Assembly: GCA_030641715.1 (NCBI GenBank)
Contig: DAOWGX010000015.1
Coordinates: 560 to 64,559 of the forward strand
DNA: 64,000 nucleotides
From: Nanobdellota archaeon
GTDB lineage: Archaea > Nanobdellota > Nanobdellia > Pacearchaeales > GW2011-AR1
Direction of reading: 5' to 3'
The notes beneath the pieces were generated by a model. That model did no database searches and was not told where the DNA came from. It saw only the letters and a program-made list of their open reading frames with translations. Positions 1 to 64,000 of the stretch are shown here, in pieces; within the stretch, counting starts at the first letter, position 1; each line of letters opens with the position of its first letter. A program made the position numbers and the translations under genes.

Positions 1-898
1 ATTCTTCCAACGATAAATCCGTCCCGCCGATAACATTAACCAACGCCCCCTTCGCGTTTTTAATATCGACATCCAAGAGCGGATTATTCAAAGCCTTGTC
101 CACAGCCTCCATAGCCCTATCGTTCGAATCCGATTCCCCCATCCCAATCAAAGAAACACCGCCATCAGCCATAATCGTTTTGATATCAGCAAAATCCAAA
201 TTCACTAATCCAGAACTCGTTACCAGTTCCGTAATTCCTTTCACAGAGTTCGTTAAGATTTCATCCGCAACCTTAAACGCCGTCGGAAGTGGTAAGTCCG
301 GCGCAAGCTCCAATAGCTTATCATTAGGAATCACAATCAAAGTATCAACAATCCCTTCCATCCTCTCAAGACCTTCCATCGCATTCTCAATCCGCTTCGC
401 CCCTTCGACGGTAAACGGCAACGTTACGACACCAATCACTAAGGCTCCTTGTTTCTTTGCGATTTCTGCTATGATTGAAGATGCACCTGTCCCGGTTCCG
501 CCACCAAGTCCGCAAGTCACAAAAACCAAATCAGAATTCCCCAACTTTTTCTTAATTTCCTGCTGCTGTTCCTTCGCAGCCTCCGCCCCAATCCTCGGAT
601 TCGACCCCGCACCAAGACCCTTCGACAACTCCCTCCCAATCAAAATCTTCTGGTCTGCATTCGCATAAAGCAAATCCTGCGCGTCAGTATTTATCGCAAT
701 AATCTCACCACCCTTAATCCCAATTTCCCTCATCCGAGAAACAGTATTCCCCCCAGCCCCGCCGACGCCAACGACCTTAATCCTCGCGGATTGCCTCTTC
801 AAAATCTCCTCTAATTCATGGTCTATCTCCGAATTCGCATCTCTCCGGGGGATGGGATAAATTTCAGAGACACCCCCCTCTTTTAGTATATCTTCCAT
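1..898 (-). CDS. ftsZ: Cell division GTPase FtsZ. The C-terminus is cut by the window edge, and the gene is not in the ORF track because it runs off position 1.
   Basis: Reverse-strand translation from the ATG (rc of 896-898) gives MEDILKEGG...[17 protein letters not shown]...[23 protein letters not shown]..., which carries the tubulin/FtsZ GGGTGTG signature. The frame is open to position 1. Confidence 0.85.
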
Positions 899-1067
899 AA
901 TTAAATTCCGTCATAAGAGTTTTTAAGGATTTAGAGCATTTAGTAGATATAATCCCTGTTAAATATAATTATTGCTCGGGAGAATAATTATCTATTTTTA
1001 AAGTGATAGAAAATGTATATTCTAGAATGATAATTCTTTTAAATAGATTTGATGTCTTATTATAATC

Positions 1068-1556
1068 ATGGTAATAACAACAGAAAAACTTAACAAAATT
1101 GTAAGTCATTACGGTAAGTTGAGCAAACAGAAATGGAGTCCAGATATTATTTTAGAAGATGTAGCGAGGATAGATGTTCAATATGTAGGTAAGGATGAAA
1201 AACTTGTTTCTCATATTAAGTCTATTGAGGGTGATAAACAATTTCTCATAGGGGATGAATTCTATTTTAATACGGCTACCAATAGAAATAGATATTTAGC
1301 CACAGCCCCCTTTGGCATTGTAGCTTCCCGTATCGCAAAAGATAATGGTGTTCAAATTGATTTTAGAACTGAAGATAAATATTGTCATCATGGCAACGTT
1401 TTTTTATTTTATTCAAGTAAGCCTGAAATTTGTAGTCTAACAAAAGAATCCGAAAATTTTAAAATTATTGAAAATCAATTAAAAGGGGTTATCAAGTCTC
1501 AGAATAGATTAAATGAGATAGTAATAAAAGAAGCAGATAGATTATACAATTTATAA
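1068..1556 (+). CDS. Hypothetical protein.
   Basis: A 162-aa ORF with an AT-rich upstream region. I recognise no motif. Confidence 0.35.
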   Translation: MVITTEKLNKIVSHYGKLSKQKWSPDIILEDVARIDVQYVGKDEKLVSHIKSIEGDKQFLIGDEFYFNTATNRNRYLATAPFGIVASRIAKDNGVQIDFRTEDKYCHHGNVFLFYSSKPEICSLTKESENFKIIENQLKGVIKSQNRLNEIVIKEADRLYNL

Positions 1557-1581
1557 CTAATTTTTTGTAATAATAGTTCTG

Positions 1582-2232
1582 CTAATTATCTCTATTCTTC
1601 TCAACAACCTCAGCCCCAACCTTCAACCCCAAAATCTCCTCGAACTTCGGCGCAAACATTTTCACAAACGGCTCCATCTGTTTCTCAACCTTAAACGTAA
1701 CAATCTCGCCCTTCACATCAAACTCAAACTTTTTCCTAAACAAAAATTCCTGAAGCGCATCAACCTTCTCTTTCTCATCAGTTACAATTTTCCCAATCTT
1801 ATACTTATAAGTCACCTTCTTCCCCGCCAAAGGATTATTAAAATCGACCAAAGTTCTTCCCCTGTCGCTTGACAATATTCTCACCAGTTGCCCGTCGAGT
1901 GAAAGTTGCATACCTCGTTGCGGGTCGATTTTTTGCTCATGAAACAACTTCGTCGGAATCATCCGAACCATCTGAGGATTTCGTTTTCCAAAAGCATTTT
2001 CTGGTTGAATATCAATAGAATAAATTTTTCCAATCTCTTTTCCCTCGAGATCCTCATCAAAACCTTTCGGCAACATTTTATGACCCACAGAAAGAACAAA
2101 AGGTTTTATATCCTTAACATCTAACCCAGCCTTCTCAGCATCAGCTTTTATATTCGTATCGAAAACTTCATCAGTACCTGTGATTCCCCCAGTAAACTCA
2201 ACTTCGATAAAATCGTTTTTCTTAATTGCCAT
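1582..2232 (-). CDS. FKBP-type peptidyl-prolyl cis-trans isomerase (long archaeal FKBP/SlyD-like).
   Basis: An FKBP-like N-domain (VEFTGGITGTDEVFDTN) followed by a C-terminal segment LAGKKVTYKYKIGKI. Assignment is from family resemblance. Confidence 0.55.
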   Translation of the reverse strand: MAIKKNDFIEVEFTGGITGTDEVFDTNIKADAEKAGLDVKDIKPFVLSVGHKMLPKGFDEDLEGKEIGKIYSIDIQPENAFGKRNPQMVRMIPTKLFHEQKIDPQRGMQLSLDGQLVRILSSDRGRTLVDFNNPLAGKKVTYKYKIGKIVTDEKEKVDALQEFLFRKKFEFDVKGEIVTFKVEKQMEPFVKMFAPKFEEILGLKVGAEVVEKNRDN

Positions 2233-2299
2233 ATTGGTTTGGAGAAATAGAGGTTTTTAAGTTTATTGTGCAAAGTTTTATAAATGATTTTTTTTTCTG

Positions 2300-2695
2300 A
2301 TGAATATGGTATCTAAAGTTATTGATGCGACGGAAATGCGTGTCGGCACGTACATTATAATTGACGGTGGAGTTTATCAAGTTAAGAAAATGGACGTCTC
2401 TAAAACCGGAAAACATGGACACGCGAAAGTCCGGTTCGAAGCTGTCTCGATTTTAACCGGGAAAAAGAAAGTTCAAGTTGTTCCAGGACACGATAGATTT
2501 GAAGTCCCAATGATTAACAAAAGACAGGGACAAGTTTTGTCAATCAATGGAGAAACAGCGAGCATTATGGATAGCGAGAATTTTGAGAACTATGACTTGA
2601 TAATTCCTGAAGATTTGAAAGATTCCGTTACTGACGGCGTGACTGTCGAATACTGGGATGTTGAAGGCGATAAATTAATCAAGAAGGTGATGTAA
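2300..2695 (+). CDS. eif5a: Translation initiation factor 5A (aIF5A).
   Basis: The hypusine-loop motif SKTGKHGHAK is present, and the 131-aa length fits aIF5A. Confidence 0.85.
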   Translation: MNMVSKVIDATEMRVGTYIIIDGGVYQVKKMDVSKTGKHGHAKVRFEAVSILTGKKKVQVVPGHDRFEVPMINKRQGQVLSINGETASIMDSENFENYDLIIPEDLKDSVTDGVTVEYWDVEGDKLIKKVM

Positions 2696-2859
2696 TGGCT
2701 GTAAAACTTCCAGCTGCGCAAAACAGATTATACAAGAATGCATTTGTATGTAAAGTTTGTAAACACAAAATGAAACTTGAGTCCTTAAAAATTTTGACAG
2801 GAAAAGCGCGATGTCGAAAATGCGGTGGACGAGATTTCCGACCTGTCAGAAAGAAATAA
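2695..2859 (+). CDS. rpl40e: 50S ribosomal protein L40e. This small ORF is not in the ORF track.
   Basis: A 54-aa product, MAVKLPAAQNRLYKNAFVCKVCKHKMKLESLKILTGKARCRKCGGRDFRPVRKK, with a C4 zinc ribbon (CxxC...CxxC) and an LRP-like C-terminal, like L40e. Its ATG overlaps the aIF5A stop. Confidence 0.55.
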   Translation: MAVKLPAAQNRLYKNAFVCKVCKHKMKLESLKILTGKARCRKCGGRDFRPVRKK

Positions 2860-2949
2860 TTGTTTGCCCAAAATTTCTACTTATTACATTCAGATTATTA
2901 AAAATAAAACTGACAGTACCTATATAAACCTTAGAAATAATATTTTAAC

Positions 2950-4329
2950 ATGGTGAGTTTTTGGGTTTATGATGTCGGGTTTATGATTTTGTTTAGCATA
3001 TTTGTAGCCTGGTTTCTTTCCTCTCGGAAAAAAAGTTTAAGTCGTGAAGGAATTATTTTTATGTATCGAACAAAATTTGGGATGAAGGCGATAAATTATG
3101 TCGGAGATAAATTTAAGAGACTATTGCATGGATTAAAATATATCGTTGTTGCCGTCGGTGTTGCGTTGATGGGTGTGATGATTTGGATGCTGGGACAAAC
3201 GCTTTCGATTTATATTATGAATCCAGAGATTACAAAAGTGATTAAAGCCCCTCCGATTGCGCCGCTAATTCCATATTTCCCTAAGCTGTTTGGAATGGAA
3301 AGCTTTTTCCCGCCATTTTATTTTACTTATTTTATTGTAGCTTTAGCGATTGTCGCGATTGTTCATGAATTTTCTCACGGAGTTTTTATGAGACTGTTTA
3401 AGATTAAAATTAAGTCGACAGGTTTAGTTTTTCTCGGTCCAATTTTAGGAGCATTTGTCGAGGAGGAAAAAAAAGGATTTGAAAAAAAGAAAACATTAGA
3501 ACAGATGACAGTTTTAGGAGCCGGGGTTTTCGCGAATCTTATTTTTGCGTTGATATTTTATGGACTTTACGTTCTGTTTTTCTTCTCGTCGTTTGCCGCA
3601 TCAGGATACATATTTAACACCTACGCTTTGTCCGCAGTCCCGTTAGAAAACATCACTGGCTTTGGTTATCAGGATAATTTAACAACAGTCTTAACTACAA
3701 ACGGAACCTTTTATATGGACAAGCGTTTAGAGGTACAATTGAATCAGAGCAATCGAGATTTTTTGATTGTTTATCCCGAAGCACCAGCAATCTTAGCGCA
3801 GATGCGTGGAACGATTATTCAGGCAGACGATGTAAAGATTATGAATCAGGAAAATCTAATAGAGTTTTTACAAAGTAAGGAACCTGGCGACGAAGTTAAG
3901 TTTGTAACAGAAAATGACGACGGAATCCATGAGTATATTTTTAATTTAGGCTCTCACCCTCAAGATAGTAGTATACCCTACCTAGGCGTTGGGAATTCTA
4001 ACGTTGAACCAAAAGGGTTTATTCAGAAAATTTTAATAGGATTTATGTCATTCAAAGATTCTTCTACATTGTATAAGCCGACGTGGGATGGTGAGTTTGT
4101 TTACTTTATCTATCATTTACTTTGGTGGGTGATGGTCCTTAATCTACTTGTAGCGTTATTTAACATGATGCCCCTCGGAATGCTTGATGGCGGAAGATTC
4201 TTTTATCTTACAATCTTATCAATCACCCGCTCAGAAAAAATCGCGAAACAAGCGTTTAAATTTGCAACCTATGCGATTTTGTTTGTGTTCCTTTTATTAA
4301 TGTTCGTTTGGTTTATCAGAATTATTTAA
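2950..4329 (+). CDS. Site-2 protease family (M50) membrane metalloprotease with a PDZ-like region.
   Basis: A multi-TM protein carrying the HEFSHG (HExxH) motif and the downstream NMMPLGMLDGG (LDG) motif typical of S2P/RseP. Confidence 0.75.
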   Translation: MVSFWVYDVGFMILFSIFVAWFLSSRKKSLSREGIIFMYRTKFGMKAINYVGDKFKRLLHGLKYIVVAVGVALMGVMIWMLGQTLSIYIMNPEITKVIKAPPIAPLIPYFPKLFGMESFFPPFYFTYFIVALAIVAIVHEFSHGVFMRLFKIKIKSTGLVFLGPILGAFVEEEKKGFEKKKTLEQMTVLGAGVFANLIFALIFYGLYVLFFFSSFAASGYIFNTYALSAVPLENITGFGYQDNLTTVLTTNGTFYMDKRLEVQLNQSNRDFLIVYPEAPAILAQMRGTIIQADDVKIMNQENLIEFLQSKEPGDEVKFVTENDDGIHEYIFNLGSHPQDSSIPYLGVGNSNVEPKGFIQKILIGFMSFKDSSTLYKPTWDGEFVYFIYHLLWWVMVLNLLVALFNMMPLGMLDGGRFFYLTILSITRSEKIAKQAFKFATYAILFVFLLLMFVWFIRII

Positions 4330-4412
4330 TAAACTATTTAAAGTGACTTATCGTTAATAAATCGGGATGTTTAGTTCAAGGGATCCCTAACTAAATAAAC
4401 TGAGGTGAAAAC

Positions 4413-4592
4413 ATGGCTTTACCAAAAACTCCAAAACAGTGCGACATTAAGATTAAATCTCTTAAAAAACAAGTCACTGCTATGGAAAAAAGAAGGAAGA
4501 CTCTTGCTACTACTAAGAAACCCGTTAAAAAGAAAGTAGTGAAGAGAAAACCTGCTAAGAAAAAAGTAACTCGAAAGAAAAAGAGAAGGTAA
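4413..4592 (+). CDS. Small lysine-rich basic protein (59 aa), hypothetical.
   Basis: An ATG preceded by GAGGTGA 9 nt upstream. The product is MALPKTPKQCDIKIKSLKKQVTAMEKRRK...KKKVTRKKKRR, with a T-rich stretch after the stop. It is not in the ORF track. Confidence 0.3.
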   Translation: MALPKTPKQCDIKIKSLKKQVTAMEKRRKTLATTKKPVKKKVVKRKPAKKKVTRKKKRR

Positions 4593-4657
4593 ATAAACAA
4601 ATTTTTATTTTTATTTTTTTTGATTAATTTTATAAATGATCTCCTTATTTTTTTATT

Positions 4658-5653
4658 ATGGGACCTAGTAGCATTAAAAAAGCCAAGGAGAAACTGGAGG
4701 AAGAAGGTTACGGCATAGTTGGAAATCATAGTGCTGTAAAGATTTGTCTTTGGACAAAGCATGCCATTCGAGGAGACGCGAGTTGTTGGAAAGAAAAATT
4801 TTATGGTATTGGTTCTGCAGGTTGTTGTCAAATGACCCCGAGTTTGTTTCACTGCGAGAACAAATGTCTTCATTGCTGGAGAAATTTAGATTATACTTCG
4901 AACGAAAAAATAAAAGATGTCGACAATCCAAAAGAAATTCTCGACGGGATTGTTGAAGCAAGGAAGAAGTTGTTGACAGGTTTTAAAGGTCGGAAAGGAA
5001 TTGATTTGAAAAAGTTTGAGGATGCACTTGAACCAAAGTTGTATACAATGAGTTTGTCGGGGGAGCCGACGCTTTATCCTCGATTGGGCGAGATGTTCAA
5101 AGAAATCCGTCACCGAAAAGCCGTTTCGTTTCTAGTTACAAACGGTCTGAACCCCGAAGTAATCGCAGAGTTTAGAGACGACGAACTACCAACACAGATT
5201 ACAGTTTCGACGAATGCCCCGAACGAAAAGCTGTTTAAAATTTGGCATCGGTCGACGAAAAAGAATGCTTGGAAGGAATTTAATAAAACTTTGGAAGTGA
5301 TTAAAAATTTAAAAGGAAAGGTTAGAAGAGTGATTCGATTGACGTTGGTTAAGGATGGAGAAGAGGGAGAGTTTAACGAGGTGACGAATATGACTAATGA
5401 GAACGTTGAAGAATATTGTAATTTAATTAGAAAGGCGGAGCCAGATTTTATCCACGTTAAAGGATTCAAAAGCGTAGGCTACTCTAGAAAAAGAATGGGC
5501 TATGATAACCAACCTTGGTTTAAGGAGGTTAAGGGGTATTCCGAGAAGATTAAGGAAGGGTTGGACAGATATGAAATTGCTGGAGAAGACGAGAGAAGTT
5601 GTGTTGTTATGTTAGCAAAGAAAGGGTGTGAGCTGAAGATTATACGAGTCTGA
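4658..5653 (+). CDS. taw1: tRNA 4-demethylwyosine synthase (radical SAM, Taw1/TYW1).
   Basis: The radical SAM cluster CENKCLHC sits alongside the upstream conserved Cys pattern SAVKICLWTKHAIRG...CCQMTP, which is characteristic of TYW1/Taw1. Confidence 0.75.
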   Translation: MGPSSIKKAKEKLEEEGYGIVGNHSAVKICLWTKHAIRGDASCWKEKFYGIGSAGCCQMTPSLFHCENKCLHCWRNLDYTSNEKIKDVDNPKEILDGIVEARKKLLTGFKGRKGIDLKKFEDALEPKLYTMSLSGEPTLYPRLGEMFKEIRHRKAVSFLVTNGLNPEVIAEFRDDELPTQITVSTNAPNEKLFKIWHRSTKKNAWKEFNKTLEVIKNLKGKVRRVIRLTLVKDGEEGEFNEVTNMTNENVEEYCNLIRKAEPDFIHVKGFKSVGYSRKRMGYDNQPWFKEVKGYSEKIKEGLDRYEIAGEDERSCVVMLAKKGCELKIIRV

Positions 5654-5660
5654 GAATATA

Positions 5661-6344
5661 TTAATCTATATCCTTATCTATTACCACAACCCGGAAATTT
5701 GGAGCAGAAGACGCTAAGTTGAGCAAATTGGAGTCCAGGCCTCCTTTTTCTTTGATATACAATCTCGAAAAACCACCATCTCCCGTATAGAGAGTTCTGT
5801 TTCCGTTTTTATCAAAAATTGGAATTCCTCTTTCATCAGTTTTTGAAAACGTCTTTCTATTATTTCGATGGCCTAACTCTGGAGCATCATAAACCTCTGT
5901 TTTATTAGTCGTTTTAAATTTTAATCCATAAACAGATTCTGCAGATTCTTCAATACCTAAATTAGTTACAACTACTGGATTTCTTAAATATTTTTTCCCA
6001 ATTTGTTTTGCTAAGTCCCTTGCTAAAAAATCAACTGACTTACAAGAATCTCCTATCCTCCTCAAAACAACAACAGGAGCATCAACACAAAATCCTGAAA
6101 TCCAATCTTTATTCTCCTCCGCAATAACTCCCAGATCTGACAAACTAGCAACATTAACTCCTTGATTTTGTAATTCTATAATCTTAAATAAATTCGAAGG
6201 CGCTTTCAAAACCCTCCCTCCCCTTTCCGAAAAATATTTTTCATTTACAGTTCTGTTATACTCTGTTTCTTCATCTACAGACAAAAATCTCACATTAGGC
6301 AAAGTCAGATTTCTAGGAGTTACGGTCCTATAATTTTGTCCCAT
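5661..6344 (-). CDS. Conserved hypothetical protein.
   Basis: A 227-aa ORF that is GC-richer than its neighbours. I cannot assign a family. Confidence 0.4.
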   Translation of the reverse strand: MGQNYRTVTPRNLTLPNVRFLSVDEETEYNRTVNEKYFSERGGRVLKAPSNLFKIIELQNQGVNVASLSDLGVIAEENKDWISGFCVDAPVVVLRRIGDSCKSVDFLARDLAKQIGKKYLRNPVVVTNLGIEESAESVYGLKFKTTNKTEVYDAPELGHRNNRKTFSKTDERGIPIFDKNGNRTLYTGDGGFSRLYIKEKGGLDSNLLNLASSAPNFRVVVIDKDID

Positions 6345-6362
6345 AATTTTTAAAGTAATACC

Positions 6363-6716
6363 TCACAACATCACAACCCCGTCTTTAGTCAAAGCCGTGA
6401 ACCTAACACCGACGGGCAAACCCAACAACGCAGACTGCAACGCCATGTGTTCCTTCCCGTTCCCCGACGCTATCGAGAGCGCAACCTCAAGCCCTCCGAA
6501 TTTCCCTTCAAGTTTTTTCGCAAATTCCTTTTTTAACTGTATTAAAGATTTATCCGAATCGAACTCAACGAAATCAAAAGGAACTCCCGGAACACTAAAC
6601 TCCCTCGCGAACGAAGTCCCAACAACTATAATCCTCTCCCACTCACCTTTTTTCATCAGACCAGCGACCTGCCCCCAAGTCCCCTTTCCTGTGGATAGTA
6701 GTGCTACAAGTTCCAT
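6363..6716 (-). CDS. Hypothetical protein.
   Basis: A 117-aa ORF with compact spacing to the upstream gene. I recognise no family. Confidence 0.4.
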   Translation of the reverse strand: MELVALLSTGKGTWGQVAGLMKKGEWERIIVVGTSFAREFSVPGVPFDFVEFDSDKSLIQLKKEFAKKLEGKFGGLEVALSIASGNGKEHMALQSALLGLPVGVRFTALTKDGVVML

Positions 6717-6851
6717 AAACCTTCCCCGAGTAATCCATATTTAAGGATTGTTGTGATGAAAAGTAAGTTTTATAAACTAAACTTTCACCTAAATTACACT
6801 ACTGTTAGTAGTAGACGAAAGTCGAAAATAAATTCTAACAGTTTTAACAAC

Positions 6852-7472
6852 ATGGAGATTAAAAAAGCATTAGCAGAATTACGAAAAGAAAAGAAAAGAA
6901 AGTTTGTCCAAACAGTGGACTTAGTTATGAACCTAAAAAATTTCGATGTTAGAAAAGAAGCCTTAAACACATTCGTTTCGATGCCACATCCTAGCGAAAA
7001 AAAGTTAGCGGCGTTTTTTACAAAGAAGTCAAAGTTAATCGATACGATTACCGAGGAAGATTTCGTTAAATATAAAGAGATGAAAGAAATTAAAAAACTT
7101 GCGAAAAAATATGACGCTTTTATCGCAGTCGCTCCGATGATGGGAAAGATTGCTACTAAGTTCGGCCGAGTTTTTGGTCCAATGAATCGAATGCCAAGTC
7201 CTCAGGCAGGAATCATTCCTCAGGAAAAAGACGAGATGATTAATGCGATGATTGGGAAAATGAAAAAATCTATCCGAGTTAAGAATAAAGAGATGGCAAT
7301 CAAGTTGGCTGTTGGTAAGGAAAATATGGGTGATGAAGAGTTGGAGGAAAATATTACTGCAGTTATCAAAGGACTTGAAAAAGTTTTGCCGAGGGGCAGG
7401 GATAATGTTAAAGAAGTTTTGATTAAGTTTACTATGACTAAACCAATTACAATTGTGGAGGCAAAGAAATAA
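6852..7472 (+). CDS. rpl1: 50S ribosomal protein L1. The start is moved to the internal Met relative to the ORF track.
   Basis: MEIKKALAELRK...FVQTVDLVMNLKNFDVRK...AVAPMMGKIATKFGRVFGPMNRMP is L1-like. The upstream 33 codons of the ORF-track frame look like a non-coding extension. Confidence 0.8.
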   Translation: MEIKKALAELRKEKKRKFVQTVDLVMNLKNFDVRKEALNTFVSMPHPSEKKLAAFFTKKSKLIDTITEEDFVKYKEMKEIKKLAKKYDAFIAVAPMMGKIATKFGRVFGPMNRMPSPQAGIIPQEKDEMINAMIGKMKKSIRVKNKEMAIKLAVGKENMGDEELEENITAVIKGLEKVLPRGRDNVKEVLIKFTMTKPITIVEAKK

Positions 7473-7792
7473 TGGTTGATGAGAACAAGAGAACTCTTTT
7501 GATTGTAGAAGATGATCGGGGCGTATTAGATGCGTATGAAACGGCATTTGGCAGAAAATACAATGTAACCTCTGTTTTTCATCCTAATGAAGATATTCCT
7601 CTAAAGTATTATGATTTGGCCATACTAGACGGTCTAAAGGGGGATTGCATAGATGTGGCGAAAAGAATAAAGGCTGGAAAAACGATTGTTATATCTGGTG
7701 ATCCCAATATGCTCAAGAAGGCAGATGAGGCTGGTTTGATGACTGGGGAGAAACCTATATCTTGTAATAAACTTGAGGAGATGTTAAGATAA
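7472..7792 (+). CDS. Stand-alone CheY-like response regulator receiver domain.
   Basis: LLIVEDD (acidic pocket), AILD (phospho-acceptor Asp), VISG (T/S) and GEKP (K-P) lie at the receiver spacing. The gene overlaps the L1 stop and abuts the L10 start. Confidence 0.65.
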   Translation: MVDENKRTLLIVEDDRGVLDAYETAFGRKYNVTSVFHPNEDIPLKYYDLAILDGLKGDCIDVAKRIKAGKTIVISGDPNMLKKADEAGLMTGEKPISCNKLEEMLR

Positions 7793-8682
7793 TGGTAGCA
7801 CAAAAAGAAACTCACGTAGCAGAAGCGAAGAAGCAGAAGGTCAAAGAGTTAGCTGAACAGATGAAAAGAAAGACCGTTATGATTATCTCAATCAAAGGCT
7901 TGCCGTCAGCACAGTTCCAAGATATTAAAAAGAAATTGAGAAGCAAGGCAAGAATTCAAGTTGCCAAAAAAAGTTCGGTAGATTTCGCACTTGACCATTG
8001 TGGGATAAAAGAACTCCACGGATTAGTTCAGTATGTTGACGACTCGACCGCCTTGCTGTTCTCCGACGTCGACGCATTCGAAATTTCCGGAATTCTCGCC
8101 GACGAAAAAAGTCCGGCGAAAGCAAAAGCTGGACAGATTGCTCCAAGCGATATCGAAGTTAAAGCAGGACCTACAGAACTGATTCCAGGTCCGGATATTT
8201 CTGCGTTGAGTGCCGTGGGGTTAATACCAAAAGTAGAAAACGGAAAAATCGCAGTTATGCAGGACAAAGTCATAGTCAAAGAAGGCGGAGAAATAACAGA
8301 AGCCCTAGCGTCGATTATGGCAAAGCTAGATATCATTCCTTTCGAAGTTGGAGTTGAACCCGTCGCCGCTTACATGGATGGAAAAGTTTATGCGAATATT
8401 AAAATTGATAAAGTTGCGACACTAATTGAACTTGAAGAAAGTTTCGGACGCGCAATTGCATTCTCCGTCGAGCTAGGAATTATAAACGATTCGACAATAG
8501 ATTTTATCATTGGAAAAGCAGGGGTGGAAGGAAATGCCATTGATGTCCTAATTAGCGAAGAGAAAACAGAAGAAGCGTCCACAGAAGACGATAAAAAAGA
8601 AGAAGTCGTCGGGGAAGAAAAGAGCGAAGAGAAAGCAGAGGATAATACTGAAGAAGTAAAAACTTCGGAGGAAACAGAATAA
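7792..8682 (+). CDS. rpl10: 50S ribosomal protein L10/P0.
   Basis: The N-terminal P0 region is ISIKGLPSAQFQDIKKKLRSKARIQVAKKS, with an acidic C-terminal tail, and the gene sits between L1 and L12. Confidence 0.85.
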   Translation: MVAQKETHVAEAKKQKVKELAEQMKRKTVMIISIKGLPSAQFQDIKKKLRSKARIQVAKKSSVDFALDHCGIKELHGLVQYVDDSTALLFSDVDAFEISGILADEKSPAKAKAGQIAPSDIEVKAGPTELIPGPDISALSAVGLIPKVENGKIAVMQDKVIVKEGGEITEALASIMAKLDIIPFEVGVEPVAAYMDGKVYANIKIDKVATLIELEESFGRAIAFSVELGIINDSTIDFIIGKAGVEGNAIDVLISEEKTEEASTEDDKKEEVVGEEKSEEKAEDNTEEVKTSEETE

Positions 8683-8973
8683 ATGGAATACACATATGCG
8701 GCACTTTTGTTGCACAAGGTTGGAAAGGATATCAACGAAGATAACTTGAAGGCTGTTATTTCCGCGACTGGCGCCGAGGTTGACGAAGCGAAGGTTAAGG
8801 TAATGGTAGCGTCTTTAAGTGGCGTCGATATCGCAGACAAACTTGCGAATGCATCCATCGCAGCAGCTCCGGCAGCTGGAAATGCAGAAGCAGCAGAAGC
8901 ACCTAAAGAAGAAAAGAAGAAAGAAGAACCAAAAGCCGAGGCGGCTGAAGGTTTGGCTTCGTTGTTCGGATAG
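8683..8973 (+). CDS. rpl12: 50S ribosomal protein L12/P1.
   Basis: [25 protein letters not shown]... is followed by an Ala/Glu-rich hinge and the C-terminal [11 protein letters not shown]. Confidence 0.85.
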
Positions 8974-9312
8974 ATTCGTAATTGAATTTTGAGATGGCGA
9001 AGTCTTAGTTGGCTTTGCTGTTATTCGGAAGCGAGGTCGTTGTGGCTTGGCTTTCGGAGATGGTGGAGGAATAACATTAGTATGCTTATAACAAAGCATT
9101 CTGTTAAGTGGAATTAAGAGCGTCCACATTTTAACTTAAAAATTCTTGACATTCGACTAACCCACATCACGAGGGAATTAAGATTTTTGAAAGAGAAAGA
9201 ATTGATTGAATGTATTAATCCTAACGAAAGAGTTGGGAGATTATATCAGTTGACTGTTAAAGGTAAGCGATTGAAAAAAGAAATGATTGGTAAAAAGTTG
9301 ATTTAATCTCCC

Positions 9313-9555
9313 TCAATAAACCTTTTTCCTATGTTGACACCGCAAAAAATAAATCGTACTTTTATCAAAAGTGTAAATTATTCTGAAAGGCCAGACATAA
9401 ACCGTTCGTTCACTTTTCAAATTATACCTTAATGGTTTCCCCGTCTCAGGAGTTTGTATAATCTTTTGTATCTGCTTTACAACCTTTTTCTTTACGGAGT
9501 TATCGAATTTTTTAACCTCTTTTTCGAATTTATCTGTGTAGATGATATCTACCAT
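9313..9555 (-). CDS. RelE/ParE-family type II toxin.
   Basis: An 80-aa product whose GKPLRYNLKSERTVYVWPFRIIYTFDKSTIYFLRCQHRKKVY fits the RelE pattern. It overlaps the upstream antitoxin by 7 nt. Confidence 0.75.
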   Translation of the reverse strand: MVDIIYTDKFEKEVKKFDNSVKKKVVKQIQKIIQTPETGKPLRYNLKSERTVYVWPFRIIYTFDKSTIYFLRCQHRKKVY

Positions 9556-9815
9556 TTTTTAACTTCTTCTAAAAAATCTTGAGAACTAGTTTTCTTGAAC
9601 CTACCTTTTTCTATTTCTTCCCACGACTTTTTGATTTCAAAAAATGTTTCTAAATCGTCTTGCTCCATAGGGTTTTCAATTTTTTTCAAGACAATAAGAT
9701 TTTCTTTTTGTAAAACTGTCAAAAATTCCCCGTCTACAAATCCCATTCTTTCCCTAATATTTCGAGGAATTACAATCTGACCTTTTGAACTTAGATGCGT
9801 CATTCCAATTTCCAT
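9549..9815 (-). CDS. AbrB/SpoVT (MazE-like) antitoxin.
   Basis: An 88-aa product with the N-terminal swapped-hairpin motif LSSKGQIVIPRNIRERMG, followed by an acidic C-terminus. It lies 5' of the toxin. Confidence 0.7.
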   Translation of the reverse strand: MEIGMTHLSSKGQIVIPRNIRERMGFVDGEFLTVLQKENLIVLKKIENPMEQDDLETFFEIKKSWEEIEKGRFKKTSSQDFLEEVKKW

Positions 9816-9972
9816 AACTATGTAAGAATTTCTTACTTTATAAATTATTCGATTCCTAAAACGCCCACACCCTACTCAAAAATCACTCTAAAATTTTGTC
9901 AATCTTGTTTTTAATTTTTCAGACAAAATTCGAGCAATTTCTTCGGACATCGAACGTTCGATTCTAAATAAA

Positions 9973-10053
9973 CGCCCACACCAGGAATCGAACCTGGATG
10001 CCCCAAAAGGCCTGGTTTTCAAGACCAGTGCAATACCATTATGCGATGTGGGC
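9973..10053 (-). tRNA. tRNA-Ser (anticodon UGA), type II with a long variable arm.
   Basis: Hand-folded: acceptor GCCCACA/TGTGGGC, a 3-bp D-stem, anticodon stem CTGGT/ACCAG with loop CTTGAAA, a 14-nt variable arm, T-arm CCAGG-TTCGATT-CCTGG and discriminator G. CCA is not encoded. Confidence 0.8.
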
Positions 10054-10075
10054 TTTGCCTGTATATTCAGACCTA

Positions 10076-10156
10076 CGCCTGTACCCCGAATCGAACGGGG
10101 ATGCCCCGAAGAGCCCGGTGTTCGAGACCGGTGCGATACCATTACGCGATACAGGC
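10076..10156 (-). tRNA. tRNA-Ser (anticodon CGA), type II.
   Basis: Hand-folded: acceptor GCCTGTA/TACAGGC, anticodon stem CCGGT/ACCGG with loop CTCGAAC, a long variable arm, T-arm CCCCG-TTCGATT-CGGGG and discriminator G. Confidence 0.8.
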
Positions 10157-10174
10157 CTAATCTGAAAAGAGAGA

Positions 10175-10195
10175 TTTAGTTTTTAAGGCTGTTGG
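10175..10195 (-). promoter_or_regulatory. Candidate archaeal BRE/TATA promoter for the tRNA-Ser pair.
   Basis: On the minus strand the sequence AGCCTTAAAAACT lies about 25-33 nt upstream of the first tRNA 5' end. Confidence 0.3.
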
Positions 10196-10803
10196 AAAAA
10201 GATATAAACTGCTTCCCCCTTTCATTTTCCATGGAAAGAAAAATTGACGACAGAACGATACTAGACAAATTCGTCGAAGAATTTTGCAGTATCGTAGAGA
10301 AACACGTTAAATACATTATCTGTTCCGGATTCGTTGCAATTGCCCACGGAAGAACTCGAGGAACCGAAGATATCGACATGATAATAGAGAAACTCACTGA
10401 AGAGAGATTCATCAAACTTCACAAAGATTTAGAAGATGCAGGATTTGAGTGTATTCAATCAGACGATCCTAGCAAAATCTTTAAGGATTATTTATCCTAC
10501 GGAACAAGTGTTCGATATGTCTGGAAAAGCGAGGGGCACTTCCCTCCTGAAATGGAAATCAAATTCGCAAAAGATGTATTAGATGAAGAACAAATTGCAC
10601 ATAGGACAAAATTTCCGTTAACGGGATTAGATATCTATTTCTCCTCGATTGAAGGAAACATTGCGTTCAAGGAAGAACTTCTGACCGCAGAAAAAGATAT
10701 AGAAGACGCAAAACATTTGAGAATAATTTATTCAGAGGATATAAGCGAGGACAAAATAAATTTAATAAAAGATAAAATTAGGAGATTTAGAAAAAATGAA
10801 TAG
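10192..10803 (+). CDS. Nucleotidyltransferase (pol-beta superfamily) domain protein.
   Basis: GFVAIAHGRTRGTEDIDMII matches the GS...[DE]x[DE] NTase motif. The likely true start is the internal Met (MERKIDD). Confidence 0.5.
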   Translation: MEKDINCFPLSFSMERKIDDRTILDKFVEEFCSIVEKHVKYIICSGFVAIAHGRTRGTEDIDMIIEKLTEERFIKLHKDLEDAGFECIQSDDPSKIFKDYLSYGTSVRYVWKSEGHFPPEMEIKFAKDVLDEEQIAHRTKFPLTGLDIYFSSIEGNIAFKEELLTAEKDIEDAKHLRIIYSEDISEDKINLIKDKIRRFRKNE

Positions 10804-11008
10804 ATGCGAAACTCATGGCGAACAGATTGAACGTTGGGCAAGATTCGTAAAGGAGAATCCTACAAAATGGAAATCAAAAATCAGACCGTTTCTCGACGGA
10901 CAGATTCTCATGTCGAGAAGATTCTACAAAAGATTGGCTGAGGCACCCAATGGATTGAGGAAAATTAAGGAATTAGGTTTGAGCAGATATGGGAATCCTG
11001 CTATTTGA
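10796..11008 (+). CDS. Small hypothetical protein, overlapping the upstream NTase gene by 8 nt.
   Basis: A 70-aa ORF, translationally coupled to the preceding gene. Confidence 0.3.
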   Translation: MNRCETHGEQIERWARFVKENPTKWKSKIRPFLDGQILMSRRFYKRLAEAPNGLRKIKELGLSRYGNPAI

Positions 11009-11047
11009 TGTAGATAGATTTTTAAATTTGATTAAGCAATTTGTTTT

Positions 11048-11608
11048 ATGAAAAACATTCTTAAAAATAAAATAGTAGCAATATTTATAATAGCTGTTTT
11101 ACTTATTGGTTTTACATTATTCATTATAAAAATGGTAGAAAATATTTCCCCTAAGAATGTGAAAGTTAAGTTGGAAACAAATGTAGGAGAGATTGTCATA
11201 GAGTTATATTCGGATATGCCGATCACTACAGGGAATTTTAAAAAATTGGTCGAGGAAGGATTTTACAACGGTGTGATTTTTCATAGAGTGATTAAGAATT
11301 TTATGATTCAGGGAGGCGATCCAAAGGGAACTGGGATGGGGGGTCCGGGATACACCATCGAAGATGAGTTTGGAACCGGACATTCGAATGTTCCAGGAAC
11401 AATTGCTATGGCAAATGCAGGACCAAATACAGGAGGAAGCCAATTCTTTATCAATGTTGCAGATAACTCATTTTTAGATGGAAAGCATCCAGTTTTTGGG
11501 GAAGTTATAGAAGGAATGGATATTGTTCAAGGCATTAGTGAAGCGGCGACGGGAGCTTTAGATAAACCTATTCAAGAGATTAAGATAACTAAAGCGAGTG
11601 TTATCTGA
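11048..11608 (+). CDS. ppiB: Cyclophilin-type peptidyl-prolyl isomerase with an N-terminal membrane anchor or signal peptide.
   Basis: FHRVIKNFMIQGGDPKGTGMGGPGY...GTIAMANAGPNTGGSQFFIN is a textbook cyclophilin core. A hydrophobic N-terminal segment precedes it. Confidence 0.9.
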   Translation: MKNILKNKIVAIFIIAVLLIGFTLFIIKMVENISPKNVKVKLETNVGEIVIELYSDMPITTGNFKKLVEEGFYNGVIFHRVIKNFMIQGGDPKGTGMGGPGYTIEDEFGTGHSNVPGTIAMANAGPNTGGSQFFINVADNSFLDGKHPVFGEVIEGMDIVQGISEAATGALDKPIQEIKITKASVI

Positions 11609-13079
11609 TTTTAATAGGTTTAATTTCTTTAAGGAACTTTAGAGCCTCTTTCATTTTTGTTCTGCTTTCAGTATAAAGTGTTAGAATCGGTTCGGCTTTT
11701 TTTATTTTTCCGACGTGCTTATGGAGATAAACTCCTGAAGAAATAGTTTCCGGAGTTCCGAGGATTCGACATAAAGAATTTATTCCTTCGTTGCTTATTT
11801 CGGTTATCTTCCCCTTTCGTTTTACCTTAATTATTTTTTTGCATTTTGCAAGTGTAAGAGAATTAATTCTTTTGTCAAAATCTTTTTCCCCGTTCTGAGC
11901 GTTGATAATTTCTTTAAATTTTTCATAAGCTTTTCCTGACGATAAAATTTCCTCAGCCTTTTTCCGTGCATTTTTTATTTTACAAAGCTTCATAAGTTCA
12001 GCGGAGAGAAATAAGGATTTTTCTTTTAAATCCCTTGGCAAGTTCGGAGAATTTTGCAATACTGATAAAACATCTAACATTTCCAAAGTCGGTCCGAACC
12101 CATTTCCAATTGGCTCTGAACCTTTTGTGCAAACCACCTTGAGATTTAATTTAAAACTCTTTGAAATTTCTTTAAACTTAACTCCAAGCTTTTTTGCCTT
12201 TTCAAGCGTTTCAATTTTTGCACCTTTTCCATAAGGGATATCAATAATAATATATTTTGAGCCAGCCGCTACTTTCTTTGAAATTATCGACGCAATGAGT
12301 TGGGGTTCGATGTCAAGGTTGAGTAATCGTTCCACTCGAATGATTTTATCGTCGGAAGGTGCAAGCCCCAATGAACCTCCCCAAGCTAAACATGCTCCCG
12401 TTTTTTTAACAGTGGATTTTAAGTTCTCAATAGAAAGTTCAACTTTTGCAAGCGTTTCTATTACATCTGCAGTCCCCGAGGCTGAAGTTATTGCTCGCGA
12501 AGAAGTTTTTGGAATAACCAATCCTGCAGCCGCACAAATAGCTACAACTATCGGAGTAGTTCGGTTTCCCGCGATTCCCCCTATACAATGTTTATCCGCA
12601 ATATACTTTCCCTCAAACTTTAATTTAGCCCCTGTTTTTACCATCGCCTTTGTTAAATTAACAATCTCCCCCCCAGACATTCCGTTGAGCTTTTCCGCAG
12701 CAGTAAAATATGCAATTTCAGCCTCGGTTAAATTATTATGAACTATTTCAGAAATGAGATAATAAATTTCTTTTTTAGTTAATTGCTTACCTTGCATTTT
12801 TTTCTTTATTAAAAAAGTTGCGTCAGAAAGCTCAGAAGTGCTAACCTTGACACAGGATTTATTTTTTAATTTAAGAACACCGCTTAGTTCTTTCGATAAA
12901 CCTATTTGATTTCTTCCGACAACTTTTGGAAAAATATCCACTATAGCGTAAACTTTTTTAGAATTTGTAATGGCAACCCTATCATTGGCAAAAACATTCA
13001 TCTTTTTTGCAGTTTTATCATTAAGTATTGCTACTGGTCTACCGGCTAGCCAATTAAGATTTTTAATTTTTAATTTCAT
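11601..13079 (-). CDS. AMP phosphorylase / thymidine phosphorylase family (archaeal AMPpase-like, 492 aa).
   Basis: The pyrimidine-nucleoside phosphorylase family core GGIAGNRTTPIVVAICAAAGLVIPKTSSRAITSASGTADVIE is present, with an N-terminal extension typical of archaeal AMP phosphorylase. Confidence 0.75.
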   Translation of the reverse strand: MKLKIKNLNWLAGRPVAILNDKTAKKMNVFANDRVAITNSKKVYAIVDIFPKVVGRNQIGLSKELSGVLKLKNKSCVKVSTSELSDATFLIKKKMQGKQLTKKEIYYLISEIVHNNLTEAEIAYFTAAEKLNGMSGGEIVNLTKAMVKTGAKLKFEGKYIADKHCIGGIAGNRTTPIVVAICAAAGLVIPKTSSRAITSASGTADVIETLAKVELSIENLKSTVKKTGACLAWGGSLGLAPSDDKIIRVERLLNLDIEPQLIASIISKKVAAGSKYIIIDIPYGKGAKIETLEKAKKLGVKFKEISKSFKLNLKVVCTKGSEPIGNGFGPTLEMLDVLSVLQNSPNLPRDLKEKSLFLSAELMKLCKIKNARKKAEEILSSGKAYEKFKEIINAQNGEKDFDKRINSLTLAKCKKIIKVKRKGKITEISNEGINSLCRILGTPETISSGVYLHKHVGKIKKAEPILTLYTESRTKMKEALKFLKEIKPIKIR

Positions 13080-13087
13080 TCAAGACT

Positions 13088-14104
13088 TTATTTATTAAAC
13101 AATTCGTTTAGTTTACCTTGTTTATAAAATTCGATGATGATTAAAACATAAGCAAGGATAAGTGGACCGAGAATTAATCCTGCGATTCCGAAGAAATAAA
13201 GCCCTCCGATGGTTCCGATGATACTTAACACAATGGGGAGACTTGATTTTCTTGAAAGAAGATAAGGTCTGAGGATATTATCAATAATTGATACAAAGAA
13301 AAAACCATAGAGCAGTATAAAAGCTCCTGAGAAAGTCTGACCTGTTGTAATTAAGACAACTCCGACTGGAAACCAAACTAACCAGGAACCAAGAACGGGA
13401 ATTACTGAAACTATACAAGCAAGAAAAGTAAAAACTAATGCCTTTGGAACACCAAGGAAAAAAAGACATATTCCGACTGCAAGACCTTGGATTATTCCTA
13501 TTAAAACTTGACCAAAAATAATCGCATTTGTGATTCCCCGAAACTCTTCCATAAATTTTTTCCCAGTAGATTTAGAGAATGGTGAAAGATGAGATAAGTA
13601 TTTTTTTAAGTGATCTAAATCTCTGATTGTAAAGTAGAATACAAAAAGGAAAACTGAAAATTGAAGTAAGAAGGAAGGAAGATTAACCAAGAAGATTGTG
13701 AATTGGTTTAGTATTGTAGAGAAAAATTTTCCGATGATGTTATCGAGGTTCATTGCAATAGAGGTCGCAATATCTCCTTGGACGAATTCTTGGAGTAAAA
13801 TATTAAAATTAAAATTTTGCAGAAGAACATAGGTATCAAATATCTGTTTGACTAATGAAGGGATTATATAAATCAGAGGGATGACGAGTATTGCGGTTAG
13901 CCCCATTATAACCACGAAGGCGGAGAGATTTCTCCATTTAAGATATTTGAGGATTTTTTTATAGACCGGACTAAAGAGATACCCAAAAAGTAATCCAAAA
14001 AGGATGGGAATAACGATAGGCCTTAGAACAAGAAAAGCTATAACAAAAATTCCTAGAATGAGTAAACCTGCTATACCCTGTTTCATAACTTTACTATCTG
14101 CCAT
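13088..14104 (-). CDS. AI-2E/PerM family (UPF0118) transporter-like membrane protein.
   Basis: A 338-aa polytopic protein with the typical architecture. Assignment is from overall resemblance. Confidence 0.55.
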   Translation of the reverse strand: MADSKVMKQGIAGLLILGIFVIAFLVLRPIVIPILFGLLFGYLFSPVYKKILKYLKWRNLSAFVVIMGLTAILVIPLIYIIPSLVKQIFDTYVLLQNFNFNILLQEFVQGDIATSIAMNLDNIIGKFFSTILNQFTIFLVNLPSFLLQFSVFLFVFYFTIRDLDHLKKYLSHLSPFSKSTGKKFMEEFRGITNAIIFGQVLIGIIQGLAVGICLFFLGVPKALVFTFLACIVSVIPVLGSWLVWFPVGVVLITTGQTFSGAFILLYGFFFVSIIDNILRPYLLSRKSSLPIVLSIIGTIGGLYFFGIAGLILGPLILAYVLIIIEFYKQGKLNELFNK

Positions 14105-14222
14105 GATATTATAGTAATTAAGATTTTATAAACGTTGGGAAATTCTTTAAAAATTTCAACGACAACAAAAAATATTTCAAATCTCACAGAAGTTTTATAA
14201 AGGAGTTTTATGTTTTCAAAGA

Positions 14223-14924
14223 ATGACAATGAAGAAAATTTTTGAGGGTGTTTTTGATGAAGAAGTTCACACGAATTTTTTAAAGTTTGGTCGAGGAGAG
14301 CATAAGAATAAGTATTTGATTGAAGGAAAGAAGCAATCGAAGAAATGGGCAATTAAGGCTGGTGCGGAGTATACGAATTTTTTGGTGAAAAGATGTTTAG
14401 AAAAAATTAACGGACTCGTTAATGTTAAAGGAGTTCTCGTCTCGACCTCAGATCTAAGAGATGAAATAAATTTCGAGATAAAAAAAGTCAGTAATTTTCA
14501 AGGTGTTCGAAGACATATAGTCGATACTGAAGTTGAAGCATCGCAGATTTTGGATTTGATGGCTAAGTATCCCCGAGTTTTCTTTGCGTTGAGTTTTAAA
14601 GGAGATGATTTTGTTTTGAAGATTAAGCCGAAAGGACCTAAGAGCGAGAAGAAGGGAAAAGAGGGTGAAGGACTTGTTATAGATTTTTGTTCCTTAAAAA
14701 CAGAGGATAAGACGATTATTAATGAGTTGTTTTTTGAGGTTGGTGATTTTCAGGAAGTTTTTATTAACCACACGATTAATGTTACGGATATCATCTATCC
14801 AGGGAATGTAGAAAATTTAAAACCTACTGAAATTAGGGAATTAGCGAAGAGGAAAGGTATTGTTATCCGTAAAGTTAATGCTGACGGGATTGAAAAAACA
14901 AGTGAAGCTGAATTCGTGATTTAG
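14223..14924 (+). CDS. Hypothetical protein.
   Basis: A 233-aa ORF with no recognised motif. Confidence 0.35.
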   Translation: MTMKKIFEGVFDEEVHTNFLKFGRGEHKNKYLIEGKKQSKKWAIKAGAEYTNFLVKRCLEKINGLVNVKGVLVSTSDLRDEINFEIKKVSNFQGVRRHIVDTEVEASQILDLMAKYPRVFFALSFKGDDFVLKIKPKGPKSEKKGKEGEGLVIDFCSLKTEDKTIINELFFEVGDFQEVFINHTINVTDIIYPGNVENLKPTEIRELAKRKGIVIRKVNADGIEKTSEAEFVI

Positions 14925-14959
14925 AAAAGATTTAAATACAAGAGCTTATTTACCTACTT

Positions 14960-15331
14960 ATGAGAATTGATTGGGTTGCCGTCGGAGGAATTATTATTGT
15001 TGCTCTTCTTTTAGGTGCCGTCCTTTGGGCGGTTCCTAATTATAAAGTTTATGCACGTGAGCTAAATGGTAAGGCTCAATTAAAGGAAGCTGAATGGAAT
15101 CGACAAATTGCGGTTCAGGAGGCAGAGGCGTTGAAAGAGTCGGCGAAATTAAAAGCGGAAGCCGAAGTTATCAGAGCAAAGGGTATTGCTGAAGCTAACG
15201 AAATTATTTCTAAAAGTTTAACCAAAGAATATATTCAGTATAAGTTTGTTGAGGGATTGAACGATGGAAATACTGAAGTGATATACGTACCAACAGAAGC
15301 TAATCTACCAATTTTAGAAGCACGTGGTTGA
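14960..15331 (+). CDS. Membrane-anchored protein resembling only the C-terminal coiled-coil tail of SPFH/band-7 proteins.
   Basis: An N-terminal TM helix followed by an Ala/Glu-rich helix (AEAEVIRAKGIAEANEIISK) and a band-7-like terminus (NTEVIYVPTEANLPIL). Confidence 0.35.
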   Translation: MRIDWVAVGGIIIVALLLGAVLWAVPNYKVYARELNGKAQLKEAEWNRQIAVQEAEALKESAKLKAEAEVIRAKGIAEANEIISKSLTKEYIQYKFVEGLNDGNTEVIYVPTEANLPILEARG

Positions 15332-15333
15332 GT

Positions 15334-15582
15334 TCAAATTTTGAACCAATCCAACTTATCCCATTTATCCAACTTCTTAATTTGACATTCAGCCTTCTGC
15401 GCATCAGACCTACTAACACATTCTCGAACCCGTAAAAGTTTTTTGAATCCCTTAAGACGGACATATTTACTCCCTTTCCCTTCGGCGTGAATTTTCATTC
15501 GTTTATCGATATCATTCGTAACGCCAGTATAGAAAGAACTGTCTTGACATTCCAGAAGATAAACGAACCAAGATTTTTTCAT
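15334..15582 (-). CDS. GIY-YIG nuclease family protein (UPF0213-like).
   Basis: VYLLECQDSSFYTGVTNDIDKRMKIHAEGKGSKY is the canonical GIY-YIG module. Confidence 0.8.
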   Translation of the reverse strand: MKKSWFVYLLECQDSSFYTGVTNDIDKRMKIHAEGKGSKYVRLKGFKKLLRVRECVSRSDAQKAECQIKKLDKWDKLDWFKI

Positions 15583-16244
15583 TGGTTATCCAACCCTTTG
15601 TTTTTGGCACAAGCCGAACAAATCAGGGCAGTATCTTTAAGAGACATATAATATCTATTTCCTTCTTCTAGAATTTCATTGAACTTGCCCCACCCATCCT
15701 CAATTGTCAGTTTTCCTGAAACAACTTTTTCAGGAACCATCGACGCTCTTTCTAAAATGTCCATCCTCTTTCGAAACATATTATAATGGTAGAGGTTTAG
15801 CTTTGCTGTCTTTGAGATTTTTTTGCCGCAAAGTTTGCAATTATCTTGGGTTATAAGAAGTTCCTGTTCCCGAATCGCCCACTGAAGCTGAAAGTCTGCG
15901 TCCTGAATAAGATGCTTATAATTTCCTATACCTCCAAGCCGTCGAAACGTCAAGGTAATTTCCTCATCAGAACTATCCTTATCCTTCACAACAATCTCCC
16001 CAATCTTTTTACTATATCTCCAAATTGGATACTTCTTTCCTTCTCTAGGCGTCGTTGAAGGTTTGCCGATTCGATAACCCCGTGCCCCCGTCCTGATTTT
16101 TCCAATAGTCATCTCCTTCTTTCGAACAGCTTTCCTTACTTTTTTCTCAGTCGCCCTTTTCTCTACCGTTTTCTCTTTCTTGGAAATATATCCTTCTTCA
16201 CCTGGGAGGAAACTCGGGGTTTTTATAGCCATAGGGTGATACAA
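15579..16244 (-). CDS. Lys-rich protein with a C-terminal CxxC...CxxC zinc ribbon (possible HNH-like).
   Basis: CKLCGKK ... LNLYHYN ... CSACAKN. It overlaps the downstream GIY-YIG gene by 4 nt. Confidence 0.35.
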   Translation of the reverse strand: MYHPMAIKTPSFLPGEEGYISKKEKTVEKRATEKKVRKAVRKKEMTIGKIRTGARGYRIGKPSTTPREGKKYPIWRYSKKIGEIVVKDKDSSDEEITLTFRRLGGIGNYKHLIQDADFQLQWAIREQELLITQDNCKLCGKKISKTAKLNLYHYNMFRKRMDILERASMVPEKVVSGKLTIEDGWGKFNEILEEGNRYYMSLKDTALICSACAKNKGLDNQ

Positions 16245-16307
16245 CGAAAATTAGTTTATTAAAGTTATTGTAGAAAAGATTTTATAGGTTGAAATATTGA
16301 ATATATT

Positions 16308-16685
16308 ATGACAGAAAAAAGAACATGGAAAAAAGAAAGTGCAAGAGACCTAATCTCGTTAGGAAGCATCCCGTTTTTCCTCTTAGTCCTCGCGAGAGTT
16401 TACTTACTCAACATCCCAGAATATTTTAATCAGTTTATTTTTTCAGGAGCAGTATTTCTAATATTATTTTTTATTTTTAAGCTGAATCTATATTCAGGAA
16501 TAGGATTAATCGTATTAGTTTTCACTTCATTGTTTTATTCCGAGATGATATTTACTATATTCGGATCAATAGCTTATATTTTGGTCCTCGCTTCTCTTTT
16601 CTACTTGAAGTATGACACGAAAAAAGTCTTCTTAGGAATCTTAGCAGGGATTGTTGGAGTTGCCGCGGGATATTTCCTGGCATAA
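16308..16685 (+). CDS. Small polytopic membrane protein, hypothetical.
   Basis: A 125-aa ORF with four hydrophobic segments. Confidence 0.4.
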   Translation: MTEKRTWKKESARDLISLGSIPFFLLVLARVYLLNIPEYFNQFIFSGAVFLILFFIFKLNLYSGIGLIVLVFTSLFYSEMIFTIFGSIAYILVLASLFYLKYDTKKVFLGILAGIVGVAAGYFLA

Positions 16686-16829
16686 CCTTTAAATACCTCA
16701 ATTTCCCAGTAATTTTAGTTCCATCCAAAACTTAAATGTTTGGATGATGAGAATTTTGTGATTGGTTGGTCACGATAAACGGCAAGTGCTATTGTTGGAT
16801 ATCAGATAGTTAGACTATCAGGAAATACT

Positions 16830-17774
16830 ATGACAGATAACAACGGAATACGAAGCGGAAGTTTGCAGTTTTACCCGAGAGTTCGGGCGAAGAAAGTTAT
16901 ACCCAGTGTGAACTGGAAACCGGTTTCAAAAGAAGGCGTCGGACTCATGGGATTCATAGGATATAAAGTCGGAATGATTTCTATCTGGGCAAAAGATAAC
17001 ACCGAAAATTCTTTAACAAAGAACAAAGGAATTGCTATTCCAGCGACGATTGTCGAATGTCCTATAATGAAAATTTATTCGGTTAGGTTCTATAAAAATG
17101 GAAAGGTAATGAGAGATGTGGTAGTTTCGAACGATAAAGATTTGAAAAAAAGCGTGAAGATTTCTAAAAAATTAGGAGATTTGGAAAACATCGACGGCTA
17201 TGAAGATGTAAGAGTTATTTTATATTCTAACGTAAAAAAAACAGTTGTTGATAAAAATAAAACTGACCTAATCGAAGTCGGTGTTTCCGGTTCTGTCGAG
17301 GAGAAATTGAATTTTATTAAAGAGAAAATCGGAAAAGAAATTTCTGTAAATGAAGTTTTTAACGAAGGGCTAGTAGATATTAGGGCAGTCACGAAAGGTT
17401 ACGGAACTCAAGGACCTATGAAAAGATTCGGCATCGCTCTGAAATCTCATAAGTCTGAAAAAGGAAGAAGACGACCGGGTTCTTTAGCACCCTGGCATCC
17501 CTGTAGAGTTACCTTTAGGGCACCTCAAGCGGGGCAGACAGGATACCATAGTAGGATAGTCTACAATAAGTTAATTTTAGAAACTGGCAAAATTTCCGAG
17601 AAAGATATAAATCAAAAAAGCGGGTTTAAACATTATGGAGTTGTTAAAACAGATTATATGATTTTGAAAGGTTCTATTCCTGGTCCAAAGAAAAGAGGAA
17701 TTATGATAACCACTGCTATTCGGCCAACCAAATATCAAGTTAAGAAAAAGTTCGAGGTGCTTGAATTAAGATGA
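16830..17774 (+). CDS. rpl3: 50S ribosomal protein L3.
   Basis: GTQGPMKRFG ... FKHYGVVKTDYMILKGSIPGPKKRGIM is L3. It is the first gene of the S10-spc-like cluster. Confidence 0.9.
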   Translation: MTDNNGIRSGSLQFYPRVRAKKVIPSVNWKPVSKEGVGLMGFIGYKVGMISIWAKDNTENSLTKNKGIAIPATIVECPIMKIYSVRFYKNGKVMRDVVVSNDKDLKKSVKISKKLGDLENIDGYEDVRVILYSNVKKTVVDKNKTDLIEVGVSGSVEEKLNFIKEKIGKEISVNEVFNEGLVDIRAVTKGYGTQGPMKRFGIALKSHKSEKGRRRPGSLAPWHPCRVTFRAPQAGQTGYHSRIVYNKLILETGKISEKDINQKSGFKHYGVVKTDYMILKGSIPGPKKRGIMITTAIRPTKYQVKKKFEVLELR

Positions 17775-18052
17775 GAGATGAAATTTATTGTGAACATAAA
17801 AGGAAGTGTAAAAATATTGATTGTGATGGGAAAATAAAATATTATGATTCAGTAAAAGAATATTGTGCGGGATTTAAATCTGTGGCAACTAACGAATCTT
17901 GGAGGCCGGAGACAAGGAAGCGTCTTGGCATGAAGCCAGGGACATGTAAAGAATCTTGGGTTAGATGCAATATTACAGAAAATCTAACATTACATCGAAG
18001 ACAAGTTAATCTTCTTGAAAAAATAGCAGATAAAATAGAGATTAAAAAATAA
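17771..18052 (+). CDS. Cys-rich small protein (93 aa) inserted between L3 and L4.
   Basis: Translationally coupled to L3 (ATGA overlap). It has six Cys (C7, C13, C18, C32, C59, C66) and is not a canonical r-protein. Confidence 0.4.
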   Translation: MRDEIYCEHKRKCKNIDCDGKIKYYDSVKEYCAGFKSVATNESWRPETRKRLGMKPGTCKESWVRCNITENLTLHRRQVNLLEKIADKIEIKK

Positions 18053-18053
18053 A

Positions 18054-18839
18054 ATGAAAACAAAACTATTCAACAAAACAGGAAGCGAAAAAGGCACAAT
18101 AGATCTACCAAAGAATTTTTCAGTTAAAATTAGAGAAGATATTTTGTCGAAGGTGTTTGAGGCACAGAGAGGAATTTATGCCCAAGCTTATGGTGCGAAA
18201 GAAGGCGCCGGTGCCCAGTATTCTGCTTCGGGAATCATAAAAAAGAAAAGGCATGACTGGAAAGCCTCTTACGGTAAAGGAATTTCTCGAGTTCCTCGAA
18301 AAGTCATGTCAAGACATGGTGCAAGCTTTAACTGGATTGGTGCCACAGTCTCAAATACTCGGGGAGGACGAAGACCTCATGCACCCCGAAGTGAAAAGAA
18401 TCCTTTTAAAAAAATTAATAAAAAGGAACTTTTGATTGCATTTAATTCTGCTTTAGCAGGGACCATCAACGCGAAGTTTTTAGAGAAGAAGTACGGACGA
18501 AAAGCTGAATCAGGATTCGTCTTCGACGATAAAATCCTAAATATTAAAACTAAAGATTTTATTATGACTATGAAAAAAGTTTTTGGAGACGCATTTGATA
18601 ATGTTTTGAAACACAAATCTATTAGGGCAGGTATCGGAAAGATGCGGGGTCGAAAATATAAATCTAATGCAGGATTATTGTTTGTTCTCGGAAGCGAAGA
18701 GAAGATGAAACAGAAAGGAATAGAAATTGTAAATGTCAATAATTTAACAATTAAAGATTTATCGCCTAATGGAGAACCTGGAAGATTAGTTTGCTATACA
18801 GAAAAAGCAATTAGTGAAATCGGAGGAAGGTTCAAATGA
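18054..18839 (+). CDS. rpl4: 50S ribosomal protein L4 (L1e).
   Basis: Operon position, and GKGISRVPR...GGRRPHAPRSEK. Confidence 0.85.
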   Translation: MKTKLFNKTGSEKGTIDLPKNFSVKIREDILSKVFEAQRGIYAQAYGAKEGAGAQYSASGIIKKKRHDWKASYGKGISRVPRKVMSRHGASFNWIGATVSNTRGGRRPHAPRSEKNPFKKINKKELLIAFNSALAGTINAKFLEKKYGRKAESGFVFDDKILNIKTKDFIMTMKKVFGDAFDNVLKHKSIRAGIGKMRGRKYKSNAGLLFVLGSEEKMKQKGIEIVNVNNLTIKDLSPNGEPGRLVCYTEKAISEIGGRFK

Positions 18840-19090
18840 AGACGATAATTTTAGAAAAGATTAAGTCAACAGAAAAGGTAGTTCGGCAGATAGAAGCAGA
18901 CAATAGTTTAGTTTTCATCGTTGATAGAGCTGTTACGAAGAACGAAATCAAGAAAGAAGTTGAAATACTTTTCAACGTAAAAGTTTCGAAGGTAAGGACG
19001 CACACAATGAAAAATAAGAAATTAGCTTATGTTAAATTAAAAGCAGACTATCCGGCAGTGGACGTCGCGACTAAATTGGGGATGATGTAA
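18836..19090 (+). CDS. rpl23: 50S ribosomal protein L23.
   Basis: Operon position between L4 and L2. Size is 84 aa. Confidence 0.8.
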   Translation: MKTIILEKIKSTEKVVRQIEADNSLVFIVDRAVTKNEIKKEVEILFNVKVSKVRTHTMKNKKLAYVKLKADYPAVDVATKLGMM

Positions 19091-19094
19091 TAAA

Positions 19095-19793
19095 ATGGGA
19101 AAGAGAATTATTCAACAGCGTAGAGGGAAGGGAGGACACACTTACAAAGTTAGACAAAAAGCTGGAAAAGTTAGACCTGGCTACATTAATGATATGGGTG
19201 GAGAATTTAAAGTTGTTAAATTGACGGCGTCGCCAGGACATTCCATTCCGATTGCAAAATTCGTAAACAAAGAAGGAAAAGTCTTTGAAAATTTTGCTGC
19301 GAATCTTTTGTATGTTGGTCAGAATATTAAGATTAGCGGGAACAAACCAGGAGATATTGCAAGGATTGGAGATTTGAAAAACGGAGTTGAGATTTTTAAT
19401 ATTGAAAACAATTTTAAAGATGGTGGAAAGTTTGTTAGAACTGGAGGGAATGCGGCAACGATTATGAATAAAATGGGCAATGTTGTCAAGGTTCGAATGC
19501 CCTCGAAAAAGGAGAAGAAATTTAATGTTAATTGTAGGGCAACCATCGGACGAGCCGCAGGTGATGGTAAAACTGACAAACCGATTTTGAAGGCAGGTAA
19601 AAAATTTTATATAATGAAGACCAAGTCCAAATTATGGCCTAGAGTTTCCGCGGTTAAAATGAATGCAATTGACCATCCATTCGGAAGCGGTCGAGGTAAG
19701 AGAGTAAAAAGCAAAATTGCCAAACGAAATGCGTCGCCAGGTAAGAAGGTTGGTTTATTGAGACCAAGCAGAACAGGGAGGAAGAAAAGATAA
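19095..19793 (+). CDS. rpl2: 50S ribosomal protein L2.
   Basis: MNAIDHPFGSGRGKRV... and the position fit L2. Confidence 0.9.
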   Translation: MGKRIIQQRRGKGGHTYKVRQKAGKVRPGYINDMGGEFKVVKLTASPGHSIPIAKFVNKEGKVFENFAANLLYVGQNIKISGNKPGDIARIGDLKNGVEIFNIENNFKDGGKFVRTGGNAATIMNKMGNVVKVRMPSKKEKKFNVNCRATIGRAAGDGKTDKPILKAGKKFYIMKTKSKLWPRVSAVKMNAIDHPFGSGRGKRVKSKIAKRNASPGKKVGLLRPSRTGRKKR

Positions 19794-19794
19794 G

Positions 19795-20199
19795 ATGGCA
19801 GAAGTATTGGTAAAGAAAAATAAAGATAAATTCTATCGGGGAAAGAATGTGGAAGATCTTAGAACATTTAATACTCGAGAGTTCGCTAAATTGGTCAAGG
19901 CGCGGACTAGAAGATCTCTCTTAAGAAATTACGATGTTATAGAGGCATTCGTTAAAAGATGTGAAGAAAAGGACGCAAAAAATAAAGTGATTAAAACTCA
20001 CGATAGAGCTTTAGTAATCGTCCCTCAATTGGTTGGAAAGACTATTGGAATCTATAATGGAAAAGAATTCATTAAAGTTACGATTACCGAGGAGATGTTG
20101 GGTCACCGATTAGGTGAGTTTTCATTAACGAGAAAAATAGCGAAACATACAAAAGCAGGTATCGGAGCAACTAAATCTACAGTTTCTAAAGCAAAGTAA
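19795..20199 (+). CDS. rps19: 30S ribosomal protein S19.
   Basis: GKTIGIYNGKEFIKVTITEEMLGHRLGEFSLTRK. Confidence 0.9.
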   Translation: MAEVLVKKNKDKFYRGKNVEDLRTFNTREFAKLVKARTRRSLLRNYDVIEAFVKRCEEKDAKNKVIKTHDRALVIVPQLVGKTIGIYNGKEFIKVTITEEMLGHRLGEFSLTRKIAKHTKAGIGATKSTVSKAK

Positions 20200-20200
20200 A

Positions 20201-20731
20201 ATGGAAATACAAGAAACTAAAAAACAACTTGTAAAAGTGAAAGAAGAATCGAAGGTAGATAAATCTTCGGAAGTTGAAAGACAAGCAGAGGTTAAAACTG
20301 AAAAGAAAGTTGTAGAAGTTAAGAAAAATGTGAAGAAGGATGTTGCAGTTGCTAACGGTTTCTCCTTGAGAATCTCTCCTAAACAGTCGGTTTATGTTTG
20401 CAAGGCTATTCGTAGAAAAAGTCCTGAACTTGCGATGATAAGACTCAACGAGGTTATCAGCGAGAAGAGAGCTATTCCGATGGCAGGTTTAGAAGTTGGG
20501 CATAGAAAAGGAAAAGGTTTTGCAGGGGGAAGGTTTCCAAAAAATGCATGTAAAGCTATAATTGAAATTGTGAAACAGGCAGGTGCTAATGCAATCGTTG
20601 CAGGTATCGAGAATCCTATGATTACTATTGCTAAATCAGATAGAGCGTCGGCACCATATCGAAAGGCCGGACGAAAAGCTAAAAGAACACATATCCATAT
20701 TGAGATAAGAAACAAGGGGGTAAAAAAATAA
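20201..20731 (+). CDS. rpl22: 50S ribosomal protein L22 with an N-terminal Lys/Glu-rich extension.
   Basis: ISPKQSVYVCKAIRRKSPELA ... and the position fit L22. Confidence 0.85.
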   Translation: MEIQETKKQLVKVKEESKVDKSSEVERQAEVKTEKKVVEVKKNVKKDVAVANGFSLRISPKQSVYVCKAIRRKSPELAMIRLNEVISEKRAIPMAGLEVGHRKGKGFAGGRFPKNACKAIIEIVKQAGANAIVAGIENPMITIAKSDRASAPYRKAGRKAKRTHIHIEIRNKGVKK

Positions 20732-21417
20732 TGGAAGAAAAAAAGTTTGTCGAAGTAAGGAAAGATGAATATAACATTAAACAGTTCGTAAAGAGGATGT
20801 TTGGAAAAGGAAAGGTCTCAAAAGTTCGAATTGAGTATACTCCTGTTGGTGAAAAGATTGTCGTCTCGACACACAAACCTGGCTGGATTATTGGTCGACG
20901 TGGAGAGAAAATTAACGAGCTAACAGAAATATTAAAAAAGAAGTTTAAGATGGAGAATCCTCATGTTGATATCGATGAAATTATGCACCCCGAATTTGAT
21001 GCCCAGTTAGTTGCCGACGATATAGCCCTAACACTCGAGAGATTTGGGGCGATGAAATATAAGGCATCAAGTTATCGAGCTCTTGGTAAAATTAAAAATT
21101 CTGGAGCTCTTGGAGCAGAGTTAAGAGTTTCTGGAAAGTTGCCTAGCGACAGAGCAAGGTCTTGGAGGTTCGCATTTGGTTATTTGAAAAAGACTGGAGA
21201 TGCTGCAAACGTCGTCGATAGAGCAGAGTCCGTTGCGCAGACTAAACAGGGAATCGTAGGAATCAAAGTTGCGATTTTAGCACCAGGCGTTAAAGTTTGT
21301 GACCAGATTAGCATCGACGAAGACTTTATGAACGAGGTTAAAAAGAACGCGACTTTTGAAGAAGTTGAAGAAACAGTTAAAAAAATTAAAAAGAAAAGGA
21401 AGGTAACTAAGAAATGA
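20731..21417 (+). CDS. rps3: 30S ribosomal protein S3.
   Basis: A KH-domain S3 pattern with GWIIGRRGEKINELTEIL. Confidence 0.9.
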   Translation: MEEKKFVEVRKDEYNIKQFVKRMFGKGKVSKVRIEYTPVGEKIVVSTHKPGWIIGRRGEKINELTEILKKKFKMENPHVDIDEIMHPEFDAQLVADDIALTLERFGAMKYKASSYRALGKIKNSGALGAELRVSGKLPSDRARSWRFAFGYLKKTGDAANVVDRAESVAQTKQGIVGIKVAILAPGVKVCDQISIDEDFMNEVKKNATFEEVEETVKKIKKKRKVTKK

Positions 21418-21605
21418 TGGCAGAAAAAACGAGTACTAAGAAAAACAGCGTCGTACATACAAATGTATCTATAAATGCAGGTAAGAAGCTTATAGATTTG
21501 AAAATTGAATTATTGAAGAGTCCAACGAAAAGGGGAAGGATTAAAAAGGAAATTGCGAGGTTGTTAACAATGGAGAATTTAACTAAATCGGAGAAAAAAT
21601 CGTAA
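21414..21605 (+). CDS. rpl29: 50S ribosomal protein L29.
   Basis: 63 aa, positioned after S3. Confidence 0.7.
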   Translation: MMAEKTSTKKNSVVHTNVSINAGKKLIDLKIELLKSPTKRGRIKKEIARLLTMENLTKSEKKS

Positions 21606-21606
21606 A

Positions 21607-21906
21607 GTGGATATTTGCCCAAAGTGTGGATTACCTGTTCCGGCTTGTGTTTGTAACGAAATAGCGAAGACACAACAACAGATCGACGTTAGAACCGAGA
21701 AGCGACGTTTCGGAAAAATCAACACGATAATAAGTGGCTTCGATGACGGTGTTGATGTAAAAGATATCGCAAAACAGCTCAAAATGAAACGAGCTTGTGG
21801 AGGCACAGTAAAAAATAAAGTCATAGAATTGCAAGGGAATCACCAAGGTCATATAAAACAAATTTTGATTCCGATGGGATTCAATGAGGAACAAATTAAC
21901 GAATGA
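21607..21906 (+). CDS. sui1: Translation initiation factor SUI1 (aSUI1/eIF1).
   Basis: An N-terminal Cys cluster (CPKCGLPVPACVC) plus the SUI1 core RRFGKINTIISGF...ACGGTV. This is the typical archaeal position. Confidence 0.8.
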   Translation: MDICPKCGLPVPACVCNEIAKTQQQIDVRTEKRRFGKINTIISGFDDGVDVKDIAKQLKMKRACGGTVKNKVIELQGNHQGHIKQILIPMGFNEEQINE

Positions 21907-22259
21907 ATAAGATGGTAAAAACGAGAATAGTAAAAGATAATATAAGGGTCAAATGTAAAGATAGACTTTGTCCTATTCATGGAGATAGAAAATTGAAGAG
22001 GAGGGGTAGAACTTTTGAAGGAGTTGTAGTTAAGAAATTATCTGGCAGGGTCACGATTCAATTTGAAAGAATGTTGAAATTGCCTAAATATGAAAGGTAT
22101 GAAAAACGAAAGACCAAGATTCATGCGAGGTTGCCTGATTGCATAAGTGACAATGTAGGAGTTGGAGATTTAATTCAGATCGCAGAAACTCGACCAATTA
22201 GCAAGATGATTCATTTTGTTGTTAGCAAGGTTGTTAGAAAATTGGAGGTGAAGTCATGA
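21903..22259 (+). CDS. rps17: 30S ribosomal protein S17.
   Basis: GVVVKKLSGRVTIQFERMLKLPKYERYEKRKTKIHAR is S17-like. Confidence 0.85.
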   Translation: MNKMVKTRIVKDNIRVKCKDRLCPIHGDRKLKRRGRTFEGVVVKKLSGRVTIQFERMLKLPKYERYEKRKTKIHARLPDCISDNVGVGDLIQIAETRPISKMIHFVVSKVVRKLEVKS

Positions 22260-22483
22260 GAGAAGTAGCATTAGAGTTATATATTGGAGACAGTCTTAAA
22301 TATGCAATTACCGGTGAATACAGCGGAACTGGTGATTTTGGTTTGTCTTCAGAGATTTGTATAAAAGACTGTCACCCTCGCACCATTGAAAAATTATTAT
22401 CTAATCTTGAGATTATAGCATCCACTGCAGACTCGCCAGATAAAACTTACGAAATAAAAATAAAATTAGGAGAGGAGAAATGA
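22256..22483 (+). CDS. Small hypothetical protein (75 aa) inserted between S17 and L14.
   Basis: Coupled overlaps at both ends (ATGA). It shows no Rpp29 or r-protein signature. Confidence 0.35.
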   Translation: MREVALELYIGDSLKYAITGEYSGTGDFGLSSEICIKDCHPRTIEKLLSNLEIIASTADSPDKTYEIKIKLGEEK

Positions 22484-22881
22484 AAGCAATTAGCGGACGA
22501 GCAACGAAGAGCATGAACATTGGAAGTTTGTTAGAAGCATGCGATAACAGTGGAGCAAGAATTTGCAAGATTGTTTCGATTAAACACGGGAAGACGAGCA
22601 AAGGTCGTCAGGGCTACGCAAAGATTGGAGATTGGATTAAAGTTTCAGTCCGAAAAGGAAATCCTCAAATGAAAGGTGAAGTTTTCGACGCTGTTCTTGT
22701 CAGACAAAGAAAACCGTGGAGAAGAAACACTGGAGAGAGAATCTGTTTTAGTGATAATGCAGTTGCACTTTTGAAAGATGAGAAAGGCAATCCAAAAGGG
22801 ACGCAGATTAAAGGCACCGTTGCCCGAGAAGTTCAGGAAAGATGGAAGGAGGTCGCTAAGATAGCGAAGGCAATATATTAA
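22480..22881 (+). CDS. rpl14: 50S ribosomal protein L14.
   Basis: NIGSLLEACDNSGARICKIVSIK. Confidence 0.9.
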   Translation: MKAISGRATKSMNIGSLLEACDNSGARICKIVSIKHGKTSKGRQGYAKIGDWIKVSVRKGNPQMKGEVFDAVLVRQRKPWRRNTGERICFSDNAVALLKDEKGNPKGTQIKGTVAREVQERWKEVAKIAKAIY

Positions 22882-22882
22882 G

Positions 22883-23347
22883 ATGAAATCAGAATTTAAC
22901 AAAACATGGAATTCAAGTAAACAACCTAGAAAACAAATTAAGTTTAGAGCGAATGCACCAAACCACATTAAAAGAACTTTCATGGGAGCAACGTTGGACA
23001 AACCGCTTAGAGAGAAATATTGTCGAAGAAATATTGAAGTTAGAAAAGGCGACGAGGTCAAAATTATGAGGGGTAATTTTAAAGGGAAGCAGGGAAAAGT
23101 TGGGGTTGTAGATATTAAGCGAACGCGGATTCAAGTCGATGGTATTCAAAGAACGAAGCAGGGCGGAGAGAAATTAGAAACATGGTTCCATCCATCGAAA
23201 GTTAAAATTATTATATTAAATGCCGACGATAAAAAAAGATTAAAATCCGGAAAGAAGATTATTAAGACAGAAGTTAAGGAAACAGCACCAGAAAAAATAT
23301 CTACAAAAGTGGATAAAACCAAAACTAAAATGGGGGCGAAGAAATAA
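22883..23347 (+). CDS. rpl24: 50S ribosomal protein L24 (KOW) with a Lys-rich C-terminal extension.
   Basis: IMRGNFKGKQGKVGVVD is the KOW motif. Confidence 0.85.
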   Translation: MKSEFNKTWNSSKQPRKQIKFRANAPNHIKRTFMGATLDKPLREKYCRRNIEVRKGDEVKIMRGNFKGKQGKVGVVDIKRTRIQVDGIQRTKQGGEKLETWFHPSKVKIIILNADDKKRLKSGKKIIKTEVKETAPEKISTKVDKTKTKMGAKK

Positions 23348-23348
23348 A

Positions 23349-24005
23349 ATGCACATAAAGAAAACACAAATGCCGAAGACGTGGCCAGTTCCACGGAAAG
23401 GAAGAGGAAAGAGATTTGTAGCTGTGCCAAGCCACGCAATCAGCAAAGGAATATCTATATTATTCTTGCTTAGGGATGTTTTGAAGATAGTTAAAACTCG
23501 GAAAGAAGCAAGACACATGACATTAAATGAAATGGTTAAAATTAACAATAAAATTCGAAAGGATGTGAATTTTCCAGTGCAGGTTTTTGATACGATTAAT
23601 TTAGAAAAGGCAAGTTTGAATTATAGATTAGAGATTGTTAGCAAGAAATTTAATTTAGTTAAAATTTCTGCTAAAGATGCGGAAAAGAAAGTTATAAAGA
23701 TTGTAGGGAAAAAAACTCTTGGAATTAAAAAAGTTCAGATGAACCTTGACGACGGACAAAATTTTCTAACAAAAGAAAAGTTTTCGGTTGGAGATTCAGT
23801 TGTTTTGAACACTAAGGAAAACAAGATTGAAAAAATCCTTCCATTAACAGAAGGTGCCAAAGTCGAAATCATTACTGGAAAACATGCAGGTGAGAAAGGA
23901 GATCTTACAGGATTTAAAGAATTAGTTCGAGGAAGAGATTATATTATTAAATTAGAGGATAAGACTGTGAGTTTGCCTTACAAAACTATCTTGGTGATTG
24001 AATAA
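23349..24005 (+). CDS. rps4e: 30S ribosomal protein S4e.
   Basis: MHIKKTQMPKTWPVPRKGRGKRFVAVPSHA. Confidence 0.85.
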   Translation: MHIKKTQMPKTWPVPRKGRGKRFVAVPSHAISKGISILFLLRDVLKIVKTRKEARHMTLNEMVKINNKIRKDVNFPVQVFDTINLEKASLNYRLEIVSKKFNLVKISAKDAEKKVIKIVGKKTLGIKKVQMNLDDGQNFLTKEKFSVGDSVVLNTKENKIEKILPLTEGAKVEIITGKHAGEKGDLTGFKELVRGRDYIIKLEDKTVSLPYKTILVIE

Positions 24006-24550
24006 TGGCAGGAAATATGAGGAACAAAATGAAAGAAATCAAATTAGAGAAAGTAATTCTAAATATCGGCGGCGTCGCTGAAAAGCTAGACAAGGGAGTA
24101 ATTTTACTTGAGCATATTAGTGAAAGAAAAGCTGTCCGAGTCAAAGCAACCAAACGAATTCCGACGTGGAATGTTCGGCCTGGTTTGGAAGTCGGGACGA
24201 AAGTTACCCTTCGAGGTAAGGATGCAATTAAGATGGTTGAGAAGTTACTTCCAGCAATTGATAATACATTAAAAGAAAAACAGATTCAGAACAATTGTTT
24301 TTCATTTGGAATTCATGAATACATCGAGATTCCCGGAGTTAAGTACCTTCGAGAAGTTGGAATTATGGGCTTCGAGGTTACAGTTGTTTTCTCTAGGGCG
24401 GGGAAATCTGTCGAAAAGAAAAAGATTAAAAGAGGAAAGGCATGTAGATTAACAGTTACTCGAGAAGAAATTGAGGATTATCTTATAACTAAATTTAATA
24501 CAAGTATTCTGCGAAAGCAGGAGAAGATTATAGAAAATGACAGCGAGTGA
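24005..24550 (+). CDS. rpl5: 50S ribosomal protein L5.
   Basis: NIGGVAEKLDKG...NCFSFGIHEYIEIPGVKY. Confidence 0.9.
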   Translation: MAGNMRNKMKEIKLEKVILNIGGVAEKLDKGVILLEHISERKAVRVKATKRIPTWNVRPGLEVGTKVTLRGKDAIKMVEKLLPAIDNTLKEKQIQNNCFSFGIHEYIEIPGVKYLREVGIMGFEVTVVFSRAGKSVEKKKIKRGKACRLTVTREEIEDYLITKFNTSILRKQEKIIENDSE

Positions 24551-24767
24551 TTGGAGAAAAATAACTAAGCAGCTTCGGAAAAAGCCGGCAGTACTTAGAA
24601 AATTTTTAAAGCACAATAAACCTAAAGCTCGAGAGTTTGGCGTCGCTGCCCAAAAGTGCGAAGTTTGCGGACGACACGGTGCACATATCTCATCTTATAA
24701 TTTAAACTTGTGCCGACACTGTTTCAGAGAGTTGGCAGTTGAACTTGGTTTCAAAAAATACAGTTAA
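24537..24767 (+). CDS. rps14: 30S ribosomal protein S14 (type Z, zinc-binding).
   Basis: CEVCGRHGAHISSYNLNLCRHCFRELAVELGFKKYS. Confidence 0.8.
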   Translation: MTASDWRKITKQLRKKPAVLRKFLKHNKPKAREFGVAAQKCEVCGRHGAHISSYNLNLCRHCFRELAVELGFKKYS

Positions 24768-24933
24768 AATGGAAAATAAAATTTTGTACGTGGGGGATTG
24801 TCCGAATTCAGGAGATTTCGAAAAGGTCCAAGAAAACTTAAAAAGAGTAATTAGAATGCAAGAAGAATTTTATAAATGGAAAAGTGAACAAACCTTTCAA
24901 CCAATTAAATATTATGAAGGGGGTTTAAATTAA
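24739..24933 (+). CDS. Small hypothetical ORF (64 aa, or 54 aa from the MENK start at 24769) inserted between S14 and S8.
   Basis: An open frame that fills the S14-S8 gap. It has no known counterpart at this position. Confidence 0.3.
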   Translation: MNLVSKNTVKMENKILYVGDCPNSGDFEKVQENLKRVIRMQEEFYKWKSEQTFQPIKYYEGGLN

Positions 24934-24934
24934 A

Positions 24935-25312
24935 ATGTCACAAGATGTAGTATCAGACGGATTGAATCAAATCATGAATGCAGAAAGAATAGGAAAGCGA
25001 GAGCTTACAATTAGGAGATACTCTAAAGTTTTAACTAATCTCTTAGAAATGATGAAAGAAAAAGGACACGTTGATTACCATGTTAACGAAGAAGACAAAA
25101 CAGTTACAGTTAAAATTATCAAACTGAACGAATGCAGAGCTATTAAGCCAAGGTATTATGTTAGTGTTGGTAGCATCGATAAATATCTTAGACGATTCTT
25201 GCCTTCGAGAAATTTTGGGAGTTTAGTCATTTCTACAAATAAGGGTTTGATGAATCACAAAGAAGCTATCGCAATTAAAATCGGAGGAAGCGTCGTCGCG
25301 TATTTCTATTAA
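24935..25312 (+). CDS. rps8: 30S ribosomal protein S8.
   Basis: Family pattern and position. Confidence 0.9.
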   Translation: MSQDVVSDGLNQIMNAERIGKRELTIRRYSKVLTNLLEMMKEKGHVDYHVNEEDKTVTVKIIKLNECRAIKPRYYVSVGSIDKYLRRFLPSRNFGSLVISTNKGLMNHKEAIAIKIGGSVVAYFY

Positions 25313-25313
25313 G

Positions 25314-25856
25314 ATGAATAAAGATTTATCAAGAGTTATCGAAATCCCTGAAGGAACTGAAGTTGCAGTCAATGACAATGAAGTTATCGTTAAAGGTAAT
25401 GGCAACGAGCTCATTAAAAAATTCGATAAGGGAAAAATTTCACTTACAGTTGCCGATAATAAAGTTACGATTTCAGCAAAAGGTGCGACTCGAAGAGAAT
25501 CTAGGATGATGGGAACAATTTGGGCGTGTATCAATAATATGATTAAAGGTGTCGGAGAAAATTTCGTTTATACCCTTGAAATTTGCAATGTTCATTTTCC
25601 TATGAATGTTAAAGCAGAGGGAGATAAAATAATTATCAAATCATTCATTGGTGAAACAGTAAACAGAACAGCGAAAATTTTACCAAAAGTAAATGTAGAT
25701 ATTAAAGGAAACAAGATTACCATTTCTTCTTGCAATATCGAAGCTGCTGGACAAACCGCAGCAAATTTAGAAAAGGCAACAAAGTTAACCGGAAGAGACA
25801 GAAGAATTTTTCAGGATGGAATATTTATTACAGAAAAACCGGGGAGGACGATATAA
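25314..25856 (+). CDS. rpl6: 50S ribosomal protein L6.
   Basis: A two-domain L6 pattern, positioned after S8. Confidence 0.9.
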   Translation: MNKDLSRVIEIPEGTEVAVNDNEVIVKGNGNELIKKFDKGKISLTVADNKVTISAKGATRRESRMMGTIWACINNMIKGVGENFVYTLEICNVHFPMNVKAEGDKIIIKSFIGETVNRTAKILPKVNVDIKGNKITISSCNIEAAGQTAANLEKATKLTGRDRRIFQDGIFITEKPGRTI

Positions 25857-26272
25857 TGGATGCAAAAAAAGAAACAACAAAGAGAAGTAAGCCGAAGTTT
25901 TTGAGGAATGATTGGCACAAGAAGATTAGGTTAGGTAGAACTGTAAAGAAAAATAGAAAATGGAGGGGGGCCAAAGGCAGACATAATAAACTTAGATTAA
26001 ATAGAAAAGGACATTCGCAGAGGCCAAAAATTGGGTGGGGAGCAGAATGTAAGATTAAAGGTTTTGTCGGTGGCCTCGAAGTCGTTAGAGTTGAAACATT
26101 GAAAGCATTAGAATCATTAAAGAAGGGTGTAGGAATTATCATAGGTTCTGTTGGAAAAAAGAAAAGAAAAGAAATTATTGTCAAGGCAAATGAAATGAAA
26201 ATTAAAGTTTTAAATAAATACAAAAAAGCTACGCCAGATAGTGTAACTAAAGATATCGAGGACAAAAAATGA
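25856..26272 (+). CDS. rpl32e: 50S ribosomal protein L32e. The start is moved to the ATG that overlaps the L6 stop.
   Basis: MDAKKETTKRSKPKFLRNDWHKKIRLGRTVKKNRKWRGAKGRHNKLRLN... is L32e. The ORF-track start at 25730 lies inside L6. Confidence 0.8.
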   Translation: MDAKKETTKRSKPKFLRNDWHKKIRLGRTVKKNRKWRGAKGRHNKLRLNRKGHSQRPKIGWGAECKIKGFVGGLEVVRVETLKALESLKKGVGIIIGSVGKKKRKEIIVKANEMKIKVLNKYKKATPDSVTKDIEDKK

Positions 26273-26673
26273 ATTTAGCAAAAAAGAAAGAACTAGCCGC
26301 GAAAGTTTTGGGAGTTGGAAAGAATCGAATTATTTTTATGAAAAACAATTTACCAGAAATTAAAGAAGCGATTACTCGAATGGATATTAAAGATCTTCAT
26401 AAATCTGGAGCCATTCAAATTAAAGAAGTTTGTGGTCGAAAGAAGATTGTTAAGAGAAAAAACCGAAGACGAGGCGGGAAGGTGAAGAATAAAGTCAATA
26501 ATAGAAAAACAGAATATGTAATAATTACTAGAAAATTACGGAAACTGGTTAGAGGATTTGTTAGACTTGGTGTGATTGATAAAGATAAAAATCGAGAGAT
26601 TAGAAGGCAAATTCGAAGTAGAAAGTTTAGAAGCAAAAGACACTTAAAGGAAAATTTGGAGGAATTAAAGTAA
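26269..26673 (+). CDS. rpl19e: 50S ribosomal protein L19e.
   Basis: LAAKVLGVGKNRI...IKDLHKSGAIQIK. Confidence 0.85.
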   Translation: MNLAKKKELAAKVLGVGKNRIIFMKNNLPEIKEAITRMDIKDLHKSGAIQIKEVCGRKKIVKRKNRRRGGKVKNKVNNRKTEYVIITRKLRKLVRGFVRLGVIDKDKNREIRRQIRSRKFRSKRHLKENLEELK

Positions 26674-26674
26674 T

Positions 26675-27220
26675 ATGATGCCAAAACATAAAATGAGCAA
26701 ACGGACGTTGAAGCGGAGAAGAAGGGAAAATCGGACAGATTATAAGACAAGACGAATCTTGTTGACGTCGGGAATTCCAAGAATAGTTGTGCGAAGAACC
26801 AATAAATACTTCATCCTTCAGGCCGTTGAAAGTAAAGAGGCACAAGACAAAGTTACTGCAACAGTTACATCTAAAGAACTTTTAAAAAATGGATGGAATG
26901 CCAAAATGGGTGGAAGTCTAAAGTCGATTCCTGCAGGATATCTAACAGGTTTACTTTTAGTTAAGAAACTTAAGGGCAAAAAATATATTGTAGATTTAGG
27001 GATGGCTCGAACAATTGCAGGCTCGAGAGTGTTCGCAGTCGTTAAAGGTTTGGTCGACGGTGGTTTGAATATTTCAGCAAATGAAATAGTTTTTCCATCA
27101 GAAGAAAGATTAAATGGAGAACACTTGAAAAGCGAATTAAAAAGCATGATTGCAAAAATTCGTCAGAATATATCCTCGCCAAAAGATGTAAAGAAGGAGT
27201 TAAAACAAAATGACAACTAA
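26675..27220 (+). CDS. rpl18: 50S ribosomal protein L18.
   Basis: RRRRENRTDYKTRRILL...PRIVVRRTNKYFILQAV. Confidence 0.85.
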   Translation: MMPKHKMSKRTLKRRRRENRTDYKTRRILLTSGIPRIVVRRTNKYFILQAVESKEAQDKVTATVTSKELLKNGWNAKMGGSLKSIPAGYLTGLLLVKKLKGKKYIVDLGMARTIAGSRVFAVVKGLVDGGLNISANEIVFPSEERLNGEHLKSELKSMIAKIRQNISSPKDVKKELKQNDN

Positions 27221-28061
27221 AGACGAAGTAAAAATCAAAGCAAAAGAATTGACTCCTGAAGAACAATTGAAGAGTATGACTGAAAAAGTGGACGCAAAAG
27301 AGAAGATTAAAGAAGACGCTGTCTCGAAAGAAGCGGATGAAACGTTTAAAGTCGAAGAAGGTCGTAGCAAGTTTAAGAGAGAAGATTGGAAAGACAGGTT
27401 TGCCCGTGAAGCTCGGGAGAAATTAGATAATTGGGTTCCTAGGACGCAGTTAGGCAGGGATGTTCGTGCTGGAAAGATTGAAAACATTGACGAAATTTTT
27501 GCTGAAGGTCGGAAGATTATGGAGCCCGAGATTGTAGATTTGTTAATTAAAGATTTGAAGACAGATAGTTTATTTATCGGTCAGGCAAAAGGAAAATTTG
27601 GTGGCGGGAAGAGGAGAGCATTTAGGCAGACTCAGAAGAAAACAAAAGAAGGTAATGTTTTGACTTTTGGTGTTATGGCTGTAGTCGGCGACGGACATGG
27701 ACACGTCGGACTTGGATACGGTCGAGCTTCCGAAACGCTGCCTGCAAAAGAAAAAGCATTTAGAAATGCCAAATTGAATATTGTTAAAATCCCTCGAGGC
27801 TGTGCGAGTTATGATTGTTCATGTGACGAAGAACATAGCATCCCCAATATTGTCGAGGGAAAATGTTCCTCCGTTAGTGTCAAGTTGATGCCAGCTCCAC
27901 AGGGAACTGGTTTGGTAATTGGAGATGAAATGAAAAAGATTTTAGGGGCTGCAGGGATAAAGGACATTTATAGCAAATGTTTGGGAAACACTAAAACGAC
28001 ATTTAATACTGCGAAGGCATGCATGAAGGCATTGAATAAATTGGGAGATATAAAATTATGA
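27210..28061 (+). CDS. rps5: 30S ribosomal protein S5 with a Lys/Glu-rich N-terminal extension.
   Basis: VVGDGHGHVGLGYGRASE and the dsRBD pattern. Confidence 0.9.
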   Translation: MTTKDEVKIKAKELTPEEQLKSMTEKVDAKEKIKEDAVSKEADETFKVEEGRSKFKREDWKDRFAREAREKLDNWVPRTQLGRDVRAGKIENIDEIFAEGRKIMEPEIVDLLIKDLKTDSLFIGQAKGKFGGGKRRAFRQTQKKTKEGNVLTFGVMAVVGDGHGHVGLGYGRASETLPAKEKAFRNAKLNIVKIPRGCASYDCSCDEEHSIPNIVEGKCSSVSVKLMPAPQGTGLVIGDEMKKILGAAGIKDIYSKCLGNTKTTFNTAKACMKALNKLGDIKL

Positions 28062-28399
28062 TATTGGTTTTGAGAATTGTGGGGCAAGTTAAGAATAAAA
28101 AGAAAGATAATGAAACTTTGAAGAGATTGAAATTGAACAAGAAGTTTACATGTATTCTAATTAAAGATGATGACACTGTGAGAGTTGGAATGGTAGAAGC
28201 TGTTGCTCACATAGTTGCTTATGGAAAAGTTGATGACGCATTTATCAAAGAATTGAAATCAGCAAGGAAAGATAAAGAAGGAATTTATTTTTTACATCCG
28301 CCACGAGGAGGATTTAAGAAAAGTTCGAAAGTTGCAACACCAAAAGGAATTCTAGGCGAGCATGAAGATATTGTTAAATTAGTTGGGAGAATGTTATGA
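28058..28399 (+). CDS. rpl30: 50S ribosomal protein L30.
   Basis: Position, plus LVLRIVGQV...TLKRLKLNKKFTCI. Confidence 0.75.
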   Translation: MILVLRIVGQVKNKKKDNETLKRLKLNKKFTCILIKDDDTVRVGMVEAVAHIVAYGKVDDAFIKELKSARKDKEGIYFLHPPRGGFKKSSKVATPKGILGEHEDIVKLVGRML

Positions 28400-28836
28400 A
28401 GACGCACAAGAGAAAAAAGAACTCTAGAATTCGAGGAGCACGAACTGTTGGATGGGGATTCCGGCAAAAGCATAAAGGTCATGGTAACAAAGGTGGGTTC
28501 GGTAAAGCAGGAACAGGGAAGAGGGGAGACCATAAAAAGCAAGTGGCTAGAGATTCAGATGAGAAGAAAAAGTATTTCGGAAAACAAGGAGCGACGTCGA
28601 GGAGAACGGAAAGAGTAAGACGTGAGAATATTAATTTGAGAGATATTAAAAATAATTTTTTCAAGAAAGACGGAGATAAAATTGATTTTTCCAAACACAA
28701 AATTCTCGGAACAGGTGAAGGATTTAAAGCAGAGATTAAAGCCTTGAGTGCATCTGCTTCGGCGATTGAGAAGATGGAAAAAGCTGGTGGGAAGATTGTT
28801 TTGCCAGTTAAAAAAGAGAATAATAAGCTTAAATAA
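28396..28836 (+). CDS. rpl15: 50S ribosomal protein L15.
   Basis: KRKKNSRIRGARTVGWGFRQKHKGHGNKGG. Confidence 0.85.
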   Translation: MKTHKRKKNSRIRGARTVGWGFRQKHKGHGNKGGFGKAGTGKRGDHKKQVARDSDEKKKYFGKQGATSRRTERVRRENINLRDIKNNFFKKDGDKIDFSKHKILGTGEGFKAEIKALSASASAIEKMEKAGGKIVLPVKKENNKLK

Positions 28837-28914
28837 AGTTACGAGTTCTATTATAAATTATCTTATTACTCTAACAATTAAATATATAAAATCGTTTATG
28901 TTTAATTTAACATT

Positions 28915-29394
28915 ATGAATATAAGAGAAGAATTTATGATGAAAGCTATTGAGGCAGCGAAAGAATCTGCAAAAAAAGGAGATTATGCTATTGGAGCCGT
29001 AGTTGTAAAAGATGATGAAGTTATCTCAGTAGGATATGAAACTTTAAAATCTGATAAGGATCCTGTGAATGGCCATGCGGAAATTGATGCCATTCGGAAA
29101 GCGTGCAAAAAATTAAATCAACCATATCTTGAAAATTGTGTTTTATATTCTACTCATGAACCATGTCCAATGTGTGCTTCTGCTTCAGTTTGGGCAAAGA
29201 TAGATACTATTGTTTTTGGAGTTTCTAGAGAAGATATGATTAAAGAAATGAAGAAAAAGTCAAGTGGAAAATTTTCTTGGAGACAAATTGACATTTCTTG
29301 TAAAGAGGTATTAGACAGAGGAATGCCCAAAATAAAATTGGTTTCAGGATTATTAAGAGATGAATGCCTGAAACTTTTTGATTTATCAAGTTAA
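28915..29394 (+). CDS. CMP/dCMP-type (CDA-fold) zinc deaminase.
   Basis: HAEIDAI ... PCPMCASA is the zinc-binding pair. Size is 159 aa. The gene lies between L15 and SecY. Confidence 0.8.
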   Translation: MNIREEFMMKAIEAAKESAKKGDYAIGAVVVKDDEVISVGYETLKSDKDPVNGHAEIDAIRKACKKLNQPYLENCVLYSTHEPCPMCASASVWAKIDTIVFGVSREDMIKEMKKKSSGKFSWRQIDISCKEVLDRGMPKIKLVSGLLRDECLKLFDLSS

Positions 29395-29551
29395 GGTCAG
29401 AACAACAATTTCATTTGATGAATAAACCTACAAAACTTTAAAAACCAAAATCCCTCTTCATAAAATATGATAAATAAAATATCAGGGGCAGCAGATTAGA
29501 TTGTGAAGTGAGTCGTTGCTCACTTGCTCAAAGATCTAAGGATTTTTTCGT

Positions 29552-30919
29552 ATGGGACTCCGAGAGTTGTTACACAATCTGCCTGAAGTCAGAGGACCGA
29601 CGCAGAAGAAAGTTAGTTTCAACATCAAACTCAAGTGGACACTCGTAATCCTCGTCGCGTTTTTCATCCTCGCCAACATCCCCCTGTTCGGAATCGCCGA
29701 GGGTTCGCTTTCTCGATTCGAGTATCTAGCGATTTTACTTGGAACTTCATTCGGCTCGATTATCTCCCTCGGTATCGGTCCTATCGTTATGGCTTCAATC
29801 ATCTTGCAGTTGCTTAGTGGTGCGCAGATTCTGAACATTGATCAAACTACTACTGAAGGTAAAAAGTTTTATCAGGCTATGCAAAAAGTTTTAGTCTTCT
29901 CATTCGTAATTTTCGAGGCATTAGTCTACGTTTTAATGAAAGGTATACAAGCCGATCCAGGATTCACAGGACTTGTAATCTTACAATTATGTCTCGGTGG
30001 TTTTTTAATCGTTTTTATGGATGAGGTTATCCAGAAATGGGGCTTCGGAAGTGGAGTTTCGTTGTTTATCGCGGCAGGTATCGGTTGGAGATTGTTTACC
30101 CAACTATTCCAATTCATAGGAACGCAGGGAACTTTCGAAGCATCGGGAAAAGTTTGGGCATTGATATCGTCGGTAATTGTTGGTGACGGTGCAGGTGCTG
30201 CCTGGGCTATTTTTCCAATCATTGTTACCGTGCTCTTATTCCTGGCGGTCGTTTTCGCCCAAAGTTTAAAAGTTGAGATTCCCTTAGCGTTTGATAGAAT
30301 TCGAGGACATTCTGTTAAATGGCCATTACAATTCTTTTATGTCGGAGTTATCCCAGTAATTCTAGTTTCAGCCTTAGCAGCTAATCTTCAGCTATTCGCG
30401 TCGCTGTTACAGAACTGGCTAGGTCACGCAACATTCCTCGGAGGGTTCGGTTCCAACGGCGTTCCAGTCTCAGGCCTATCCTACTGGATTCATTCCACTC
30501 CACTTTTAGAAACCATAATCAAAGGTAGCTTCAGATGGATTTACGCACTTCAAGCGACAGGTCACGTTTTATTTTACACAGTTTTCTCCGTCTTATTCGC
30601 ATTCTTCTGGGTTAGCACTTCAGGTCAGGATGCCCAAAGTCAGGCGAAGAAAATCATGAGTTCCGGAATGAATATGCCCGGATTTAGAAAAGACGAACGA
30701 GTTCTGGAATCAATCTTGAAAAGATATGTCACCCCCTTGACAGTTATGGGTGGTGCAGCAATCGGTATATTAGCGTCGGTCGCGAACTTATTCGGTGCCT
30801 TAGTGGGCGGAACCGCAATCCTTTTAGCAGTCATGATTCTTTACCAGTTATATCAAAACATCGCACAACAACACGCGGTGGACATGAACCCTGCATTGAA
30901 AGGATTTTTCGGAGCATAA
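29552..30919 (+). CDS. secY: Protein translocase subunit SecY.
   Basis: A 10-TM protein at the canonical post-L15 position, with a SecY-like plug and TM2 region. Confidence 0.9.
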   Translation: MGLRELLHNLPEVRGPTQKKVSFNIKLKWTLVILVAFFILANIPLFGIAEGSLSRFEYLAILLGTSFGSIISLGIGPIVMASIILQLLSGAQILNIDQTTTEGKKFYQAMQKVLVFSFVIFEALVYVLMKGIQADPGFTGLVILQLCLGGFLIVFMDEVIQKWGFGSGVSLFIAAGIGWRLFTQLFQFIGTQGTFEASGKVWALISSVIVGDGAGAAWAIFPIIVTVLLFLAVVFAQSLKVEIPLAFDRIRGHSVKWPLQFFYVGVIPVILVSALAANLQLFASLLQNWLGHATFLGGFGSNGVPVSGLSYWIHSTPLLETIIKGSFRWIYALQATGHVLFYTVFSVLFAFFWVSTSGQDAQSQAKKIMSSGMNMPGFRKDERVLESILKRYVTPLTVMGGAAIGILASVANLFGALVGGTAILLAVMILYQLYQNIAQQHAVDMNPALKGFFGA

Positions 30920-30934
30920 ATTTAAAAAGAAAAA

Positions 30935-31354
30935 TTGAGGATATATAATATGACATTAACAGAGATGGTGAACCAGTATCCATATATTTCTTTAGCAGTG
31001 ATTTCGTTTTTGGTTACTATATTTTCAACTCTTGCTCAGAAATGGTTAACGAATCAGGAGCATATGAAAAGTTTAAAGACGCGGCAGAAGGAAATTCAGA
31101 AAGAGTTGAAAGGATGTAAAGAAGAACATCTACTAAAAGAGTTGAATCTTGAGATGATGAATCTGACAGGCATTATGATGAAGGCTTCAATGAAACCTAT
31201 GTTTGTAACGATTATTCCATTCTTAATTTTATTTAATTGGTTGAAAGGAACGTACGGCGGGGAAGAACCTCTGATTGCAAGTTGGATTTGGTATTACCTA
31301 GGATTCAGCATAGCCTCTTCGATGGCATTAAGAAAAGTTTTGAAAGTCCACTAA
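30935..31354 (+). CDS. DUF106 / EMC3-TMCO1-like (Oxa1 superfamily) membrane protein.
   Basis: A 3-TM protein with a Lys/Glu-rich coiled region between TM1 and TM2, in the archaeal post-SecY neighbourhood. Confidence 0.5.
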   Translation: MRIYNMTLTEMVNQYPYISLAVISFLVTIFSTLAQKWLTNQEHMKSLKTRQKEIQKELKGCKEEHLLKELNLEMMNLTGIMMKASMKPMFVTIIPFLILFNWLKGTYGGEEPLIASWIWYYLGFSIASSMALRKVLKVH

Positions 31355-32172
31355 ATCTTTTTTAATTTTTCCCTTGCCCTCTTTACAAAACTCTCAGAGC
31401 TCAAAACTCCGAACTCACTAACAACTCCCGACAACATTTTTAATTTCGTCTTGTCAAAAGCAGGATTAATAACCTCTATCCCCTCATCGCGTTCATCCCA
31501 AACCTCCCGCGAAGAACGCCTTTCTATCCTGATCTTCTTCGTGAATTTCAACGATACCCCGCAAGAGTACCTCGGAATTTTATGAAACTTCGCCAACTTC
31601 ACTAACGTGCTCGTCCCAATTTTATTCGCCACTTCAGTTTTCGTAAAAGCATCAGCACCGAATAAAAAGACATCACATTTTTTTAAAGATTGTTCCGCAG
31701 CGAGGTCAGGAGCGATGATTACTTTAATATTCGCTTTCGCTAAATCTTTTGCAGTAGTCCGTCCTTGAAGCAACGGTTCGACCTCAGTCGTATAGACTAC
31801 AAATTTTTTCTTCTGTTTCTTCCTCGCATACTTCAAAATATCGATTACCGTCGAGGAATGGCAATGCGTATAAACATTCATATCATTTTTAATCAACTTC
31901 GCCCCACACTTTGCAATTTTTTCGTGAGATTTTTTCAAATCTTTAAGGAATTTTTTCGCAGTTAAACTTGGTAGTTTCGATTTAAGCAAGGTCTTTATCG
32001 CGTTTTGCATCAGAGGTTCGGTAGGTCTTGTTTTGAAAATTTTCTTCGCGGACTTCCTAGTAGGTTCCAATAAAAAAGCCCTAATTCCCGCCCTCGCAAT
32101 ATTTTCCGCACCCTGAATCTTTACAGACACTATATCTGAGAGTATTTTATCTAAATTTTCACCTCTTTTCAT
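31351..32172 (-). CDS. eIF-2B alpha/beta/delta family protein (candidate ribose-1,5-bisphosphate isomerase or aIF2B). The start is moved to the internal Met.
   Basis: IF2B-family core VYTHCHSSTVIDIL...VIIAPDLAA...VFLFGADA. The region upstream of 32172 is an AT-rich promoter shared with the divergent gene. Confidence 0.65.
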   Translation of the reverse strand: MKRGENLDKILSDIVSVKIQGAENIARAGIRAFLLEPTRKSAKKIFKTRPTEPLMQNAIKTLLKSKLPSLTAKKFLKDLKKSHEKIAKCGAKLIKNDMNVYTHCHSSTVIDILKYARKKQKKKFVVYTTEVEPLLQGRTTAKDLAKANIKVIIAPDLAAEQSLKKCDVFLFGADAFTKTEVANKIGTSTLVKLAKFHKIPRYSCGVSLKFTKKIRIERRSSREVWDERDEGIEVINPAFDKTKLKMLSGVVSEFGVLSSESFVKRAREKLKKI

Positions 32173-32271
32173 AAAACTAGCAATAGATTTAAGTATAAAA
32201 GTTTGTCGAATATTATATAAACTAAAATTGTTTAAAAAAACTGATGATAGAAATGTTGAAGTACCAAGGGT

Positions 32272-33162
32272 TTGGTTCATGGAGCAACTCAACAGGAGAC
32301 GAAAATGATTGAGATGCTGATGAAACCGAAGAAGGCAGAGAGGCATCCTTGGGAAATGTTTTTCGTCGGGTTGCTTTATGCTTCAGTTTCGTTCGGTTTA
32401 GTTTCGTTCATTTTTAATAAAGACTCCGTTTTAGGAGAAGGCTCCGGACTTCTGATGGTGATTTTTACCGTGATGTGTTGCCTACCTTTCATGTATTATA
32501 TTATTAAACTTGAAGAGGGAAAAGATATTGAGATTGATGATTCAGGGAGGCTGATTAAAGAACATTCTAAAGCACTCTATGCTCTAATGTGGATGTTCCT
32601 AGGATTCGTCGTCGCGTTTTCAGTGTGGTATGTCGTGCTTCCGGATTCAGCTGGACAGAATTTCAATTTCCAGATAAAAACCTTTTGTGCAATTAATAGC
32701 CCCTTGCATTATTCAAAATGTGTCGAGCATCACGGTGTACCCTTCGCGACCGGAGCAGTTACCGGGATGTATAATTTCTTCGCAATTTTTTCAAATAATA
32801 TCTATGTTCTAATTTTCACCATTTTGTTCTCACTAGCCTTCGGTGCCGGAGCGATATTCATCCTTGTGTGGAACGCGTCGGTAATAGGTGCAGCGATTGG
32901 AATTTTTGCGAAAGGAAGTCTTTCTAATTTGCCTGGAGGGTTATTAAGATATATGGTTCATGGAATCCCTGAAATTAGCGCTTATTTTGTAGGTGCTTTG
33001 GCTGGAGGGATTATCTCCGTTGCAGTTATCCGTAAAGATTTACAAGGGGAACGAACTTGGAAAATTTTGCAAGACTCCTTACTATTGGTAATTATCGCGA
33101 TTGGGATTCTGGTCGTGGCTGCGTTGATGGAAATTTATCTTACACCTGTTTTGTTTTACTAG
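32272..33162 (+). CDS. Polytopic membrane protein, DUF95/SpoIIM-like.
   Basis: A NN...FTILFSLAFGAGAIFILVWNASVIGAAIG pattern. The true start is probably at MIEMLMK. Confidence 0.35.
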   Translation: MVHGATQQETKMIEMLMKPKKAERHPWEMFFVGLLYASVSFGLVSFIFNKDSVLGEGSGLLMVIFTVMCCLPFMYYIIKLEEGKDIEIDDSGRLIKEHSKALYALMWMFLGFVVAFSVWYVVLPDSAGQNFNFQIKTFCAINSPLHYSKCVEHHGVPFATGAVTGMYNFFAIFSNNIYVLIFTILFSLAFGAGAIFILVWNASVIGAAIGIFAKGSLSNLPGGLLRYMVHGIPEISAYFVGALAGGIISVAVIRKDLQGERTWKILQDSLLLVIIAIGILVVAALMEIYLTPVLFY

Positions 33163-33196
33163 ATATATTTTTAAGCAATAAATTACAAGTTAAACC

Positions 33197-34189
33197 ATGA
33201 TATACCCCCCACTAATCTCCATGCTAATCAGCTTCTTCCTTTCCATAACGATTTTACCTCACTGGATTCATAAATGCAAAAAAGCCGGATTAGTATGGGA
33301 AGACATGAACAAATTCGGTCACCCTAAAAACGTCGCCTCGTCAGGAGGAATTTGCGTAGTCATGGCATTCGTCCTCGGAGTTTTGTTTTACGTCGCCCTA
33401 AAGACTTTCGTTTTTGGAGGGACTGTTAGAGCATTAGAAATTTTCTCCCTCCTAAGCGTCATACTCATATTAGGAATCGTCGGACTTACGGATGATCTAT
33501 TAGGATGGAAACATCAAGGACTTTCAATTCGGTTAAGATTAGTTCTTGCATTTGTAGCATCAATTCCTTTAGTGGTGATTAATGCAGGAACCCATGTAAT
33601 GAATTTGCCTTTTGTCGGCGTAGTTAACTTCGGAATTCTATACCCTTTAGTTCTAATCCCTCTGGGAATCGCAGGTGCGACGACATCATATAATTTTTTA
33701 GCAGGATTCAACGGGCTCGAAGCAGGACAGGGAATTCTAATCCTCAGTTTTCTATCTTACGTCGCATACGTTACAGGCTCACCTTGGCTCGCAATCGTCG
33801 GACTTTGCATGGTCGCCTCCCTAATCGGTTTTTATTTCTATAACAAATTCCCCGCGAGTGTTTTCCCTGGAGACATCATGACCTATGCCGTCGGAGCTTT
33901 GATTGCAGGAATGGCGATTTTAGGGAACTTCGAAAAAATTGCTATCGTGATCTTTATTCCATACATCCTAGAGATTATTTTAAAATTACGTGGCGGACTA
34001 AAGAAGCATTCATTCGGAGTTCCTAACAAAAATGGAAATTTAAAAATGCCTCACAAGAAAATTTATGGACTTGAGCATTTAGCGATTAAAATTTTGAATA
34101 AATCTGGACAAGCAACAGAGAGAAAAGTTACTTATATGATTCACGCATTTCAGATATTATTTATTCTAATCGCATTTTTGATGTTGTGA
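33197..34189 (+). CDS. UDP-GlcNAc:dolichyl-phosphate GlcNAc-1-phosphotransferase family (GT4 MraY/WecA/GPT superfamily; AglH-like).
   Basis: A polytopic protein with GLTDDLLGW (the DD motif) and an overall GPT layout. Confidence 0.6.
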   Translation: MIYPPLISMLISFFLSITILPHWIHKCKKAGLVWEDMNKFGHPKNVASSGGICVVMAFVLGVLFYVALKTFVFGGTVRALEIFSLLSVILILGIVGLTDDLLGWKHQGLSIRLRLVLAFVASIPLVVINAGTHVMNLPFVGVVNFGILYPLVLIPLGIAGATTSYNFLAGFNGLEAGQGILILSFLSYVAYVTGSPWLAIVGLCMVASLIGFYFYNKFPASVFPGDIMTYAVGALIAGMAILGNFEKIAIVIFIPYILEIILKLRGGLKKHSFGVPNKNGNLKMPHKKIYGLEHLAIKILNKSGQATERKVTYMIHAFQILFILIAFLML

Positions 34190-34223
34190 AAATGTTTTTA
34201 AACAGAAAAAAATTAGAAACAAT

Positions 34224-35240
34224 ATGGGAAAAAATATCTTGAAGTATTTAGGGAAAATTAGAGGTACACGACTGGGGCAACAGATAGCAAGAGGAATTCT
34301 TTCTACAAAAATAATTGTCAATAGCCCATTATATAAAAAACTCTACAATAAAAAAATTGAATCCGTTATGTCGGCGAGAGAGAAAGTGTTACCTCGAAGT
34401 CTTGAAATCGGAATTACGAATGCGTGTAATGCCAACTGCATCATGTGCCCCCATCATAAATTGGAAAAAATAGGATTCATGGATATGAAACTTTACAAAA
34501 AAATTATCGACGATGCCAGCTCCTCAGGCATTGGTGGCGTAGGACTTTCTTTTTTTGGAGAAGCATTTCTGGATAAGAATTTAATCGAGCGAATAAAATA
34601 TGCAAAATCCAAAGGACTCGGAGTTTCCTTTTTTACAAATGGATCCTTAATGAATAAAGAAAAAGCAGAAGAGATAATTAAAGCAGGACTAGATTCTATG
34701 GTGATTAGCTTGGATTCAATAAAAAAAGAAACTTACGAAAAAATAAGAAGAAACTTAAAATTTGAAGATACAAAAAATAATATTTTAGGATTAATCAAAT
34801 TGAAGGAGAAATTGAAGAAAAACAATCCTAAAATTAATCTCGTTTTTGTTTTAATGGATGAAAACGCGTCGGAATTGAAAGAATATTACAAGGAATGGAG
34901 AAGCAAGGTCAATAGTATTAATGTTATCAACATGAGAAACTGGTCTGGAGAAGTGAACAATAAGACAGAAAAAAGCATTCATTTCAAAAAAGGACTAGAA
35001 AGGACCCCTTGCGGGTTGTTGTGGCAACAATTTAATATCGACTGGGACGGGAAAGTTGTAATTTGTTGTAACGATTGGGGGCACAATGTTGTTTTAGGAG
35101 ATATGAATAAAGAAAGCATAAGCGATGTATGGTTCGGGAAGAAACTAAAAGCTATTCGAGAGGTGCACAAGAGAAGGGAATTTTATAAAATACCATTTTG
35201 TGCAAAGTGCAATAAAAAGACCATCTGGTGGCAGATGTAA
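34224..35240 (+). CDS. Radical SAM enzyme with a C-terminal SPASM/twitch Cys-rich domain.
   Basis: CNANCIMC (CxxxCxxC) is present N-terminally, and the C-terminus carries CGLLW...CCNDWGH...CAKCNKK. Confidence 0.75.
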   Translation: MGKNILKYLGKIRGTRLGQQIARGILSTKIIVNSPLYKKLYNKKIESVMSAREKVLPRSLEIGITNACNANCIMCPHHKLEKIGFMDMKLYKKIIDDASSSGIGGVGLSFFGEAFLDKNLIERIKYAKSKGLGVSFFTNGSLMNKEKAEEIIKAGLDSMVISLDSIKKETYEKIRRNLKFEDTKNNILGLIKLKEKLKKNNPKINLVFVLMDENASELKEYYKEWRSKVNSINVINMRNWSGEVNNKTEKSIHFKKGLERTPCGLLWQQFNIDWDGKVVICCNDWGHNVVLGDMNKESISDVWFGKKLKAIREVHKRREFYKIPFCAKCNKKTIWWQM

Positions 35241-35455
35241 GATGATTCATTAAAGCTAATAAATTATTAGATTTATCTTAAGGTTTAAAAAATATGAGAA
35301 TTTATATAAAAAAGTTTTAGCAGGAGATGTCCCGCGTGAAAAAATAATCGAACGAATGGAATTCGCCGACGAATACAACGTTGCTTCTAAGTCAGCTCAA
35401 AAAAGTTACAAATGTTAATAGTGAAGTTTTTAAATAACAAGAGTTATAAATTTCT

Positions 35456-38119
35456 ATGGATAAAAAAGTTATTACAGATATCTTAAAAGATAAACGATTT
35501 CAATGGATAGCGACGACAATCATCTTCCTAATCATATTATTCATGAGCTCCTCTATCAGAGTTTCTAACTGGGATTTATTAACAGACCAAACCACTGGAG
35601 AGAAGATTCCACTAGCCTTAGACCCTTATTATTTTCTGAGAATTGCCGAAACCATTTCAGAAACTGGCGAAAATATGCCGGAAGTAGATGTTATGAGAAA
35701 TAGCACCCCGTGGCATGCAGAAATCATGCCGAAAGTCGTCGTCGGAATGTATAACTTTGGAAATGTTTTCAATCCAAATTTAACATTAAGAGAAGTGAAC
35801 GTTTTTTCCCCAGTTGCATTTTATTTCGTCGGGTTGATAATATTTTTCTTCTTAGTTTACATTTTAACAAAATCTAAAGTTGCGGGTTTAATCTCGTCGG
35901 GTTTGTTAGCCTTTTCCCCCGCATACCTTTATCGGACAATGGCAGGTTTCTCGGATCACGAATCTATAGGTATGGTCGCCCTCTTCGCTTGCTTTTTATT
36001 TTACACATTGGCACTAAAGAATTTTGAGCAGAATTGGAAAAAGACAGTTCTCTATGGATTAGGTCTAGGATTTTTTACTGCATTCGTTTTAGCGACGTGG
36101 GGGGGTGCTATCACCCTCGTATTGATGGCCGTTCCCCTTTCGTTTTTATTATACTGGCTACTAAAAAATAAAGATAGGGTAAAAGCAATCGCGTTTTATC
36201 TTGCATGGATTATCTCAAGTATTCTGTTCCCGTTAATCTTCAACAACACCTTAGTAAAAGTTATGATTGGTAGATTCTCGACCACATACGGACTACTTAC
36301 TTTTGCAGTTCTTGGATTTATGCTAATTGATTACATCTTTGAGTTATTAATTAAAACAGGGAAAATCAAAATAAAAAAAGAGAATAAGATTTTGTATGTT
36401 CTCGGAAGTTCTGCAGTGATAGGATCCGTCGCCCTAACCTTTTTAGGTAAAAACATTCTGGCACTTTTGAAAGATGTTTGGTATGCAATTTTATTTCCCT
36501 TTGGAACCACCCGTGTAAATTTAACCGTCGCTGAGAATGCACAACCTTACCTGATGGATTGGATTAATCAAAATGGTCCAATGATTTTCTGGCTATTTGT
36601 TTTTGGAATTTTCTTTATGGGATTTGAACTTGGAAAGACCATTAAGTCGAAAAAGCATACCTTACTATTTAGTCTATCTTGGATGTTGATGATTTCTGCG
36701 ATGTTGTTTAGCAGAATTTCATCTTCGTCAATATTTAACGGAGAAAACCTTCTTAGTCAAGCAACATATTTAATGGGCCTTGGAATTTTCCTAGGATATT
36801 TTATTTGGTTGAAAATGCATCAAAAATTTAATGGAGAAAAATTGGATTCTTCTTTAATCCTACTCATCGTCTTGATGTTTGTCGTGGTTCTTAATGGTAG
36901 GTCGGCCATTAGAACTTTCTTTTTGATTACTCCGTTTGTTCTTTTAGGAGTCGGATATTTCGTAATGAAAATTTTCAAATATGCTCGAGAAAGCAAGGAA
37001 GAGATTTTAAAAATAGTCCTTTGGGGATTATTTTTATTTGCGATTGGAGGAGTTTTATTTTCTGTAAACACTTACAAAGAAAATATTACTAATCAGGCCA
37101 AGTATACAGGACCTAGTGCAAACGTGCAGTGGCAGGGAGCGATGTCTTGGGTTCGTAACAATACAGAAGAAAGCGATAAATTCATGCATTGGTGGGATTA
37201 TGGATATTGGGTACAAACACTTGGTGAGAGACCGACGAGTGGCGATGGGGGACACTTCCAAGGGTTCTATAACGGGAACATAAGAATCGGACGGTATCTT
37301 CTAACGACAGATAAGCCAGAAAGTGCATACAGCCTCATGAAAACCCATAATGTTTCATACTTATTGATAGACCCAACGGATTTAGGAAAGTACAGTGCCT
37401 ATTCCAAGATAGGCTCCGACGACGATTGGGATAGATTTTCCATGATTCCCGTGGGAGTTTCCGATGAAAAGAATATAAAAGAGACTGCGGATGGCGTAGC
37501 TCAAATTTATCAGTTGAATAGCATTGTCGACGAGGATATTTATTACGAAGATATTTTCTTGCCAGGTCCGAGTTATGATACCTATGGCAGACCTTCTTAC
37601 AAATCTTATATTATCGGGATCATCCTAAAAGTAGGTTCTGGGGAGAACGGGACAATCGAACAGCCAGAGGCCGTTTATGTTTATAATAATATTCAATATA
37701 AAATTCCCTTAAGAAGAATTTACTTCAATGGTCGGTTGCACGATTTTGATAGTGGATTAAATGCAACCCTTAGATTAATCCCCTCAGTTCAGCAATCGGG
37801 ACAAGGGATGACAGTCAACCCTCTAGGAGCAGCGATATATTTATCTCCGAGAACTGAAAAGACTTTGTTTGCGAAACTATATTTGATGGACGATCCTTTA
37901 AGAGAATATAGCGAGATTTCTTTGGCTCACTCTGAAGATGGTCCTGTCGTCAAAGCGATGAAGATGCAGAATGCCGCGATAAATGACTTCGTTTATTATC
38001 AAGGATTTCGAGGACCTATCAAGATTTGGGATGTTGATTATCCCGTTGGGACCCCAGTCTATGAAGAATTTTTGAAACCTTCTACAGGTTATGGGGATGT
38101 TGATTGGAGGTTTGAGTAG
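35456..38119 (+). CDS. aglB: Archaeal oligosaccharyltransferase AglB (STT3 family).
   Basis: A 13-TM N-terminal region is followed by the WWDYGYW motif and a DK-like segment in a large C-terminal periplasmic domain. Size is 887 aa. Confidence 0.9.
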   Translation: MDKKVITDILKDKRFQWIATTIIFLIILFMSSSIRVSNWDLLTDQTTGEKIPLALDPYYFLRIAETISETGENMPEVDVMRNSTPWHAEIMPKVVVGMYNFGNVFNPNLTLREVNVFSPVAFYFVGLIIFFFLVYILTKSKVAGLISSGLLAFSPAYLYRTMAGFSDHESIGMVALFACFLFYTLALKNFEQNWKKTVLYGLGLGFFTAFVLATWGGAITLVLMAVPLSFLLYWLLKNKDRVKAIAFYLAWIISSILFPLIFNNTLVKVMIGRFSTTYGLLTFAVLGFMLIDYIFELLIKTGKIKIKKENKILYVLGSSAVIGSVALTFLGKNILALLKDVWYAILFPFGTTRVNLTVAENAQPYLMDWINQNGPMIFWLFVFGIFFMGFELGKTIKSKKHTLLFSLSWMLMISAMLFSRISSSSIFNGENLLSQATYLMGLGIFLGYFIWLKMHQKFNGEKLDSSLILLIVLMFVVVLNGRSAIRTFFLITPFVLLGVGYFVMKIFKYARESKEEILKIVLWGLFLFAIGGVLFSVNTYKENITNQAKYTGPSANVQWQGAMSWVRNNTEESDKFMHWWDYGYWVQTLGERPTSGDGGHFQGFYNGNIRIGRYLLTTDKPESAYSLMKTHNVSYLLIDPTDLGKYSAYSKIGSDDDWDRFSMIPVGVSDEKNIKETADGVAQIYQLNSIVDEDIYYEDIFLPGPSYDTYGRPSYKSYIIGIILKVGSGENGTIEQPEAVYVYNNIQYKIPLRRIYFNGRLHDFDSGLNATLRLIPSVQQSGQGMTVNPLGAAIYLSPRTEKTLFAKLYLMDDPLREYSEISLAHSEDGPVVKAMKMQNAAINDFVYYQGFRGPIKIWDVDYPVGTPVYEEFLKPSTGYGDVDWRFE

Positions 38120-38120
38120 G

Positions 38121-38972
38121 ATGATTGTGGTAAGAATTGTAGGGGGACTTGGAAATCAATTATTCCAGTATACGATGGCTAAAGCTTTAGCAGTTAAACA
38201 TAACGTACAGATAGGGGTGGATGCAACCTCGCTCAAAGGAAGAGACAAGGAGGGTCATTTTAGAAGAAAATTTAAATTAAATAGACTTAATGTCGATTTT
38301 GAGGAAATACCTTTGAAAAAAATAAGAAAATATATTTGGATAACGGGGAATAAATATATCGATGATCCTATTATTAGAAGATTCAGACTTTTTGAAAAAA
38401 ATGTTTGGCGAGACAATGGCATAATAAAAGATTTTAATAAATTACCTAATGATATTTATTTGGATGGTTATTTTGGTAATCCAGATTACCTTAAAGGCTT
38501 GCATAAAATACTTCAAAAGGAAATCAGATTAAGAGATACAAAACCTATTAAAGAAATATTAAAAAGTGTTAAGAGCTCCAACTCTGTTTCAATACATGTT
38601 CGCCGAGGAGATTTGTTAAAACTAGAAAATTCATACATCCTCCCATTAAATTATTATAAACAAGCAATTAAAATTATAACAAAGAAAATAAAAAACCCCA
38701 AATATTATATTTTTTCCGATGATATTAATTGGTGTAAAAAAAAATTTAACTTTTTGAAAAACACATGTTTTGTTGAAGGATATGATGTTACGCAAGATTT
38801 TGAATTAATGAAAAATTGCAAACATAACATTTTAGCAAATAGTTCTTTAAGTTGGTGGGTGGGTTATTTAAATTCCAATAGAAATTCTATTATTATTGCA
38901 CCGAAACATTTTGGAGTATGGAAAATTCACCCCGGGAAAGAACCAAGTTTAAAAAAATGGATTGTTATTTAA
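38121..38972 (+). CDS. GT11 alpha-1,2-fucosyltransferase-like glycosyltransferase. The start is moved to the ATG that abuts the aglB stop.
   Basis: IVGGLGNQLFQY, HVRRGD, ANSSLSWWVGYL and IIAPKHF match the FutC/GT11 motifs. GGAGG lies 17 nt upstream. Confidence 0.85.
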   Translation: MIVVRIVGGLGNQLFQYTMAKALAVKHNVQIGVDATSLKGRDKEGHFRRKFKLNRLNVDFEEIPLKKIRKYIWITGNKYIDDPIIRRFRLFEKNVWRDNGIIKDFNKLPNDIYLDGYFGNPDYLKGLHKILQKEIRLRDTKPIKEILKSVKSSNSVSIHVRRGDLLKLENSYILPLNYYKQAIKIITKKIKNPKYYIFSDDINWCKKKFNFLKNTCFVEGYDVTQDFELMKNCKHNILANSSLSWWVGYLNSNRNSIIIAPKHFGVWKIHPGKEPSLKKWIVI

Positions 38973-39022
38973 AATGAAAATATTAATAAAAATAAAATTG
39001 ACTAACGGGAGAGATCGTAGAT

Positions 39023-39994
39023 ATGACCGATAGAACATCTATAGTAGTTACAATTAGAACATCCCTTGGAAATACTCTTAATTTTGTTAGCTACCATCTT
39101 AATATTGGTATAGATCATATCTATCTCTTTTTCGATAATCCTGATGATCCTGCAATAAATTTCCTTTCAAAAAACAAAAAAGTTACCTGTTTCAAATGTA
39201 ATTTAAATCATTGGTCAAAATTAACTAATAAAAAAAAGCTGTCGATAGAAGAAAGACAAAAACTTAATGCAGATATGGCATTTAAGAAAGCTAAAAAAGA
39301 AAGCTATAATTGGATTGCCCACATAGATAGTGATGAATTAATTTATACTAGAGGATCCTTAAAAATTCTTTTGTCCAAAGTTCCAAAGGAGATACAAGTT
39401 CTTCGATTAAGAACCATGGAAGCAGTTCCTGAGAAATGCGAAGACAAAAACTTATTTAGAGAGATTACCTTATTTAAAAACCTGGGGCAGATTTCAAAAA
39501 TTTATTATTCACATAAAAAAATTCTCCAAAAAATAGTTCCTTTGTTAAAAAAATGCGAAGGCAATATTTCCGGAATTTACTTTAGGGCACATGCTGTTGG
39601 AAAATCAATAATACGTACAAACTCAAATATAAATCGTGTCGAAATCCATGAGCCTTCTCCGAAAGAGGGATGTAAATTAAAATGTATGTTCGTTTCTAAT
39701 GCCTCTCTTTTGCATTTTGATTCTTGTTCTTTTGAAGATTGGAAATTAAAATGGATTAGACGACTTGACGGAACTGCTACAGCTAAGGGGCTATGCAATG
39801 TAGAGGCTAGACTATTAGAGGATTTTGCGAAAGCTTACGAAATTAAGGATATAAACAAGATATACAAACTTTATAGAAAACAGTATTTTATGTCTTGGAT
39901 TAAAAAATTTATTTTTAAGCGAGTAGGATTATTAAAGCAAATAAACTTAAATGAGAAATTATTCAGGTTATCAGAAAATTTTAAAGAAGAGTAA
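39023..39994 (+). CDS. GT-A fold glycosyltransferase, GT92 (DUF23)-like.
   Basis: HW...Q...N.D...Y.WIAHIDSDELI resembles the GT92 hW-NDC-DxDEF signature. Confidence 0.4.
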   Translation: MTDRTSIVVTIRTSLGNTLNFVSYHLNIGIDHIYLFFDNPDDPAINFLSKNKKVTCFKCNLNHWSKLTNKKKLSIEERQKLNADMAFKKAKKESYNWIAHIDSDELIYTRGSLKILLSKVPKEIQVLRLRTMEAVPEKCEDKNLFREITLFKNLGQISKIYYSHKKILQKIVPLLKKCEGNISGIYFRAHAVGKSIIRTNSNINRVEIHEPSPKEGCKLKCMFVSNASLLHFDSCSFEDWKLKWIRRLDGTATAKGLCNVEARLLEDFAKAYEIKDINKIYKLYRKQYFMSWIKKFIFKRVGLLKQINLNEKLFRLSENFKEE

Positions 39995-40021
39995 TTTAAA
40001 AAAAATAGATTATTATTTAAA

Positions 40022-40951
40022 ATGAAAAAAATATTAAATAAAATACAAGATGATTATTTGCCTTTGTATACCTTCATGAAACAAATTTATGGGAATACCG
40101 TCGGAATGTGGTTCGCGAAAGAAATGTTTGTTAAATATATCGGATTCTATAACGGCAAAAAGCGTTTGAGGTTACTTAGTAATATCGAAAGTGATAAGAT
40201 TATAGTCGAAAAAGTTAAGTCCGGAAAACCTTTTATGTTAGGAAGGTTTGGTAGTAGCGAAGTCAGGGGAATTTTTAAAAATGAATTTGACATACTATGT
40301 TTTTATGCCGGATTTTTCCCGAGAGACAAAAGCCTATTGAGCAAATTTAAGAAAGTATATCTGGACGCAGCTAAATCTTTAGACATTTTAGCTATTTGGA
40401 ATTATAAAAATCATTTTTTAAATAAAATCAAATTACTCAGAACCTTACCGAATATTGAAAACATCATTCCCCTCCCTGCTGCAGGAGGCATAGATCGTCC
40501 CTGGATAAAAGAGCTAAAAGGAAAGAAGATTCTAGTAATCCATCCATTCAAAAAAACAATTGAAAGCCAGTATAAAAAAAGTGCACAACTAAAGATATTG
40601 CCAACTCTCAAAAGTCTCGAAGTGATAAAAGCAGTTCAAACCCTGGGAGACAACGAGGACAGCAGATTTAAAATATGGTTCGACGCATTGGACTTCATGA
40701 AAAAAGAAATCGATAAAAAAGATTTTGATATCGCATTGATTGCGTGCGGGGCTTATGGTTTACCTTTGGCAGCCCACGTTAAATCTATTGGAAAGCAGGC
40801 ACTGCATGTGGGAGGAGGGTTGCAGTTACTATTCGGAATAAGGGGTAAGCGATGGGATGACAAGATGGAATACAACAAATATTGGGTATCACCGATGAAA
40901 GAAGATTTCCTGAAAGACCATAAAAAGTTTGAAGGAGGATGTTATTGGTAA
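40022..40951 (+). CDS. Hypothetical protein, possibly a GT-D (DUF1792)-like glycosyltransferase.
   Basis: MLGRFGSSEV resembles the RFGDGE motif of DUF1792. Otherwise I recognise nothing. Confidence 0.3.
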   Translation: MKKILNKIQDDYLPLYTFMKQIYGNTVGMWFAKEMFVKYIGFYNGKKRLRLLSNIESDKIIVEKVKSGKPFMLGRFGSSEVRGIFKNEFDILCFYAGFFPRDKSLLSKFKKVYLDAAKSLDILAIWNYKNHFLNKIKLLRTLPNIENIIPLPAAGGIDRPWIKELKGKKILVIHPFKKTIESQYKKSAQLKILPTLKSLEVIKAVQTLGDNEDSRFKIWFDALDFMKKEIDKKDFDIALIACGAYGLPLAAHVKSIGKQALHVGGGLQLLFGIRGKRWDDKMEYNKYWVSPMKEDFLKDHKKFEGGCYW

Positions 40952-41003
40952 AAGAATTTGAGAGTAGAATTAATTATTTATAGCCAATAATCTAAATTTA
41001 GAT

Positions 41004-41807
41004 TCATTTTTTATTTATAGCCAATATATTCTGAAAATTATATATCTCATAATAAGTCTTTTTTGAAAAATCAATCTTTAACAATCCTCTTGGAAGAAGC
41101 CTATATAAATCATAATCTTTTAACAATTCTCTAAAATCTTCCATAAAAACTTTTGAATAAACATTTATCCAATTAAATTCAAATTGAATGATCTTTATTT
41201 TTCCTTCTTCAATTAGTCTTTTTGCTCCTTGAAGAACTGACAACTCATTTCCTTCAACATCTATTTTCATAAAATCAATCTTATTGATATTTCTTTGTTT
41301 GCAAAAATCATTTAACTTTATTAGATGAATTTCCTCTCCTCGCAAATCTTCATTATTTCTAAATACATTATGTATGCTGGCAAGAGAGGATGCACCTTTA
41401 AATTTTGGATAATAAATCATTTCCTTAGAATCTTCTTTGCCTAATCCCCAGGGAATAAGTTCAATATTCTTATTTGTTCCATGAAGTTTTTTGTAGGCTA
41501 TAATATTTTCAGATACTGGCTCAAAAGCATAAATTTTAGAATTTGGAAAATATTTTACTAATTCTTTCGAGTAATGTCCAACATTTGCCCCAATATCAAA
41601 AATAATTTTAGTTTTTTTGCTTGATAATTTTGAAAGAATAAATTCTTCTCCTGTGTCCGATAGGTTGCCATCAAGACTTACGCCCATTCCTTTTAAGGCA
41701 AGGCAAAGGAATAGTTTGTGTAGTTTATAAAAACAACTTCTTGAAAAAATGAAGCGATACAAATGGTCTGCAATCATTTTAGTTTTCATTTTCCTTATTT
41801 CCAACAT
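41004..41807 (-). CDS. FkbM-family SAM-dependent methyltransferase.
   Basis: FDIGANVGHYS ... KIYAFEP ... IDFMKIDVEGNELSVLQGA is the FkbM domain signature. Confidence 0.8.
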   Translation of the reverse strand: MLEIRKMKTKMIADHLYRFIFSRSCFYKLHKLFLCLALKGMGVSLDGNLSDTGEEFILSKLSSKKTKIIFDIGANVGHYSKELVKYFPNSKIYAFEPVSENIIAYKKLHGTNKNIELIPWGLGKEDSKEMIYYPKFKGASSLASIHNVFRNNEDLRGEEIHLIKLNDFCKQRNINKIDFMKIDVEGNELSVLQGAKRLIEEGKIKIIQFEFNWINVYSKVFMEDFRELLKDYDLYRLLPRGLLKIDFSKKTYYEIYNFQNILAINKK

Positions 41808-42172
41808 TTTTATATTTACAGATGATGTCAGTATAAAAAGATATGCATCCTAAGGTAGATATGAATGGAAAATCTATCCCTATTATTATGAAAGAAATTT
41901 TCGGAATATTAAAAAAAGAAAAAGAGTATTCAATTAGAAATTTATCATTAAAGATTAAGTCTTAGTAGATAATATTATATGCTAGTTCATTTTCACGCAA
42001 ACTGAAACAACACAATATTTAAATATAATAAACAAATAAAAGATGATGATAAATATTTATAATCATTTTCTATTAGTTGACAAGTTAGATTTTTTAAAAA
42101 TAAAGTTACCTAAATTGCACAGTCTTAAGAATCATTACGAATTTTATAACAAAATTAATATAAAAATACAAA

Positions 42173-43252
42173 ATGATTAACAAGGTAAATAATCTTAAAG
42201 AGGACTCAGCAATTTTAACTACCATTCGAGGGGGGTTTAACCAATTCTATGCCCAGCAAAAATGGTCCTTAACTGGTCCGAACAAGAAACTAAATGAGAA
42301 ACTTTTAGAAGAAATAAGAAGTAGCACAGTATTTAGAAATGAAGGATACTCGGATTATAAAATGACTTCCTTGCCAAAATCTCCTAGTACAATTACTAAA
42401 AGACAATTAGTTAAAGATATATTTTACCTAGGAGAAAAAGTAGACTTTCCTAAATCAATTGTTAAGAAGATTAGTCAACATCATGCTTGGAAAATAGAAA
42501 GGATTGGAATAAAGAATCCAAAAAAAATATTAGCTGTCGGAGTTTCTAATGGAGGAGAACTTATAGCATTGAGGGCGATGTACCCTCGTGCAGAAATATT
42601 CGTTTGTGATTGGATTATCTCTCTATCAAAAAAAATGATTGATGAACTAAATATAAAAAACGTAAAAAAATCGACAATATGTGAATATTTAAAACATAAC
42701 AATGAATTCGATATAATTTATACCAACCATGTCTTAGAACATATGTTTAATCCCGACGAAACAATTTCATTATTATTTAAATCCTTAAAAAAAGGAGGCG
42801 TGCTAAGTTCAGGAATGCCCTTAGAAGGAGACGTCAGAAATCCTTTAAAAAACAGGACAATTAGACTCTTATCTGGAAAAGCATTCTATAGAAAATTTAA
42901 TATGGGAACTGTAAACATTGGACATCCTTGGAAAACAACTTATTCCGACCTTTGTCTAACCTTAAGACGTTCCGGTTTCAAAAAAATCGAATTCTTTAAA
43001 TTTGATGATTATACCGCCGCATGGCACATTGTAAATCCATTACCAAAAGAAAAAGTTGCTAAAAATTTGAAAATCAGATTAATTTTAGAAAAACTTATTT
43101 TTGGGACTATAAGAAATATTTTCTATAAGATAGACAAAGTTCCGAACATTATTCTTAGAGTATATTATAATTTTATGCATGCTTCCTGGTTCGGAGAGAG
43201 TAGGATTGTGGCTGATTTCACTCCTGAAGTATTTTTTGTAGCAAAAAAATAA
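42173..43252 (+). CDS. Class I SAM-dependent methyltransferase.
   Basis: ILAVGVSNGGE (motif I), DIIYTNHVLEHM and LKKGGVL. Confidence 0.7.
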   Translation: MINKVNNLKEDSAILTTIRGGFNQFYAQQKWSLTGPNKKLNEKLLEEIRSSTVFRNEGYSDYKMTSLPKSPSTITKRQLVKDIFYLGEKVDFPKSIVKKISQHHAWKIERIGIKNPKKILAVGVSNGGELIALRAMYPRAEIFVCDWIISLSKKMIDELNIKNVKKSTICEYLKHNNEFDIIYTNHVLEHMFNPDETISLLFKSLKKGGVLSSGMPLEGDVRNPLKNRTIRLLSGKAFYRKFNMGTVNIGHPWKTTYSDLCLTLRRSGFKKIEFFKFDDYTAAWHIVNPLPKEKVAKNLKIRLILEKLIFGTIRNIFYKIDKVPNIILRVYYNFMHASWFGESRIVADFTPEVFFVAKK

Positions 43253-43307
43253 CCTCATTCCATACAATCCTCGATATCTTTAAATAGATAACATTATCAA
43301 AATATAC

Positions 43308-44234
43308 ATGACAAAAATTTACGATTGTTTCCTATTCTTTAATGAACTTGATTTATTAGAAATAAGACTCAGCGAATTAAATGATTTTGTAGATTATTTC
43401 GTTTTAGTTGAAGCTAGGCAAAACCATCAAGGCAAATCGAAACCACTTTATTTCAAGGAGAACAAAGAGAGATTTAAAAAATGGAATGATAAAATAATTC
43501 ATATTATAGTTGATTTACCAAGATTTAATTTTATGGACAGACTCATGGTTAATTTAGAAAAAGGGAGACTTAGGGAGCCTATCAGAAAAATAAATGGAAT
43601 TGGATTTTTTGGGATGGGATTTGGAGGTTTAAAAATGGATCATTGGCAAAGAAGGCTTATTATCAAAGGATTAAAAAAATGTGGGGATGAGGATATCATT
43701 GTCGTATCTGATTTAGACGATATCCCGCGTTCAGAAAAAATGAGAGAAGTGATAGAATTATTGACAAAGCATAAAGTTGTAACAATAGAAACAGATTTCT
43801 ATAATTATTATATCAATGGAAAGGTGTGTGCCCTAAATGGAAGTCAAATAAAACGGGCTCAGGTACGTGCATGCAAATTTAAAACATTAAAAAAAGAATT
43901 TTTCTCTAATCCGCATTTTCTTAGAAGTCCTTTTGATAGTCCCTTAGGGAGAATAGGGATAATACCTCGAAATAGCTATTTGCTAAAAGATGCTGGCTGG
44001 AGTTTTTGCTCAGTTGGAGGAGCGGAAAAAGTCAAATTAAAAATAGAGTCTTTCTGCCATAGTGGAGAATTTAAAGATAAAGAATATTCAAACATATCCG
44101 AGATATCAAAAAAAATAGAATCTGGTGAATCTCTTGGAAGCGATCTTCACGTAGAATATATCAGAGTAGATAATACTTTTCCAAAGACAGTATTGGATAA
44201 CAAAAAGAAATTTTCACATATTATAAAAGAATAA
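43308..44234 (+). CDS. GT17-like (beta-1,4-mannosyl-glycoprotein GlcNAc-transferase family) glycosyltransferase.
   Basis: The N-terminal YDCFLFFNELDLLEIRLSELNDFVDYFVLVEARQNHQGKSKPLYF matches the GT17 family start. Confidence 0.7.
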   Translation: MTKIYDCFLFFNELDLLEIRLSELNDFVDYFVLVEARQNHQGKSKPLYFKENKERFKKWNDKIIHIIVDLPRFNFMDRLMVNLEKGRLREPIRKINGIGFFGMGFGGLKMDHWQRRLIIKGLKKCGDEDIIVVSDLDDIPRSEKMREVIELLTKHKVVTIETDFYNYYINGKVCALNGSQIKRAQVRACKFKTLKKEFFSNPHFLRSPFDSPLGRIGIIPRNSYLLKDAGWSFCSVGGAEKVKLKIESFCHSGEFKDKEYSNISEISKKIESGESLGSDLHVEYIRVDNTFPKTVLDNKKKFSHIIKE

Positions 44235-45056
44235 TCATAGGTTTATTGTGCTTTGTAAACATTTAGAAATTCCTTCCCTAACTTTAATTTGAGGATTATA
44301 TCCTAGAGCTCTTATTTTTGAGATATCAATTTTTACTTTTTGAGGTTGTTCTATTTCATGAGGCGCAAATCTAATTTTTGATAAACTTTTTGTTTGAGAG
44401 ATTATCTCATTTGCAACATCTATTAATTTCATTTCATCATTTCCTGCAATATCATAACTTTCATTCCACCTTTGCAAAGAAAGTATCACTCCTTCAACAA
44501 AATCATCTACATATGTAAAATCTAGGGTTTTGTCTTTATCTCCAAAAATAACCAACTCTTTATTATTTTTTGCATTATTTATGAAAATACTCATTAATCT
44601 CTTTGTGATATCCTCTCCAGGACCATAAACAGTGCTTGGCCTAATTATGATGTAATCTATCCCGTAACATTTTTTATAGGCTTCACAAAGTTCCTCCCCA
44701 TATAGTTTTGAAGAAGTATAGGTATTTTTTTCAGGACATAAAACTCTTGTAGACGAAAAATAAACTATTTTAGGTATTTTGTTTTTCCTACAAAATTCTA
44801 ATGAATTAAAAATTCCTTCTACATTTTCAAAGGCCCACTCAGGATTATCTACACATTTATTTATCTTACAATTTGAAGCTAAGTGAAACAAAATATCTGC
44901 CTTTGAAATTTCTTTTTTAGAGAGATTCCTTACATCAAGAGGATTACTTTTGTCTCTTAAATCAACACTTAAAATACATTCATTTCCACCCCCCTCTAAT
45001 CTTTGTTTTAATCTCCTCCCAATAAGTCCTTTATGACCTGTAATTATAAAATTCAT
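44235..45056 (-). CDS. NAD-dependent sugar epimerase/dehydratase (SDR). The start is moved to MNFIITG.
   Basis: ITGHKGLIG is the Rossmann motif, and YTSSK is the catalytic YxxxK. Confidence 0.8.
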   Translation of the reverse strand: MNFIITGHKGLIGRRLKQRLEGGGNECILSVDLRDKSNPLDVRNLSKKEISKADILFHLASNCKINKCVDNPEWAFENVEGIFNSLEFCRKNKIPKIVYFSSTRVLCPEKNTYTSSKLYGEELCEAYKKCYGIDYIIIRPSTVYGPGEDITKRLMSIFINNAKNNKELVIFGDKDKTLDFTYVDDFVEGVILSLQRWNESYDIAGNDEMKLIDVANEIISQTKSLSKIRFAPHEIEQPQKVKIDISKIRALGYNPQIKVREGISKCLQSTINL

Positions 45057-45266
45057 TTTATAATAAAAAAACATTATTTATTTGCATAAAATTAAACAAG
45101 ACAAAAAGTATTTAATTGTTTCTATTTAATCGGTTTCGCCAAGAGTTTCAAAATTAAAAACAAAAATTAATTAGATTGAAAAACAAAGAGCAAATCGAGA
45201 TTTCTTTTTTATTGATTCTGAACAATACCCAATTAAGAGTAATTATATAAACTTGAATTAATTTAT

Positions 45267-46169
45267 TTGGAAATGAATAAGTCAAAACTTACAACTCCAA
45301 TACTTTATCTCGCCTTCAATCGTCTAGATTCTGTTAAAAAAACATTCCCTGAGATACAAAAAGCAAAACCGAAACAGCTATTCATTGCATGCGACGGCCC
45401 ACGGAACAAAGAAGAGAAAGAAAAAACAGATTCCGTCAGAAAATACATCTTGAAAAACATCAATTGGAAATGTAAAGTTAAAACTTTATTCAGAAATAAA
45501 AATTTAGGATGCAAATATGCCGTCGCTGGAGCGATTAATTGGTTTTTCAAAAATGTTGAACAAGGGATTATCTTAGAAGACGATTGCTTGCCAGACCAAA
45601 GTTTTTTTAGATTTTGTCAGGAGATGCTGGAGAAATATAAAAATAATGAGAAAATAATACAGATTAGTGGAACTAGTTTTTTTAGTAAAAAAAGAAATAA
45701 ATATTCATATATATTTTCAAGATATGGCAATATATGGGGATGGTCCACATGGAGAAGATCATGGAAGAATTATGACGTGGATTTAAAAAATTATGATAAA
45801 TTCAACCAATTAAAATGGAAAGAAAAAATAAAATTTTTTGATAAAATTTTGAAAAGATATTATTTTTGGCTTGTAAAAAAAAAAGGGATAAATACATGGG
45901 ATTACCAATGGAACATTACTAGATCTAAAGTTGGAGGGTTAAGTATTATCCCCTCAGTCAATTTAATAGAAAATATAGGATTCAATGGATCAGGGACGCA
46001 TACAACAAGAATGGCAAAACTTACAAATAGAGAAAATCTCCACTTCCCAATTACACATCCTAAAAAATTTGAGGAAGATTTTAGATATAATTCACTTTAT
46101 TATATAAAAAAATCTATCCCGTCTGCCATGAAAACATGTGTGCGAATAATTTTAAATTTTTTTAGTTAA
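45267..46169 (+). CDS. HlpA-like (hemolytic-protein-like) putative GT-A nucleotide-sugar transferase.
   Basis: LAFNRLD...KPKQLFIACDGPRNKEE...GIILEDDCLPDQSFFRFCQEMLEKY matches the HlpA-like family pattern. Confidence 0.55.
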   Translation: MEMNKSKLTTPILYLAFNRLDSVKKTFPEIQKAKPKQLFIACDGPRNKEEKEKTDSVRKYILKNINWKCKVKTLFRNKNLGCKYAVAGAINWFFKNVEQGIILEDDCLPDQSFFRFCQEMLEKYKNNEKIIQISGTSFFSKKRNKYSYIFSRYGNIWGWSTWRRSWKNYDVDLKNYDKFNQLKWKEKIKFFDKILKRYYFWLVKKKGINTWDYQWNITRSKVGGLSIIPSVNLIENIGFNGSGTHTTRMAKLTNRENLHFPITHPKKFEEDFRYNSLYYIKKSIPSAMKTCVRIILNFFS

Positions 46170-46196
46170 CTCTTTAAAGAGTAAATCATTTTTACC

Positions 46197-47255
46197 GTGA
46201 TGGAATTACAAAGAAAAATTTCCTCATATTTTAATGGGGAGGAGTTTCCAAAGAATGTGTTAAAAAATAAAATTTCATTACTAAAAAAAAGTATTATAAA
46301 AGAAACTGGAGAAACCAAGTTTTTATCTTTTTCAGCATCTTATCAGAAAAAATATCATAATTTATTTACAAAAGAAAAAGTAATTGTAAAATTTGTAAAA
46401 CCATTCATAAAAACAAAAACCGATAAATTTCTTAAACCACTAAATGAATTTGTTAACTACATAAGAAAAAATTTTAAAAAAGAGGAGTTAGTTGGTGCAT
46501 ATATTCATGGAAGCCTTGCAACAAATGACTATGTAAGTGGATATTCGGATTTTGATGCAATTTTAATCATAAAAGAAGATGTAATGAAAGATGATTTTAA
46601 AATGATAAAAATTAGAAACAAAATAAAAAAAGCAAACACTTTTTTATATCTGCTAGATCCATTACAACACCATAATCTGTTTATTATCACTGAATTAGAT
46701 ATGAAATATTATTTCCAACCTACATTTCCAATAGAGCTTTTTAATTATGCAAGAGAGATTACGAATTATAAAAATATCTTAAAATTTAGATGTTTTTCCG
46801 AAGACGAACATTTAGATAAAATTTTTTTGTATAGGATAGATATGTTTTCCAATCCCAAAAAATATAAACTTGATAAAAAAAATGTATATGATATTAAAAA
46901 TGCTGTCCAAAATATTCTCCTCCTCCCAGCATTATACTTACAAGGAAAAAATAAAAAATATTTATATAAAAAATATTCTTTCAATAAAGCTAAAAAAGAT
47001 TTCTCAAGGAAGGAATGGGAAATAATAGAAAGATGCTCTCAACTTAGAAGAACTTTTTCATTTAAAACATATTATCCTTATTTTTTTAGAAAATTTTTAG
47101 GTACCTATGCTCATTATAAAATATTAAAAGCACTACATCTTTATTTAGATAGAAATAACACTAAAGAGATGATGCAAATACTCGGGGAAAATTTTTTATA
47201 TGATGCAAAAAAATTATCTAAAAAAATGTATGCAAAAATAAAAGATGGAAGATAG
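46197..47255 (+). CDS. Pol-beta superfamily nucleotidyltransferase-domain protein (paralog A).
   Basis: VGAYIHGSLATNDYVSGYSDFDAILII matches the GS-x9-13-DxD NTase motif. Confidence 0.45.
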   Translation: MMELQRKISSYFNGEEFPKNVLKNKISLLKKSIIKETGETKFLSFSASYQKKYHNLFTKEKVIVKFVKPFIKTKTDKFLKPLNEFVNYIRKNFKKEELVGAYIHGSLATNDYVSGYSDFDAILIIKEDVMKDDFKMIKIRNKIKKANTFLYLLDPLQHHNLFIITELDMKYYFQPTFPIELFNYAREITNYKNILKFRCFSEDEHLDKIFLYRIDMFSNPKKYKLDKKNVYDIKNAVQNILLLPALYLQGKNKKYLYKKYSFNKAKKDFSRKEWEIIERCSQLRRTFSFKTYYPYFFRKFLGTYAHYKILKALHLYLDRNNTKEMMQILGENFLYDAKKLSKKMYAKIKDGR

Positions 47256-48408
47256 ATTAATAAGCCTAATGAAAAAATCTACAATGATAGATAAGCCTAG
47301 GTATTACTCAAGAGAAGAATATAATAATGCTTCAAGAGAATATCTGAAGATACTTAATCCTAAAAAAAACAATATTAAATCAGTATATCAGGTAGGGTCT
47401 ATTGGAGTTCCGGGAATTTCCGATATTGATTATTTTATAGTTTATAAAAATGATAAAAATGATTTTTTTGGGAAATACCACATATTAAATCTTTCAAAAG
47501 ATTCTAAATACATGTTCTATCATAATTGTTGGTTCGTAAATGAGAAAGTTATTGAAAACCTTGGATACTGGTTTCCATTTTTTAATTTAGATAAGGTATA
47601 TGGAGATATAATCAATATAAAAAAAATTAAAGAAATTGAGATAGATTTAATTCTTGCCACCCAATATCTAATAAGTAAAATTCCTTATGACCTAATAGAT
47701 TATTCCATTAAGAGAAAAAAATTTTATCAAAGAACAATGCTTGTTTCTATACATTCATTAAGGCATACAGTCAAGCTTATAGATAGAATAGGATATGCTA
47801 AAAAAAATTGGTTAAGTTTTTGTGAAGAATTTGACAGATTCAGAAAAAACTGGTTCAAGGAAAAAAATCGGGAAGACAGATTAATAAAATTTTCAGCTAA
47901 GTCTATACTAATATCTCTCGATATAATAGAAATGTTTGACAAAATTTTAATAGAAAATTTTAATATACAAGCCCCAAAAGATTCATTTAAACTTCACTCA
48001 GGAAATAAAGATTTTTATTTTTTGAATAAATGGGATAAAGACAAAATATTAAAAAAATACATGATTCAGAAATTTAAAGACATTCGATACTACCCATCAT
48101 CTTTTGCATATTATCTCTATTTGAGAAGTATCGACAATGGTAATCTTGGAAAACAAATGAGGAAAAAATTTCCTCGAAACATAAAATATTCTGTTCCAAA
48201 AAATATTAAAACATCTTTTTCAAAGTATGAACAAATACTCAACGAATTTAACGAATTTAACAAGAAAAAATTCTGGATGACTGCTAATGGATATCATACA
48301 CTGTGGGCATCTTATTATGCAGAGAATTCTTCTCTTAATTATATTTATGATAAAATATTCAAAACGAGAGAGCTATCTATAATAATTTTTAAAAAAATTT
48401 TTAGCTAA
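47245..48408 (+). CDS. Pol-beta superfamily nucleotidyltransferase-domain protein (paralog B).
   Basis: VYQVGSIGVPGISDIDYFIVY is the NTase motif. The gene overlaps paralog A by 11 nt. Confidence 0.45.
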   Translation: MEDRLISLMKKSTMIDKPRYYSREEYNNASREYLKILNPKKNNIKSVYQVGSIGVPGISDIDYFIVYKNDKNDFFGKYHILNLSKDSKYMFYHNCWFVNEKVIENLGYWFPFFNLDKVYGDIINIKKIKEIEIDLILATQYLISKIPYDLIDYSIKRKKFYQRTMLVSIHSLRHTVKLIDRIGYAKKNWLSFCEEFDRFRKNWFKEKNREDRLIKFSAKSILISLDIIEMFDKILIENFNIQAPKDSFKLHSGNKDFYFLNKWDKDKILKKYMIQKFKDIRYYPSSFAYYLYLRSIDNGNLGKQMRKKFPRNIKYSVPKNIKTSFSKYEQILNEFNEFNKKKFWMTANGYHTLWASYYAENSSLNYIYDKIFKTRELSIIIFKKIFS

Positions 48409-48430
48409 CATTTCTACAGGTTTTTGTCAA

Positions 48431-48877
48431 CTACCCCTGACTAAAGTCCGGAGCGTGACTAATCCCAATGCTTGCTCTGCGACTCCTCAATATGATACCT
48501 CCCCCTCTTCGTTGTAACACATCCGACACTCCGGGCAAAATAACCCTCGCTCCAAAACTTTTTATCCCACAAAAACTCTTGAAAAATTCAAAATGATTTT
48601 TCCTCATTATCCTCGAAGAGAAACCCTCCAGCAACTGAATAACCTGACAAGGTGCATAATTCTTGCAATTCGTTACAAAAAGGTGGATGTGTCCGGGTCC
48701 AAATTCCAAACAAACAAACTCACCATTTATCTCATTCAGTTTTTCCAGAAGATAAGTCTCGGTTAATTTCAAAACCCCCCCACTAGAGAAGATTTGTCTT
48801 CGATAAGCGACGGTCAACTGAATGTGATAGTTAAATTCACCGACGGCATGGTGGTAGTTACGTGTTTCAAATTCCAT
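48431..48877 (-). CDS. tnpA: IS200/IS605-family transposase TnpA (HUH, Y1 type), possibly degenerate.
   Basis: YHIQLTVAYRRQIF...GPGHIHLFV (HuH) ...EGFSSRIM are present. The C-terminal FGARVILPGV lacks the expected catalytic-Tyr context. Confidence 0.65.
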   Translation of the reverse strand: MEFETRNYHHAVGEFNYHIQLTVAYRRQIFSSGGVLKLTETYLLEKLNEINGEFVCLEFGPGHIHLFVTNCKNYAPCQVIQLLEGFSSRIMRKNHFEFFKSFCGIKSFGARVILPGVSDVLQRRGGGIILRSRRASIGISHAPDFSQG

Positions 48878-49025
48878 TTTAATCCTCCACTAAGTTTATT
48901 TAGTTTCAGAAAGTTACAACTACAATCGTTATTCAAAAAAGTAGGGTCAACTTCCTACTTTTTTAGAATCTTTTTTAGAATATATAATTACCGACGACGA
49001 AGTTCGCCAACAAATAGCACAATTC

Positions 49026-49049
49026 ATCTCTCCACTAAACTGGAGAGAT
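49026..49049. repeat. Perfect hairpin (9-bp stem ATCTCTCCA/TGGAGAGAT, loop CTAAAC), a candidate IS200 left-end subterminal hairpin.
   Basis: Seen directly in the sequence, about 150 nt upstream of the tnpA start. Confidence 0.5.
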
Positions 49050-49070
49050 TTCCTGATGTAGCAAACTTTT

Positions 49071-49094
49071 AAAATGATTATTAAAATGATTATT
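49071..49094. repeat. Tandem direct duplication of the 12-mer AAAATGATTATT.
   Basis: Two exact adjacent copies lie at the junction between the IS-like region and the next gene end. Confidence 0.6.
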
Positions 49095-49979
49095 AAACAA
49101 TAGATTTATTCATACTTAATATACATTCCGAAGAATTTCCCCTTACAATCATACAGTCGAGATTTAGGTTTTCAACCTTTATTTTTTTTAGTTTGAGATA
49201 TTCAAATAGGTGACGTTCTGAAGTGTATCTAAAGTCTCTTGGAGGGGTTATAAATAGAAGATTTCTTAATAGCATAAAATTATGATAAAATAACAAACCT
49301 TTTCTTGTTCCTCTTTTCTTTTTAAATACAAAATTTATGAATTTAGTATAAAATTTCTCTAAGAAAAAAGAAATATGGATAGCTATATTTTTGTTTGGTA
49401 TAAATAATCTTTTTATGACTTCGTCATAATATAGAACTCGCTCAGAATAAACATTCATCAAGTTTTCATTTCCTACTGCTACTATATCATTGTAGACACT
49501 ATCCTGTCCTATAAATTTTGGCGGAATATACACCACCGATTGATCTAATTTGCTATAATCTATTTGATTCAAAGGTAAGATATCAAATCTAATTCTAAAT
49601 ACATGTTTATATTTAACATTCTTCTCATTAGAATAAGACTTTCTTACTTTATCCACTAAAAAAACTTTATTGAGCTGATTCAAATGTCTATTGAATGTCT
49701 CAGCTTCTTCTCTTAAAAAAATTTATTATAATTTAAACTAACAATCTTTTCATGTTTTTTTACTAAATTCTCAGTCTTCACTTTTAATACCTTTGTTGGG
49801 TTCAATAAATTTACCTTATGCGTATCTTTATCGTCTTCTACACAACAAAAAATGTCGTAATCTTTTTTATTTTCTCCAAGAGGATCTAGTAAGTTTTTTT
49901 GAATGTATGGATAGCATAGGTCTAATGATCTTGCCTGTCCAGAAAAGCAAAATGCGACCTTCTTAATCTTAATCTTCAT
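49093..49979 (-). pseudogene. Single gene split by a -1 frameshift in an A7 (T7 on the coding strand) homopolymer. The two ORFs, 49713-49979 and 49093-49683, have unknown function, possibly sugar-transferase-like.
   Basis: The upstream ORF ends at TAA just after the run TCTTAAAAAAATTT (49711-49724). The downstream ORF continues in the adjacent frame and only has a TTG start. Confidence 0.45.
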
Positions 49980-50301
49980 TTTCTACTATATATTTATCTC
50001 CTTTAACGGAAGGTATTTTGACTACGACATTTTTTGAATCTGTTACAGCAGAAAAGGCAACTACTTCTCCAGGCATTATAAGAATTATATCTCCCTTGGT
50101 ATATTCTCTATCATTCATTTTTACAGTACCTTCTAAAATATATGTTATCTCTTTTGCTACCTTGTGGTAATGAGGCTCTTCTAAATCTCCTGCAATATAC
50201 GTCTTCACTGCAACTTCACACTCTTTCGACTGAAGACACGTCGGTTCAAAATCTCCTATAAACCGGCCTTTGATCATATTTTTATGAGAATATTTCTTCA
50301 T
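49969..50301 (-). CDS. Cupin-domain protein (sugar ketoisomerase/epimerase-like small cupin).
   Basis: A 110-aa single cupin with HYHKVAKEITYILEGTVKM...GDIILIMPGEVVAF. Confidence 0.55.
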   Translation of the reverse strand: MKKYSHKNMIKGRFIGDFEPTCLQSKECEVAVKTYIAGDLEEPHYHKVAKEITYILEGTVKMNDREYTKGDIILIMPGEVVAFSAVTDSKNVVVKIPSVKGDKYIVENED

Positions 50302-50351
50302 GTGTGTTTGTGAATATAAATATTTATAAGTCTATTGATGTTTTTTTACAC

Positions 50352-51146
50352 ATGATTAAAGCCGTAATATTTGACCTTGATGGTGTTTTGGTAGATGCTA
50401 CAGAATGGCATTATGGGGCATTAAATAGAGCATTGGCCTTATTCGGATTTAATATCGATAGGGGTCTGCATCTTTCAGAATATAACGGACTTCCAACAAA
50501 AGAAAAATTGAAAAGATTATCCAATCAGAAAGAATTTCCATTATCTTTATTAGAATTTACAAATGAGATGAAACAAAAATATACTATACAAGAAATTGAA
50601 AAAAATTGTAATCCTGTTTTCGAAAAACAATTTATGATATCTAGACTAAAAAAAGATGGTTATGTTTTAGCAGTTTGTTCTAACTCAATAAAAGAAAGTG
50701 TATTTAAAATGTTGAATAATTCAGGCATTTTAGATTATTTTGAGATGACTGTTGGAAATGATGAAGGGTACCCAAATAAACCTAGTCCGGTTATGTATAT
50801 TGAAACTATAAAAAAACTTGGCGTTTCTCCAAAAGAAGTTATTATAGTTGAGGATTCTCCCCATGGAATTAATGCAGCTAAACTTTCTGGAGCTAATGTC
50901 TGTGAAGTAAAAGGATTTTCAGAAGTTAATTATGATTTGATTAAAAAATTTATTAGAAAAATAGAATCACAAAAAAACAAAGGAAGTATCGATAACATAA
51001 GTAATGATACCCTTGAGTTAAAAAATGATAAAGCGGAAAGTATATGTGAGATTTATAATCTCCTTGGAGAGAAGTTAAATACCGATTCTAGTGAAAATAT
51101 TTTGAGAGAAATAAAAGGGATTTTAACGAGGGAAATAAAATGCTGA
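50352..51146 (+). CDS. HAD-superfamily hydrolase, subfamily IA (beta-phosphoglucomutase-like). The start is moved to MIKAVIFDLDG.
   Basis: VIFDLDGVLVD (motif I), CSNS (motif II) and VEDSPHGINAAKLSGA (motifs III/IV). Confidence 0.8.
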   Translation: MIKAVIFDLDGVLVDATEWHYGALNRALALFGFNIDRGLHLSEYNGLPTKEKLKRLSNQKEFPLSLLEFTNEMKQKYTIQEIEKNCNPVFEKQFMISRLKKDGYVLAVCSNSIKESVFKMLNNSGILDYFEMTVGNDEGYPNKPSPVMYIETIKKLGVSPKEVIIVEDSPHGINAAKLSGANVCEVKGFSEVNYDLIKKFIRKIESQKNKGSIDNISNDTLELKNDKAESICEIYNLLGEKLNTDSSENILREIKGILTREIKC

Positions 51147-51880
51147 ATATTATAATTCCGATGGCGGGGAAAGGTTCTAGATTTATAGAAAAAGGATATA
51201 CTTTTCCAAAACCTTTAATCGAGATTAAAGGGAAACCTATGATTCAATTAGTAGTTGAAAACTTAACTCCTAAGGATATTGACCATAGGTTTATTTTTAT
51301 AGTCAGAAAAGAGCATTGTGATAAATATGCCATAAAAGAACTTCTAGGTAGCATTGCTCCAGATTGTATAATAATTCCTATTGATCTAGTGACCCAAGGA
51401 GCTGCATGTACTGTTTTATTAGCGAGCAAGTATATTAATAATAATGATTCTCTTTTAATTGCAAATTCTGACCAGTACGTTGATTTTAATTTTGAAGATT
51501 ATCTTAAATTTTCAGAAAATGGTAACAATGATGGATCAATCTTAACATTTCCTTCAAATCATCCAAAATGGTCATATGCTAGGTTGGATGATGACCTGAA
51601 TGTTATAGAGGTCGCTGAAAAGAAACCAATAAGCGATAAGGCTACTGTTGGGATATATTATTTCAAAAAGGGGAGATTGTTTTGCGAGAGTGTAATGGAT
51701 ATGATTCGTAAAAATATCCGAGTGAATAATGAGTTCTATGTTTGCCCGGCCTATAATGAAGCAATCCTTAACAACAAAAAAGTATCTATTTATAATATAA
51801 CACGGGATCAAATGTGGGGGATTGGAACTCCGGAAGATTTAGAACTTTTTTTGGGCAGTGATATCGCTAATAAAATCTAA
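51140..51880 (+). CDS. Sugar-phosphate/phospho-alcohol nucleotidyltransferase (GT-A NTP_transferase fold).
   Basis: The N-terminal IIPMAGKGSRF...PKPLIEIKGKPMI is the nucleotidyltransferase signature. Size is 246 aa. Confidence 0.8.
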   Translation: MLNIIIPMAGKGSRFIEKGYTFPKPLIEIKGKPMIQLVVENLTPKDIDHRFIFIVRKEHCDKYAIKELLGSIAPDCIIIPIDLVTQGAACTVLLASKYINNNDSLLIANSDQYVDFNFEDYLKFSENGNNDGSILTFPSNHPKWSYARLDDDLNVIEVAEKKPISDKATVGIYYFKKGRLFCESVMDMIRKNIRVNNEFYVCPAYNEAILNNKKVSIYNITRDQMWGIGTPEDLELFLGSDIANKI

Positions 51881-51881
51881 T

Positions 51882-52631
51882 ATGGAAATTTTTGCACATA
51901 GAGGTATTGGTTTTGGTTTGACAGAAAATTCTATTGAGGCTTTTGAGAAATGTCTAGATAATGGGTTCTCTATAGAAGTAGATGTTCAAAAAACTTCTGA
52001 CAATAAATTAATATTACTCCATAATAAATTCATTAAGGATTATAATGGGAAAAATATTAATATAGAGCGATCTTCATTTAATGAAATTAAGTGTCATGTT
52101 TACTCTTTTAATTCTTTGTTAAATATTTTTTCAGGAAAGAAAAATAATTTAAAAATGGCAATTCATATTAAAGACGAAAATCAAGGTGATATTTTAAAAT
52201 TGGTATGTAATGAAATTTTTAATAAAAAGTTAACTGATCGCTGTTTTATTTTTGATGTTACAAAAAATGGGAGGGATAAAATAAAAAAAATCAACCCATT
52301 AATTAATATTGGTTTTTCTGTTGGAGAAAAAAGACACTCAAAAACAATTTTTTTATTGGAAGATTTGGATAAAGAGAACTACGACATTGTTTGGTGGGAT
52401 TGGTGGGGATATGAAAAATTATATACTAAAAAAAATTTAGAAAGGATTAAAAATTCACTGAAAAAAGTATATGTAATTTCTCCAGAATTGCATAAAGAGG
52501 GTAATCATCCCTCTGCTAGAAATTTGAATAGAATAGAAAATGTATGGAATGATTTAATTTCGTTGAATGTCGATGGTATCTGTACCGACTATCCCTCGAG
52601 GTTATTTAATTTTTACAATAAACATCATTAA
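51882..52631 (+). CDS. Glycerophosphodiester phosphodiesterase (GDPD) family protein. The start is moved to MEIFAHRG.
   Basis: FAHRGIGFGLTENSIEAFEKCLDNGFSIEVDVQKTSDNKLILLHN matches the GDPD HR...EN..AF...E.D motifs. Confidence 0.8.
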   Translation: MEIFAHRGIGFGLTENSIEAFEKCLDNGFSIEVDVQKTSDNKLILLHNKFIKDYNGKNINIERSSFNEIKCHVYSFNSLLNIFSGKKNNLKMAIHIKDENQGDILKLVCNEIFNKKLTDRCFIFDVTKNGRDKIKKINPLINIGFSVGEKRHSKTIFLLEDLDKENYDIVWWDWWGYEKLYTKKNLERIKNSLKKVYVISPELHKEGNHPSARNLNRIENVWNDLISLNVDGICTDYPSRLFNFYNKHH

Positions 52632-52665
52632 CTTTGTCCGAATAACAAACAACATGGCGTTTTCA

Positions 52666-53085
52666 TCATCTTTCTACTAATGCCTTTAATCCACCTATAA
52701 AAATAACTGGACTAGACATGTGATACCTGCTCGAAGTTATTTTATTCCAAAAAAGTTTGTTTGCATAGTAAATTGGATAGAATAAATTCCTAATTAAACG
52801 AACTATAAAGCCAAATCCTTCAGTCCCTCGCTTGTCTATAAATTTTATTTTCTTAAAGCCTGCAGCGCATAAAACATAAAGAAGACTGCCTGATGTAAAT
52901 AATGTTTTATGAGTAAAGTCTTCATACATCCAATAGCATCCAGTGTTTGATTGGGCGTTTGGAACTATAACACAAAACTTTCCTTTTTCTGTCAAGGTAT
53001 ATTTTCGGATGGCAATTAATGTTTTAATTATTTCTTCTTTATTTCTTGGACCATCAGTTCCAATAAAAAGTTGTTTGGGTTTCAT
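52666..53085 (-). pseudogene. Chimeric gene remnant. The N-terminal ~20 aa are homologous to the start of the HlpA-like gene at 45267, fused to a C-terminal methyltransferase-like fragment.
   Basis: MKPKQLFIGTDGPRNKEE here matches KPKQLFIACDGPRNKEE at 45267, and the remainder lacks an intact domain. Confidence 0.3.
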
Positions 53086-53287
53086 TTTTTTATCCCCTAG
53101 AATGTTCTTTTACTAAATCTAGCCTATTGAAAACAGTATAAAGTATTGGAATATCGTATTGTTTTCCCATAGTGAATGTTATCCTGAAAAGTTTTTATAT
53201 TTAGTCGAATTAAAAATGGCCATATAAGAAGTACTTTTATTATTTCGTTCTAGACAACTAAGAAGATTATTTTATAAGCCCCCAATC

Positions 53288-53754
53288 TTATCCCACAACT
53301 TGAAAATTTATTCCTTTCTTTCTTGTAAAATCTTGAACGGTATTTAATACCCTAACCATACTAATATCATGACCTGCCAAAATTCCTCCAGCCTTAACTT
53401 TCAGATAATAATTTTCTAAATCTTCCAAAACATTTTTATAACTATGATTTCCATCAATATATATATATAATCTACAGTAGGAACTAAATTTATTGCCTCG
53501 TTTGAATACTTCTTCATCTAATTAACCTCCGAGTATTTTCTTAACCTTTTTTTGGCAATCTTGTTTATCTTATTCAAAAACGATTTCTTCACCTCGCACC
53601 GATCCTCTCTTTCAGAGTTATCGATATAATCATTATAGGGATCAACAAAATATATTTTTTCAATATTAAGATTATTTAGAATGTGTTGTGCATTTACTCC
53701 CCTGGAAGTTTCAATCTCTATTGCAGTAATCTTTTTATTTTTAAATAACATCAT
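53288..53754 (-). pseudogene. Frameshifted class I SAM methyltransferase (Methyltransf_24/TylF-like) pseudogene.
   Basis: The N-terminal part is in the 53518-53754 ORF (ITAIEIETSRGVNAQ...IYFVDPY). The C-terminal part (IDGNHSYKNVLEDLENYYLKVKAGGILAGHDI...) is in another frame. A (TA)5 run at 53461-53470 lies near the frame break. Confidence 0.4.
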
Positions 53755-53839
53755 TACCTCTTGCCTTGTTATATACCTATAATTACCTGCCGTTTTTCAA
53801 TAACTCTATAACCAAGATCCAATTTTTTATAAAATATCC

Positions 53840-54859
53840 TTAGAGATTAGTCTCCATCAGAGCCTTTATAATTTTTCCCCCACAGTTATTCCAATTATAT
53901 TTCTTCATCAATTTGGCCCTAATTCCGATTTTCTGCTTTTTACTTAATTTTATAACCTCGTCCATCGCCCGGAAAACTGATTCCGAATTATAGATATCAC
54001 AAGCACCTGGAAGCCCAACACCAATTTCCTTTAACGAAGTTTTATTGTTAAACACCACGGGAGTTAAATAATTATATGACTCAATTAAAGGTAATCCGAA
54101 CCCTTCTATAGAGGACAAAAAAATTGTAAATTTAGCATCTCTATAGTATCCCGCAAGTTCCTCATCTGTCATTTCCCCATTGGAAAAAATTCCCTTATAA
54201 TTCGTTCCCTTTATCTTATTATATTCTTTCAATAACTCTATAGACCTTTCTAAATTTTTATGAGGGTTTCTGTTTCCAATTATAAAAACATAACAGTCTT
54301 TTTTTATTAGAGGTTTTTTACATTTATATTTCTCAGAGCCCAAAGGAACGACGATAATTTTTTTTGAAGTAAATTTACTAATCTGATGTTTCGAAAAATT
54401 TGAATTTGTAAAGATTAAGTCAAATCTTTTTGCAGAAATAATTAAGAGAATAGAAACAATTAGAAAAGATAACATCCATTTTTTTAAATAATATAATGGT
54501 ATTAAATCATGCATAAATCCAATATATTTTATATTTTTATATTTTTTAAAAGGGACATGTCCTTTCGGAAAAAATAATAAATCCAATTTATTTTTTATTG
54601 CAAATTTATTAGCGGACATTGGATAAAAAAATAATTTATTAAAAACATATTTCCTCCGGTTTTTCTTGATTATAAATTTTTTACATTTAAATTTTTTAAA
54701 ATATTTTTTACTTTCTTCATTCAAAATTAAGATAATTTCCAATCTTTTCTCTTTCTCCAATTCCTTCAAAATATACCTAACAACTTTAAGTATTCCGATT
54801 GATTTTGTTTTTTTGAGATTTATATCTGCACAATAATAACCTATTTTCAATTTTTTCAT
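53840..54859 (-). CDS. GT4-family (GT-B, group 1) glycosyltransferase.
   Basis: The C-terminal FLSSIEGFGLPLIESYNYLTPVV carries the EX7E motif. Confidence 0.8.
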   Translation of the reverse strand: MKKLKIGYYCADINLKKTKSIGILKVVRYILKELEKEKRLEIILILNEESKKYFKKFKCKKFIIKKNRRKYVFNKLFFYPMSANKFAIKNKLDLLFFPKGHVPFKKYKNIKYIGFMHDLIPLYYLKKWMLSFLIVSILLIISAKRFDLIFTNSNFSKHQISKFTSKKIIVVPLGSEKYKCKKPLIKKDCYVFIIGNRNPHKNLERSIELLKEYNKIKGTNYKGIFSNGEMTDEELAGYYRDAKFTIFLSSIEGFGLPLIESYNYLTPVVFNNKTSLKEIGVGLPGACDIYNSESVFRAMDEVIKLSKKQKIGIRAKLMKKYNWNNCGGKIIKALMETNL

Positions 54860-55536
54860 TATCTTATAATCTGAACTTCATTTAAATATCTCAACCCCAT
54901 CAAACTCCTCCAAACCTTCCCCCGCGAATGTCCAAAATCCGTAACCAGTCTATAAAACCATTCCAATCCGACCCCTCTAAAAATCCTCGGCGCCTCTCTT
55001 TTCTTCTCCAACAAAAAATCCATTGCTGCCCCGACATTAAAATAAAAAGTAGAATATTTTTTATATAATTGATTAGCCAGAATCTCTTGTTTAGGATTCC
55101 CAATACAAACCCAAACATAATCAGGTTTAAATTTCCCCAATTGTTCCCCAACTTTTTCAACTTCTTTTTGAGGAAAAACCATACATTTTATATAAGGAGG
55201 ATTGTACGATTTCGCCTTCTTTAATTTAGGAAATTTTTCAATCAGCCCGGCAAGGTCTTCTTCAGAGAGGCCTACAAAAAAATGTTTTTGTTTGCTATTA
55301 AGTTTATCTTGGAAAAAATCTCTTGTAAATGAAGGCCCTCGAATTTGTTTCGTTCTTAAAAAAAAACTTAATATCTTCCCATCTGGAAATATAAAATTCT
55401 CCGAAGACGATACAGCCCTTTTAAAAATTGGCTCGTTGTTAAATAAATAAACCGAATAAAGATTCTGAAAATTTAGAATTCCATCTTTGCTCGATTTTAG
55501 TATCTCTTGCGGAGTTTTTCCCGTAAAATCCATCAT
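54859..55536 (-). CDS. WecB/TagA/CpsF-family (GT26) glycosyltransferase.
   Basis: FPDGKIL...IRGPSFTRDF...FFVGLSEED...GNPKQEILANQL...NVGAAMDFLLEKKREAPRIFRGVGLEWFYRL matches the GT26 signature throughout. Confidence 0.8.
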   Translation of the reverse strand: MMDFTGKTPQEILKSSKDGILNFQNLYSVYLFNNEPIFKRAVSSSENFIFPDGKILSFFLRTKQIRGPSFTRDFFQDKLNSKQKHFFVGLSEEDLAGLIEKFPKLKKAKSYNPPYIKCMVFPQKEVEKVGEQLGKFKPDYVWVCIGNPKQEILANQLYKKYSTFYFNVGAAMDFLLEKKREAPRIFRGVGLEWFYRLVTDFGHSRGKVWRSLMGLRYLNEVQIIR

Positions 55537-55566
55537 GATATTCCTAGATTTATAATATATAAAAAC

Positions 55567-57048
55567 CTACCCCTCCAACAACATCCTTTTCAACTTTATC
55601 CCCGTCATCCCTTCCAAGTGTTCCCTCGCCCGAGACCCAAACTTCTCCCCAATCATCCCAAGATATCTCTCACTTGTAAAATACTCGTCAAAAGCATTAT
55701 CCCTAAACTGAAGCACCTCCTTAGAAGAAAGATGATCCGTCGACAACGGTAAAGAATTATAAGAATGTTGAGAATATCCTTGCCAACCAATATCCTTAAA
55801 ATCCTCGGGCAAAGGCACTTTATTCGCAACAGATTCCGTATGCAACTTCGACCCCGGATACGCCATCGCAGAGTAAAAATTCGCCCACTCACAATTCAAT
55901 TCCTTAGCCATCTCCAACGTCTTCCCCATGCTCCCCATATCGTCGTCAGGCAACCCAAAAATATAATTCCCTCCAACATTAATACCATGATTTTTTATTT
56001 CCCCAACAACCCTATATATTTCTTCTTTCTTAAACCGACCCTTAGAAACCTTTCCCCGAACTTCATTATCCCCAGATTCAATACCCAACGCCAACCAATT
56101 TATCCCTGCCTTCTTAAATTTATCAAGATGCTCCTCCTTTGTGGTATCTACTCTCGCATACGTCCAGATATTCAAGCCATAATCCCTTTCTATCAACCCA
56201 TCCACAATTGGCATAAAATGGCTAGGTTTCAAAACGAATATTTCATCAATTAATTTAAGATTTTTAACGTCGTATTTCTTAACCAAAGTATCTATCTGCT
56301 TAAGAGTCCAGTCAGCATCCCAAGACCTATAAGATGGTCCCCCAAATGGTGCATTAATACAACAAAAAGAACACCCAAACGGGCAACCAAGCGTCGTCGA
56401 GAGTGCGGCATAATTCAACCTTGAATCCAAATCATCAAGCACATGCCAGTTATGCGCCTTATACTTATCCATCGGCAACAAATCCCAAGCAACATCATTC
56501 AATTCAGCCGGCAAATTTTTAATCAACTTCGCAGGAGGACCATTCGAAATAACATCCCCATCTCGATACCACAATCCCGGAATCGTATTTAGCGACGCAC
56601 CCTCGAGCAATCCTTCCAATGTATGAAACCCTTCCCCAACAGAAACATAATCCACAGCCTCCTCCCTAAGCGTCTTCCCAGGAAGCGCCGAAGCATGAAT
56701 CCCCGTAAGAACAACTTTCGAATCCAGATTCGCATCATTTATCTTCCTCGACAATTCTCCAATCCCAGTCATCAACGCCGTCGACGCAGAAGGATGTTGT
56801 CCATAACCGACAATATTAATCAACCGAGGAGAACGCTCTTCAATCGTCCGCACCGTTTCATCAAAATCCAGATTCTCGGCATTCGCATCCAAAATATCAA
56901 CAGAGTAATCCTTTTTTTGCATATAAGAAGCCGTCAACGCAGCCCAAAACGGAGGCTCTATCGCAGAATAATCACTACTCAAATCCTGATATATCTTCTT
57001 TCTCGTCCCGCCGACATTAACGAACAGTAAGTCTAAGTCTTTTGACAT
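55567..57048 (-). CDS. Cobalamin-binding (class B) radical SAM enzyme.
   Basis: An N-terminal B12-binding Rossmann-like region is followed by CPFGCSFC (CxxxCxxC) and a radical SAM core. The gene is markedly GC-richer than its flanks. Confidence 0.75.
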   Translation of the reverse strand: MSKDLDLLFVNVGGTRKKIYQDLSSDYSAIEPPFWAALTASYMQKKDYSVDILDANAENLDFDETVRTIEERSPRLINIVGYGQHPSASTALMTGIGELSRKINDANLDSKVVLTGIHASALPGKTLREEAVDYVSVGEGFHTLEGLLEGASLNTIPGLWYRDGDVISNGPPAKLIKNLPAELNDVAWDLLPMDKYKAHNWHVLDDLDSRLNYAALSTTLGCPFGCSFCCINAPFGGPSYRSWDADWTLKQIDTLVKKYDVKNLKLIDEIFVLKPSHFMPIVDGLIERDYGLNIWTYARVDTTKEEHLDKFKKAGINWLALGIESGDNEVRGKVSKGRFKKEEIYRVVGEIKNHGINVGGNYIFGLPDDDMGSMGKTLEMAKELNCEWANFYSAMAYPGSKLHTESVANKVPLPEDFKDIGWQGYSQHSYNSLPLSTDHLSSKEVLQFRDNAFDEYFTSERYLGMIGEKFGSRAREHLEGMTGIKLKRMLLEG

Positions 57049-57127
57049 TTCGATTTTTAGCTTTTACACTATATATTTATATGTGTGATTTAACACAACT
57101 TGTAAAATTAAGAGGTAACCTATGTAC

Positions 57128-57772
57128 TCAAATATTTTTGATAAGCTCTAATGATTTTAAATCCTTAAACTCATTAATAAAGATATCTGCGTCACTCAAA
57201 TTATTTTCTTGCAATGTTGATCCGATTGCAATGCAAAATGCGTTGGCTGCCTTAGCAGATTTAACACCAAGAGGTGCATTTTCAATAACAACACTTTCAT
57301 TAGGATTTAAATTTAGTTTTTTCATTGCATTTAGATATGGATCAGGATTAGGTTTCCCTTTCTCTGTGTCATCTCCAGATATCAAACAATCGAACTTATT
57401 CAAGAATTCCAACGGAAGAGTTTTATGAAGCTTTTCGTGTGGACTTGCAGAAACTATTGCTATTAACATTCCCTTAGATTTCAAAAAATCAATTAATTCC
57501 ATTACACCCTCATAAAAATTAACTGTATGATTTTTACGATAAAATTGATTTTTAAATTCGACCAATCTTATAAAATCTTCTTCTGCGATATTTTTCCCTA
57601 CACTAAGGGTTTTTGCAATCTCAATTAATTTCATTCCCTCTAGTATAAAATATTCCTCTTTTTGTATCGATTCCCCATATTGCTCAAACGCATTCGCCCA
57701 TGCAAGAAAATTATCTTCCATACTTTTAATGAGAACTCCATCCAAATCGAACAATATGCCTTTTACTCTCAT
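57128..57772 (-). CDS. HAD-superfamily hydrolase IA (beta-phosphoglucomutase/phosphatase-like).
   Basis: ILFDLDGVLIKS (motif I), VSAS and ENAPLGVKSAKAANA. Confidence 0.8.
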   Translation of the reverse strand: MRVKGILFDLDGVLIKSMEDNFLAWANAFEQYGESIQKEEYFILEGMKLIEIAKTLSVGKNIAEEDFIRLVEFKNQFYRKNHTVNFYEGVMELIDFLKSKGMLIAIVSASPHEKLHKTLPLEFLNKFDCLISGDDTEKGKPNPDPYLNAMKKLNLNPNESVVIENAPLGVKSAKAANAFCIAIGSTLQENNLSDADIFINEFKDLKSLELIKNI

Positions 57773-57773
57773 G

Positions 57774-58535
57774 CTAATCTAAATCAAAAATGTTTCTTTG
57801 AATATTTATAATTCTAATGTCTTTTCCCATTTTCATATCGTCCCTAAAATTTATTTTCTCATAGTTAAAAATATCTCCAGGCTGATGAACAATTTTTTCA
57901 TCTATCTCAATTTCTCCAGATATTAAAATATTTATCAATCTTTTATTTATATGTAAATAATTTTTAACAGATTCTATATCTTCAAATTTTTTTATTGAAA
58001 TACTCATGTTTCCAAATTTTTTATGAAGATCGTCACCCTTAAGAAACGTCCGTTCATATTTTGATAAATCGAAACACATCTCTTTTTTTAACTCATATCC
58101 CCTTTTTTCCCTTCCATAATTATCCTTTAATCTTAATAAATCTGTCTTCTGTGGAGGACTCTCAAGTTCCATTACCATTGCTCCATTTTTTGATATCGCT
58201 GTAGTCGAATGGAATTTTCCTTTTTCAAATACAATAACATCACCTTCTTCTAGCTCAAAGTTTTTATCTAAGGTGGATACGCTAACTTCCCCAGATAGAA
58301 CGATAAGGATTGTTTTTTTATTCGCATGACAATGCATAGAAGTCATATTTCCATTATTTAAATGGAGAATCCATATATCAGTCATCTCCCCCTTATAAGC
58401 AAGATACTCTCGTCCCCAAGGTTTTATAACTATAGCCTCCGAAAAGTCAAAATTATCAAGTTCCTTGTTAAAAGATTCCGGAATTTTTGAAATACACTGT
58501 GCATCTATTTCCGTTGTAAACGTTTCATGTATCAT
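57774..58535 (-). CDS. Bicupin protein (phosphomannose-isomerase-type cupin_2-like).
   Basis: The first cupin is KPWGREYL...HLNNGNMTSMHCHANKKTILIVLSGE. The second is INILISGEIEI...QPGDIF. Confidence 0.55.
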   Translation of the reverse strand: MIHETFTTEIDAQCISKIPESFNKELDNFDFSEAIVIKPWGREYLAYKGEMTDIWILHLNNGNMTSMHCHANKKTILIVLSGEVSVSTLDKNFELEEGDVIVFEKGKFHSTTAISKNGAMVMELESPPQKTDLLRLKDNYGREKRGYELKKEMCFDLSKYERTFLKGDDLHKKFGNMSISIKKFEDIESVKNYLHINKRLINILISGEIEIDEKIVHQPGDIFNYEKINFRDDMKMGKDIRIINIQRNIFDLD

Positions 58536-59062
58536 TTTTCCACTTCAAATAGTTCGATGGTTTTTTTCATCCAATCTCCAAGATACTTATAATGTGGACA
58601 AGAAATAATATTCCCATCTACAACAAAAGGTGCATCAACATACTCTGCTCCAGAATTATTAATATCATCTTTAATACTATAGTACCCAGATATTTTTCTG
58701 CCTTTTACAACATTTGATGAGATTAACATCTGCGCCCCGTGACAGATACTCGATATAAGCTTACTTTCACTATTCCATTTACTGATAAAATTTAGAACTC
58801 CCTCTTCTTGCCTTAATTTCTCCATGCATTTTGCTCCACCAGGAACAACTAATAAATCATAATCTTCAATTCTCATATCATCATAATCAATTACCTTAGC
58901 ATCTTTGTCCGAAGGTATCGCTGTGCCTAAAATTCCAACACATTTTTTTGCATCTTTCAACGCAGTAGTTACTTCGAAACCATCTTCCTTTAATCGATAA
59001 TAAGGATAAATAAATTCGTGATCTTGTACTAATGCTCCAGTTATTAACAATGCTTTTTTCAT
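58532..59062 (-). CDS. DJ-1/PfpI family protein (class I glutamine amidotransferase-like).
   Basis: ALLITGALVQDHEFIYPYYRL...ICHGAQMLISS carries the nucleophile-elbow Cys. Confidence 0.8.
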   Translation of the reverse strand: MKKALLITGALVQDHEFIYPYYRLKEDGFEVTTALKDAKKCVGILGTAIPSDKDAKVIDYDDMRIEDYDLLVVPGGAKCMEKLRQEEGVLNFISKWNSESKLISSICHGAQMLISSNVVKGRKISGYYSIKDDINNSGAEYVDAPFVVDGNIISCPHYKYLGDWMKKTIELFEVEK

Positions 59063-59149
59063 ACAATTTTTTAGAGAGGTTTGCTTTTAAAGTTTTTGAT
59101 TAACTAAATATTCATAAAGGAATGGAGAGTATAAAAAATAGGTGAAGAT

Positions 59150-59653
59150 ATGCAAGAAGGAGTGGGAATCATAGTTACAAATGAAACAAGGGATAAATTT
59201 TATGTGCAGCAAAAAGATGAAGAGTATTGGATTAAGGAGTATAGATTAAAACATTGTTTTTTTGGAGGGGGGATAGAGTTAAATGAAAAAAAACTAAATG
59301 CCTTGGAAAGAGAATTAAATGAAGAGTTAACGAATGGGGTTGCAGAAGTTATCTATAAAAATTCAAAAGAAATATTTAATACTTCTTTTGTAAATACTCT
59401 CGGACAAAGCTGTAAATATTTCTTATATGAATCTATATTAACTGAAAAAAGATTAAGGGATATTTCTAAGAGACCTGTAATGGAAGGAAAATGTGGAATT
59501 TTAATAAAAAGAGAAAATCTCAACGAATACAACTTTTTTAATGAAACTTGGAAATTATTAGAACAATACATATATAATAATTCAAAGGATATGAAAGACT
59601 CTTTTTGTAATTCATTGGTATCTAATTTTGATTTCCAAAAAAGGACTATTTAA
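59150..59653 (+). CDS. NUDIX hydrolase.
   Basis: The Nudix box is GGGIELNEKKLNALERELNEEL (GX5EX7REUXEEXGU). Confidence 0.7.
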   Translation: MQEGVGIIVTNETRDKFYVQQKDEEYWIKEYRLKHCFFGGGIELNEKKLNALERELNEELTNGVAEVIYKNSKEIFNTSFVNTLGQSCKYFLYESILTEKRLRDISKRPVMEGKCGILIKRENLNEYNFFNETWKLLEQYIYNNSKDMKDSFCNSLVSNFDFQKRTI

Positions 59654-59655
59654 AT

Positions 59656-60564
59656 TTAGCTTCTTAACAGAATCAACTCCCTCACTTTTTCAACAATTTT
59701 CTTCGTAGTCGGAGTTCCATTCTCATATCTTTCAGCAGTTCCTACAGATCTATCTCCTGCACCTAACGCCTCAACATAAATCTTTGTTTGTTTCATCAAC
59801 TCATACGCTACAGACTGAGATGCCCCAGATATTTCAAACCCTGAATCAACTACAAGTCCTAATTTTGACTGTTTAAGCGGATTTAAAATTCGTTCTGACA
59901 AGTCCAATGGCTTTAGCCATAAGATATTTATAAAATTACATTTTATTCCTTCTCTCGTTAACACATCCGTAGCTTCTTTCACTTTAAATCTAGAATATCC
60001 TATTCCATAGACGGTTATTTGAGCATCCTGATGAATAACATTAGGCATTTCTTCTACTTGATTAAAACTATGCCTATGTTCGCTAACAAACATCGGATCT
60101 TCTCCTGCGAGATAATTTTTCCATACTTCTTCATATTCTCCCGGAGTCATTGGAGAACAAACCTTAAATCCAGGGACATGCATAAATATACTATGTGTTA
60201 TTCCTGAATGAACTGGGCCGGTCCCTTTTTTTTCAGTGGCAAGTGCCCGAATAAAAACAGGAGAACTAACCCCAAATATATCTTTTGATTTTGCAGAGTA
60301 ATTAATTAACATACTTGAATTTAAAAACATGAAATCTTGAAATCTCACTACAAAAATAGGTCTTCGACCAACAATCGCACAACCCGTTGCGATTCCTCCT
60401 CCCGCAACATCAGTCATTGGAAGTTCTACGATATTTTTTGTATCTGGAACAGTATTATTTACCCAGCCTACAGCACTTAGACATTGCCCCAAAATTATTC
60501 CATTATTATTCTCCAAATGTTTTCGAGTAAGCTCCCTTATTGTTTCTGCAAGTGTTTTTTCCAT
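59656..60564 (-). CDS. TPP-dependent dehydrogenase E1 beta-like subunit (transketolase-like Pyr and C-terminal domains).
   Basis: ILGQCLSAVGW...MTDVAGGGIATGCAIVGRRPIFVVRFQDFMF...CSPMTPGE follows the E1-beta/transketolase C-terminal pattern. Confidence 0.65.
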   Translation of the reverse strand: MEKTLAETIRELTRKHLENNNGIILGQCLSAVGWVNNTVPDTKNIVELPMTDVAGGGIATGCAIVGRRPIFVVRFQDFMFLNSSMLINYSAKSKDIFGVSSPVFIRALATEKKGTGPVHSGITHSIFMHVPGFKVCSPMTPGEYEEVWKNYLAGEDPMFVSEHRHSFNQVEEMPNVIHQDAQITVYGIGYSRFKVKEATDVLTREGIKCNFINILWLKPLDLSERILNPLKQSKLGLVVDSGFEISGASQSVAYELMKQTKIYVEALGAGDRSVGTAERYENGTPTTKKIVEKVRELILLRS

Positions 60565-61418
60565 AGCTCCTCCATTTCAATTTTAGTTTTTTCTTGTATC
60601 TTGAATATTTCCGATTGAGAAATTCCTCTTTTTAACAATCCCTCTTCAAATATTTCTAATCTATCTTCGTGAGGAGATCCATCTTGACCTGTACCTACAT
60701 GCCACCTATGTCTACATGTTCTACAATTAATGAATGCTGGAAGATTTGTTTTAAGATTGTTTACTGTAGAGATAATTAATTCAGGGTCATCACATATATC
60801 CTCACAAGGCATACCTACAGCCCTTAGTGCATCTGTCAATTCCCAATTCCGTCTTTCTGATTTTTTCGTCAAAATTGAAAGGTCGTTATCTTCACATATA
60901 AATAATATTGGCAATTTATTTGTTGCCGCAAATGCCATTGCTGTGAAAACATAGTCTTCTTCCGCAGCCCCATCGCCGAAAACACATAGAACAGATTTGT
61001 TTTTTGCTCCAAGTGCTGCACCAACTGCAAGTGGAACGTTTTCTCCAATCAGTCCGTGATGCCCAAACATTCCTATTTCGAAATCCTGTACTCCTGGAGA
61101 TCCACCTTTCCCTTTTGTACATCCTCCATCTCTCCCAAGCAATTCTTCAACTAATTTATCCTTATTTCCCCCAAATGCTATATATGTTGAATGGGCTCTA
61201 TGCTGTGTAAATATAAGGTTTGGATTAAAACTCGATGATACTGATGCAGATATCGCCTCTTGCCCAATAGATAAATAAACAGGGCACAGAATATCTTGTT
61301 CATCATACGCTTTTTTTACTTGCTTTTCGAAATTTCGGATAGAACACATTTTCTCAAAGATATCTAACATTACTTTTTGGTTAAAACTTTCACCTTTCAA
61401 CAGATTGTAATACTCCAT
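60537..61418 (-). CDS. TPP-dependent dehydrogenase E1 alpha-like subunit (E1_dh family).
   Basis: CPVYLSIGQEAISA...HRAH...GKGGSPG...VFGDGAAEEDYVFTAMAFAATNKLPILFICEDN matches the TPP-binding GDG...N motif of E1 alpha. Confidence 0.65.
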   Translation of the reverse strand: MEYYNLLKGESFNQKVMLDIFEKMCSIRNFEKQVKKAYDEQDILCPVYLSIGQEAISASVSSSFNPNLIFTQHRAHSTYIAFGGNKDKLVEELLGRDGGCTKGKGGSPGVQDFEIGMFGHHGLIGENVPLAVGAALGAKNKSVLCVFGDGAAEEDYVFTAMAFAATNKLPILFICEDNDLSILTKKSERRNWELTDALRAVGMPCEDICDDPELIISTVNNLKTNLPAFINCRTCRHRWHVGTGQDGSPHEDRLEIFEEGLLKRGISQSEIFKIQEKTKIEMEELWKKHLQKQ

Positions 61419-61659
61419 AGAACCAAGGTCATAAATCTATTTAAATAGTTTTATGTGTTCTATATCCTTCTTTTTCAGTTGAGTAAATATGAATCTTTTT
61501 CCTGAGGGGGTTTTCGAAAGTAGTCCTAAAATAGTATCTCTATCTTCAAATCTTAAACTGATTAAGGGTATCTAATAAATTATCAAAAAAACTAATGTTG
61601 ATTCTGAACAAGGGTAGAGCTCTCCTTATAATCATCCTTCTTAATCTCTTCAACTGGTT

Positions 61660-63102
61660 TTATTCCAATCCCAATTTTTTATTAGTTAAAAATCTATTTT
61701 GACCCTTATCTATACATTTCATTAATCTATTAACTGTAGCCATAGCCCCCTCTATCCCAAATTTTTTAATTATGGCTTCCCACCTCCACGGGGCCAAAGA
61801 AATACTAGCAAAAGCCTCATTTTGCAAATCAATCAAATCTTCAGGGGAAAGGTCGCCGACCTGCATTACTGCCGCATTATATCTCCTATAATTTGAAAAA
61901 TCCTCAGTTACTAACCTTAATCCATTTTCATGATTTTTTGCCATTTTGTAGAGTTCCGTCCCAGGATAAGGAACTGCGATACTTATATTTGCTTGTCTGA
62001 TCTCCTTTGATTCCCTCAAATATTTCAGAGTTTCTCTAATAGTTTCTTCGGTTTCTCCAGGCAACCCAATCATACAAGAATTAAGTGTTTCAATTCCATA
62101 TTTATTAGTGAGTTTATTTGCAATTCCATAACTCTCTAGTGGAATCTGTTTTCTAATTGTCTTTCTAATGTCTTTATTAACAGATTCAAGACCAAAAGAT
62201 AACCTAATTAATCCAGCATCTCTCATTTTTTTTATTAATCCTTCATCAACTAGATTTGCTCTTGTGCTACCTTCAAAAGTGATATTAAGATTAGAATCAA
62301 TGATTTTATCACAAATATCAGAAATATGTTTTTTATTAAGGGTTAAAGTATCATCTAAAAACATAAAATGCTCTATTGAATATTTTTTAACACATTCTTC
62401 CATTTCCTTAACAACTTTTTCAGGATCTCTCCTCCTAGTATCATTTCCAAAAACTTTAGTACTACAAAAAATACACTTATAAGGACAACCCCTCACAGTC
62501 ATGATGGAGGTCATTTTTTTCCGACCTTCTAATGTTCCGAGAGTATAATTATCATGATTTAGCAAATGTCTTGCAGGAACTGGTAAAGAATTTATATCCT
62601 GTACAGGCTCACAAGGACCTGTGAGTTTAACCCTACTTTGTTCTCTGTAAAGAATCCCCCCAATATCTTTTATATCCCTATTTTTATCAAGAGCATCTAA
62701 AAATTTAGACCAAGAAACTTCAGCTTCTCCAATGAATCCATAATCAAAAGGACTATTAAATACCTTTTCCTTTAAAACAGTTATATGGGCCCCTCCGATA
62801 GTAATGGGGGTCTGAGATCTTTGTTTTAATTTACTTGCGAGATCTGTAGCAATATGGTAAAAAGGAGTTGTTGCGGTAATCCCAATCAAATCAGGATTAT
62901 ATTTTGAGGTCTGATCTACCATACATTCCAAAGATAATCCCTCACTTTCCCCATCAAGAATTCGTACTTCATGACCTTTCTCCTCGGCAATTGCACCCAA
63001 ATAAGCCAAACCTAATGGAGGCCATGTAGCCCCCTTTTTAGCAAAATGAGAAATATTACCATAATCTCCCGTCCAAGAAGGATATAACAATGAAATTTTC
63101 AT
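61660..63102 (-). CDS. Cobalamin-binding (class B) radical SAM enzyme.
   Basis: The N-terminal B12-binding region (GLAYLGAIAEEKGHEVRILDG) and CPYKCIFC precede the radical SAM core. Size is 480 aa. Confidence 0.8.
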   Translation of the reverse strand: MKISLLYPSWTGDYGNISHFAKKGATWPPLGLAYLGAIAEEKGHEVRILDGESEGLSLECMVDQTSKYNPDLIGITATTPFYHIATDLASKLKQRSQTPITIGGAHITVLKEKVFNSPFDYGFIGEAEVSWSKFLDALDKNRDIKDIGGILYREQSRVKLTGPCEPVQDINSLPVPARHLLNHDNYTLGTLEGRKKMTSIMTVRGCPYKCIFCSTKVFGNDTRRRDPEKVVKEMEECVKKYSIEHFMFLDDTLTLNKKHISDICDKIIDSNLNITFEGSTRANLVDEGLIKKMRDAGLIRLSFGLESVNKDIRKTIRKQIPLESYGIANKLTNKYGIETLNSCMIGLPGETEETIRETLKYLRESKEIRQANISIAVPYPGTELYKMAKNHENGLRLVTEDFSNYRRYNAAVMQVGDLSPEDLIDLQNEAFASISLAPWRWEAIIKKFGIEGAMATVNRLMKCIDKGQNRFLTNKKLGLE

Positions 63103-63166
63103 GATTTAGGACCAATTAAGAGTTTTATAAACTTTATTATACTAAAGTTTATCCAAGTTCCTAAAT

Positions 63167-64000
63167 CTATCTAAATATTTTTATATGGTCTAGATACTTC
63201 TTTCTCAACTGTGCAAATATAAACCTCTTCCCAGAAACAGCCTCCAAAAACAAACCATAAACAAATACCATAAATTTTACAGGATGTTTCCTCAACGAAT
63301 AAAGAACCCTTGGAAAATAATAAGTAAAAAACATTTCAGAATTTTTATCAAATTCCTTGCCAAAAAAACCTTTTCTAAAACTAACAATTTTCACCAAAGG
63401 AACTGGGACAAGCACAGTATTTTTTTTATTAGAAAACGTAATCCTCTCAGAGAAATAATCTTTCCTTATCTTTTCAAAATTATTTACAAAGAATTTCTTC
63501 GTCATAAAAAATTGATTAATATTTAAAAATTTAGAGTAGTCAGCGTCAAGATATTTAATCCCTGGAGAAAATCTGAAATAAGAATAATTCCCCAAAATTC
63601 TTGAATAAATAAAATAATCGCAACAACTAACCTCTTTCCCAGTTAATTTTAAAGAATATATCTGTAAATTATTTTTTAATTTGGAGTGGATTGTCTTACT
63701 TCTTGAAAAGGAAATATATTCGTAAGATTTTATTATCTGAAACAATTCCTTTTTAGATAATCGCATATGTTTTTCTTCGAGATTTAAAACTCGATAGTCG
63801 TATTTTGGCATATCCAAATGTGAGATATTATCTTTTGTCCTAATAATAAAATTACTAAGATCTTTTTCAAGATTAAAATTTTTCTTTATTTTTTTGTATG
63901 CTGCTTCAGCTATTTTTTCCCTCTCTTTCTCGTGTTCTAAATAATATTCTATTTTTTCAAAAAGCTCTTTTCGAGACCTAAAAAAAACAATTTCCTCATT
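63167..64000 (-). CDS. C-terminal part of a larger protein. The frame is open to the window end: the upstream segment resembles a GT4 glycosyltransferase C-terminus and is followed by a 216-aa C-terminal domain of unknown function.
   Basis: The reverse-strand frame is continuous from 64000. The upstream portion reads ...RSRKELFEKIEYYLEHEKEREKIAEAAYKKIKKNF..., a GT4-like C-terminal helix. The ORF-track Met at 63817 is internal. Confidence 0.4.
   Translation of the reverse strand, partial: NEEIVFFRSRKELFEKIEYYLEHEKEREKIAEAAYKKIKKNFNLEKDLSNFIIRTKDNISHLDMPKYDYRVLNLEEKHMRLSKKELFQIIKSYEYISFSRSKTIHSKLKNNLQIYSLKLTGKEVSCCDYFIYSRILGNYSYFRFSPGIKYLDADYSKFLNINQFFMTKKFFVNNFEKIRKDYFSERITFSNKKNTVLVPVPLVKIVSFRKGFFGKEFDKNSEMFFTYYFPRVLYSLRKHPVKFMVFVYGLFLEAVSGKRFIFAQLRKKYLDHIKIFR

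What the first reader, a model, noticed from the sequence alone, without database searches (positions are those of the whole stretch)
50352..52631. HAD phosphatase/mutase, nucleotidyltransferase and GDPD trio, a candidate route for a phospho-alcohol (glycerol-phosphate or similar) glycan decoration.
Three co-directional, tightly spaced genes (51140 overlaps the HAD stop, and GDPD starts 2 nt after the NTase stop) encode a beta-PGM-like HAD, an NDP-activating transferase and a glycerophosphodiester phosphodiesterase. GDPD yields sn-glycerol-3-phosphate from glycerophosphodiesters. Together with a cytidylyl/nucleotidyl-transferase, this resembles CDP-glycerol or CDP-alcohol supply for teichoic-acid-like phosphodiester substituents, here embedded in an N-glycosylation island.
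Basis: inference. Interest (0 to 1): 0.55.

Follow-up and report, generated by a model that had tools for sequence, protein, structure and literature searches.

The report
Conserved sugar-activation cassette with odd phosphodiesterase
The three genes are real and form the core of a gene set shared by many bacteria, tiny archaea and phages. It most likely builds an activated building block for surface sugars, but its product is still unknown and is probably not the glycerol-phosphate first proposed.

Summary
Observation confirmed. HAD (50352-51146), nucleotidyltransferase NT1 (51140-51880) and a GDPD-fold phosphodiesterase (51882-52631) are co-directional and tightly packed.

They are not a chance neighbourhood. 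The same trio, often in the same order, recurs in Micrarchaeota, CPR bacteria, Flavobacteria, proteobacterial plasmids and cyanophages. Partners are often fused: HAD-NT1, cupin-NT1, NT-NT, NT-GDPD, GDPD-WavE, GDPD-DUF7796, GDPD-HIT.

In the window the module also includes a small metal-type cupin (49969-50301, minus strand). It further includes a DUF7796 gene (49093-49979, minus strand), a weak relative of WavE and the likely transferase. This gene is frameshifted at an A7 run, which reads A8 (in frame) in two sister samples.

NT1 sits nearest sugar-1-phosphate nucleotidyltransferases, not TagD, IspD or TarI. No TagF or LicD enzyme was detected in the genes scanned. The one WavE-type partner modelled has a GT-A fold, though the match is weak.

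Best reading: a mobile, uncharacterised cassette that makes a nucleotide-activated sugar-type donor. The GDPD-like enzyme handles a phosphodiester intermediate.

The scan had already noted this cassette on other DNA. The product remains unknown.

The parts
50352..51146 (+). HAD-IA hydrolase, beta-phosphoglucomutase-like (264 aa; the ~55-aa C-terminal tail is absent from homologues). Probably a phosphomutase or a specific sugar-phosphate phosphatase that feeds NT1.
   Evidence: PF13419 113 bits. TIGR02009 95 bits and bPGM TIGR01990 82 bits are both below their cut-offs. Profile against L. lactis beta-PGM: D8, D10, H20, G46, K74 (=K76), S110 (=S114), K143, E167 and D168 are kept, while R49 becomes T49 and K117 becomes I113. 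It is fused to NT1 in all 80 best viral homologues and in many bacterial proteins.
51140..51880 (+). NT1: an NTP_transferase-fold nucleotidyltransferase (246 aa). It belongs to a very large, well conserved family (about 60% identity across domains) that PGAP names 'glycosyltransferase family 2 protein'.
   Evidence: PF00483 59 bits. The best PDB match is 4EVW (V. cholerae, uncharacterised), E 2e-22. Motifs PMAGxGSRF, PKPL, SDQ and AEK(160/161) are present.
51882..52631 (+). Divergent GDPD-fold (PLC-like TIM barrel) metal phosphodiesterase (249 aa).
   Evidence: PF03009 47 bits. Profile against 2PZ0 gives E 2e-23. AlphaFold model pLDDT 95.7, with Foldseek top hits all GDPDs at TM 0.75-0.80. E32, D34, H47 and K97 are invariant, H6 and R7 nearly so. 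H95 replaces the third metal-binding Glu. Family-specific motifs are WWDEW, ISPELH and DGICTD.
49969..50301 (-). Small cupin (110 aa) with an HxHK...E metal motif, transcribed divergently from the trio across a 50-bp AT-rich spacer. Probably a sugar(-phosphate) isomerase or epimerase of the cassette.
   Evidence: PF07883 27.8 bits. Orthologues sit inside the cassette in L005, L006, L007, L009, L010, L016 and L017. It is fused to NT1 in ~360-aa proteins and in L039 and L047.
49093..49979 (-). DUF7796-family gene, a weak relative of WavE and the likely transferase for the product. It is split by a -1 frameshift at an A7 run (+ strand 49715-49721). Its start overlaps the cupin stop by 11 nt.
   Evidence: PF25072 E 2.9e-5, 23.6 bits, below the 27-bit cut-off. 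Both pieces match the DUF7796 half of the GDPD-DUF7796 fusion P0336 (phmmer 2.6e-6 and 2.3e-5). Relatives follow NT1 in Algibacter (L007 6726-7520) and lie in 12 viral loci. Read directly, one extra base restores the frame. Contigs of two other samples carry that extra A.
50302..50351 (.). A 50-bp AT-rich spacer between the divergent cupin and HAD genes, containing TATA-like AAATATTTATAA about 20-30 nt upstream of the HAD ATG. Presumed bidirectional archaeal promoter region.
   Evidence: Direct reading and inference only. The bacterial-type promoter scan was uninformative.

Best explanation
The trio is the conserved core of a horizontally mobile cassette that synthesises a donor for surface glycans. 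No paper found here describes its biochemistry.

Proposed working:
1. A sugar phosphate, possibly isomerised first by the neighbouring metal cupin, is handed by the beta-PGM-like HAD enzyme to NT1 in the right phosphorylation state. The HAD enzyme acts either as a mutase or as a specific phosphatase.
2. NT1 couples the sugar phosphate to an NTP, giving a nucleotide-activated sugar-type donor.
3. The GDPD-fold enzyme is catalytically competent, with a His in place of the third metal-binding Glu. It cleaves or rearranges a phosphodiester that arises at or next to the nucleotidyl-transfer step. It does not simply salvage glycerophosphodiesters.
4. A WavE-type enzyme (GT-A fold in the one relative modelled), here the phase-shifted DUF7796 gene, then adds the product to the AglB-dependent or another surface glycan.

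Shown: gene anatomy, family and fold assignments, conserved catalytic residues, conserved linkage and fusions.

Inferred: substrate class, order of steps and identity of the product, which is unknown.
For: Linkage:
- HAD, NT1 and GDPD-like genes co-occur in 9 of 10 close genome loci. These span Micrarchaeota, Saccharibacteria, Doudnabacteria, Algibacter and Flavobacterium. L002 and L003 have exactly the window's HAD-NT1-GDPD order.
- 28 of 36 GDPD-anchored metagenome loci carry partners.
- 80 of 80 viral NT1 loci are HAD-NT1 fusions, and 59 of them have a GDPD-like gene.
- The same five genes are annotated on the P. aeruginosa PA83 and Ruegeria plasmids.

Fusions:
- HAD-NT1, NT-NT and cupin-NT1.
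- NT-GDPD, GDPD-WavE, GDPD-DUF7796, GDPD-HIT and flippase-GDPD.

NT1 nearest sugar-1-phosphate NTases, with GxGSRF and EK motifs.

HAD keeps the beta-PGM catalytic set, including the His20/Lys76 pair.

GDPD-like: confident TIM-barrel model with conserved H, R, E, D, H and K residues.

WavE-like partner folds as GT-A, nearest to glycosyltransferases.

The surrounding genes are GTs, flippases, ABC transporters and O-antigen ligases.
Against: - No member of the cassette has been assayed, and NT1 matches no curated equivalog. All NCBIfam scores are far below their cut-offs.
- The NTP_transferase fold also includes enzymes for non-sugar phosphates such as LicC and IPCT, so 'sugar' is not proven.
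- The role of the GDPD-like enzyme is inferred from fusions alone, and the fusion pattern does not fix an order of steps.
- The GT-A match of the WavE-like model is weak (TM about 0.4, model pLDDT 76). Its hit list also holds GT-A-type cytidylyltransferases (IspD, KdsB, PntC).
- C. jejuni IA3902 carries a gene set that looks like the cassette by size and annotation. Its capsule showed no extra component (PMC7901785).
Confidence: 0.6

Rival explanations
1. The GDPD enzyme releases glycerol-3-phosphate from glycerophosphodiesters. The HAD enzyme may shift it to glycerol-2-phosphate. NT1 then makes CDP-glycerol (or another CDP-alcohol), and a phosphotransferase attaches a phospho-alcohol to the glycan.
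For: - The third enzyme is a true GDPD-family member with the catalytic H, R, E, D, H and K residues.
- HAD-IA relatives include glycerol-phosphate phosphatases, and the beta-PGM core is kept.
- NT1 passes the PF12804 cut-off narrowly (27.7 against 27 bits), and the NTP_transferase fold includes LicC-type enzymes.
- From memory only: the pneumococcal CDP-2-glycerol genes gtp1-3 lie side by side, and gtp2 is a nucleotidyltransferase. Gene order and role are cited in PMC1391919 and PMC5581491. The protein families could not be checked.
Against: - NT1 scores best with sugar-1-phosphate NTases. IspD is below its cut-off and TagD gives no match.
- No TagF, LicD or TagD gene was detected among the island genes scanned (40022-57048) or in the contexts inspected.
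- The WavE-type partner modelled is GT-A fold.
- The frequent cupin and second NTase have no role in this route.
- GDPD fusions to NT, HIT and transferases place the enzyme at the nucleotide or transfer step rather than at precursor supply.
- The C-terminal half of the barrel carries family-specific motifs unlike GlpQ or UgpQ.
Confidence: 0.17
2. Ketofuranose activation through a cyclic phosphate. An NTase activates a ketose 1-phosphate (or bisphosphate). The PLC-like GDPD enzyme lets the anomeric 2-OH attack, giving a 1,2-cyclic phosphate, and opens it to the ketose 2-phosphate. The HAD enzyme removes the distal phosphate. NT1 then makes the NDP-2-ketofuranose, for example of fructose or xylulose type, for a WavE-type transferase.
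For: - It accounts for every part: the two NTase paralogues, the PLC-type phosphodiesterase, the phosphatase and the isomerase-type cupin.
- It also fits the fusions NT-GDPD and HAD-NT1.
- Earlier scan notes, not checked here, report variants of the cassette with RpiB, PfkB kinase, KdsC and RuBisCO-like enzymes, all of which act on ketose phosphates.
- No donor pathway for bacterial fructofuranose turned up in the held literature.
- From memory only: WavE is named after V. cholerae, whose core carries fructose. The best solved NT1 relative, 4EVW, is from V. cholerae.
Against: - This is pure inference with no assay behind it.
- The C. jejuni HS1 type strain makes fructofuranose branches with an 11-gene locus that has no such cassette (PMC7901785).
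- The window and loci L002 and L003 have only one NTase.
- The reported link to E. coli K4 region 2 could not be verified.
Confidence: 0.1
3. Three unrelated housekeeping enzymes that merely lie side by side: a sugar-phosphate phosphatase, an RmlA- or GalU-like NTase, and a lipid-salvage GDPD.
For: Each family is common and has housekeeping members.
Against: - Linkage and multiple fusions are conserved across three domains and phages.
- Distribution among relatives is patchy: a GDPD orthologue in 1 of 60.
- The genes sit inside a low-GC variable glycan island.
Confidence: 0.03

Closest known systems
NDP-heptose pathway pair GmhB (HAD phosphatase) with HddC or HldE (nucleotidyltransferase)
   Same: A HAD enzyme delivers the phosphate ester that an NTP_transferase-fold enzyme then activates. 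HddC is among NT1's solved relatives (6JQ8 and 5XHW, E about 5e-6).
   Different: GmhB is HAD-IIIA, not the beta-PGM-like HAD-IA. That pathway has a SIS isomerase and a kinase and no GDPD-fold enzyme. NT1 scores 26 bits against a 300-bit cut-off for the HddC equivalog.
Glycerophosphodiester phosphodiesterases GlpQ and UgpQ, and the thermophile GDPDs 2PZ0 and 1O1Z
   Same: Same TIM-barrel fold (TM 0.75-0.80). Same HR, ExD and H motifs, the same Lys, and the same C-terminal DGIxTD motif.
   Different: His replaces the third metal-binding Glu (HIK instead of EIK). Strands 4 to 7 carry family-specific conserved residues (FD, SVGEK, WWDEW, ISPELH). The gene is always tied to NTase, HAD and transferase genes rather than to glp or ugp uptake genes. 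Phage versions are only 140-155 aa.
PDB 4EVW, 'nucleoside-diphosphate-sugar pyrophosphorylase' of Vibrio cholerae RC9 (structural genomics)
   Same: The best solved relative of NT1 (E 2e-22, aligned over residues 4-238), sharing the PMAGxSSRF, PKP and AEK motifs.
   Different: No substrate or function is known. The only held paper that mentions 4EVW is a crystallisation-prediction study.
Teichoic-acid-type CDP-alcohol supply (TagD, TarI/TarJ, LicC) and the pneumococcal CDP-2-glycerol genes gtp1-3
   Same: A small operon inside a glycan locus that activates a phosphate ester with an NTP for a decoration.
   Different: NT1 is not a TagD or IspD family member. No TagF or LicD transferase was detected. 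The families of Gtp2 and Gtp3 could not be checked, because the paper PMC2950487 is not held and no sequences were reachable.
Type II phosphomannose isomerase / GDP-mannose pyrophosphorylase (ManC, AlgA type)
   Same: An NTP_transferase domain joined to a metal cupin. The cassette has cupin-NT1 fusions of about 360 aa.
   Different: Domain order is reversed: cupin is N-terminal here. The cupin is only about 110 aa and gives no MannoseP_isomer match.
Insertion CJSA_1357-1362 in the Campylobacter jejuni IA3902 (HS1/8) capsule locus
   Same: By size and annotation it looks like the same cassette: a 241-aa 'glycosyl transferase', a 219-aa haloacid dehalogenase, a 212-aa unknown protein and a 109-aa unknown protein (PMC7901785).
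   Different: No structural product of the insertion was seen in that capsule.

Membership tests
NTP_transferase (PF00483) | Pfam score above the gathering cut-off, plus the N-terminal GxG(T/S)R nucleotide loop and the PKP motif | tested here: met
   59 bits against 21.2. Motifs PMAGKGSRF, FPKPL, SDQ and AEK are conserved in 30 homologues.
Glucose-1-phosphate thymidylyltransferase RmlA (TIGR01207, TIGR01208) | Equivalog score above the curated cut-off | tested here: not met
   34 against 361 bits, and 62.8 against 320 bits. Algibacter carries a separate canonical rmlA next to the cassette.
IspD/TarI cytidylyltransferases (PF01128, TIGR00453) | Score above cut-off over the whole domain | tested here: not met
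   19 against 27 bits, covering only residues 4-79. TIGR00453 gives 18 against 181 bits.
TagD-type glycerol-3-phosphate cytidylyltransferase (PF01467) | Any match to the CTP_transf_like family | tested here: not met
   No match at E <= 0.01 in Pfam or NCBIfam.
LicC-type phosphocholine cytidylyltransferase | Sequence similarity to LicC structures, plus an aromatic choline box | tested here: inconclusive
   No LicC chain appears among PDB matches at E <= 0.01. PF12804 is passed only narrowly (27.7 against 27 bits). The choline-box residues could not be mapped.
GDPD family (PF03009) | Pfam score above cut-off, TIM-barrel fold, and the catalytic His-Arg, Glu/Asp metal pair, second His and Lys | tested here: met
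   47.3 against 23.6 bits. Model pLDDT 95.7, TM 0.75-0.80 to solved GDPDs. E32, D34, H47 and K97 are invariant, H6 and R7 nearly invariant.
GDPD family (PF03009) | Third metal-ligand Glu of the E-I-K motif | tested here: not met
   Replaced by H95 in at least 90% of the subfamily, and by Asn in L004 and L007. Aligned to IEIK of 2PZ0 and 1O1Z.
GlpQ/UgpQ equivalogs (NF006989, NF008354) | Equivalog score above cut-off | tested here: not met
   23 against 264 bits, and 15 against 254 bits.
Beta-phosphoglucomutase (TIGR01990) | Equivalog score, plus the catalytic set D8, D10, H20, K76, S114, K145, E169, D170 | tested here: inconclusive
   The score of 82 bits is below the 189-bit cut-off. The catalytic set, however, aligns residue for residue.
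Beta-phosphoglucomutase (TIGR01990) | Distal phosphate site R49, K117, N118 | tested here: not met
   These positions are T49, I113 and R/K114. K52 is conserved instead.
HAD/NT1/GDPD-like cassette (unnamed, recurrent) | The three genes adjacent or fused, inside a glycan locus | tested here: met
   Window order HAD-NT1-GDPD equals that of L002 and L003.
WavE (PF07507) / DUF7796 (PF25072) putative transferases | A member next to the cassette | tested here: inconclusive
   No WavE in the 84%-complete genome. The frameshifted gene at 49093-49979 matches DUF7796 below cut-off (23.6 against 27 bits) and matches the fusion P0336 at E about 1e-5 to 1e-6.

The most novel reading that the evidence does not exclude
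The cassette is a new route to nucleotide-activated ketofuranoses (fructose, xylulose or a related sugar). The PLC-like GDPD enzyme would move the phosphate onto the anomeric carbon through a 1,2-cyclic phosphate made from a first nucleotide adduct. The HAD enzyme would remove the distal phosphate. NT1 would form the final donor for WavE or DUF7796 transferases. This would supply the missing donor pathway for ketose residues in bacterial, archaeal and phage-directed glycans.
Probability: 0.1. Interest if true: 0.85.

Novelty: new variant of a known kind. Interest (0 to 1): 0.55.

Why it matters
Operons that supply nucleotide sugars are well known. This one pairs a beta-PGM-like HAD enzyme and an uncharacterised nucleotidyltransferase with a GDPD-fold phosphodiesterase, an enzyme type with no known role in making glycan donors.

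It is very widespread. At least 8000 NT1 homologues were scored, at least 591 viral contigs carry it, and about 121 GDPD-subfamily clusters exist. Carriers include cultured Synechococcus phages, Pseudomonas and Rhizobium plasmids, CPR bacteria and DPANN archaea. Working out its product would annotate thousands of glycan loci and could reveal a new activated sugar or a new way of making one.

For this archaeon it means the AglB island carries an imported, possibly phase-variable decoration module.

Tried and rejected
- Complex prediction on NT1 with the GDPD-like protein gave no verdict (score 0.00).
- No RNA holder was listed for the stretch.
- The bacterial-type promoter scan found no excess over shuffles.
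- A viral scan with the GDPD profile pattern found nothing. The phage forms are too divergent and were found through NT1 instead.
Three found nothing and one gave only a 40-nt chance match in a housekeeping HAD gene. It remains unverified.
- The pneumococcal Gtp1-3 comparison failed. The key papers are not held, no supplements are held, and no pneumococcal sequences were reachable.
- The literature on 4EVW consists only of a crystallisation-prediction paper.
- Two WavE literature searches were swamped by the ordinary word 'wave'.
- No paper describing an NDP-fructose or fructose-2-phosphate route turned up.
- The Protein Atlas gave only generic names.
- The LicD/TagF idea for the pol-beta pair at 46197-48408 found no support. 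There was only a sub-threshold Polbeta hit, and no PDB match at E <= 1.
- A fructose-only reading was marked down, because the C. jejuni HS1 type strain makes fructose branches without this cassette.
Full report
**Observation.**
- A HAD-IA hydrolase runs from 50352 to 51146 (PF13419, 113 bits).
- An NTP_transferase-family protein, here called NT1, runs from 51140 to 51880 (PF00483, 59 bits). Its ATG overlaps the HAD stop.
- A GDPD-family protein starts at 51882, one base after the NT1 stop, and ends at 52631 (PF03009, 47 bits).

They lie in a low-GC stretch (about 25-32% GC) downstream of aglB (35456-38119). Around them are GT11, GT92-like, GT17, GT4 and GT26 genes, methyltransferases and a B12 radical SAM gene. 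The genome is a 731-kb, 84%-complete assembly from a cold-seep metagenome. Earlier notes of this scan call it a DPANN archaeon.

**Linkage is conserved.** A genome-collection scan with NT1 returned ten close loci: Micrarchaeota, Anstonellaceae, Saccharibacteria, Doudnabacteria, another Patescibacteria genome, Algibacter luteus and Flavobacterium sp..
- tblastn and ORF clustering show HAD next to NT1 in 9 of 10 loci and a GDPD-like gene in 9 of 10.
- A second NTase paralogue (NT2, 32-43% identical) is present in 7, and a 110-aa cupin in 5.
- L002 and L003 contain only HAD-NT1-GDPD, in the window's order. The trio is therefore the minimal core.

Starting instead from the GDPD-like protein, 28 of 36 metagenome loci carry HAD, NT or cupin partners. 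Most of the rest are short or cut at a contig end.

Starting from NT1 in viral contigs, at least 591 loci exist. All 80 fetched are HAD-NT1 fusions, and 59 carry a GDPD-like gene, usually a 140-155-aa miniature form. Cultured Synechococcus phages (S-CAM9, S-PRM1, B3, B23 and others) encode 54-56% identical NT1 domains.

Annotated plasmids show the same set:
- The P. aeruginosa PA83 plasmid has NT1, 'phosphodiesterase', HAD, NT2 and cupin in a row.
- Ruegeria has the same set followed by a WavE gene and a flippase.
- Azospirillum has a fused NT2-NT1.

Among 60 relatives of the host, only one genome has an orthologue of the GDPD-like gene. There both the HAD and the GDPD frames contain a stop. 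The cassette is therefore an accessory, transferred module.

**Fusions.** Homology searches found many fused forms.
- HAD-NT1 proteins of about 455 aa, NT-NT tandems of about 500 aa (Zymomonas, Rhizobium, Agrobacterium vitis) and cupin-NT1 proteins of about 360 aa.
- A profile search of 1.84 billion representatives found 121 clusters of the GDPD subfamily at E <= 1e-30. Among them are NT-GDPD, GDPD-WavE, GDPD-DUF7796, GDPD-HIT and flippase-GDPD fusions.

These tie the phosphodiesterase to the nucleotidyl-transfer and transfer steps, not to lipid salvage.

**Two more parts in the window.**
- The 110-aa ORF at 49969-50301 on the minus strand is the cassette's cupin, with invariant H44, H46 and E51. 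It diverges from the HAD gene across a 50-bp AT-rich spacer.
- Its stop overlaps the start of a gene split into 49713-49979 and 49093-49683. Both pieces match DUF7796 and the DUF7796 half of fusion P0336.
- Relatives of this gene follow NT1 in Algibacter and lie in 12 viral loci.
- The break is a missing base in a T7 run on the minus strand, and one more T restores a frame of about 290 aa.
- Contigs from two other samples of the same study carry the extra base. They are otherwise identical but of low depth, 4.4 and 2.4. This could be phase variation, population heterogeneity or a homopolymer error.

**What the enzymes look like.**
- *NT1.* It has the PMAGxGSRF loop, PKPL, SDQ and an invariant Glu160-Lys161. 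Its best curated matches are sugar-1-phosphate NTases: rmlA_long 2.5e-17, archaeal GlmU 1e-13, AglF 5e-10, HddC 5e-6. All are far below their cut-offs. IspD is sub-threshold and TagD is absent. The best solved relative is the uncharacterised 4EVW, followed by GMPPB, HddC and RmlA.
- *HAD.* It aligns with L. lactis beta-PGM so that D8, D10, H20, G46, K74 (=K76), S110 (=S114), K143, E167 and D168 coincide. The distal phosphate residues R49 and K117 are T49 and I113, with K52 and R/K114 conserved instead. Mutase or phosphatase activity cannot be decided.
- *GDPD-like protein.* It models as a confident TIM barrel (pLDDT 95.7) whose top structural neighbours are all GDPDs. E32, D34, H47 and K97 are invariant, and H6 and R7 nearly so. 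The third metal-binding Glu is His95. Strands 4 to 7 carry subfamily-specific polar motifs.
- *WavE-like partner.* It folds as GT-A (pLDDT 76). Its nearest matches are mostly GT-A glycosyltransferases, plus a few GT-A-type cytidylyltransferases, at low TM of about 0.4.

**Interpretation.** The most economical reading is a precursor-activation module. A sugar phosphate is prepared by the cupin and HAD enzymes and nucleotide-activated by NT1. A phosphodiester intermediate or by-product is handled by the GDPD-like enzyme. The product is then transferred by a WavE-type enzyme (GT-A fold in the one relative modelled), here the DUF7796 gene.

- NT1's affinities lie with sugar-1-phosphate NTases.
- No TagD, TagF or LicD was detected. 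The pol-beta pair shows no LicD signal.
- The WavE-type partner modelled is GT-A.
- The cupin and NT2 partners have no role in that route.

A ketofuranose route through a cyclic phosphate would use every part. It fits unverified earlier notes on RpiB, PfkB, KdsC and RuBisCO-like variants. However, the fructose-bearing C. jejuni HS1 type strain lacks the cassette. Strain IA3902, whose insertion looks like the cassette by size and annotation, showed no new capsule component (PMC7901785).

Papers confirm only that the E. coli K4 capsule is fructosylated and that kfoE is needed for this (PMC8858990, PMC7925653). The claimed presence of cassette relatives in K4 could not be checked.

**Status.** The cassette is real, widespread and, in the library searched here, undescribed. 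The scan had already noted it on other DNA. This window adds a DPANN archaeal instance with the minimal trio, the cupin, and a homopolymer-switched DUF7796 gene.

Noticed in passing
window 49715-49721: The A7 run that breaks the DUF7796 gene reads A8 (in frame) in contigs of two other cold-seep samples (X2 and X4). This could be phase variation or population heterogeneity. The contigs are of low depth, so a homopolymer error is not excluded.
   Followed up: partly
viral loci L057-L136, e.g. L132 5717-6178 and L133 6025-6480: Phage versions of the GDPD-like protein are only 140-155 aa. They keep the ISHRGN, E.DVW and LGHD motifs. That is too short for a full (beta/alpha)8 barrel, so they may be half-barrels that dimerise.
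   Followed up: no
window 45267-46169, window 52666-53085, and L010 2322-3221: The 300-aa GT-A-like protein at 45267 has a 41% identical homologue about 0.5 kb upstream of the cassette in Flavobacterium sp. GT2N3. The fragment at 52666-53085 repeats 49 residues of its N-terminal region (52% identity over residues 34-82).
   Followed up: partly
window 50980-51146: The window's HAD protein has a Lys/Glu/Asn-rich C-terminal tail of about 55 aa that is absent from 13 homologues. It ends where NT1 starts, and may be a remnant of, or a step towards, the HAD-NT1 fusion seen elsewhere.
   Followed up: no
P0328, P0356 (representative proteins): The GDPD-like domain also occurs fused to a HIT nucleotide-hydrolase/transferase domain and to the C-terminus of a Wzx-type flippase.
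   Followed up: no
G038:C1:131704-135420 (L141): In the only relative with an orthologue, the HAD and GDPD-like frames lie directly next to each other, each holds one in-frame stop, and no NT1 sits between them. This is either a decaying copy or a different genetic code.
   Followed up: no
G000:C19:68109-68609 (about 3.5 kb beyond the window end): A weak second NTP_transferase-like region (E 4e-5) lies inside a 685-aa open frame.
   Followed up: no
L016 10154-11929 and L017 7768-9477: Hypothetical proteins of 569-591 aa with faint GT2 similarity follow the cassette on the Pseudomonas and Scandinavium plasmids, together with WavE genes and ABC-transporter genes.
   Followed up: partly

What the first reader, a model, noticed from the sequence alone, without database searches (positions are those of the whole stretch)
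55567..57048. Compositionally foreign cobalamin radical SAM gene inside the glycosylation operon.
By eye this gene runs roughly 45 percent GC while the adjacent GT4/GT26 genes and intergenic DNA run roughly 25-30 percent. It also produces long Arg-rich antisense ORFs (55765-56253, 56623-57030), which is another symptom of atypical composition. This suggests recent horizontal acquisition of a B12-dependent radical SAM methylase/alkylase into an archaeal glycan pathway. It is the second such enzyme in the island; the other is at 61660-63102.
Basis: seen in the sequence. Interest (0 to 1): 0.65.

Follow-up and report, generated by a model that had tools for sequence, protein, structure and literature searches.

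The report
G-codon-rich B12 radical SAM glycan gene
A vitamin-B12-type radical SAM enzyme gene in the surface-sugar island of a tiny archaeon really is GC-richer than its neighbours. The excess is a swap of A-ending for G-ending codons that the organism's own ftsZ and FKBP genes also show, so it does not prove that the gene was recently imported.

Summary
ORF 55567-57048 (- strand, 493 aa, B12-binding plus radical SAM domains) is 43.0% GC against 26-34% for its neighbours, which is z=5.1 within the island, and the boundaries coincide with the ORF ends.

The excess comes only from G-ending codons replacing A-ending ones. G/(A+G) is 0.73 against 0.31±0.11 for other genes, while C/(C+T) is 0.12, the same as the neighbours. 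This depletes TTA/CTA/TCA, which explains the long antisense ORFs.

The same codon dialect occurs in native genes that are syntenic in the sister species: FKBP, ftsZ and a 117-aa ORF. In ftsZ it arose after the split from an 86%-identical sister species (42 A→G against 1 G→A). secY and L10/L12 are as GC-rich, mainly through C-ending codons. Composition therefore cannot establish foreign origin.

The protein belongs to a large, uncharacterised, highly conserved family. It is found in DPANN archaea, many bacterial phyla and 421 IMG/VR contigs. It always sits in heptose or branched-sugar glycan clusters, next to or fused with a thiamine-dependent E1-type enzyme. Its closest relatives are DPANN (55-65% identity), not GenK, Fom3 or HpnP.

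Here it ends a conserved E1α-E1β-DJ-1-cupin-HAD-rSAM cassette. The cassette lies in an N-glycosylation island that the sister species lacks. Mobility of the island is supported; recent, separate import of this gene is not shown.

The parts
55567..57048 (-). rSAM1, the finding itself: a 493-aa B12-binding-domain radical SAM enzyme. The CxxxCxxC motif is C222/C226/C229. It is G-ending-codon rich.
   Evidence: Pfam PF02310 scores 53.6 and PF04055 scores 58.1, both above cut-off. The three Cys are invariant in a 30-sequence alignment. The AlphaFold model has pLDDT 90 and matches AprD4, MgmA, TsrM, OxsB and TokK. Third positions are A .15, C .06, G .39, T .41.
55765..56253 (+). Antisense ORF of 162 aa, a by-product and not a gene.
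   Evidence: It lies in the exact reverse-complement frame. It stays open because TTA/CTA/TCA are depleted in the sense gene. No Pfam hit.
56623..57030 (+). Antisense ORF of 135 aa, a by-product and not a gene.
   Evidence: Same frame and same cause as the other antisense ORF.
57049..57127 (.). AT-rich spacer (25% GC) upstream of rSAM1, with a TATA-like ATAAATATATA about 25-35 nt before the ATG.
   Evidence: Read directly from the sequence. Its role as a promoter is inferred.
57128..57772 (-). HAD-family hydrolase of the beta-phosphoglucomutase type. Cassette member.
   Evidence: Pfam HAD_2 1e-31. It is colinear upstream of the rSAM1 orthologue in L063, L065 and L019 at 40-42% identity. Host-like codons, G/(A+G) .29.
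57774..58535 (-). Cupin protein resembling a mannose-6-phosphate isomerase. Cassette member.
   Evidence: Pfam Cupin_2 and MannoseP_isomer. Orthologues sit in the cassette loci at 37-48% identity and in 16 of 80 IMG/VR loci.
58532..59062 (-). DJ-1/PfpI family protein. Cassette member.
   Evidence: Pfam 3e-39 and TIGR01382 above cut-off. 41-52% identical in bacterial cassette loci and 72% in the DPANN-type locus L089.
59656..60564 (-). ThDP-dependent E1 beta-type subunit. Cassette member.
   Evidence: Pfam Transket_pyr and Transketolase_C. 55-57% identical to L061, L063 and L065. Present within 10 kb of rSAM1 orthologues in 35 of 81 loci.
60537..61418 (-). ThDP-dependent E1 alpha-type subunit. 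In some relatives this domain is fused to the C-terminus of rSAM1.
   Evidence: Pfam E1_dh 5e-25. Fusion proteins P0016, P0027, P0038 and P0039. Domain order shown in L089.
61660..63102 (-). rSAM2, the second B12-binding radical SAM enzyme. It belongs to a different family, 24% identical to rSAM1, and uses host-like codons.
   Evidence: Best non-self hit is 71%. It is adjacent to rSAM1 orthologues in L003, L006 and L092.
63167..64000 (-). 3' part of a Glyco_trans_1_2-family gene. The gene starts beyond the window end.
   Evidence: L001 gene 2242-3882, 546 aa, Pfam PF13524. Homologues lie next to rSAM1 in DPANN and IMG/VR loci.
54859..55536 (-). WecG/TagA/CpsF (GT26) glycosyltransferase downstream of rSAM1. 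Its last ~65 codons (54862-55056) also show the G3 pattern.
   Evidence: Pfam 3e-27. Sliding third-position composition.
53840..54859 (-). GT4 glycosyltransferase, the last gene of the co-directional block.
   Evidence: Pfam Glycos_transf_1.
35456..38119 (+). AglB/STT3 oligosaccharyltransferase. It is the conserved anchor after which synteny with the sister species ends.
   Evidence: Pfam STT3 and AglB_core. 73% nucleotide identity to the sister. Homology is lost after GT11 at about 38.9 kb.
1..898 (-). Comparator: native ftsZ (5' 299 codons) with the same G-ending dialect, acquired after the split from the sister species.
   Evidence: G/(A+G) is .71 against .38 in the sister at 94% amino-acid identity. 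Polarised changes are A→G 42 against G→A 1. The shift is uniform along the gene.
1582..2232 (-). Comparator: native FKBP-type PPIase with the same dialect in both this genome and the sister.
   Evidence: G/(A+G) and C/(C+T) are .63/.14 here and .64/.14 in the sister, whose syntenic orthologue is 91% identical. Its RSCU correlation with rSAM1, r=.856, is the highest in the window.
29552..30919 (+). Comparator: native secY with equal GC (.441) and GC3 (.445), reached through C-ending codons.
   Evidence: C/(C+T) is .50 here and .51 in the sister, and G/(A+G) is .33.

Best explanation
What it is. The ORF encodes a B12-binding-domain radical SAM enzyme of a large, uncharacterised, very conserved family.

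Where the family occurs. It is a standard component of glycan-modification clusters built around the GDP-glycero-manno-heptose pathway genes (GmhA, GmhB, HddA/HddC), a DegT-type PLP enzyme, a second B12 radical SAM enzyme and a Glyco_trans_1_2 transferase. It lies next to, or is fused with, a thiamine-diphosphate enzyme of either the E1 alpha/beta type or the acetolactate-synthase/YerE type.

Likely mechanism (inferred). The ThDP enzyme makes a two-carbon 'active aldehyde' from pyruvate and adds it to a keto-sugar nucleotide. The radical SAM enzyme then carries out a radical step on that sugar or on its branch. That step could be a C-methylation in the manner of class B enzymes, or a dehydration or rearrangement like that of AprD4. 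The product is then transferred to the N-glycan assembled downstream of AglB.

Place in this genome. In this Pacearchaeota-type genome the gene is the last biosynthetic member of a colinear E1α-E1β-DJ-1-cupin-HAD-rSAM cassette. The cassette lies in a strain-variable island.

The GC excess. It is real, but it consists only of G-ending codons replacing A-ending ones. The most likely cause is the same directional A→G synonymous bias, internal to this lineage and specific to individual genes, that reshaped the native ftsZ and FKBP genes. It is therefore not a fingerprint of a foreign donor. The island and cassette are horizontally mobile over long times, but this gene is of the DPANN type and belongs to the pathway.
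For: Shown:
- Domains, motif and fold.
- Family breadth and conservation. The top 120 hits are 53-65% identical. 582 of the first 600 pattern matches in the one-genome-per-species (GTDB) collection encode a relative, and the best 80 span DPANN archaea and many bacterial phyla. 421 IMG/VR contigs also carry it.
- Placement in a DPANN-dominated clade.
- Recurrent partners and fusions. GmhA scores above its cut-off, the best hits for the fused kinase/transferase are HddA and HddC, and the ThDP enzyme is E1-type or ALS/YerE-like.
- Cassette colinearity with Ca. Brocadia pituitae, a deltaproteobacterium, a verrucomicrobium and a Bdellovibrionales MAG. All members, rSAM1 included, are 37-57% identical.
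- Composition. G/(A+G) is .73 and C/(C+T) is .12.
- Orthologues in other AT-rich hosts match their flanks, so this is not a family trait.
- Native FKBP and a 117-aa ORF carry the dialect in both sister species.
- The codon usage of rSAM1 correlates best with FKBP, r=.856.
- ftsZ gained the dialect in this lineage: 60 against 11 unpolarised differences, and 42 A→G against 1 G→A when polarised.

Inferred: the chemistry, and the claim that the process seen in ftsZ also shaped rSAM1.
Against: - Within the tightly packed co-directional cassette only rSAM1 has the dialect. The five upstream genes have G/(A+G) of .25-.30. A shared history and a shared transcription unit do not predict this.
- On the same contig the HddC/HddA-type gene is G-type (.61/.14) and the oppositely oriented DegT is its mirror image (.13/.60). 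That pattern looks like DNA-strand skew carried in from a strongly skewed genome. Such genomes exist among relatives (L009, L094, L176).
- Similarity patterns in these islands are mosaic. In L092, rSAM2 is 70% identical but the adjacent rSAM1-like gene is only 47% identical.
- The cause of the A→G bias is unknown.
- No enzyme of this family has been characterised, so the chemistry is conjecture.
Confidence: 0.5

Rival explanations
1. Xenologous replacement within DPANN. rSAM1, perhaps together with the HddC/HddA and DegT genes, was imported later than its neighbours. The donor would be another DPANN archaeon whose genome has strong replication-strand skew, with a G/T-rich leading strand. The G-ending, T-ending codon pattern would be the not-yet-ameliorated donor signature.
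For: - It is the only gene in the cassette with the pattern, and the pattern has sharp ORF-level boundaries.
- The mirror-image composition of the oppositely oriented DegT fits a DNA-strand signature rather than a coding-strand signature.
- Relatives L009, L094 and L176 show exactly such skew, with .55-.65/.11-.19 on one strand.
- rSAM1-like genes also stand out from their flanks in L016 and L092.
- The island is absent from the sister species.
- Best hits are mosaic.
Against: - The same dialect is present in native, syntenic genes, and it arose in situ in ftsZ.
- No homologue above 65% identity exists among 5.8 billion protein clusters, so no donor can be named and 'recent' cannot be shown.
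- There are no flanking repeats, tRNA genes or adjacent mobility genes.
- rSAM1 and rSAM2 show broadly parallel identity to shared contigs: 65/64 for L003 and 60/65 for L006.
Confidence: 0.33
2. One reading: recent acquisition from bacteria of a GenK/Fom3/HpnP-type methylase into an archaeal pathway.
For: - The family is abundant in bacteria.
- Cassette partners E1β, DJ-1 and HAD have 40-57% identical bacterial counterparts.
Against: - The nearest relatives and the surrounding clade are DPANN archaea. Bacterial orthologues are only 48-53% identical.
- All named NCBIfam families score far below their cut-offs: HpnJ 128 against 578, PhpK 75 against 600, HpnR 55 against 650.
- C-ending codons are not raised, as they would be for a gene from a typical mid-GC bacterial donor.
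Confidence: 0.04
3. Artefact: a chimeric metagenome assembly joined a fragment from a GC-richer organism.
For: The source is a MAG. Related populations co-occur in the same samples.
Against: - Three assemblies (NCBI, ENA, Logan) carry the identical gene.
- The independent Logan contig spans both junctions, from E1α through HAD and rSAM1 into the start of WecG.
- The boundaries coincide exactly with the start and stop codons.
Confidence: 0.03
4. The low A3 content is maintained by selection for a real overlapping antisense gene.
For: Two long antisense ORFs lie in the exact reverse-complement frame.
Against: - A-ending codons are depleted in every codon family, not only in TTA, CTA and TCA.
- Seven stops still break the antisense frame.
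- The antisense ORFs have no Pfam match.
- FKBP has the same dialect and no antisense ORF of 90 aa or more.
Confidence: 0.02

Closest known systems
Cobalamin-dependent (class B) radical SAM enzymes acting on sugars or small molecules: GenK and GenD1 of gentamicin biosynthesis, Fom3, TokK, CysS, TsrM and OxsB
   Same: - An N-terminal Rossmann B12-binding domain plus a radical SAM barrel with CxxxCxxC.
- Foldseek matches to TsrM, OxsB, TokK and CysS at E 1e-17 to 1e-22 and TM .64-.70.
- It sits in a sugar-modification pathway, as GenK does.
   Different: - At most 18% identity to any solved member.
- No NCBIfam family reaches its cut-off.
- Cobalamin binding and methyl transfer are untested.
- The partnership and fusion with a ThDP E1-type enzyme, and the heptose context, are not features I know for those enzymes. 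That last point rests on my own knowledge.
AprD4, the radical SAM 1,2-diol dehydratase of apramycin biosynthesis (PDB 6FD2)
   Same: It is the best match both by sequence (phmmer 4e-11) and by structure (TM .71-.77). It also acts on an aminosugar substrate and has the same two-domain layout.
   Different: 17% identity. The NCBIfam AprD4 model scores 56 against a cut-off of 500. From the literature as I recall it, AprD4 does not use cobalamin. Whether this family does is unknown.
HpnJ (hopanoid-associated, TIGR03471) and BchE (TIGR02026)
   Same: These are the top NCBIfam hits, aligned over almost the full length.
   Different: The scores are 128 against 578 and 93 against 481, far below the cut-offs. 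No hopanoid or bacteriochlorophyll genes are nearby.
ThDP-dependent sugar-branching systems: YerE (yersiniose) and the E1 alpha/beta pairs AviB1/AviB2 and AlmDI/DII in antibiotic sugar pathways
   Same: The family's constant partner is an E1 alpha/beta-type or an ALS/YerE-type ThDP enzyme, located in a nucleotide-sugar cluster.
   Different: As far as I know, those known systems have no B12 radical SAM partner. Here the two are adjacent or fused. The analogy is recalled from memory and was not tested.
Compositional islands used as markers of horizontal transfer
   Same: There is a sharp, gene-bounded deviation in GC and GC3 inside a variable surface-glycan island.
   Different: The deviation affects one base on one strand (A→G). 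It is shared with native genes and was generated in situ in ftsZ. The standard inference therefore fails here.

Membership tests
B12-binding-domain radical SAM enzymes (class B architecture) | N-terminal cobalamin-binding Rossmann domain (PF02310) | tested here: met
   53.6 bits against a cut-off of 32.1, residues 30-147.
B12-binding-domain radical SAM enzymes (class B architecture) | Radical SAM core with a CxxxCxxC cluster motif | tested here: met
   PF04055 scores 58.1 against 29.5. C222, C226 and C229 are invariant in 30 homologues.
B12-binding-domain radical SAM enzymes (class B architecture) | Fold shared with solved members | tested here: met
   The model has pLDDT 90.3 and pTM .91. Foldseek matches MgmA, TsrM, OxsB, TokK and CysS at E 1e-17 to 1e-22.
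B12-binding-domain radical SAM enzymes (class B architecture) | Binds cobalamin and uses it in catalysis | not testable with these tools
   Biochemistry is needed. The nearest structure, AprD4, has the same domain but reportedly no cobalamin.
HpnJ (TIGR03471) | Score at or above the curated cut-off of 577.6 | tested here: not met
   127.9 bits.
BchE (TIGR02026) | Score at or above the curated cut-off of 481.35 | tested here: not met
   92.9 bits.
PhpK/Fom3-type and HpnR methylases (TIGR04479, TIGR04367) | Score at or above the curated cut-offs of 600 and 650 | tested here: not met
   75.2 and 54.9 bits. No PEP mutase was found among the island genes scanned.
AprD4 diol dehydratases (NF033070) | Score at or above the curated cut-off of 500 | tested here: not met
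   56.1 bits. It is only the closest fold.
GrsA/GrsB GDGT ring synthases | Homology to GrsA/B and a lipid-biosynthesis context | not tested
   The libraries used hold no model for them. Every one of more than 160 contexts examined is a glycan cluster.
Recently horizontally acquired gene | Composition deviates from the flanking genes | tested here: met
   z=5.1 against the island.
Recently horizontally acquired gene | Composition lies outside the range of demonstrably native genes | tested here: not met
   secY and L10/L12 have equal GC. FKBP and ftsZ have the same G-ending dialect, with r=.856 to FKBP.
Recently horizontally acquired gene | Absent from the syntenic position in a close relative | tested here: met
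   The sister GCA_030637285.1 loses homology after GT11, but this holds for the whole island. No sister orthologue appears among the hits of 53% identity or more.
Recently horizontally acquired gene | Phylogenetic placement inside a foreign clade | tested here: not met
   A neighbour-joining tree places it with Nanoarchaeota, Woesearchaeota and Pacearchaeota sequences. The tree has no bootstrap support values.
Recently horizontally acquired gene | A near-identical donor sequence, or flanking insertion scars or mobility genes | tested here: not met
   The best non-self hit is 65% identical. Only chance-level repeats were found. No tRNA gene lies nearby. The IS200-like gene is 6.7 kb away.

The most novel reading that the evidence does not exclude
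This Pacearchaeota lineage has a directional synonymous A→G recoding process that acts on individual genes. Its effect looks polarised by DNA strand: in the window, GC3-rich genes on the - strand gain G, while those on the + strand tend to gain C.

The process has rewritten about half of the A-ending codons of native ftsZ since the split from a sister species. It is maintained in FKBP, and it also marks rSAM1, the HddC/HddA gene and, in mirror image, DegT.

If it is a true endogenous process, it would be an unrecognised source of false 'foreign' islands. Candidate causes are adenine deamination linked to transcription or replication, re-equilibration after a reversal of strand skew, or codon-based regulation.

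Separately, the rSAM1/ThDP-enzyme pair may catalyse an undescribed sugar-branching chemistry that is widespread in bacteria, archaea and viruses.
Probability: 0.3. Interest if true: 0.6.

Novelty: new member of a known kind. Interest (0 to 1): 0.4.

Why it matters
For genome scanning this is a cautionary case. A sharp GC island bounded by a single gene, lying inside a variable surface-glycan locus, would normally be scored as recent horizontal transfer. Here codon-level dissection and a sister genome show the same signature being generated in place in a native core gene.

For enzymology it flags a very large, strongly conserved family of B12-domain radical SAM enzymes. The family shows 48-65% identity between archaea and bacteria and occurs in hundreds of species and IMG/VR contigs. 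I found no paper on it in four full-text searches. It is constantly paired or fused with a thiamine-dependent enzyme in heptose glycan clusters. That makes it a tractable target for discovering a new sugar modification on the surfaces of DPANN archaea, CPR bacteria, anammox bacteria and others.

For molecular evolution, the 42:1 A→G burst in ftsZ is a concrete and testable anomaly.

Tried and rejected
1. Whether GC3 elevation is a property of the family. Rejected: in 73 other loci the orthologue's GC3 follows its flanks, for example .13-.20 in AT-rich DPANN hosts.

2. Whether secY shows the same phenomenon. secY, like other GC3-rich + strand genes, is raised mainly through C-ending codons, and this is conserved in the sister. 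It may be the mirror image on the opposite strand, but the post-hoc strand test is only p=1.4e-3. The question is left open.

3. Whole-codon log-likelihood against 'core' and 'island' models. rSAM1 is z=-0.8 against core genes and z=-2.6 against island genes. This test proved too blunt, so I replaced it with separate purine and pyrimidine indices.

4. Search for a donor. Nothing is above 65% identity among 5.8 billion clusters. The viral homologues are at most 50% identical, and none has the dialect. GenBank phages hold only 26%-identical relatives.

5. Phosphonate (Fom3-like) pathway. No PEP mutase was found among the island genes scanned in the window, and none appears in the Pfam listings of the related loci inspected.

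6. Flanking repeats, tRNA genes and non-coding RNAs. None of note.

7. Literature. Four searches found no paper on this family. One candidate cyanophage paper turned out to be unrelated.

One outgroup locus had no DNA available.

9. My first cluster look-up used wrong minus-strand coordinates and had to be repeated.
Full report
**Observation.** The ORF 55567-57048 on the minus strand encodes a 493-aa protein. Its GC content is 43.0%, with GC1 .472, GC2 .372 and GC3 .445. The adjacent genes are much lower: GT4 .264, WecG/GT26 .341, HAD .315 and cupin .298. The second B12 radical SAM gene has GC3 of only .235.

With gene-sized sliding windows the ORF lies in the top 0.16% of the 64 kb. It is 5.1 standard deviations above the rest of the 38-64 kb island. 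The elevation is uniform from the first to the last codons. It drops at the ORF ends to intergenic values of .17 and .25.

The two antisense ORFs exist.

**What the excess is made of.** Third positions in the gene are A .15, C .06, G .39 and T .41. The window means are .35.12.19 and .34.

I split synonymous choices into purine-ending and pyrimidine-ending pairs. G/(A+G) is .73 against .31±.11 for the other 75 ORFs, the highest value in the window. C/(C+T) is .12, the same as the island neighbours. A binomial test against 0.30 gives p of about 4e-41.

The gene prefers GCG, GGG, TTG, ACG, AAG, AGG/CGG and CCG, yet it keeps TTT, AAT, CAT, TAT, GAT and ATT. So the gene is not simply GC-richer: A-ending codons have been swapped for G-ending ones and nothing else has changed.

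This also explains the antisense ORFs. They lie in the exact reverse-complement frame, where stops arise only from sense TTA, CTA and TCA. The gene has 7 of these (1.4 per 100 codons) against 5.1-7.1 per 100 in its neighbours. The antisense ORFs have no Pfam match.

**Is this a family trait?** No. In 73 other loci the orthologue's GC3 follows that of its flanks. In AT-rich DPANN hosts it is .13-.20, equal to the neighbours.

**Is it outside the native range?** No, and this is the key control.

A sister species (GCA_030637285.1, labelled Pacearchaeota) is about 86% identical in nucleotides across the ribosomal operon, secY and the genes that follow. Gene-specific codon biases are conserved between the two genomes, with r=.85 for C/(C+T) and r=.54 for G/(A+G) over 25 genes. 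secY scores .50 and .51 for C/(C+T), so its GC-richness is native and comes from C-ending codons.

The FKBP-type PPIase at 1582-2232 is clearly vertical. Its syntenic sister orthologue is 91% identical, and a graded series of Pacearchaeota and Nanoarchaeota hits follows at 70-88%. It has G/(A+G) .63 and C/(C+T) .14 here, and .64 and .14 in the sister. A neighbouring 117-aa ORF behaves the same way. The codon usage of rSAM1 correlates better with FKBP (r=.856) than with any other gene in the window.

The partial ftsZ at 1-898 is also G-type (.71), whereas the sister's ftsZ, 94% identical in protein, is not (.38). At codons for identical amino acids, window-G/sister-A pairs outnumber the reverse 47 to 9 in the partial gene. 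In the full gene, taken from another assembly of the same sample, the count is 60 to 11, spread evenly along the gene.

With a third genome as outgroup (GCA_034716495.1), parsimony assigns 42 A→G and 1 G→A change to the window lineage. The sister lineage has 10 and 9. T↔C changes are balanced. There is a caveat: there is only one outgroup, and it is itself A-biased at these sites. The window/sister asymmetry does not depend on it.

A native core gene has therefore acquired this same signature within the lineage. A G-ending codon excess cannot be read here as a mark of foreign origin.

**An unexplained pattern.** Just beyond the window on the same contig, the HddC/HddA-type gene lies on the same strand as rSAM1 and is G-type (.61/.14). 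The oppositely oriented DegT gene is its mirror image (.13/.60).

Among the 20 ORFs in the top GC3 quartile, all 8 on the minus strand are G-type, while 9 of the 12 on the plus strand are not (Fisher p=1.4e-3, a post-hoc test). L10 on the plus strand shows 28 window-C/sister-T pairs against 5 of the reverse.

This suggests that the shift is polarised by DNA strand rather than by coding strand. Relatives L009, L094 and L176 have strong whole-strand skew of just this kind. I cannot decide between two readings. One is an in-place process, perhaps re-equilibration after a change of replication polarity with rates that differ between genes. The other is patchy import from skewed relatives.

**What the gene is.** Pfam finds a B12-binding domain and a radical SAM domain, both above cut-off. 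The CxxxCxxC cysteines (C222, C226, C229) are invariant in 30 homologues.

A confident AlphaFold model (pLDDT 90) is closest to AprD4 (TM .71-.77). It then matches MgmA, TsrM, OxsB, TokK and CysS, all at 18% identity or less. By sequence alone only AprD4 and MgmA are detectable in the PDB. Every named NCBIfam family falls far below its cut-off: HpnJ 128 against 578, BchE 93 against 481, PhpK 75 against 600 and HpnR 55 against 650.

So the gene is a member of the B12-domain radical SAM architecture, but it belongs to none of the characterised families. Four literature searches found nothing on it.

**Distribution.** The family is very large and slow-evolving. The 120 best database hits are 53-65% identical. 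Of these, 582 encode a relative. The best 80 include DPANN archaea at 55-62% identity. Bacteria of many phyla follow at 48-53%: Planctomycetota including Brocadia and Scalindua, Nitrospirota, Proteobacteria, Cyanobacteria, Verrucomicrobia, CPR and a Coxiella-like endosymbiont.

A further 421 IMG/VR contigs carry relatives at 41-50% identity, some with the same partner genes. I did not verify that these contigs are viral, and GenBank phages lack an orthologue. A neighbour-joining tree places the window protein in a DPANN-dominated clade next to Nanoarchaeota sequences (no bootstrap).

**Context.** The island begins after AglB/STT3 (35456-38119). It holds glycosyltransferases, methyltransferases, an epimerase, an IS200-like transposase and nucleotide-sugar genes. 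Synteny with the sister ends after the GT11 gene at about 38.9 kb.

On the minus strand the order is Glyco_trans_1_2, rSAM2, E1α, E1β, (NUDIX on the opposite strand), DJ-1, cupin, HAD, rSAM1, WecG, GT4.

The segment from E1α to rSAM1 is colinear with loci in Ca. Brocadia pituitae and a deltaproteobacterium. Verrucomicrobial and Bdellovibrionales MAGs carry parts of the same set (DJ-1 and cupin, with E1αβ or HAD) around their rSAM1 orthologues. All members, rSAM1 included, are 37-57% identical.

E1-type genes lie within 10 kb of the orthologue in about 35 of 81 cellular loci. In four database proteins the E1α domain is fused to the C-terminus of the radical SAM enzyme. In another locus an acetolactate-synthase/YerE-like ThDP enzyme takes its place.

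In DPANN relatives the constant companions are rSAM2, GmhA (above cut-off), a GmhB-like phosphatase, a fused HddC/HddA-like transferase-kinase, a DegT/RfbH-like PLP enzyme and the Glyco_trans_1_2 protein. The HddC/HddA-like, DegT and Glyco_trans_1_2 genes lie just beyond the right end of the window on this contig.

The gene is therefore a core member of the pathway, not an insertion into it.

**Likely function (inferred).** The partners point to a heptose-derived nucleotide sugar that receives a two-carbon branch from pyruvate through the ThDP enzyme, as in the YerE or AviB1/B2 systems (recalled from the literature). The radical SAM enzyme would carry out a radical step on the sugar or on its branch. 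That step could be C-methylation if the enzyme is a true class B enzyme, or a dehydration or rearrangement in the manner of AprD4 or OxsB. The modified sugar would then be incorporated into the N-glycan. None of this chemistry has been tested.

**Verdict on horizontal transfer.** Long-term horizontal mobility of the cassette and island is well supported. The evidence is the cross-domain distribution, the absence from the sister and the mosaic best hits. For example, in L092 rSAM2 is 70% identical but the adjacent rSAM1-like gene is only 47% identical, and DJ-1 is 72% identical to L089.

A recent and separate import of rSAM1 is not shown. No donor above 65% identity exists, and there are no insertion scars. 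The placement is DPANN rather than bacterial, and the compositional argument fails the native-gene control.

Separate import is not excluded either. rSAM1 is the only cassette gene with the dialect, and the mirror-image DegT fits a signature carried in from a strand-skewed relative. I put in-lineage origin of the bias at about 0.5 and xenologous replacement from another DPANN archaeon at about 0.33.

An assembly chimera is unlikely, because an independent Logan contig spans both junctions.

**Novelty and interest.** As filed, the finding is an ordinary kind of thing: a new, uncharacterised subfamily of a known enzyme architecture in a variable glycan island. Three things raise it above routine:
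- the demonstration that the 'foreign' signature is a one-base, gene-bounded A→G recoding also seen arising in native ftsZ;
- the size and conservation of an unstudied enzyme family coupled to a ThDP enzyme;
- its apparent presence on viral contigs.

Noticed in passing
window 1-898 (- strand); full gene in L175 5882-6997: Native ftsZ has undergone a burst of synonymous A→G changes in this lineage: 42 A→G against 1 G→A, polarised with L176. The sister lineage has 10 against 9. This raises GC to .475. The + strand ORF 96-668 is a spurious antisense ORF inside ftsZ.
   Followed up: yes
window 1582-2232 (-) and 6363-6716 (-); sister L093 10001-10660 and 5349-5702: The FKBP-type PPIase and an unannotated 117-aa ORF carry the G-ending, T-ending codon dialect in both sister species. 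The bias is gene-specific and stable in native genes.
   Followed up: yes
L001 1-1026 and 1030-2166 (same contig, just beyond window position 64000): The HddC/HddA-like gene is G-type (.61/.14). The adjacent, oppositely oriented DegT/RfbH-like gene is its mirror image (.13/.60). This suggests a skew specific to the DNA strand. In the window, all 8 minus-strand ORFs in the top GC3 quartile are G-type, against 3 of the 12 on the plus strand (p=1.4e-3).
   Followed up: partly
window 34224-35240 (+): A radical SAM/SPASM gene is inserted between the Glycos_transf_4 gene and aglB. In the sister species those two genes are only 35 bp apart, so this is an insertion of about 1.27 kb specific to this genome.
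   Followed up: partly
window 48431-48877 (-): An IS200-like Y1 transposase lies inside the glycan island. It is also compositionally atypical (GC .42, G/(A+G) .56).
   Followed up: no
L095-L174 (IMG/VR contigs), e.g. L098 7932-9512: 421 contigs classed as viral encode relatives 41-50% identical. Of the 80 fetched, some also carry E1α (25), cupin (16), DJ-1 (13) and E1β (13). The L098 flanks are a glycan cluster plus a PD-(D/E)XK nuclease. The viral nature of these contigs was not verified, and GenBank phages have no orthologue.
   Followed up: partly
L009, L094, L176: Related Woesearchaeota and Nanoarchaeota genomes show very strong DNA-strand skew at third codon positions. Genes on one strand have about .55-.65/.11-.19, and genes on the other have the mirror values. 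In L094 ftsZ contains an intein with a LAGLIDADG domain.
   Followed up: partly
L092 446-1918 against 1935-3413; L016: In other genomes too, the rSAM1-like gene differs in composition from the rSAM2 gene or flanks next to it. In L092, GC3 is .34 against .20. In L016, GC3 is .42 against flanks of .27. This hints that the family is swapped often.
   Followed up: no
window 9973-10053 and 10076-10156 (-): There are two adjacent tRNA-Ser genes, with anticodons UGA and CGA. The genome therefore encodes a dedicated decoder for the G-ending TCG codon.
   Followed up: no
window 7792-8682 (+): Ribosomal protein L10 has C/(C+T) .47 here against .21 in the sister, with 28 window-C/sister-T pairs against 5 of the reverse. 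This is a large lineage-specific T→C shift in a plus-strand native gene.
   Followed up: partly

What the first reader, a model, noticed from the sequence alone, without database searches (positions are those of the whole stretch)
59656..63102. E1alpha/E1beta TPP enzyme pair with no E2/E3, operonic with a cobalamin radical SAM enzyme and a glycosyltransferase.
Three minus-strand genes form a tight operon: a class-B radical SAM, an E1_dh alpha-like subunit and a transketolase-like beta subunit (the alpha/beta overlap is 28 nt). They follow a GT-like gene and sit inside a glycosylation island. Stand-alone E1 alpha/beta pairs in sugar clusters are known to install two-carbon branches on deoxysugars, as proposed for AviB1/AviB2. 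A B12-rSAM methylase beside them suggests further C-alkylation. This would point to an unusual branched or C-methylated sugar on an archaeal glycan, which to my knowledge is not described for archaea.
Basis: partly seen in the sequence, partly recalled or inferred. Interest (0 to 1): 0.75.

Follow-up and report, generated by a model that had tools for sequence, protein, structure and literature searches.

The report
Sugar-branching thiamine enzyme cassette, archaeal glycan locus
A stand-alone two-subunit thiamine enzyme in a DPANN archaeon's glycosylation island belongs to a widespread, uncharacterised gene cassette that most likely attaches a carbon side-branch to a 3,6-dideoxy sugar, chemistry so far known only from bacterial antibiotics and lipopolysaccharides.

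Summary
The three genes are real, at the stated coordinates, with the 28-nt alpha/beta overlap. The operon is not tight. A 241-nt spacer separates the radical SAM gene from E1alpha and holds a relic of the upstream glycosyltransferase's 3' end.

The pair is a short, divergent E1 clade, far below NCBI's PDH cut-offs. At least 161 genomes encode it, from DPANN archaea to Nitrospira, Brocadia, Omnitrophota and Elusimicrobia. It nearly always sits in nucleotide-sugar clusters, and none of the loci carries E2 or E3.

The same contig encodes a bona fide GDP-mannose 4,6-dehydratase and a ColD/E1-type 3-dehydrase, which together make the acceptor type used by known branching enzymes. Across loci, 44 of 45 DegT proteins are this dehydrase type.

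New findings:
- The pair is linked to a cupin, a DJ-1 protein and a HAD hydrolase. Fusions cupin::E1alpha, E1beta::DJ-1 and cupin::HAD exist.
- The same cupin/DJ-1/HAD set also occurs with YerE-type thiamine enzymes, which indicates non-orthologous replacement.
- The conserved B12-radical SAM partner is the downstream gene (55567-57048), not the flagged one.

The chemistry is inferred, not shown. Verdict: a new variant of a known kind, interest about 0.65.

The parts
60537..61418 (-). E1alpha-like thiamine-diphosphate subunit (293 aa). ThDP motif GDG...EDND at residues 148-179 (60882-60977). Family motif CRHxWH at 60699-60716.
   Evidence: Pfam E1_dh 5e-25. NCBIfam PDH_E1_alph_y scores 145 bits against a cut-off of 394. 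AF2 model pLDDT 86.8, and the best fold match is human PDH E1alpha at TM 0.82 and 24% identity. The family alignment shows an invariant GDG..N motif and invariant R236/W239/H240.
59656..60564 (-). E1beta-like subunit (302 aa), overlapping alpha by 28 nt. An invariant Asp52 (60406-60420, PMTDV) stands where E1 enzymes carry the cofactor-activating Glu.
   Evidence: Pfam Transket_pyr plus Transketolase_C. NCBIfam 82 bits against a cut-off of 321. Profile alignment to human E1beta. AF2 model pLDDT 86.3, with PDH E1beta at TM about 0.8.
61660..63102 (-). B12-binding radical SAM enzyme no. 1 (480 aa; CPYKCIFC at 62464-62487). It belongs to a rare orthogroup and is probably a recent insertion.
   Evidence: Pfam B12-binding plus Radical_SAM. 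It reaches no NCBIfam cut-off. Its orthogroup occurs in only 3 of 81 loci, and the closest relative is from Elusimicrobia at 57% identity.
61437..61505 (-). Relic copy of the 3' end of the upstream glycosyltransferase gene, inside the 241-nt spacer 61419-61659.
   Evidence: It translates to SGKRFIFTQLKKKDIEHIKLFK*, against the GT C-terminus SGKRFIFAQLRKKYLDHIKIFR*. 43/51 nt are identical across the stop codon and the downstream bases.
63167..64000 (-). C-terminal part of a 546-aa Glyco_trans_1_2 glycosyltransferase, cut by the window end.
   Evidence: The ORF runs off the window. The full gene and its Pfam hit are in L087:6612-8252.
59150..59653 (+). NUDIX hydrolase (167 aa), convergent with E1beta. 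It holds the same position in the other DPANN loci.
   Evidence: Pfam NUDIX. It is conserved directly after E1beta in L007-L010.
58532..59062 (-). DJ-1/PfpI family protein (176 aa). The Cys107-His108 nucleophile elbow lies at 58736-58744.
   Evidence: Pfam 3e-39. E16, C107 and H108 are conserved in 33-34 of 34 relatives. E1beta::DJ-1 fusions P0157 and P0162 are 60% identical to it.
57774..58535 (-). Cupin (253 aa) with KPWGxE and the HxH...H motif (H68/H70 at 58326-58334).
   Evidence: Pfam Cupin_2, with MannoseP_isomer exactly at its cut-off. Invariant residues are listed. A weak 3-His match to cysteine dioxygenase was found. It is fused to E1alpha, to ALS-type ThDP enzymes, to HAD and to an SDR in other organisms.
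57128..57772 (-). HAD-family hydrolase (214 aa; DLDG nucleophile motif at 57737-57748).
   Evidence: Pfam HAD_2 5e-31. The best NCBIfam model is the BT2127-type diphosphatase at 147 bits, against a cut-off of 245. cupin::HAD fusions are P0265, P0266 and P0269.
55567..57048 (-). B12-binding radical SAM enzyme no. 2 (493 aa; CPFGCSFC at 56362-56385). This is the conserved radical SAM partner of the E1 pair.
   Evidence: Its orthogroup has 39 members in 32 of 81 loci, and in 14 of them it lies directly after E1beta.
53840..55536 (-). Two glycosyltransferases (WecG/TagA family at 54859-55536, GT1 at 53840-54859) that end the co-directional gene run.
   Evidence: Pfam.

Best explanation
The alpha/beta pair is a stand-alone, thiamine-diphosphate-dependent carboligase of the E1 fold.

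Proposed mechanism:
- It decarboxylates a 2-oxo acid (pyruvate or a functionalised one).
- It adds the resulting acyl-anion equivalent to the keto carbon of a nucleotide-activated 4-keto-3,6-dideoxyhexose. In this organism that is most likely GDP-4-keto-3,6-dideoxy-D-mannose, made by the Gmd and the ColD-type 3-dehydrase encoded just beyond the window end.
- The product is an acyl-branched sugar with a tertiary alcohol. It is then reduced or tailored, partly by the B12-radical SAM enzymes, and transferred by the flanking glycosyltransferases.

The pair works as one unit with the cupin, the DJ-1 protein and the HAD hydrolase. Their most likely job is to supply or condition the 2-oxo acid donor.

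Shown:
- fold and cofactor motif;
- absence of E2/E3;
- conserved gene neighbourhood;
- gene fusions;
- replacement by YerE-type enzymes in the same cassette;
- identity of Gmd and of the Lys-to-His dehydrase.

Inferred:
- the reaction itself;
- donor and acceptor identity;
- the role of the cupin/DJ-1/HAD trio;
- what the radical SAM enzymes do;
- the final glycoconjugate.
For: (1) The fold is E1alpha/E1beta with an intact ThDP motif.

(2) The pair is not a dehydrogenase-complex E1.
- Scores are far below the equivalog cut-offs.
- No E2 or E3 occurs in the window or in 87 loci.
- The counterpart of the lipoyl-acylating beta-His128 is Ala in about a quarter of the family.

(3) At least 161 genome loci exist. 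Of the 45 loci with full flanks:
- 84% carry SDR epimerase/dehydratases;
- 73% carry a GHMP kinase;
- 67% carry a DegT-family protein;
- 91% carry B12-radical SAM enzymes.

(4) 44 of 45 of those DegT proteins have His in place of the catalytic Lys. This is the hallmark of the ColD/E1 sugar 3-dehydrases. The window contig's copy best matches the Yersinia E1 dehydrase 3BCX at 1.8e-50, with its His aligned to H220.

(5) A true Gmd lies in the same gene run (570 bits against a cut-off of 415).

(6) The cupin family is fused to E1alpha in 6 loci. It is fused to ALS/YerE-type ThDP enzymes in 18 of the top 150 representatives.
- Those fusions sit beside DJ-1 and HAD genes.
- In L091 they also sit beside an NTP-transferase, a 4,6-dehydratase and a 3-dehydrase with the Lys-to-His change and the Fe-S-type Cys-rich insert of Yersinia E1.
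- No ALS-type enzyme occurs in the 87 E1-type loci.

(7) Two accessory sets are mutually exclusive: {DJ-1, cupin, HAD, GD_AH} and {class I/II aminotransferase, HMGL-like}. Counts are 46/17/17/1, Fisher p = 2e-7. The second set plainly makes 2-oxo acids, as ErwI does for ErwE (PMC9306805).

(8) Precedent exists. E1-type alphaKADH2 enzymes branch keto-sugars (PMC12247030, PMC4425429, PMC4753412).
Against: - There is no biochemical evidence for any member of this clade.
- Sequence relatedness to AviB1/B2, Pau11/12 or KbDH could not be tested, because their sequences were not obtainable here.
- This clade is shorter (293/302 aa against 325/345 aa for Pau11/12).
- The cofactor-activating Glu of the beta subunit is an invariant Asp, which is unusual for ThDP enzymes.
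- Gmd, the 3-dehydrase and the Fcl-like reductase could by themselves make a colitose-type sugar, without the E1 pair.
- A canonical 4,6-dehydratase was recognised in only a few of the other loci. Only 2 have a Gmd at 40% identity or more.
- HAD, GHMP kinase and a PMI-like cupin also fit chemistry on sugar phosphates rather than on NDP-sugars.
Confidence: 0.5

Rival explanations
1. The pair is a transketolase/DXS-like chain-building enzyme that acts on sugar phosphates. It would condense a 2-oxo acid or ketose donor with an aldose(-phosphate) aldehyde to make a longer ketose phosphate. The PMI-like cupin would then isomerise it and the HAD enzyme would dephosphorylate or mutate it. The HddA/HddC-like kinase and nucleotidyltransferase would activate the product as a GDP-sugar, for example a heptose or octose.
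For: - The cupin carries the KPWGxE motif and reaches the MannoseP_isomer cut-off.
- The HAD enzyme is beta-phosphoglucomutase/phosphatase-like.
- GHMP kinases occur in 73% of full loci. The window contig has an HddC::HddA-like fusion.
- SIS (GmhA-like) and GmhB-like genes occur in some loci.
- The beta-subunit fold also resembles split transketolase and DXS.
- L005/L019 carry a true split transketolase next to another B12-radical SAM gene.
Against: - It does not explain the near-universal 3-dehydrase type of the DegT proteins.
- It does not explain the replacement of E1 by YerE-type enzymes in the same cassette.
- The best fold matches are E1s rather than transketolase or DXS.
- Hosts such as Nitrospira and Brocadia are not expected to need an extra route to sedoheptulose phosphate. 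This is general knowledge and was not checked here.
Confidence: 0.2
2. The pair is a plain 2-oxo acid decarboxylase or acyloin-cleaving enzyme. It would make or trim a non-sugar substituent, such as an aldehyde, alcohol or acyl unit later attached to the glycan. Alternatively it would shorten a 2-keto-3-deoxy sugar acid by one carbon, with no C-branching.
For: - GD_AH (altronate/galactarate dehydratase family) genes, which produce 2-keto-3-deoxy acids, occur in 13 loci next to DJ-1 and HAD.
- The aminotransferase plus HMGL-like plus E1 plus SDR plus cytidylyltransferase order in L003/L015 resembles routes to CDP-alcohols.
- DJ-1 proteins convert 2-oxoaldehydes to 2-hydroxy acids (general knowledge).
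Against: - The same context evidence that favours a keto-sugar acceptor applies here.
- The interchange with YerE-type carboligases argues for ligation.
- Simple decarboxylases of this fold are not known without an acceptor. This is from my own knowledge.
Confidence: 0.15
3. The pair is an ordinary catabolic pyruvate/acetoin/branched-chain dehydrogenase E1, with E2 and E3 encoded elsewhere in the genome.
For: - Pfam and NCBIfam name the domains after PDH E1.
- The best solved structures are PDH and BCKDH E1.
- Source annotations call relatives pyruvate or acetoin dehydrogenase subunits.
- The alpha His equivalent to human H263 is conserved.
Against: - Scores are 2.7- to 4-fold below the curated cut-offs.
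- Identity to solved E1s is only 20-24%.
- No E2 or E3 occurs in 87 loci or in the window.
- The genes are always embedded in sugar clusters.
- Fusions to cupin and DJ-1 exist.
- Both subunits are shortened, and the phosphorylation loop is replaced.
Confidence: 0.03

Closest known systems
alphaKADH2-type (E1alpha/E1beta) sugar C-branching enzymes of actinomycete natural products: AviB1/AviB2 (avilamycin), Pau11/Pau12 (paulomycin), the aldgamycin enzyme, KbDH-alpha/beta (kibdelomycin)
   Same: - It is a two-subunit E1 fold without E2/E3.
- It is encoded inside a deoxysugar pathway that produces a keto-sugar.
- In that class the function is transfer of an acyl-anion equivalent from pyruvate to the sugar ketone (PMC12247030, PMC4425429, PMC4753412).
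   Different: - This clade is shorter (293/302 aa against 325/345 aa for Pau11/12).
- It occurs in cell-surface glycan loci of uncultivated bacteria and DPANN archaea, not in antibiotic clusters.
- It is tied by gene order and by fusions to a cupin, a DJ-1 protein and a HAD hydrolase.
- It is accompanied by B12-radical SAM enzymes in about 90% of loci.
- It has Asp instead of the cofactor-activating Glu.
- Sequence relationship to the characterised enzymes was not tested.
YerE / ErwE / MygE: acetolactate-synthase-like ThDP enzymes that branch CDP-4-keto-3,6-dideoxyglucose in lipopolysaccharide sugars (yersiniose, erwiniose, gastriose)
   Same: - The proposed acceptor type is the same, a 4-keto-3,6-dideoxyhexose made by a 4,6-dehydratase plus an E1/ColD-type 3-dehydrase.
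- The logic is the same, with dedicated enzymes making the 2-oxo acid donor (PMC9306805).
- Enzymes of that fold replace the E1 pair inside the same cupin/DJ-1/HAD cassette.
   Different: - The ThDP-enzyme superfamily is different: TPP_enzyme_N/M/C in a single chain, against split E1alpha/beta.
- The nucleotide carrier here is probably GDP, since Gmd is present.
- No flavin-binding middle domain is present.
E1 component of pyruvate / branched-chain / acetoin dehydrogenase complexes
   Same: - The overall alpha2beta2-type fold is shared.
- The GDG...N ThDP motif is shared.
- The alpha-subunit His is conserved.
   Different: - No E2 or E3 partner is present.
- Scores fall below the family cut-offs.
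- Beta Glu59 is replaced by Asp.
- Beta His128 is not conserved across the clade.
- The phospho-loop and the C-terminal part of alpha are replaced.
- The genomic context is purely glycan biosynthesis.
Colitose pathway (Gmd, ColD, ColC) and ascarylose/yersiniose 3-deoxygenation (E1/E3)
   Same: The genes just beyond the window end encode a Gmd above its equivalog cut-off, a DegT protein with the Lys-to-His change, and an Fcl/ColC-like SDR.
   Different: These genes are joined to a ThDP enzyme cassette and to B12-radical SAM enzymes. The Fe-S insert of Yersinia E1 is absent, so the dehydrase is ColD-like.

Membership tests
2-oxo acid dehydrogenase complex E1 (PDH/BCKDH/acetoin) | Reaches the curated family score (NCBIfam equivalogs TIGR03181/TIGR03182 for alpha, NF006667/NF008854 for beta) | tested here: not met
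   Alpha scores 145.5 bits against 393.85, and beta 82.3 against 321.
2-oxo acid dehydrogenase complex E1 (PDH/BCKDH/acetoin) | E1alpha/E1beta fold with a ThDP-binding GDG...N motif | tested here: met
   Pfam, alignment A1, and Foldseek TM 0.8 to human and bacterial E1.
2-oxo acid dehydrogenase complex E1 (PDH/BCKDH/acetoin) | Partner E2 (lipoyl acyltransferase) and E3 genes | tested here: not met
   None occurs in the 64-kb window, in L087, or by motif in 1378 ORFs of 87 loci. The rest of this genome could not be searched.
2-oxo acid dehydrogenase complex E1 (PDH/BCKDH/acetoin) | Catalytic residues: beta Glu59 (cofactor activation), beta His128 and alpha His263 (reductive acylation); human numbering from memory | tested here: inconclusive
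   Beta Glu59 aligns to an invariant Asp. Beta His128 is His in the window protein but Ala in about 25% of the clade. The alpha His is conserved.
alphaKADH2-type sugar C-branching enzymes (AviB1/B2, Pau11/12, KbDH) | Stand-alone alpha/beta pair inside a deoxysugar pathway that yields an NDP-ketosugar | tested here: met
   Gmd plus a Lys-to-His 3-dehydrase lie in the same gene run. The context is conserved in 81 loci.
alphaKADH2-type sugar C-branching enzymes (AviB1/B2, Pau11/12, KbDH) | Sequence clustering with the characterised members | not tested
   The sequences of AviB1 (AAK83190), AviB2 (AAK83191), Pau11/12 and KbDH could not be retrieved with these tools. No actinomycete appears among the 80 best genome loci.
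alphaKADH2-type sugar C-branching enzymes (AviB1/B2, Pau11/12, KbDH) | 2-oxo acid-dependent carboligation onto a sugar ketone | not testable with these tools
   This needs enzyme assays.
YerE-type (ALS-like) sugar branching enzymes | Single chain with TPP_enzyme_N, _M and _C domains | tested here: not met
   The window pair is E1_dh plus Transket_pyr/Transketolase_C. It is a functional analogue only, as inferred from cassette replacement.
Class B (cobalamin-binding) radical SAM enzymes | N-terminal B12-binding domain plus a radical SAM core with CxxxCxxC | tested here: met
   Both genes meet this: Pfam PF02310 plus PF04055, with CPYKCIFC and CPFGCSFC.
Class B (cobalamin-binding) radical SAM enzymes | Assignment to a characterised subfamily (methylase, ring-contraction and others) | tested here: not met
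   The best NCBIfam hits (BchE 205 against 481, HpnJ 175 against 578 and 128 against 578) are all far below their cut-offs.
ColD / E1 (RfbH) PMP-dependent sugar 3-dehydrases (the 'DegT' gene of the contig) | Active-site Lys replaced by His | tested here: met
   FSYYVAHIV aligns with SFYPAHHIT of 3BCX, and the H220K variant 3BB8 shows the position. 44 of 45 homologues in E1 loci carry His.

The most novel reading that the evidence does not exclude
The window shows one instance of an unrecognised, modular 'branching cassette'. It consists of DJ-1, cupin, HAD, an interchangeable ThDP carboligase (split E1-type or ALS/YerE-type) and one to four B12-radical SAM enzymes. The cassette would build acyl-branched, further C-alkylated 3,6-dideoxy sugars for cell-surface glycans. 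It would be spread by horizontal transfer among anaerobic and uncultivated bacteria and into DPANN archaea, and would be the first branched-chain sugar pathway in Archaea. The cupin and DJ-1 proteins would form a physical complex with the E1 heterotetramer to channel an unstable 2-oxo acid or dicarbonyl donor.
Probability: 0.3. Interest if true: 0.8.

Novelty: new variant of a known kind. Interest (0 to 1): 0.65.

Why it matters
**New biology.** If the inference holds, C-branched sugars would extend from actinomycete antibiotics and a few Gram-negative lipopolysaccharides to the surface glycans of many uncultivated lineages. These include DPANN archaea, CPR bacteria, anammox bacteria, Nitrospira and Omnitrophota. 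Such glycans probably mediate cell-cell contact.

**New catalysts.** The clade is a large, compact family of carboligases that could form tertiary alcohols, which biocatalysis groups are actively looking for.

**Testable leads.** The fusions to cupin and DJ-1 point to a multi-enzyme complex with no described counterpart. The near-obligatory B12-radical SAM partners could reveal new C-alkylation chemistry on sugars.

**Annotation.** These genes are currently labelled pyruvate or acetoin dehydrogenase subunits. That label would wrongly credit small-genome symbionts with central-metabolic capacity.

Tried and rejected
- **Phosphonate cluster** (B12-radical SAM plus HAD plus cupin plus a split decarboxylase). 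Dropped. The ThDP pair is E1-type, not the Ppd/ComDE type. No PEP mutase-like gene appears among the annotated genes of 33-64 kb or L087.
- **Methionine-salvage-like pair** (HAD enolase-phosphatase plus acireductone-dioxygenase cupin) as the source of a 2-oxo acid. It is chemically attractive, but there is no ARD Pfam hit, only a weak cysteine-dioxygenase-like 3-His match. Many hosts are anaerobes. Kept only as a lead.
- **Closer solved structure.** A search found only generic PDH/BCKDH E1 at 20-24% identity.
It was repeated with database hits.
- **Literature.** Searches for the gene combination (radical SAM, DJ-1, cupin, E1; YerE, cupin, DJ-1) found nothing relevant. The BT2127 lead gave no context information. 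The primary papers Krug 2024 and Treede 2005 are not held.
- **Classification of the 140 SDR genes** in related loci. 22 are Fcl-like, but canonical 4,6-dehydratases are few. The nucleotide carrier in most other loci therefore stays open.
- **Word-indexed cupin search.** It returned only 23 relatives and no fusions. The exhaustive profile search was needed.
- **Organism name.** The cluster look-up gave no name for the organism.

Full report
**1. What is in the sequence**

- a 480-aa B12-binding radical SAM protein (61660-63102);
- a 293-aa E1_dh protein (60537-61418);
- a 302-aa Transket_pyr/Transketolase_C protein (59656-60564).

Alpha and beta overlap by 28 nt. A comparable overlap recurs in homologous loci.

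- DJ-1/PfpI (58532-59062);
- a 253-aa cupin (57774-58535);
- a HAD hydrolase (57128-57772);
- a second B12-radical SAM gene (55567-57048);
- a WecG/TagA glycosyltransferase (54859-55536);
- a GT1 glycosyltransferase (53840-54859).

One convergent NUDIX gene (59150-59653) interrupts the run.

The 'GT-like' gene upstream is the C-terminal half of a 546-aa Glyco_trans_1_2 protein cut by the window end.

The wider region is a glycosylation island. It holds AglB/STT3 at 35456-38119, plus GT4, GT11, GT2/92, GT17, methyltransferases, an epimerase, an NTP-transferase and an IS200-type transposase gene. G+C drops to 25-30% in its middle.

Archaeal markers place the organism in Archaea: L10P, a Taw1-like radical SAM protein, SecY, an AMP-phosphorylase-like protein and an IF-2B-family protein. 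The closest relatives of every cassette protein come from Nanoarchaeota, Pacearchaeota and Woesearchaeota MAGs. The window therefore comes from a DPANN archaeon.

**2. Corrections to the observation**

The three genes are not a tight operon. A 241-nt spacer lies between the radical SAM stop codon and the E1alpha start codon.

The spacer contains a degenerate duplicate of the 3' end of the GT gene. It covers the last 22 codons, the stop and the following bases. It translates to SGKRFIFTQLKKKDIEHIKLFK*, against SGKRFIFAQLRKKYLDHIKIFR* in the GT, with 43/51 nt identical.

The flagged radical SAM gene also belongs to a rare orthogroup. It occurs in only 3 of 81 loci, and its nearest relative is from Elusimicrobia at 57% identity. 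The second radical SAM gene (55567-57048) belongs to the conserved orthogroup. That group has 39 members in 32 loci, and in 14 of them the gene lies directly after E1beta.

The simplest reading is that the upstream radical SAM gene was inserted between the GT gene and E1alpha with a junction duplication.

**3. The pair is not a dehydrogenase-complex E1**

- NCBIfam scores are 145 bits against a cut-off of 394 (alpha) and 82 against 321 (beta).
- The best solved relatives are human and bacterial PDH/BCKDH E1 at only 20-24% identity. The fold is nevertheless clearly the same: AF2 pLDDT is 87 and 86, and TM is about 0.8.
- The ThDP motif GDG...EDN is invariant.
- The alpha loop YRYHGHS of PDH is replaced by CRHxWH. 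The His is kept and the phospho-serine is lost.
- In beta, the Glu that activates the cofactor in E1 enzymes aligns, without gaps and beside the conserved GIAVGAA, to an invariant Asp.
- The His that helps acylate lipoamide is Ala in about a quarter of the clade.
- No E2 or E3 exists in the window, in the extended contig, or by signature motif in 1378 ORFs of 87 related loci.

The residue roles come from my own knowledge of PDH E1. The motif test is crude.

**4. Distribution and context**

A scan of one genome per species found 161 loci encoding the short E1alpha. They come from:
- DPANN archaea;
- Nitrospira;
- Ca. Brocadia;
- Omnitrophota;
- Elusimicrobia;
- Deltaproteobacteria;
- Verrucomicrobia;
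- Planctomycetes;
- Patescibacteria;
- Magnetospirillum;
- Acutalibacter.

I called ORFs on 80 of these loci plus the window and clustered them. Frequencies in the 45 loci with full 10-kb flanks were:

| Gene class | Share of loci |
|---|---|
| B12-radical SAM | 91% |
| SDR epimerase/dehydratase | 84% |
| GHMP kinase | 73% |
| DegT-family protein | 67% |
| DJ-1 | 51% |
| Cupin | 40% |
| HAD | 40% |
| Class I/II aminotransferase | 29% |

Typical gene orders are DJ-1-(SDR)-cupin-HAD-E1a-E1b and E1a-E1b-(NUDIX)-DJ-1-cupin-HAD.

**5. The acceptor side**

The exact contig continues beyond the window end (L087). It encodes:
- a DegT-family protein;
- an HddC::HddA-like nucleotidyltransferase-kinase fusion;
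- a GDP-mannose 4,6-dehydratase that passes its equivalog cut-off (570 against 415 bits);
- an Fcl/ColC-like SDR;
- a flippase.

The DegT protein reads FSYYVAHIVSCGDGG, with His where aminotransferases have the PLP-binding Lys. Its best solved relative is the Yersinia CDP-6-deoxy-L-threo-D-glycero-4-hexulose 3-dehydrase at 1.8e-50. The His aligns with H220 of that enzyme, and the H220K variant 3BB8 marks the position. ColD follows at 1e-37.

Across the related loci, 44 of 45 DegT-cluster proteins carry this His.

Gmd plus a ColD-type dehydrase yields GDP-4-keto-3,6-dideoxymannose. This is the GDP analogue of the CDP-4-keto-3,6-dideoxyglucose that YerE and ErwE branch (PMC9306805).

**6. Rosetta-stone evidence**

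Several fusions tie the cassette genes together:
- In six loci the cupin is fused to E1alpha. One example is L036:8928-10556, 33% identical over 200 residues, E = 1e-34.
- E1beta is fused to DJ-1 in P0157, P0162 and L011.
- An exhaustive profile search with the cupin found 432 representatives at E = 1e-30 or better. Among the best 150:
  - 18 are proteins of 833-884 aa in which the cupin is fused to an acetolactate-synthase/YerE-type ThDP enzyme;
  - three are cupin::HAD fusions;
  - one is an Fcl-like SDR::cupin fusion;
  - one is an ATP-grasp::cupin fusion.

The cupin::ThDP genes sit next to DJ-1 and HAD genes in all four contigs examined. In L091 they also sit next to an NTP-transferase, a 4,6-dehydratase and a 3-dehydrase. 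That dehydrase has the Lys-to-His change and the Cys-rich Fe-S-type insert of Yersinia E1.

No ALS-type enzyme occurs in the 87 E1-type loci.

The same accessory set thus works with either of the two ThDP-enzyme superfamilies that the literature credits with sugar branching (PMC12247030). This is the strongest argument that the E1 pair is a carboligase and a functional analogue of YerE.

**7. The accessory genes**

Two accessory sets are almost mutually exclusive: {DJ-1, cupin, HAD, GD_AH} and {class I/II aminotransferase, HMGL-like}. The counts are 46/17/17/1, Fisher p = 2e-7.

The second set obviously produces 2-oxo acids. It parallels the aldolase that feeds ErwE (PMC9306805).

I therefore infer, with low confidence, that DJ-1, cupin and HAD also supply or condition the donor. 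Supporting details:
- DJ-1 keeps its Glu/Cys-His catalytic residues.
- The cupin keeps an HxH...H site plus a PMI-like KPWGxE motif.
- The HAD enzyme keeps its DxD nucleophile motif.

An alternative is that the cupin isomerises the NDP-ketosugar, as the SDR::cupin fusion hints.

What the B12-radical SAM enzymes do is unknown. They match no curated subfamily. Their number, up to four per locus, suggests repeated C-alkylation, but this is a guess.

**8. Comparison with what is known**

E1-type 'alphaKADH2' enzymes that add a two-carbon branch to keto-sugars are established in actinomycete pathways (PMC12247030, PMC4425429, PMC4753412):
- aldgamycin, by knockouts;
- KbDH-alpha/beta, in vitro;
- AviB1/B2;
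- Pau11/12, by pau11 knockout and complementation.

This clade shares the split E1 fold, the absence of E2/E3 and the deoxysugar context. It differs in:
- size;
- hosts;
- cell-surface glycan context;
- cupin/DJ-1/HAD coupling;
- B12-radical SAM partners;
- the Asp-for-Glu change.

I could not obtain the sequences of the characterised enzymes, so membership by descent is untested.

Searches of the open-access library found no description of this cassette. An in-silico survey of about 120 alphaKADH2 clusters (Krug 2024) is not held, so I cannot exclude that it covers part of this family.

**9. Verdict**

| Explanation | Estimate |
|---|---|
| Acyl-branching carboligase | about 0.5 |
| Sugar-phosphate chain builder | 0.2 |
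| Non-branching decarboxylase role | 0.15 |
| Catabolic E1 | 0.03 |

The finding is a new variant of a known kind. Interest is 0.65.

Noticed in passing
window 61437-61505 (minus strand): A relic duplicate of the last 22 codons, the stop and the downstream bases of the upstream glycosyltransferase gene sits just before E1alpha. This suggests that the B12-radical SAM gene 61660-63102 was inserted there by a junction-duplicating event. An archaeal TATA-like TTTAAATA lies about 20 nt upstream of the E1alpha start codon.
   Followed up: partly
window 60406-60420 (beta residues 49-53); alignments A2 and A3: The cofactor-activating Glu of E1/transketolase-type ThDP enzymes is an invariant Asp in this whole clade. 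I know of no characterised E1 with this substitution.
   Followed up: partly
L089:812-3364, L090:2146-4725, L091:3372-5915, L092:10001-12655: Proteins of about 850 aa fuse the same cupin family to an ALS/YerE-type ThDP enzyme. Each has DJ-1 and HAD genes nearby (adjacent in L089; one or two genes away in L090-L092). L090, L091 and L092 also carry a second unfused ALS-type ThDP gene of about 600 aa beside the fusion. L092 carries an additional longer E1 pair (334/352 aa) as well.
   Followed up: partly
L005:4011-7316 and L019 (Elusimicrobia): A split transketolase pair (Transketolase_N plus Transket_pyr/Transketolase_C), preceded by its own B12-radical SAM gene, lies in the same locus as the E1 pair. 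Two different ThDP systems thus each pair with a B12-radical SAM enzyme.
   Followed up: no
window 38091-38972: A GT11-family (fucosyltransferase-type) glycosyltransferase occurs in an archaeal island. From memory, colitosyltransferases such as WbgN also belong to GT11. It could therefore be the transferase for a GDP-linked 3,6-dideoxy sugar.
   Followed up: no
window 34224-35240, next to AglB (35456-38119): A radical SAM/SPASM protein is encoded directly upstream of the oligosaccharyltransferase gene. Its function is unknown.
   Followed up: no
window 48431-48877; G+C profile 38-54 kb: An IS200/Y1-type transposase gene lies in the lowest-G+C part of the island (25-30%, against 36-40% in the ribosomal-protein region). 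This fits a horizontally assembled glycan island.
   Followed up: no
window 11601-13079 and 31351-32346: An AMP-phosphorylase-like (Glycos_transf_3) protein and an IF-2B-family protein (ribose-1,5-bisphosphate isomerase family) are encoded here. Both are parts of the archaeal nucleotide-salvage route that feeds form III RuBisCO. No RuBisCO gene was looked for.
   Followed up: no
Nitrospira loci L022, L027, L030, L038, L051, L052: A fixed gene order recurs: DegT(His), SDR, SDR, GHMP kinase, adh_short, class I/II aminotransferase, E1a, E1b, B12-radical SAM, an unknown 351-aa protein, B12-radical SAM, and a glycosyltransferase/methyltransferase of more than 1400 aa. An HD-GYP-like and a PilZ-like gene lie upstream.
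   Followed up: no
window 50304-52631: A second HAD (beta-phosphoglucomutase-like) gene, an NTP-transferase gene and a GDPD (glycerophosphodiester phosphodiesterase) gene form a small plus-strand operon with overlapping ends. It may be a separate sugar- or glycerol-phosphate activation module.
   Followed up: no
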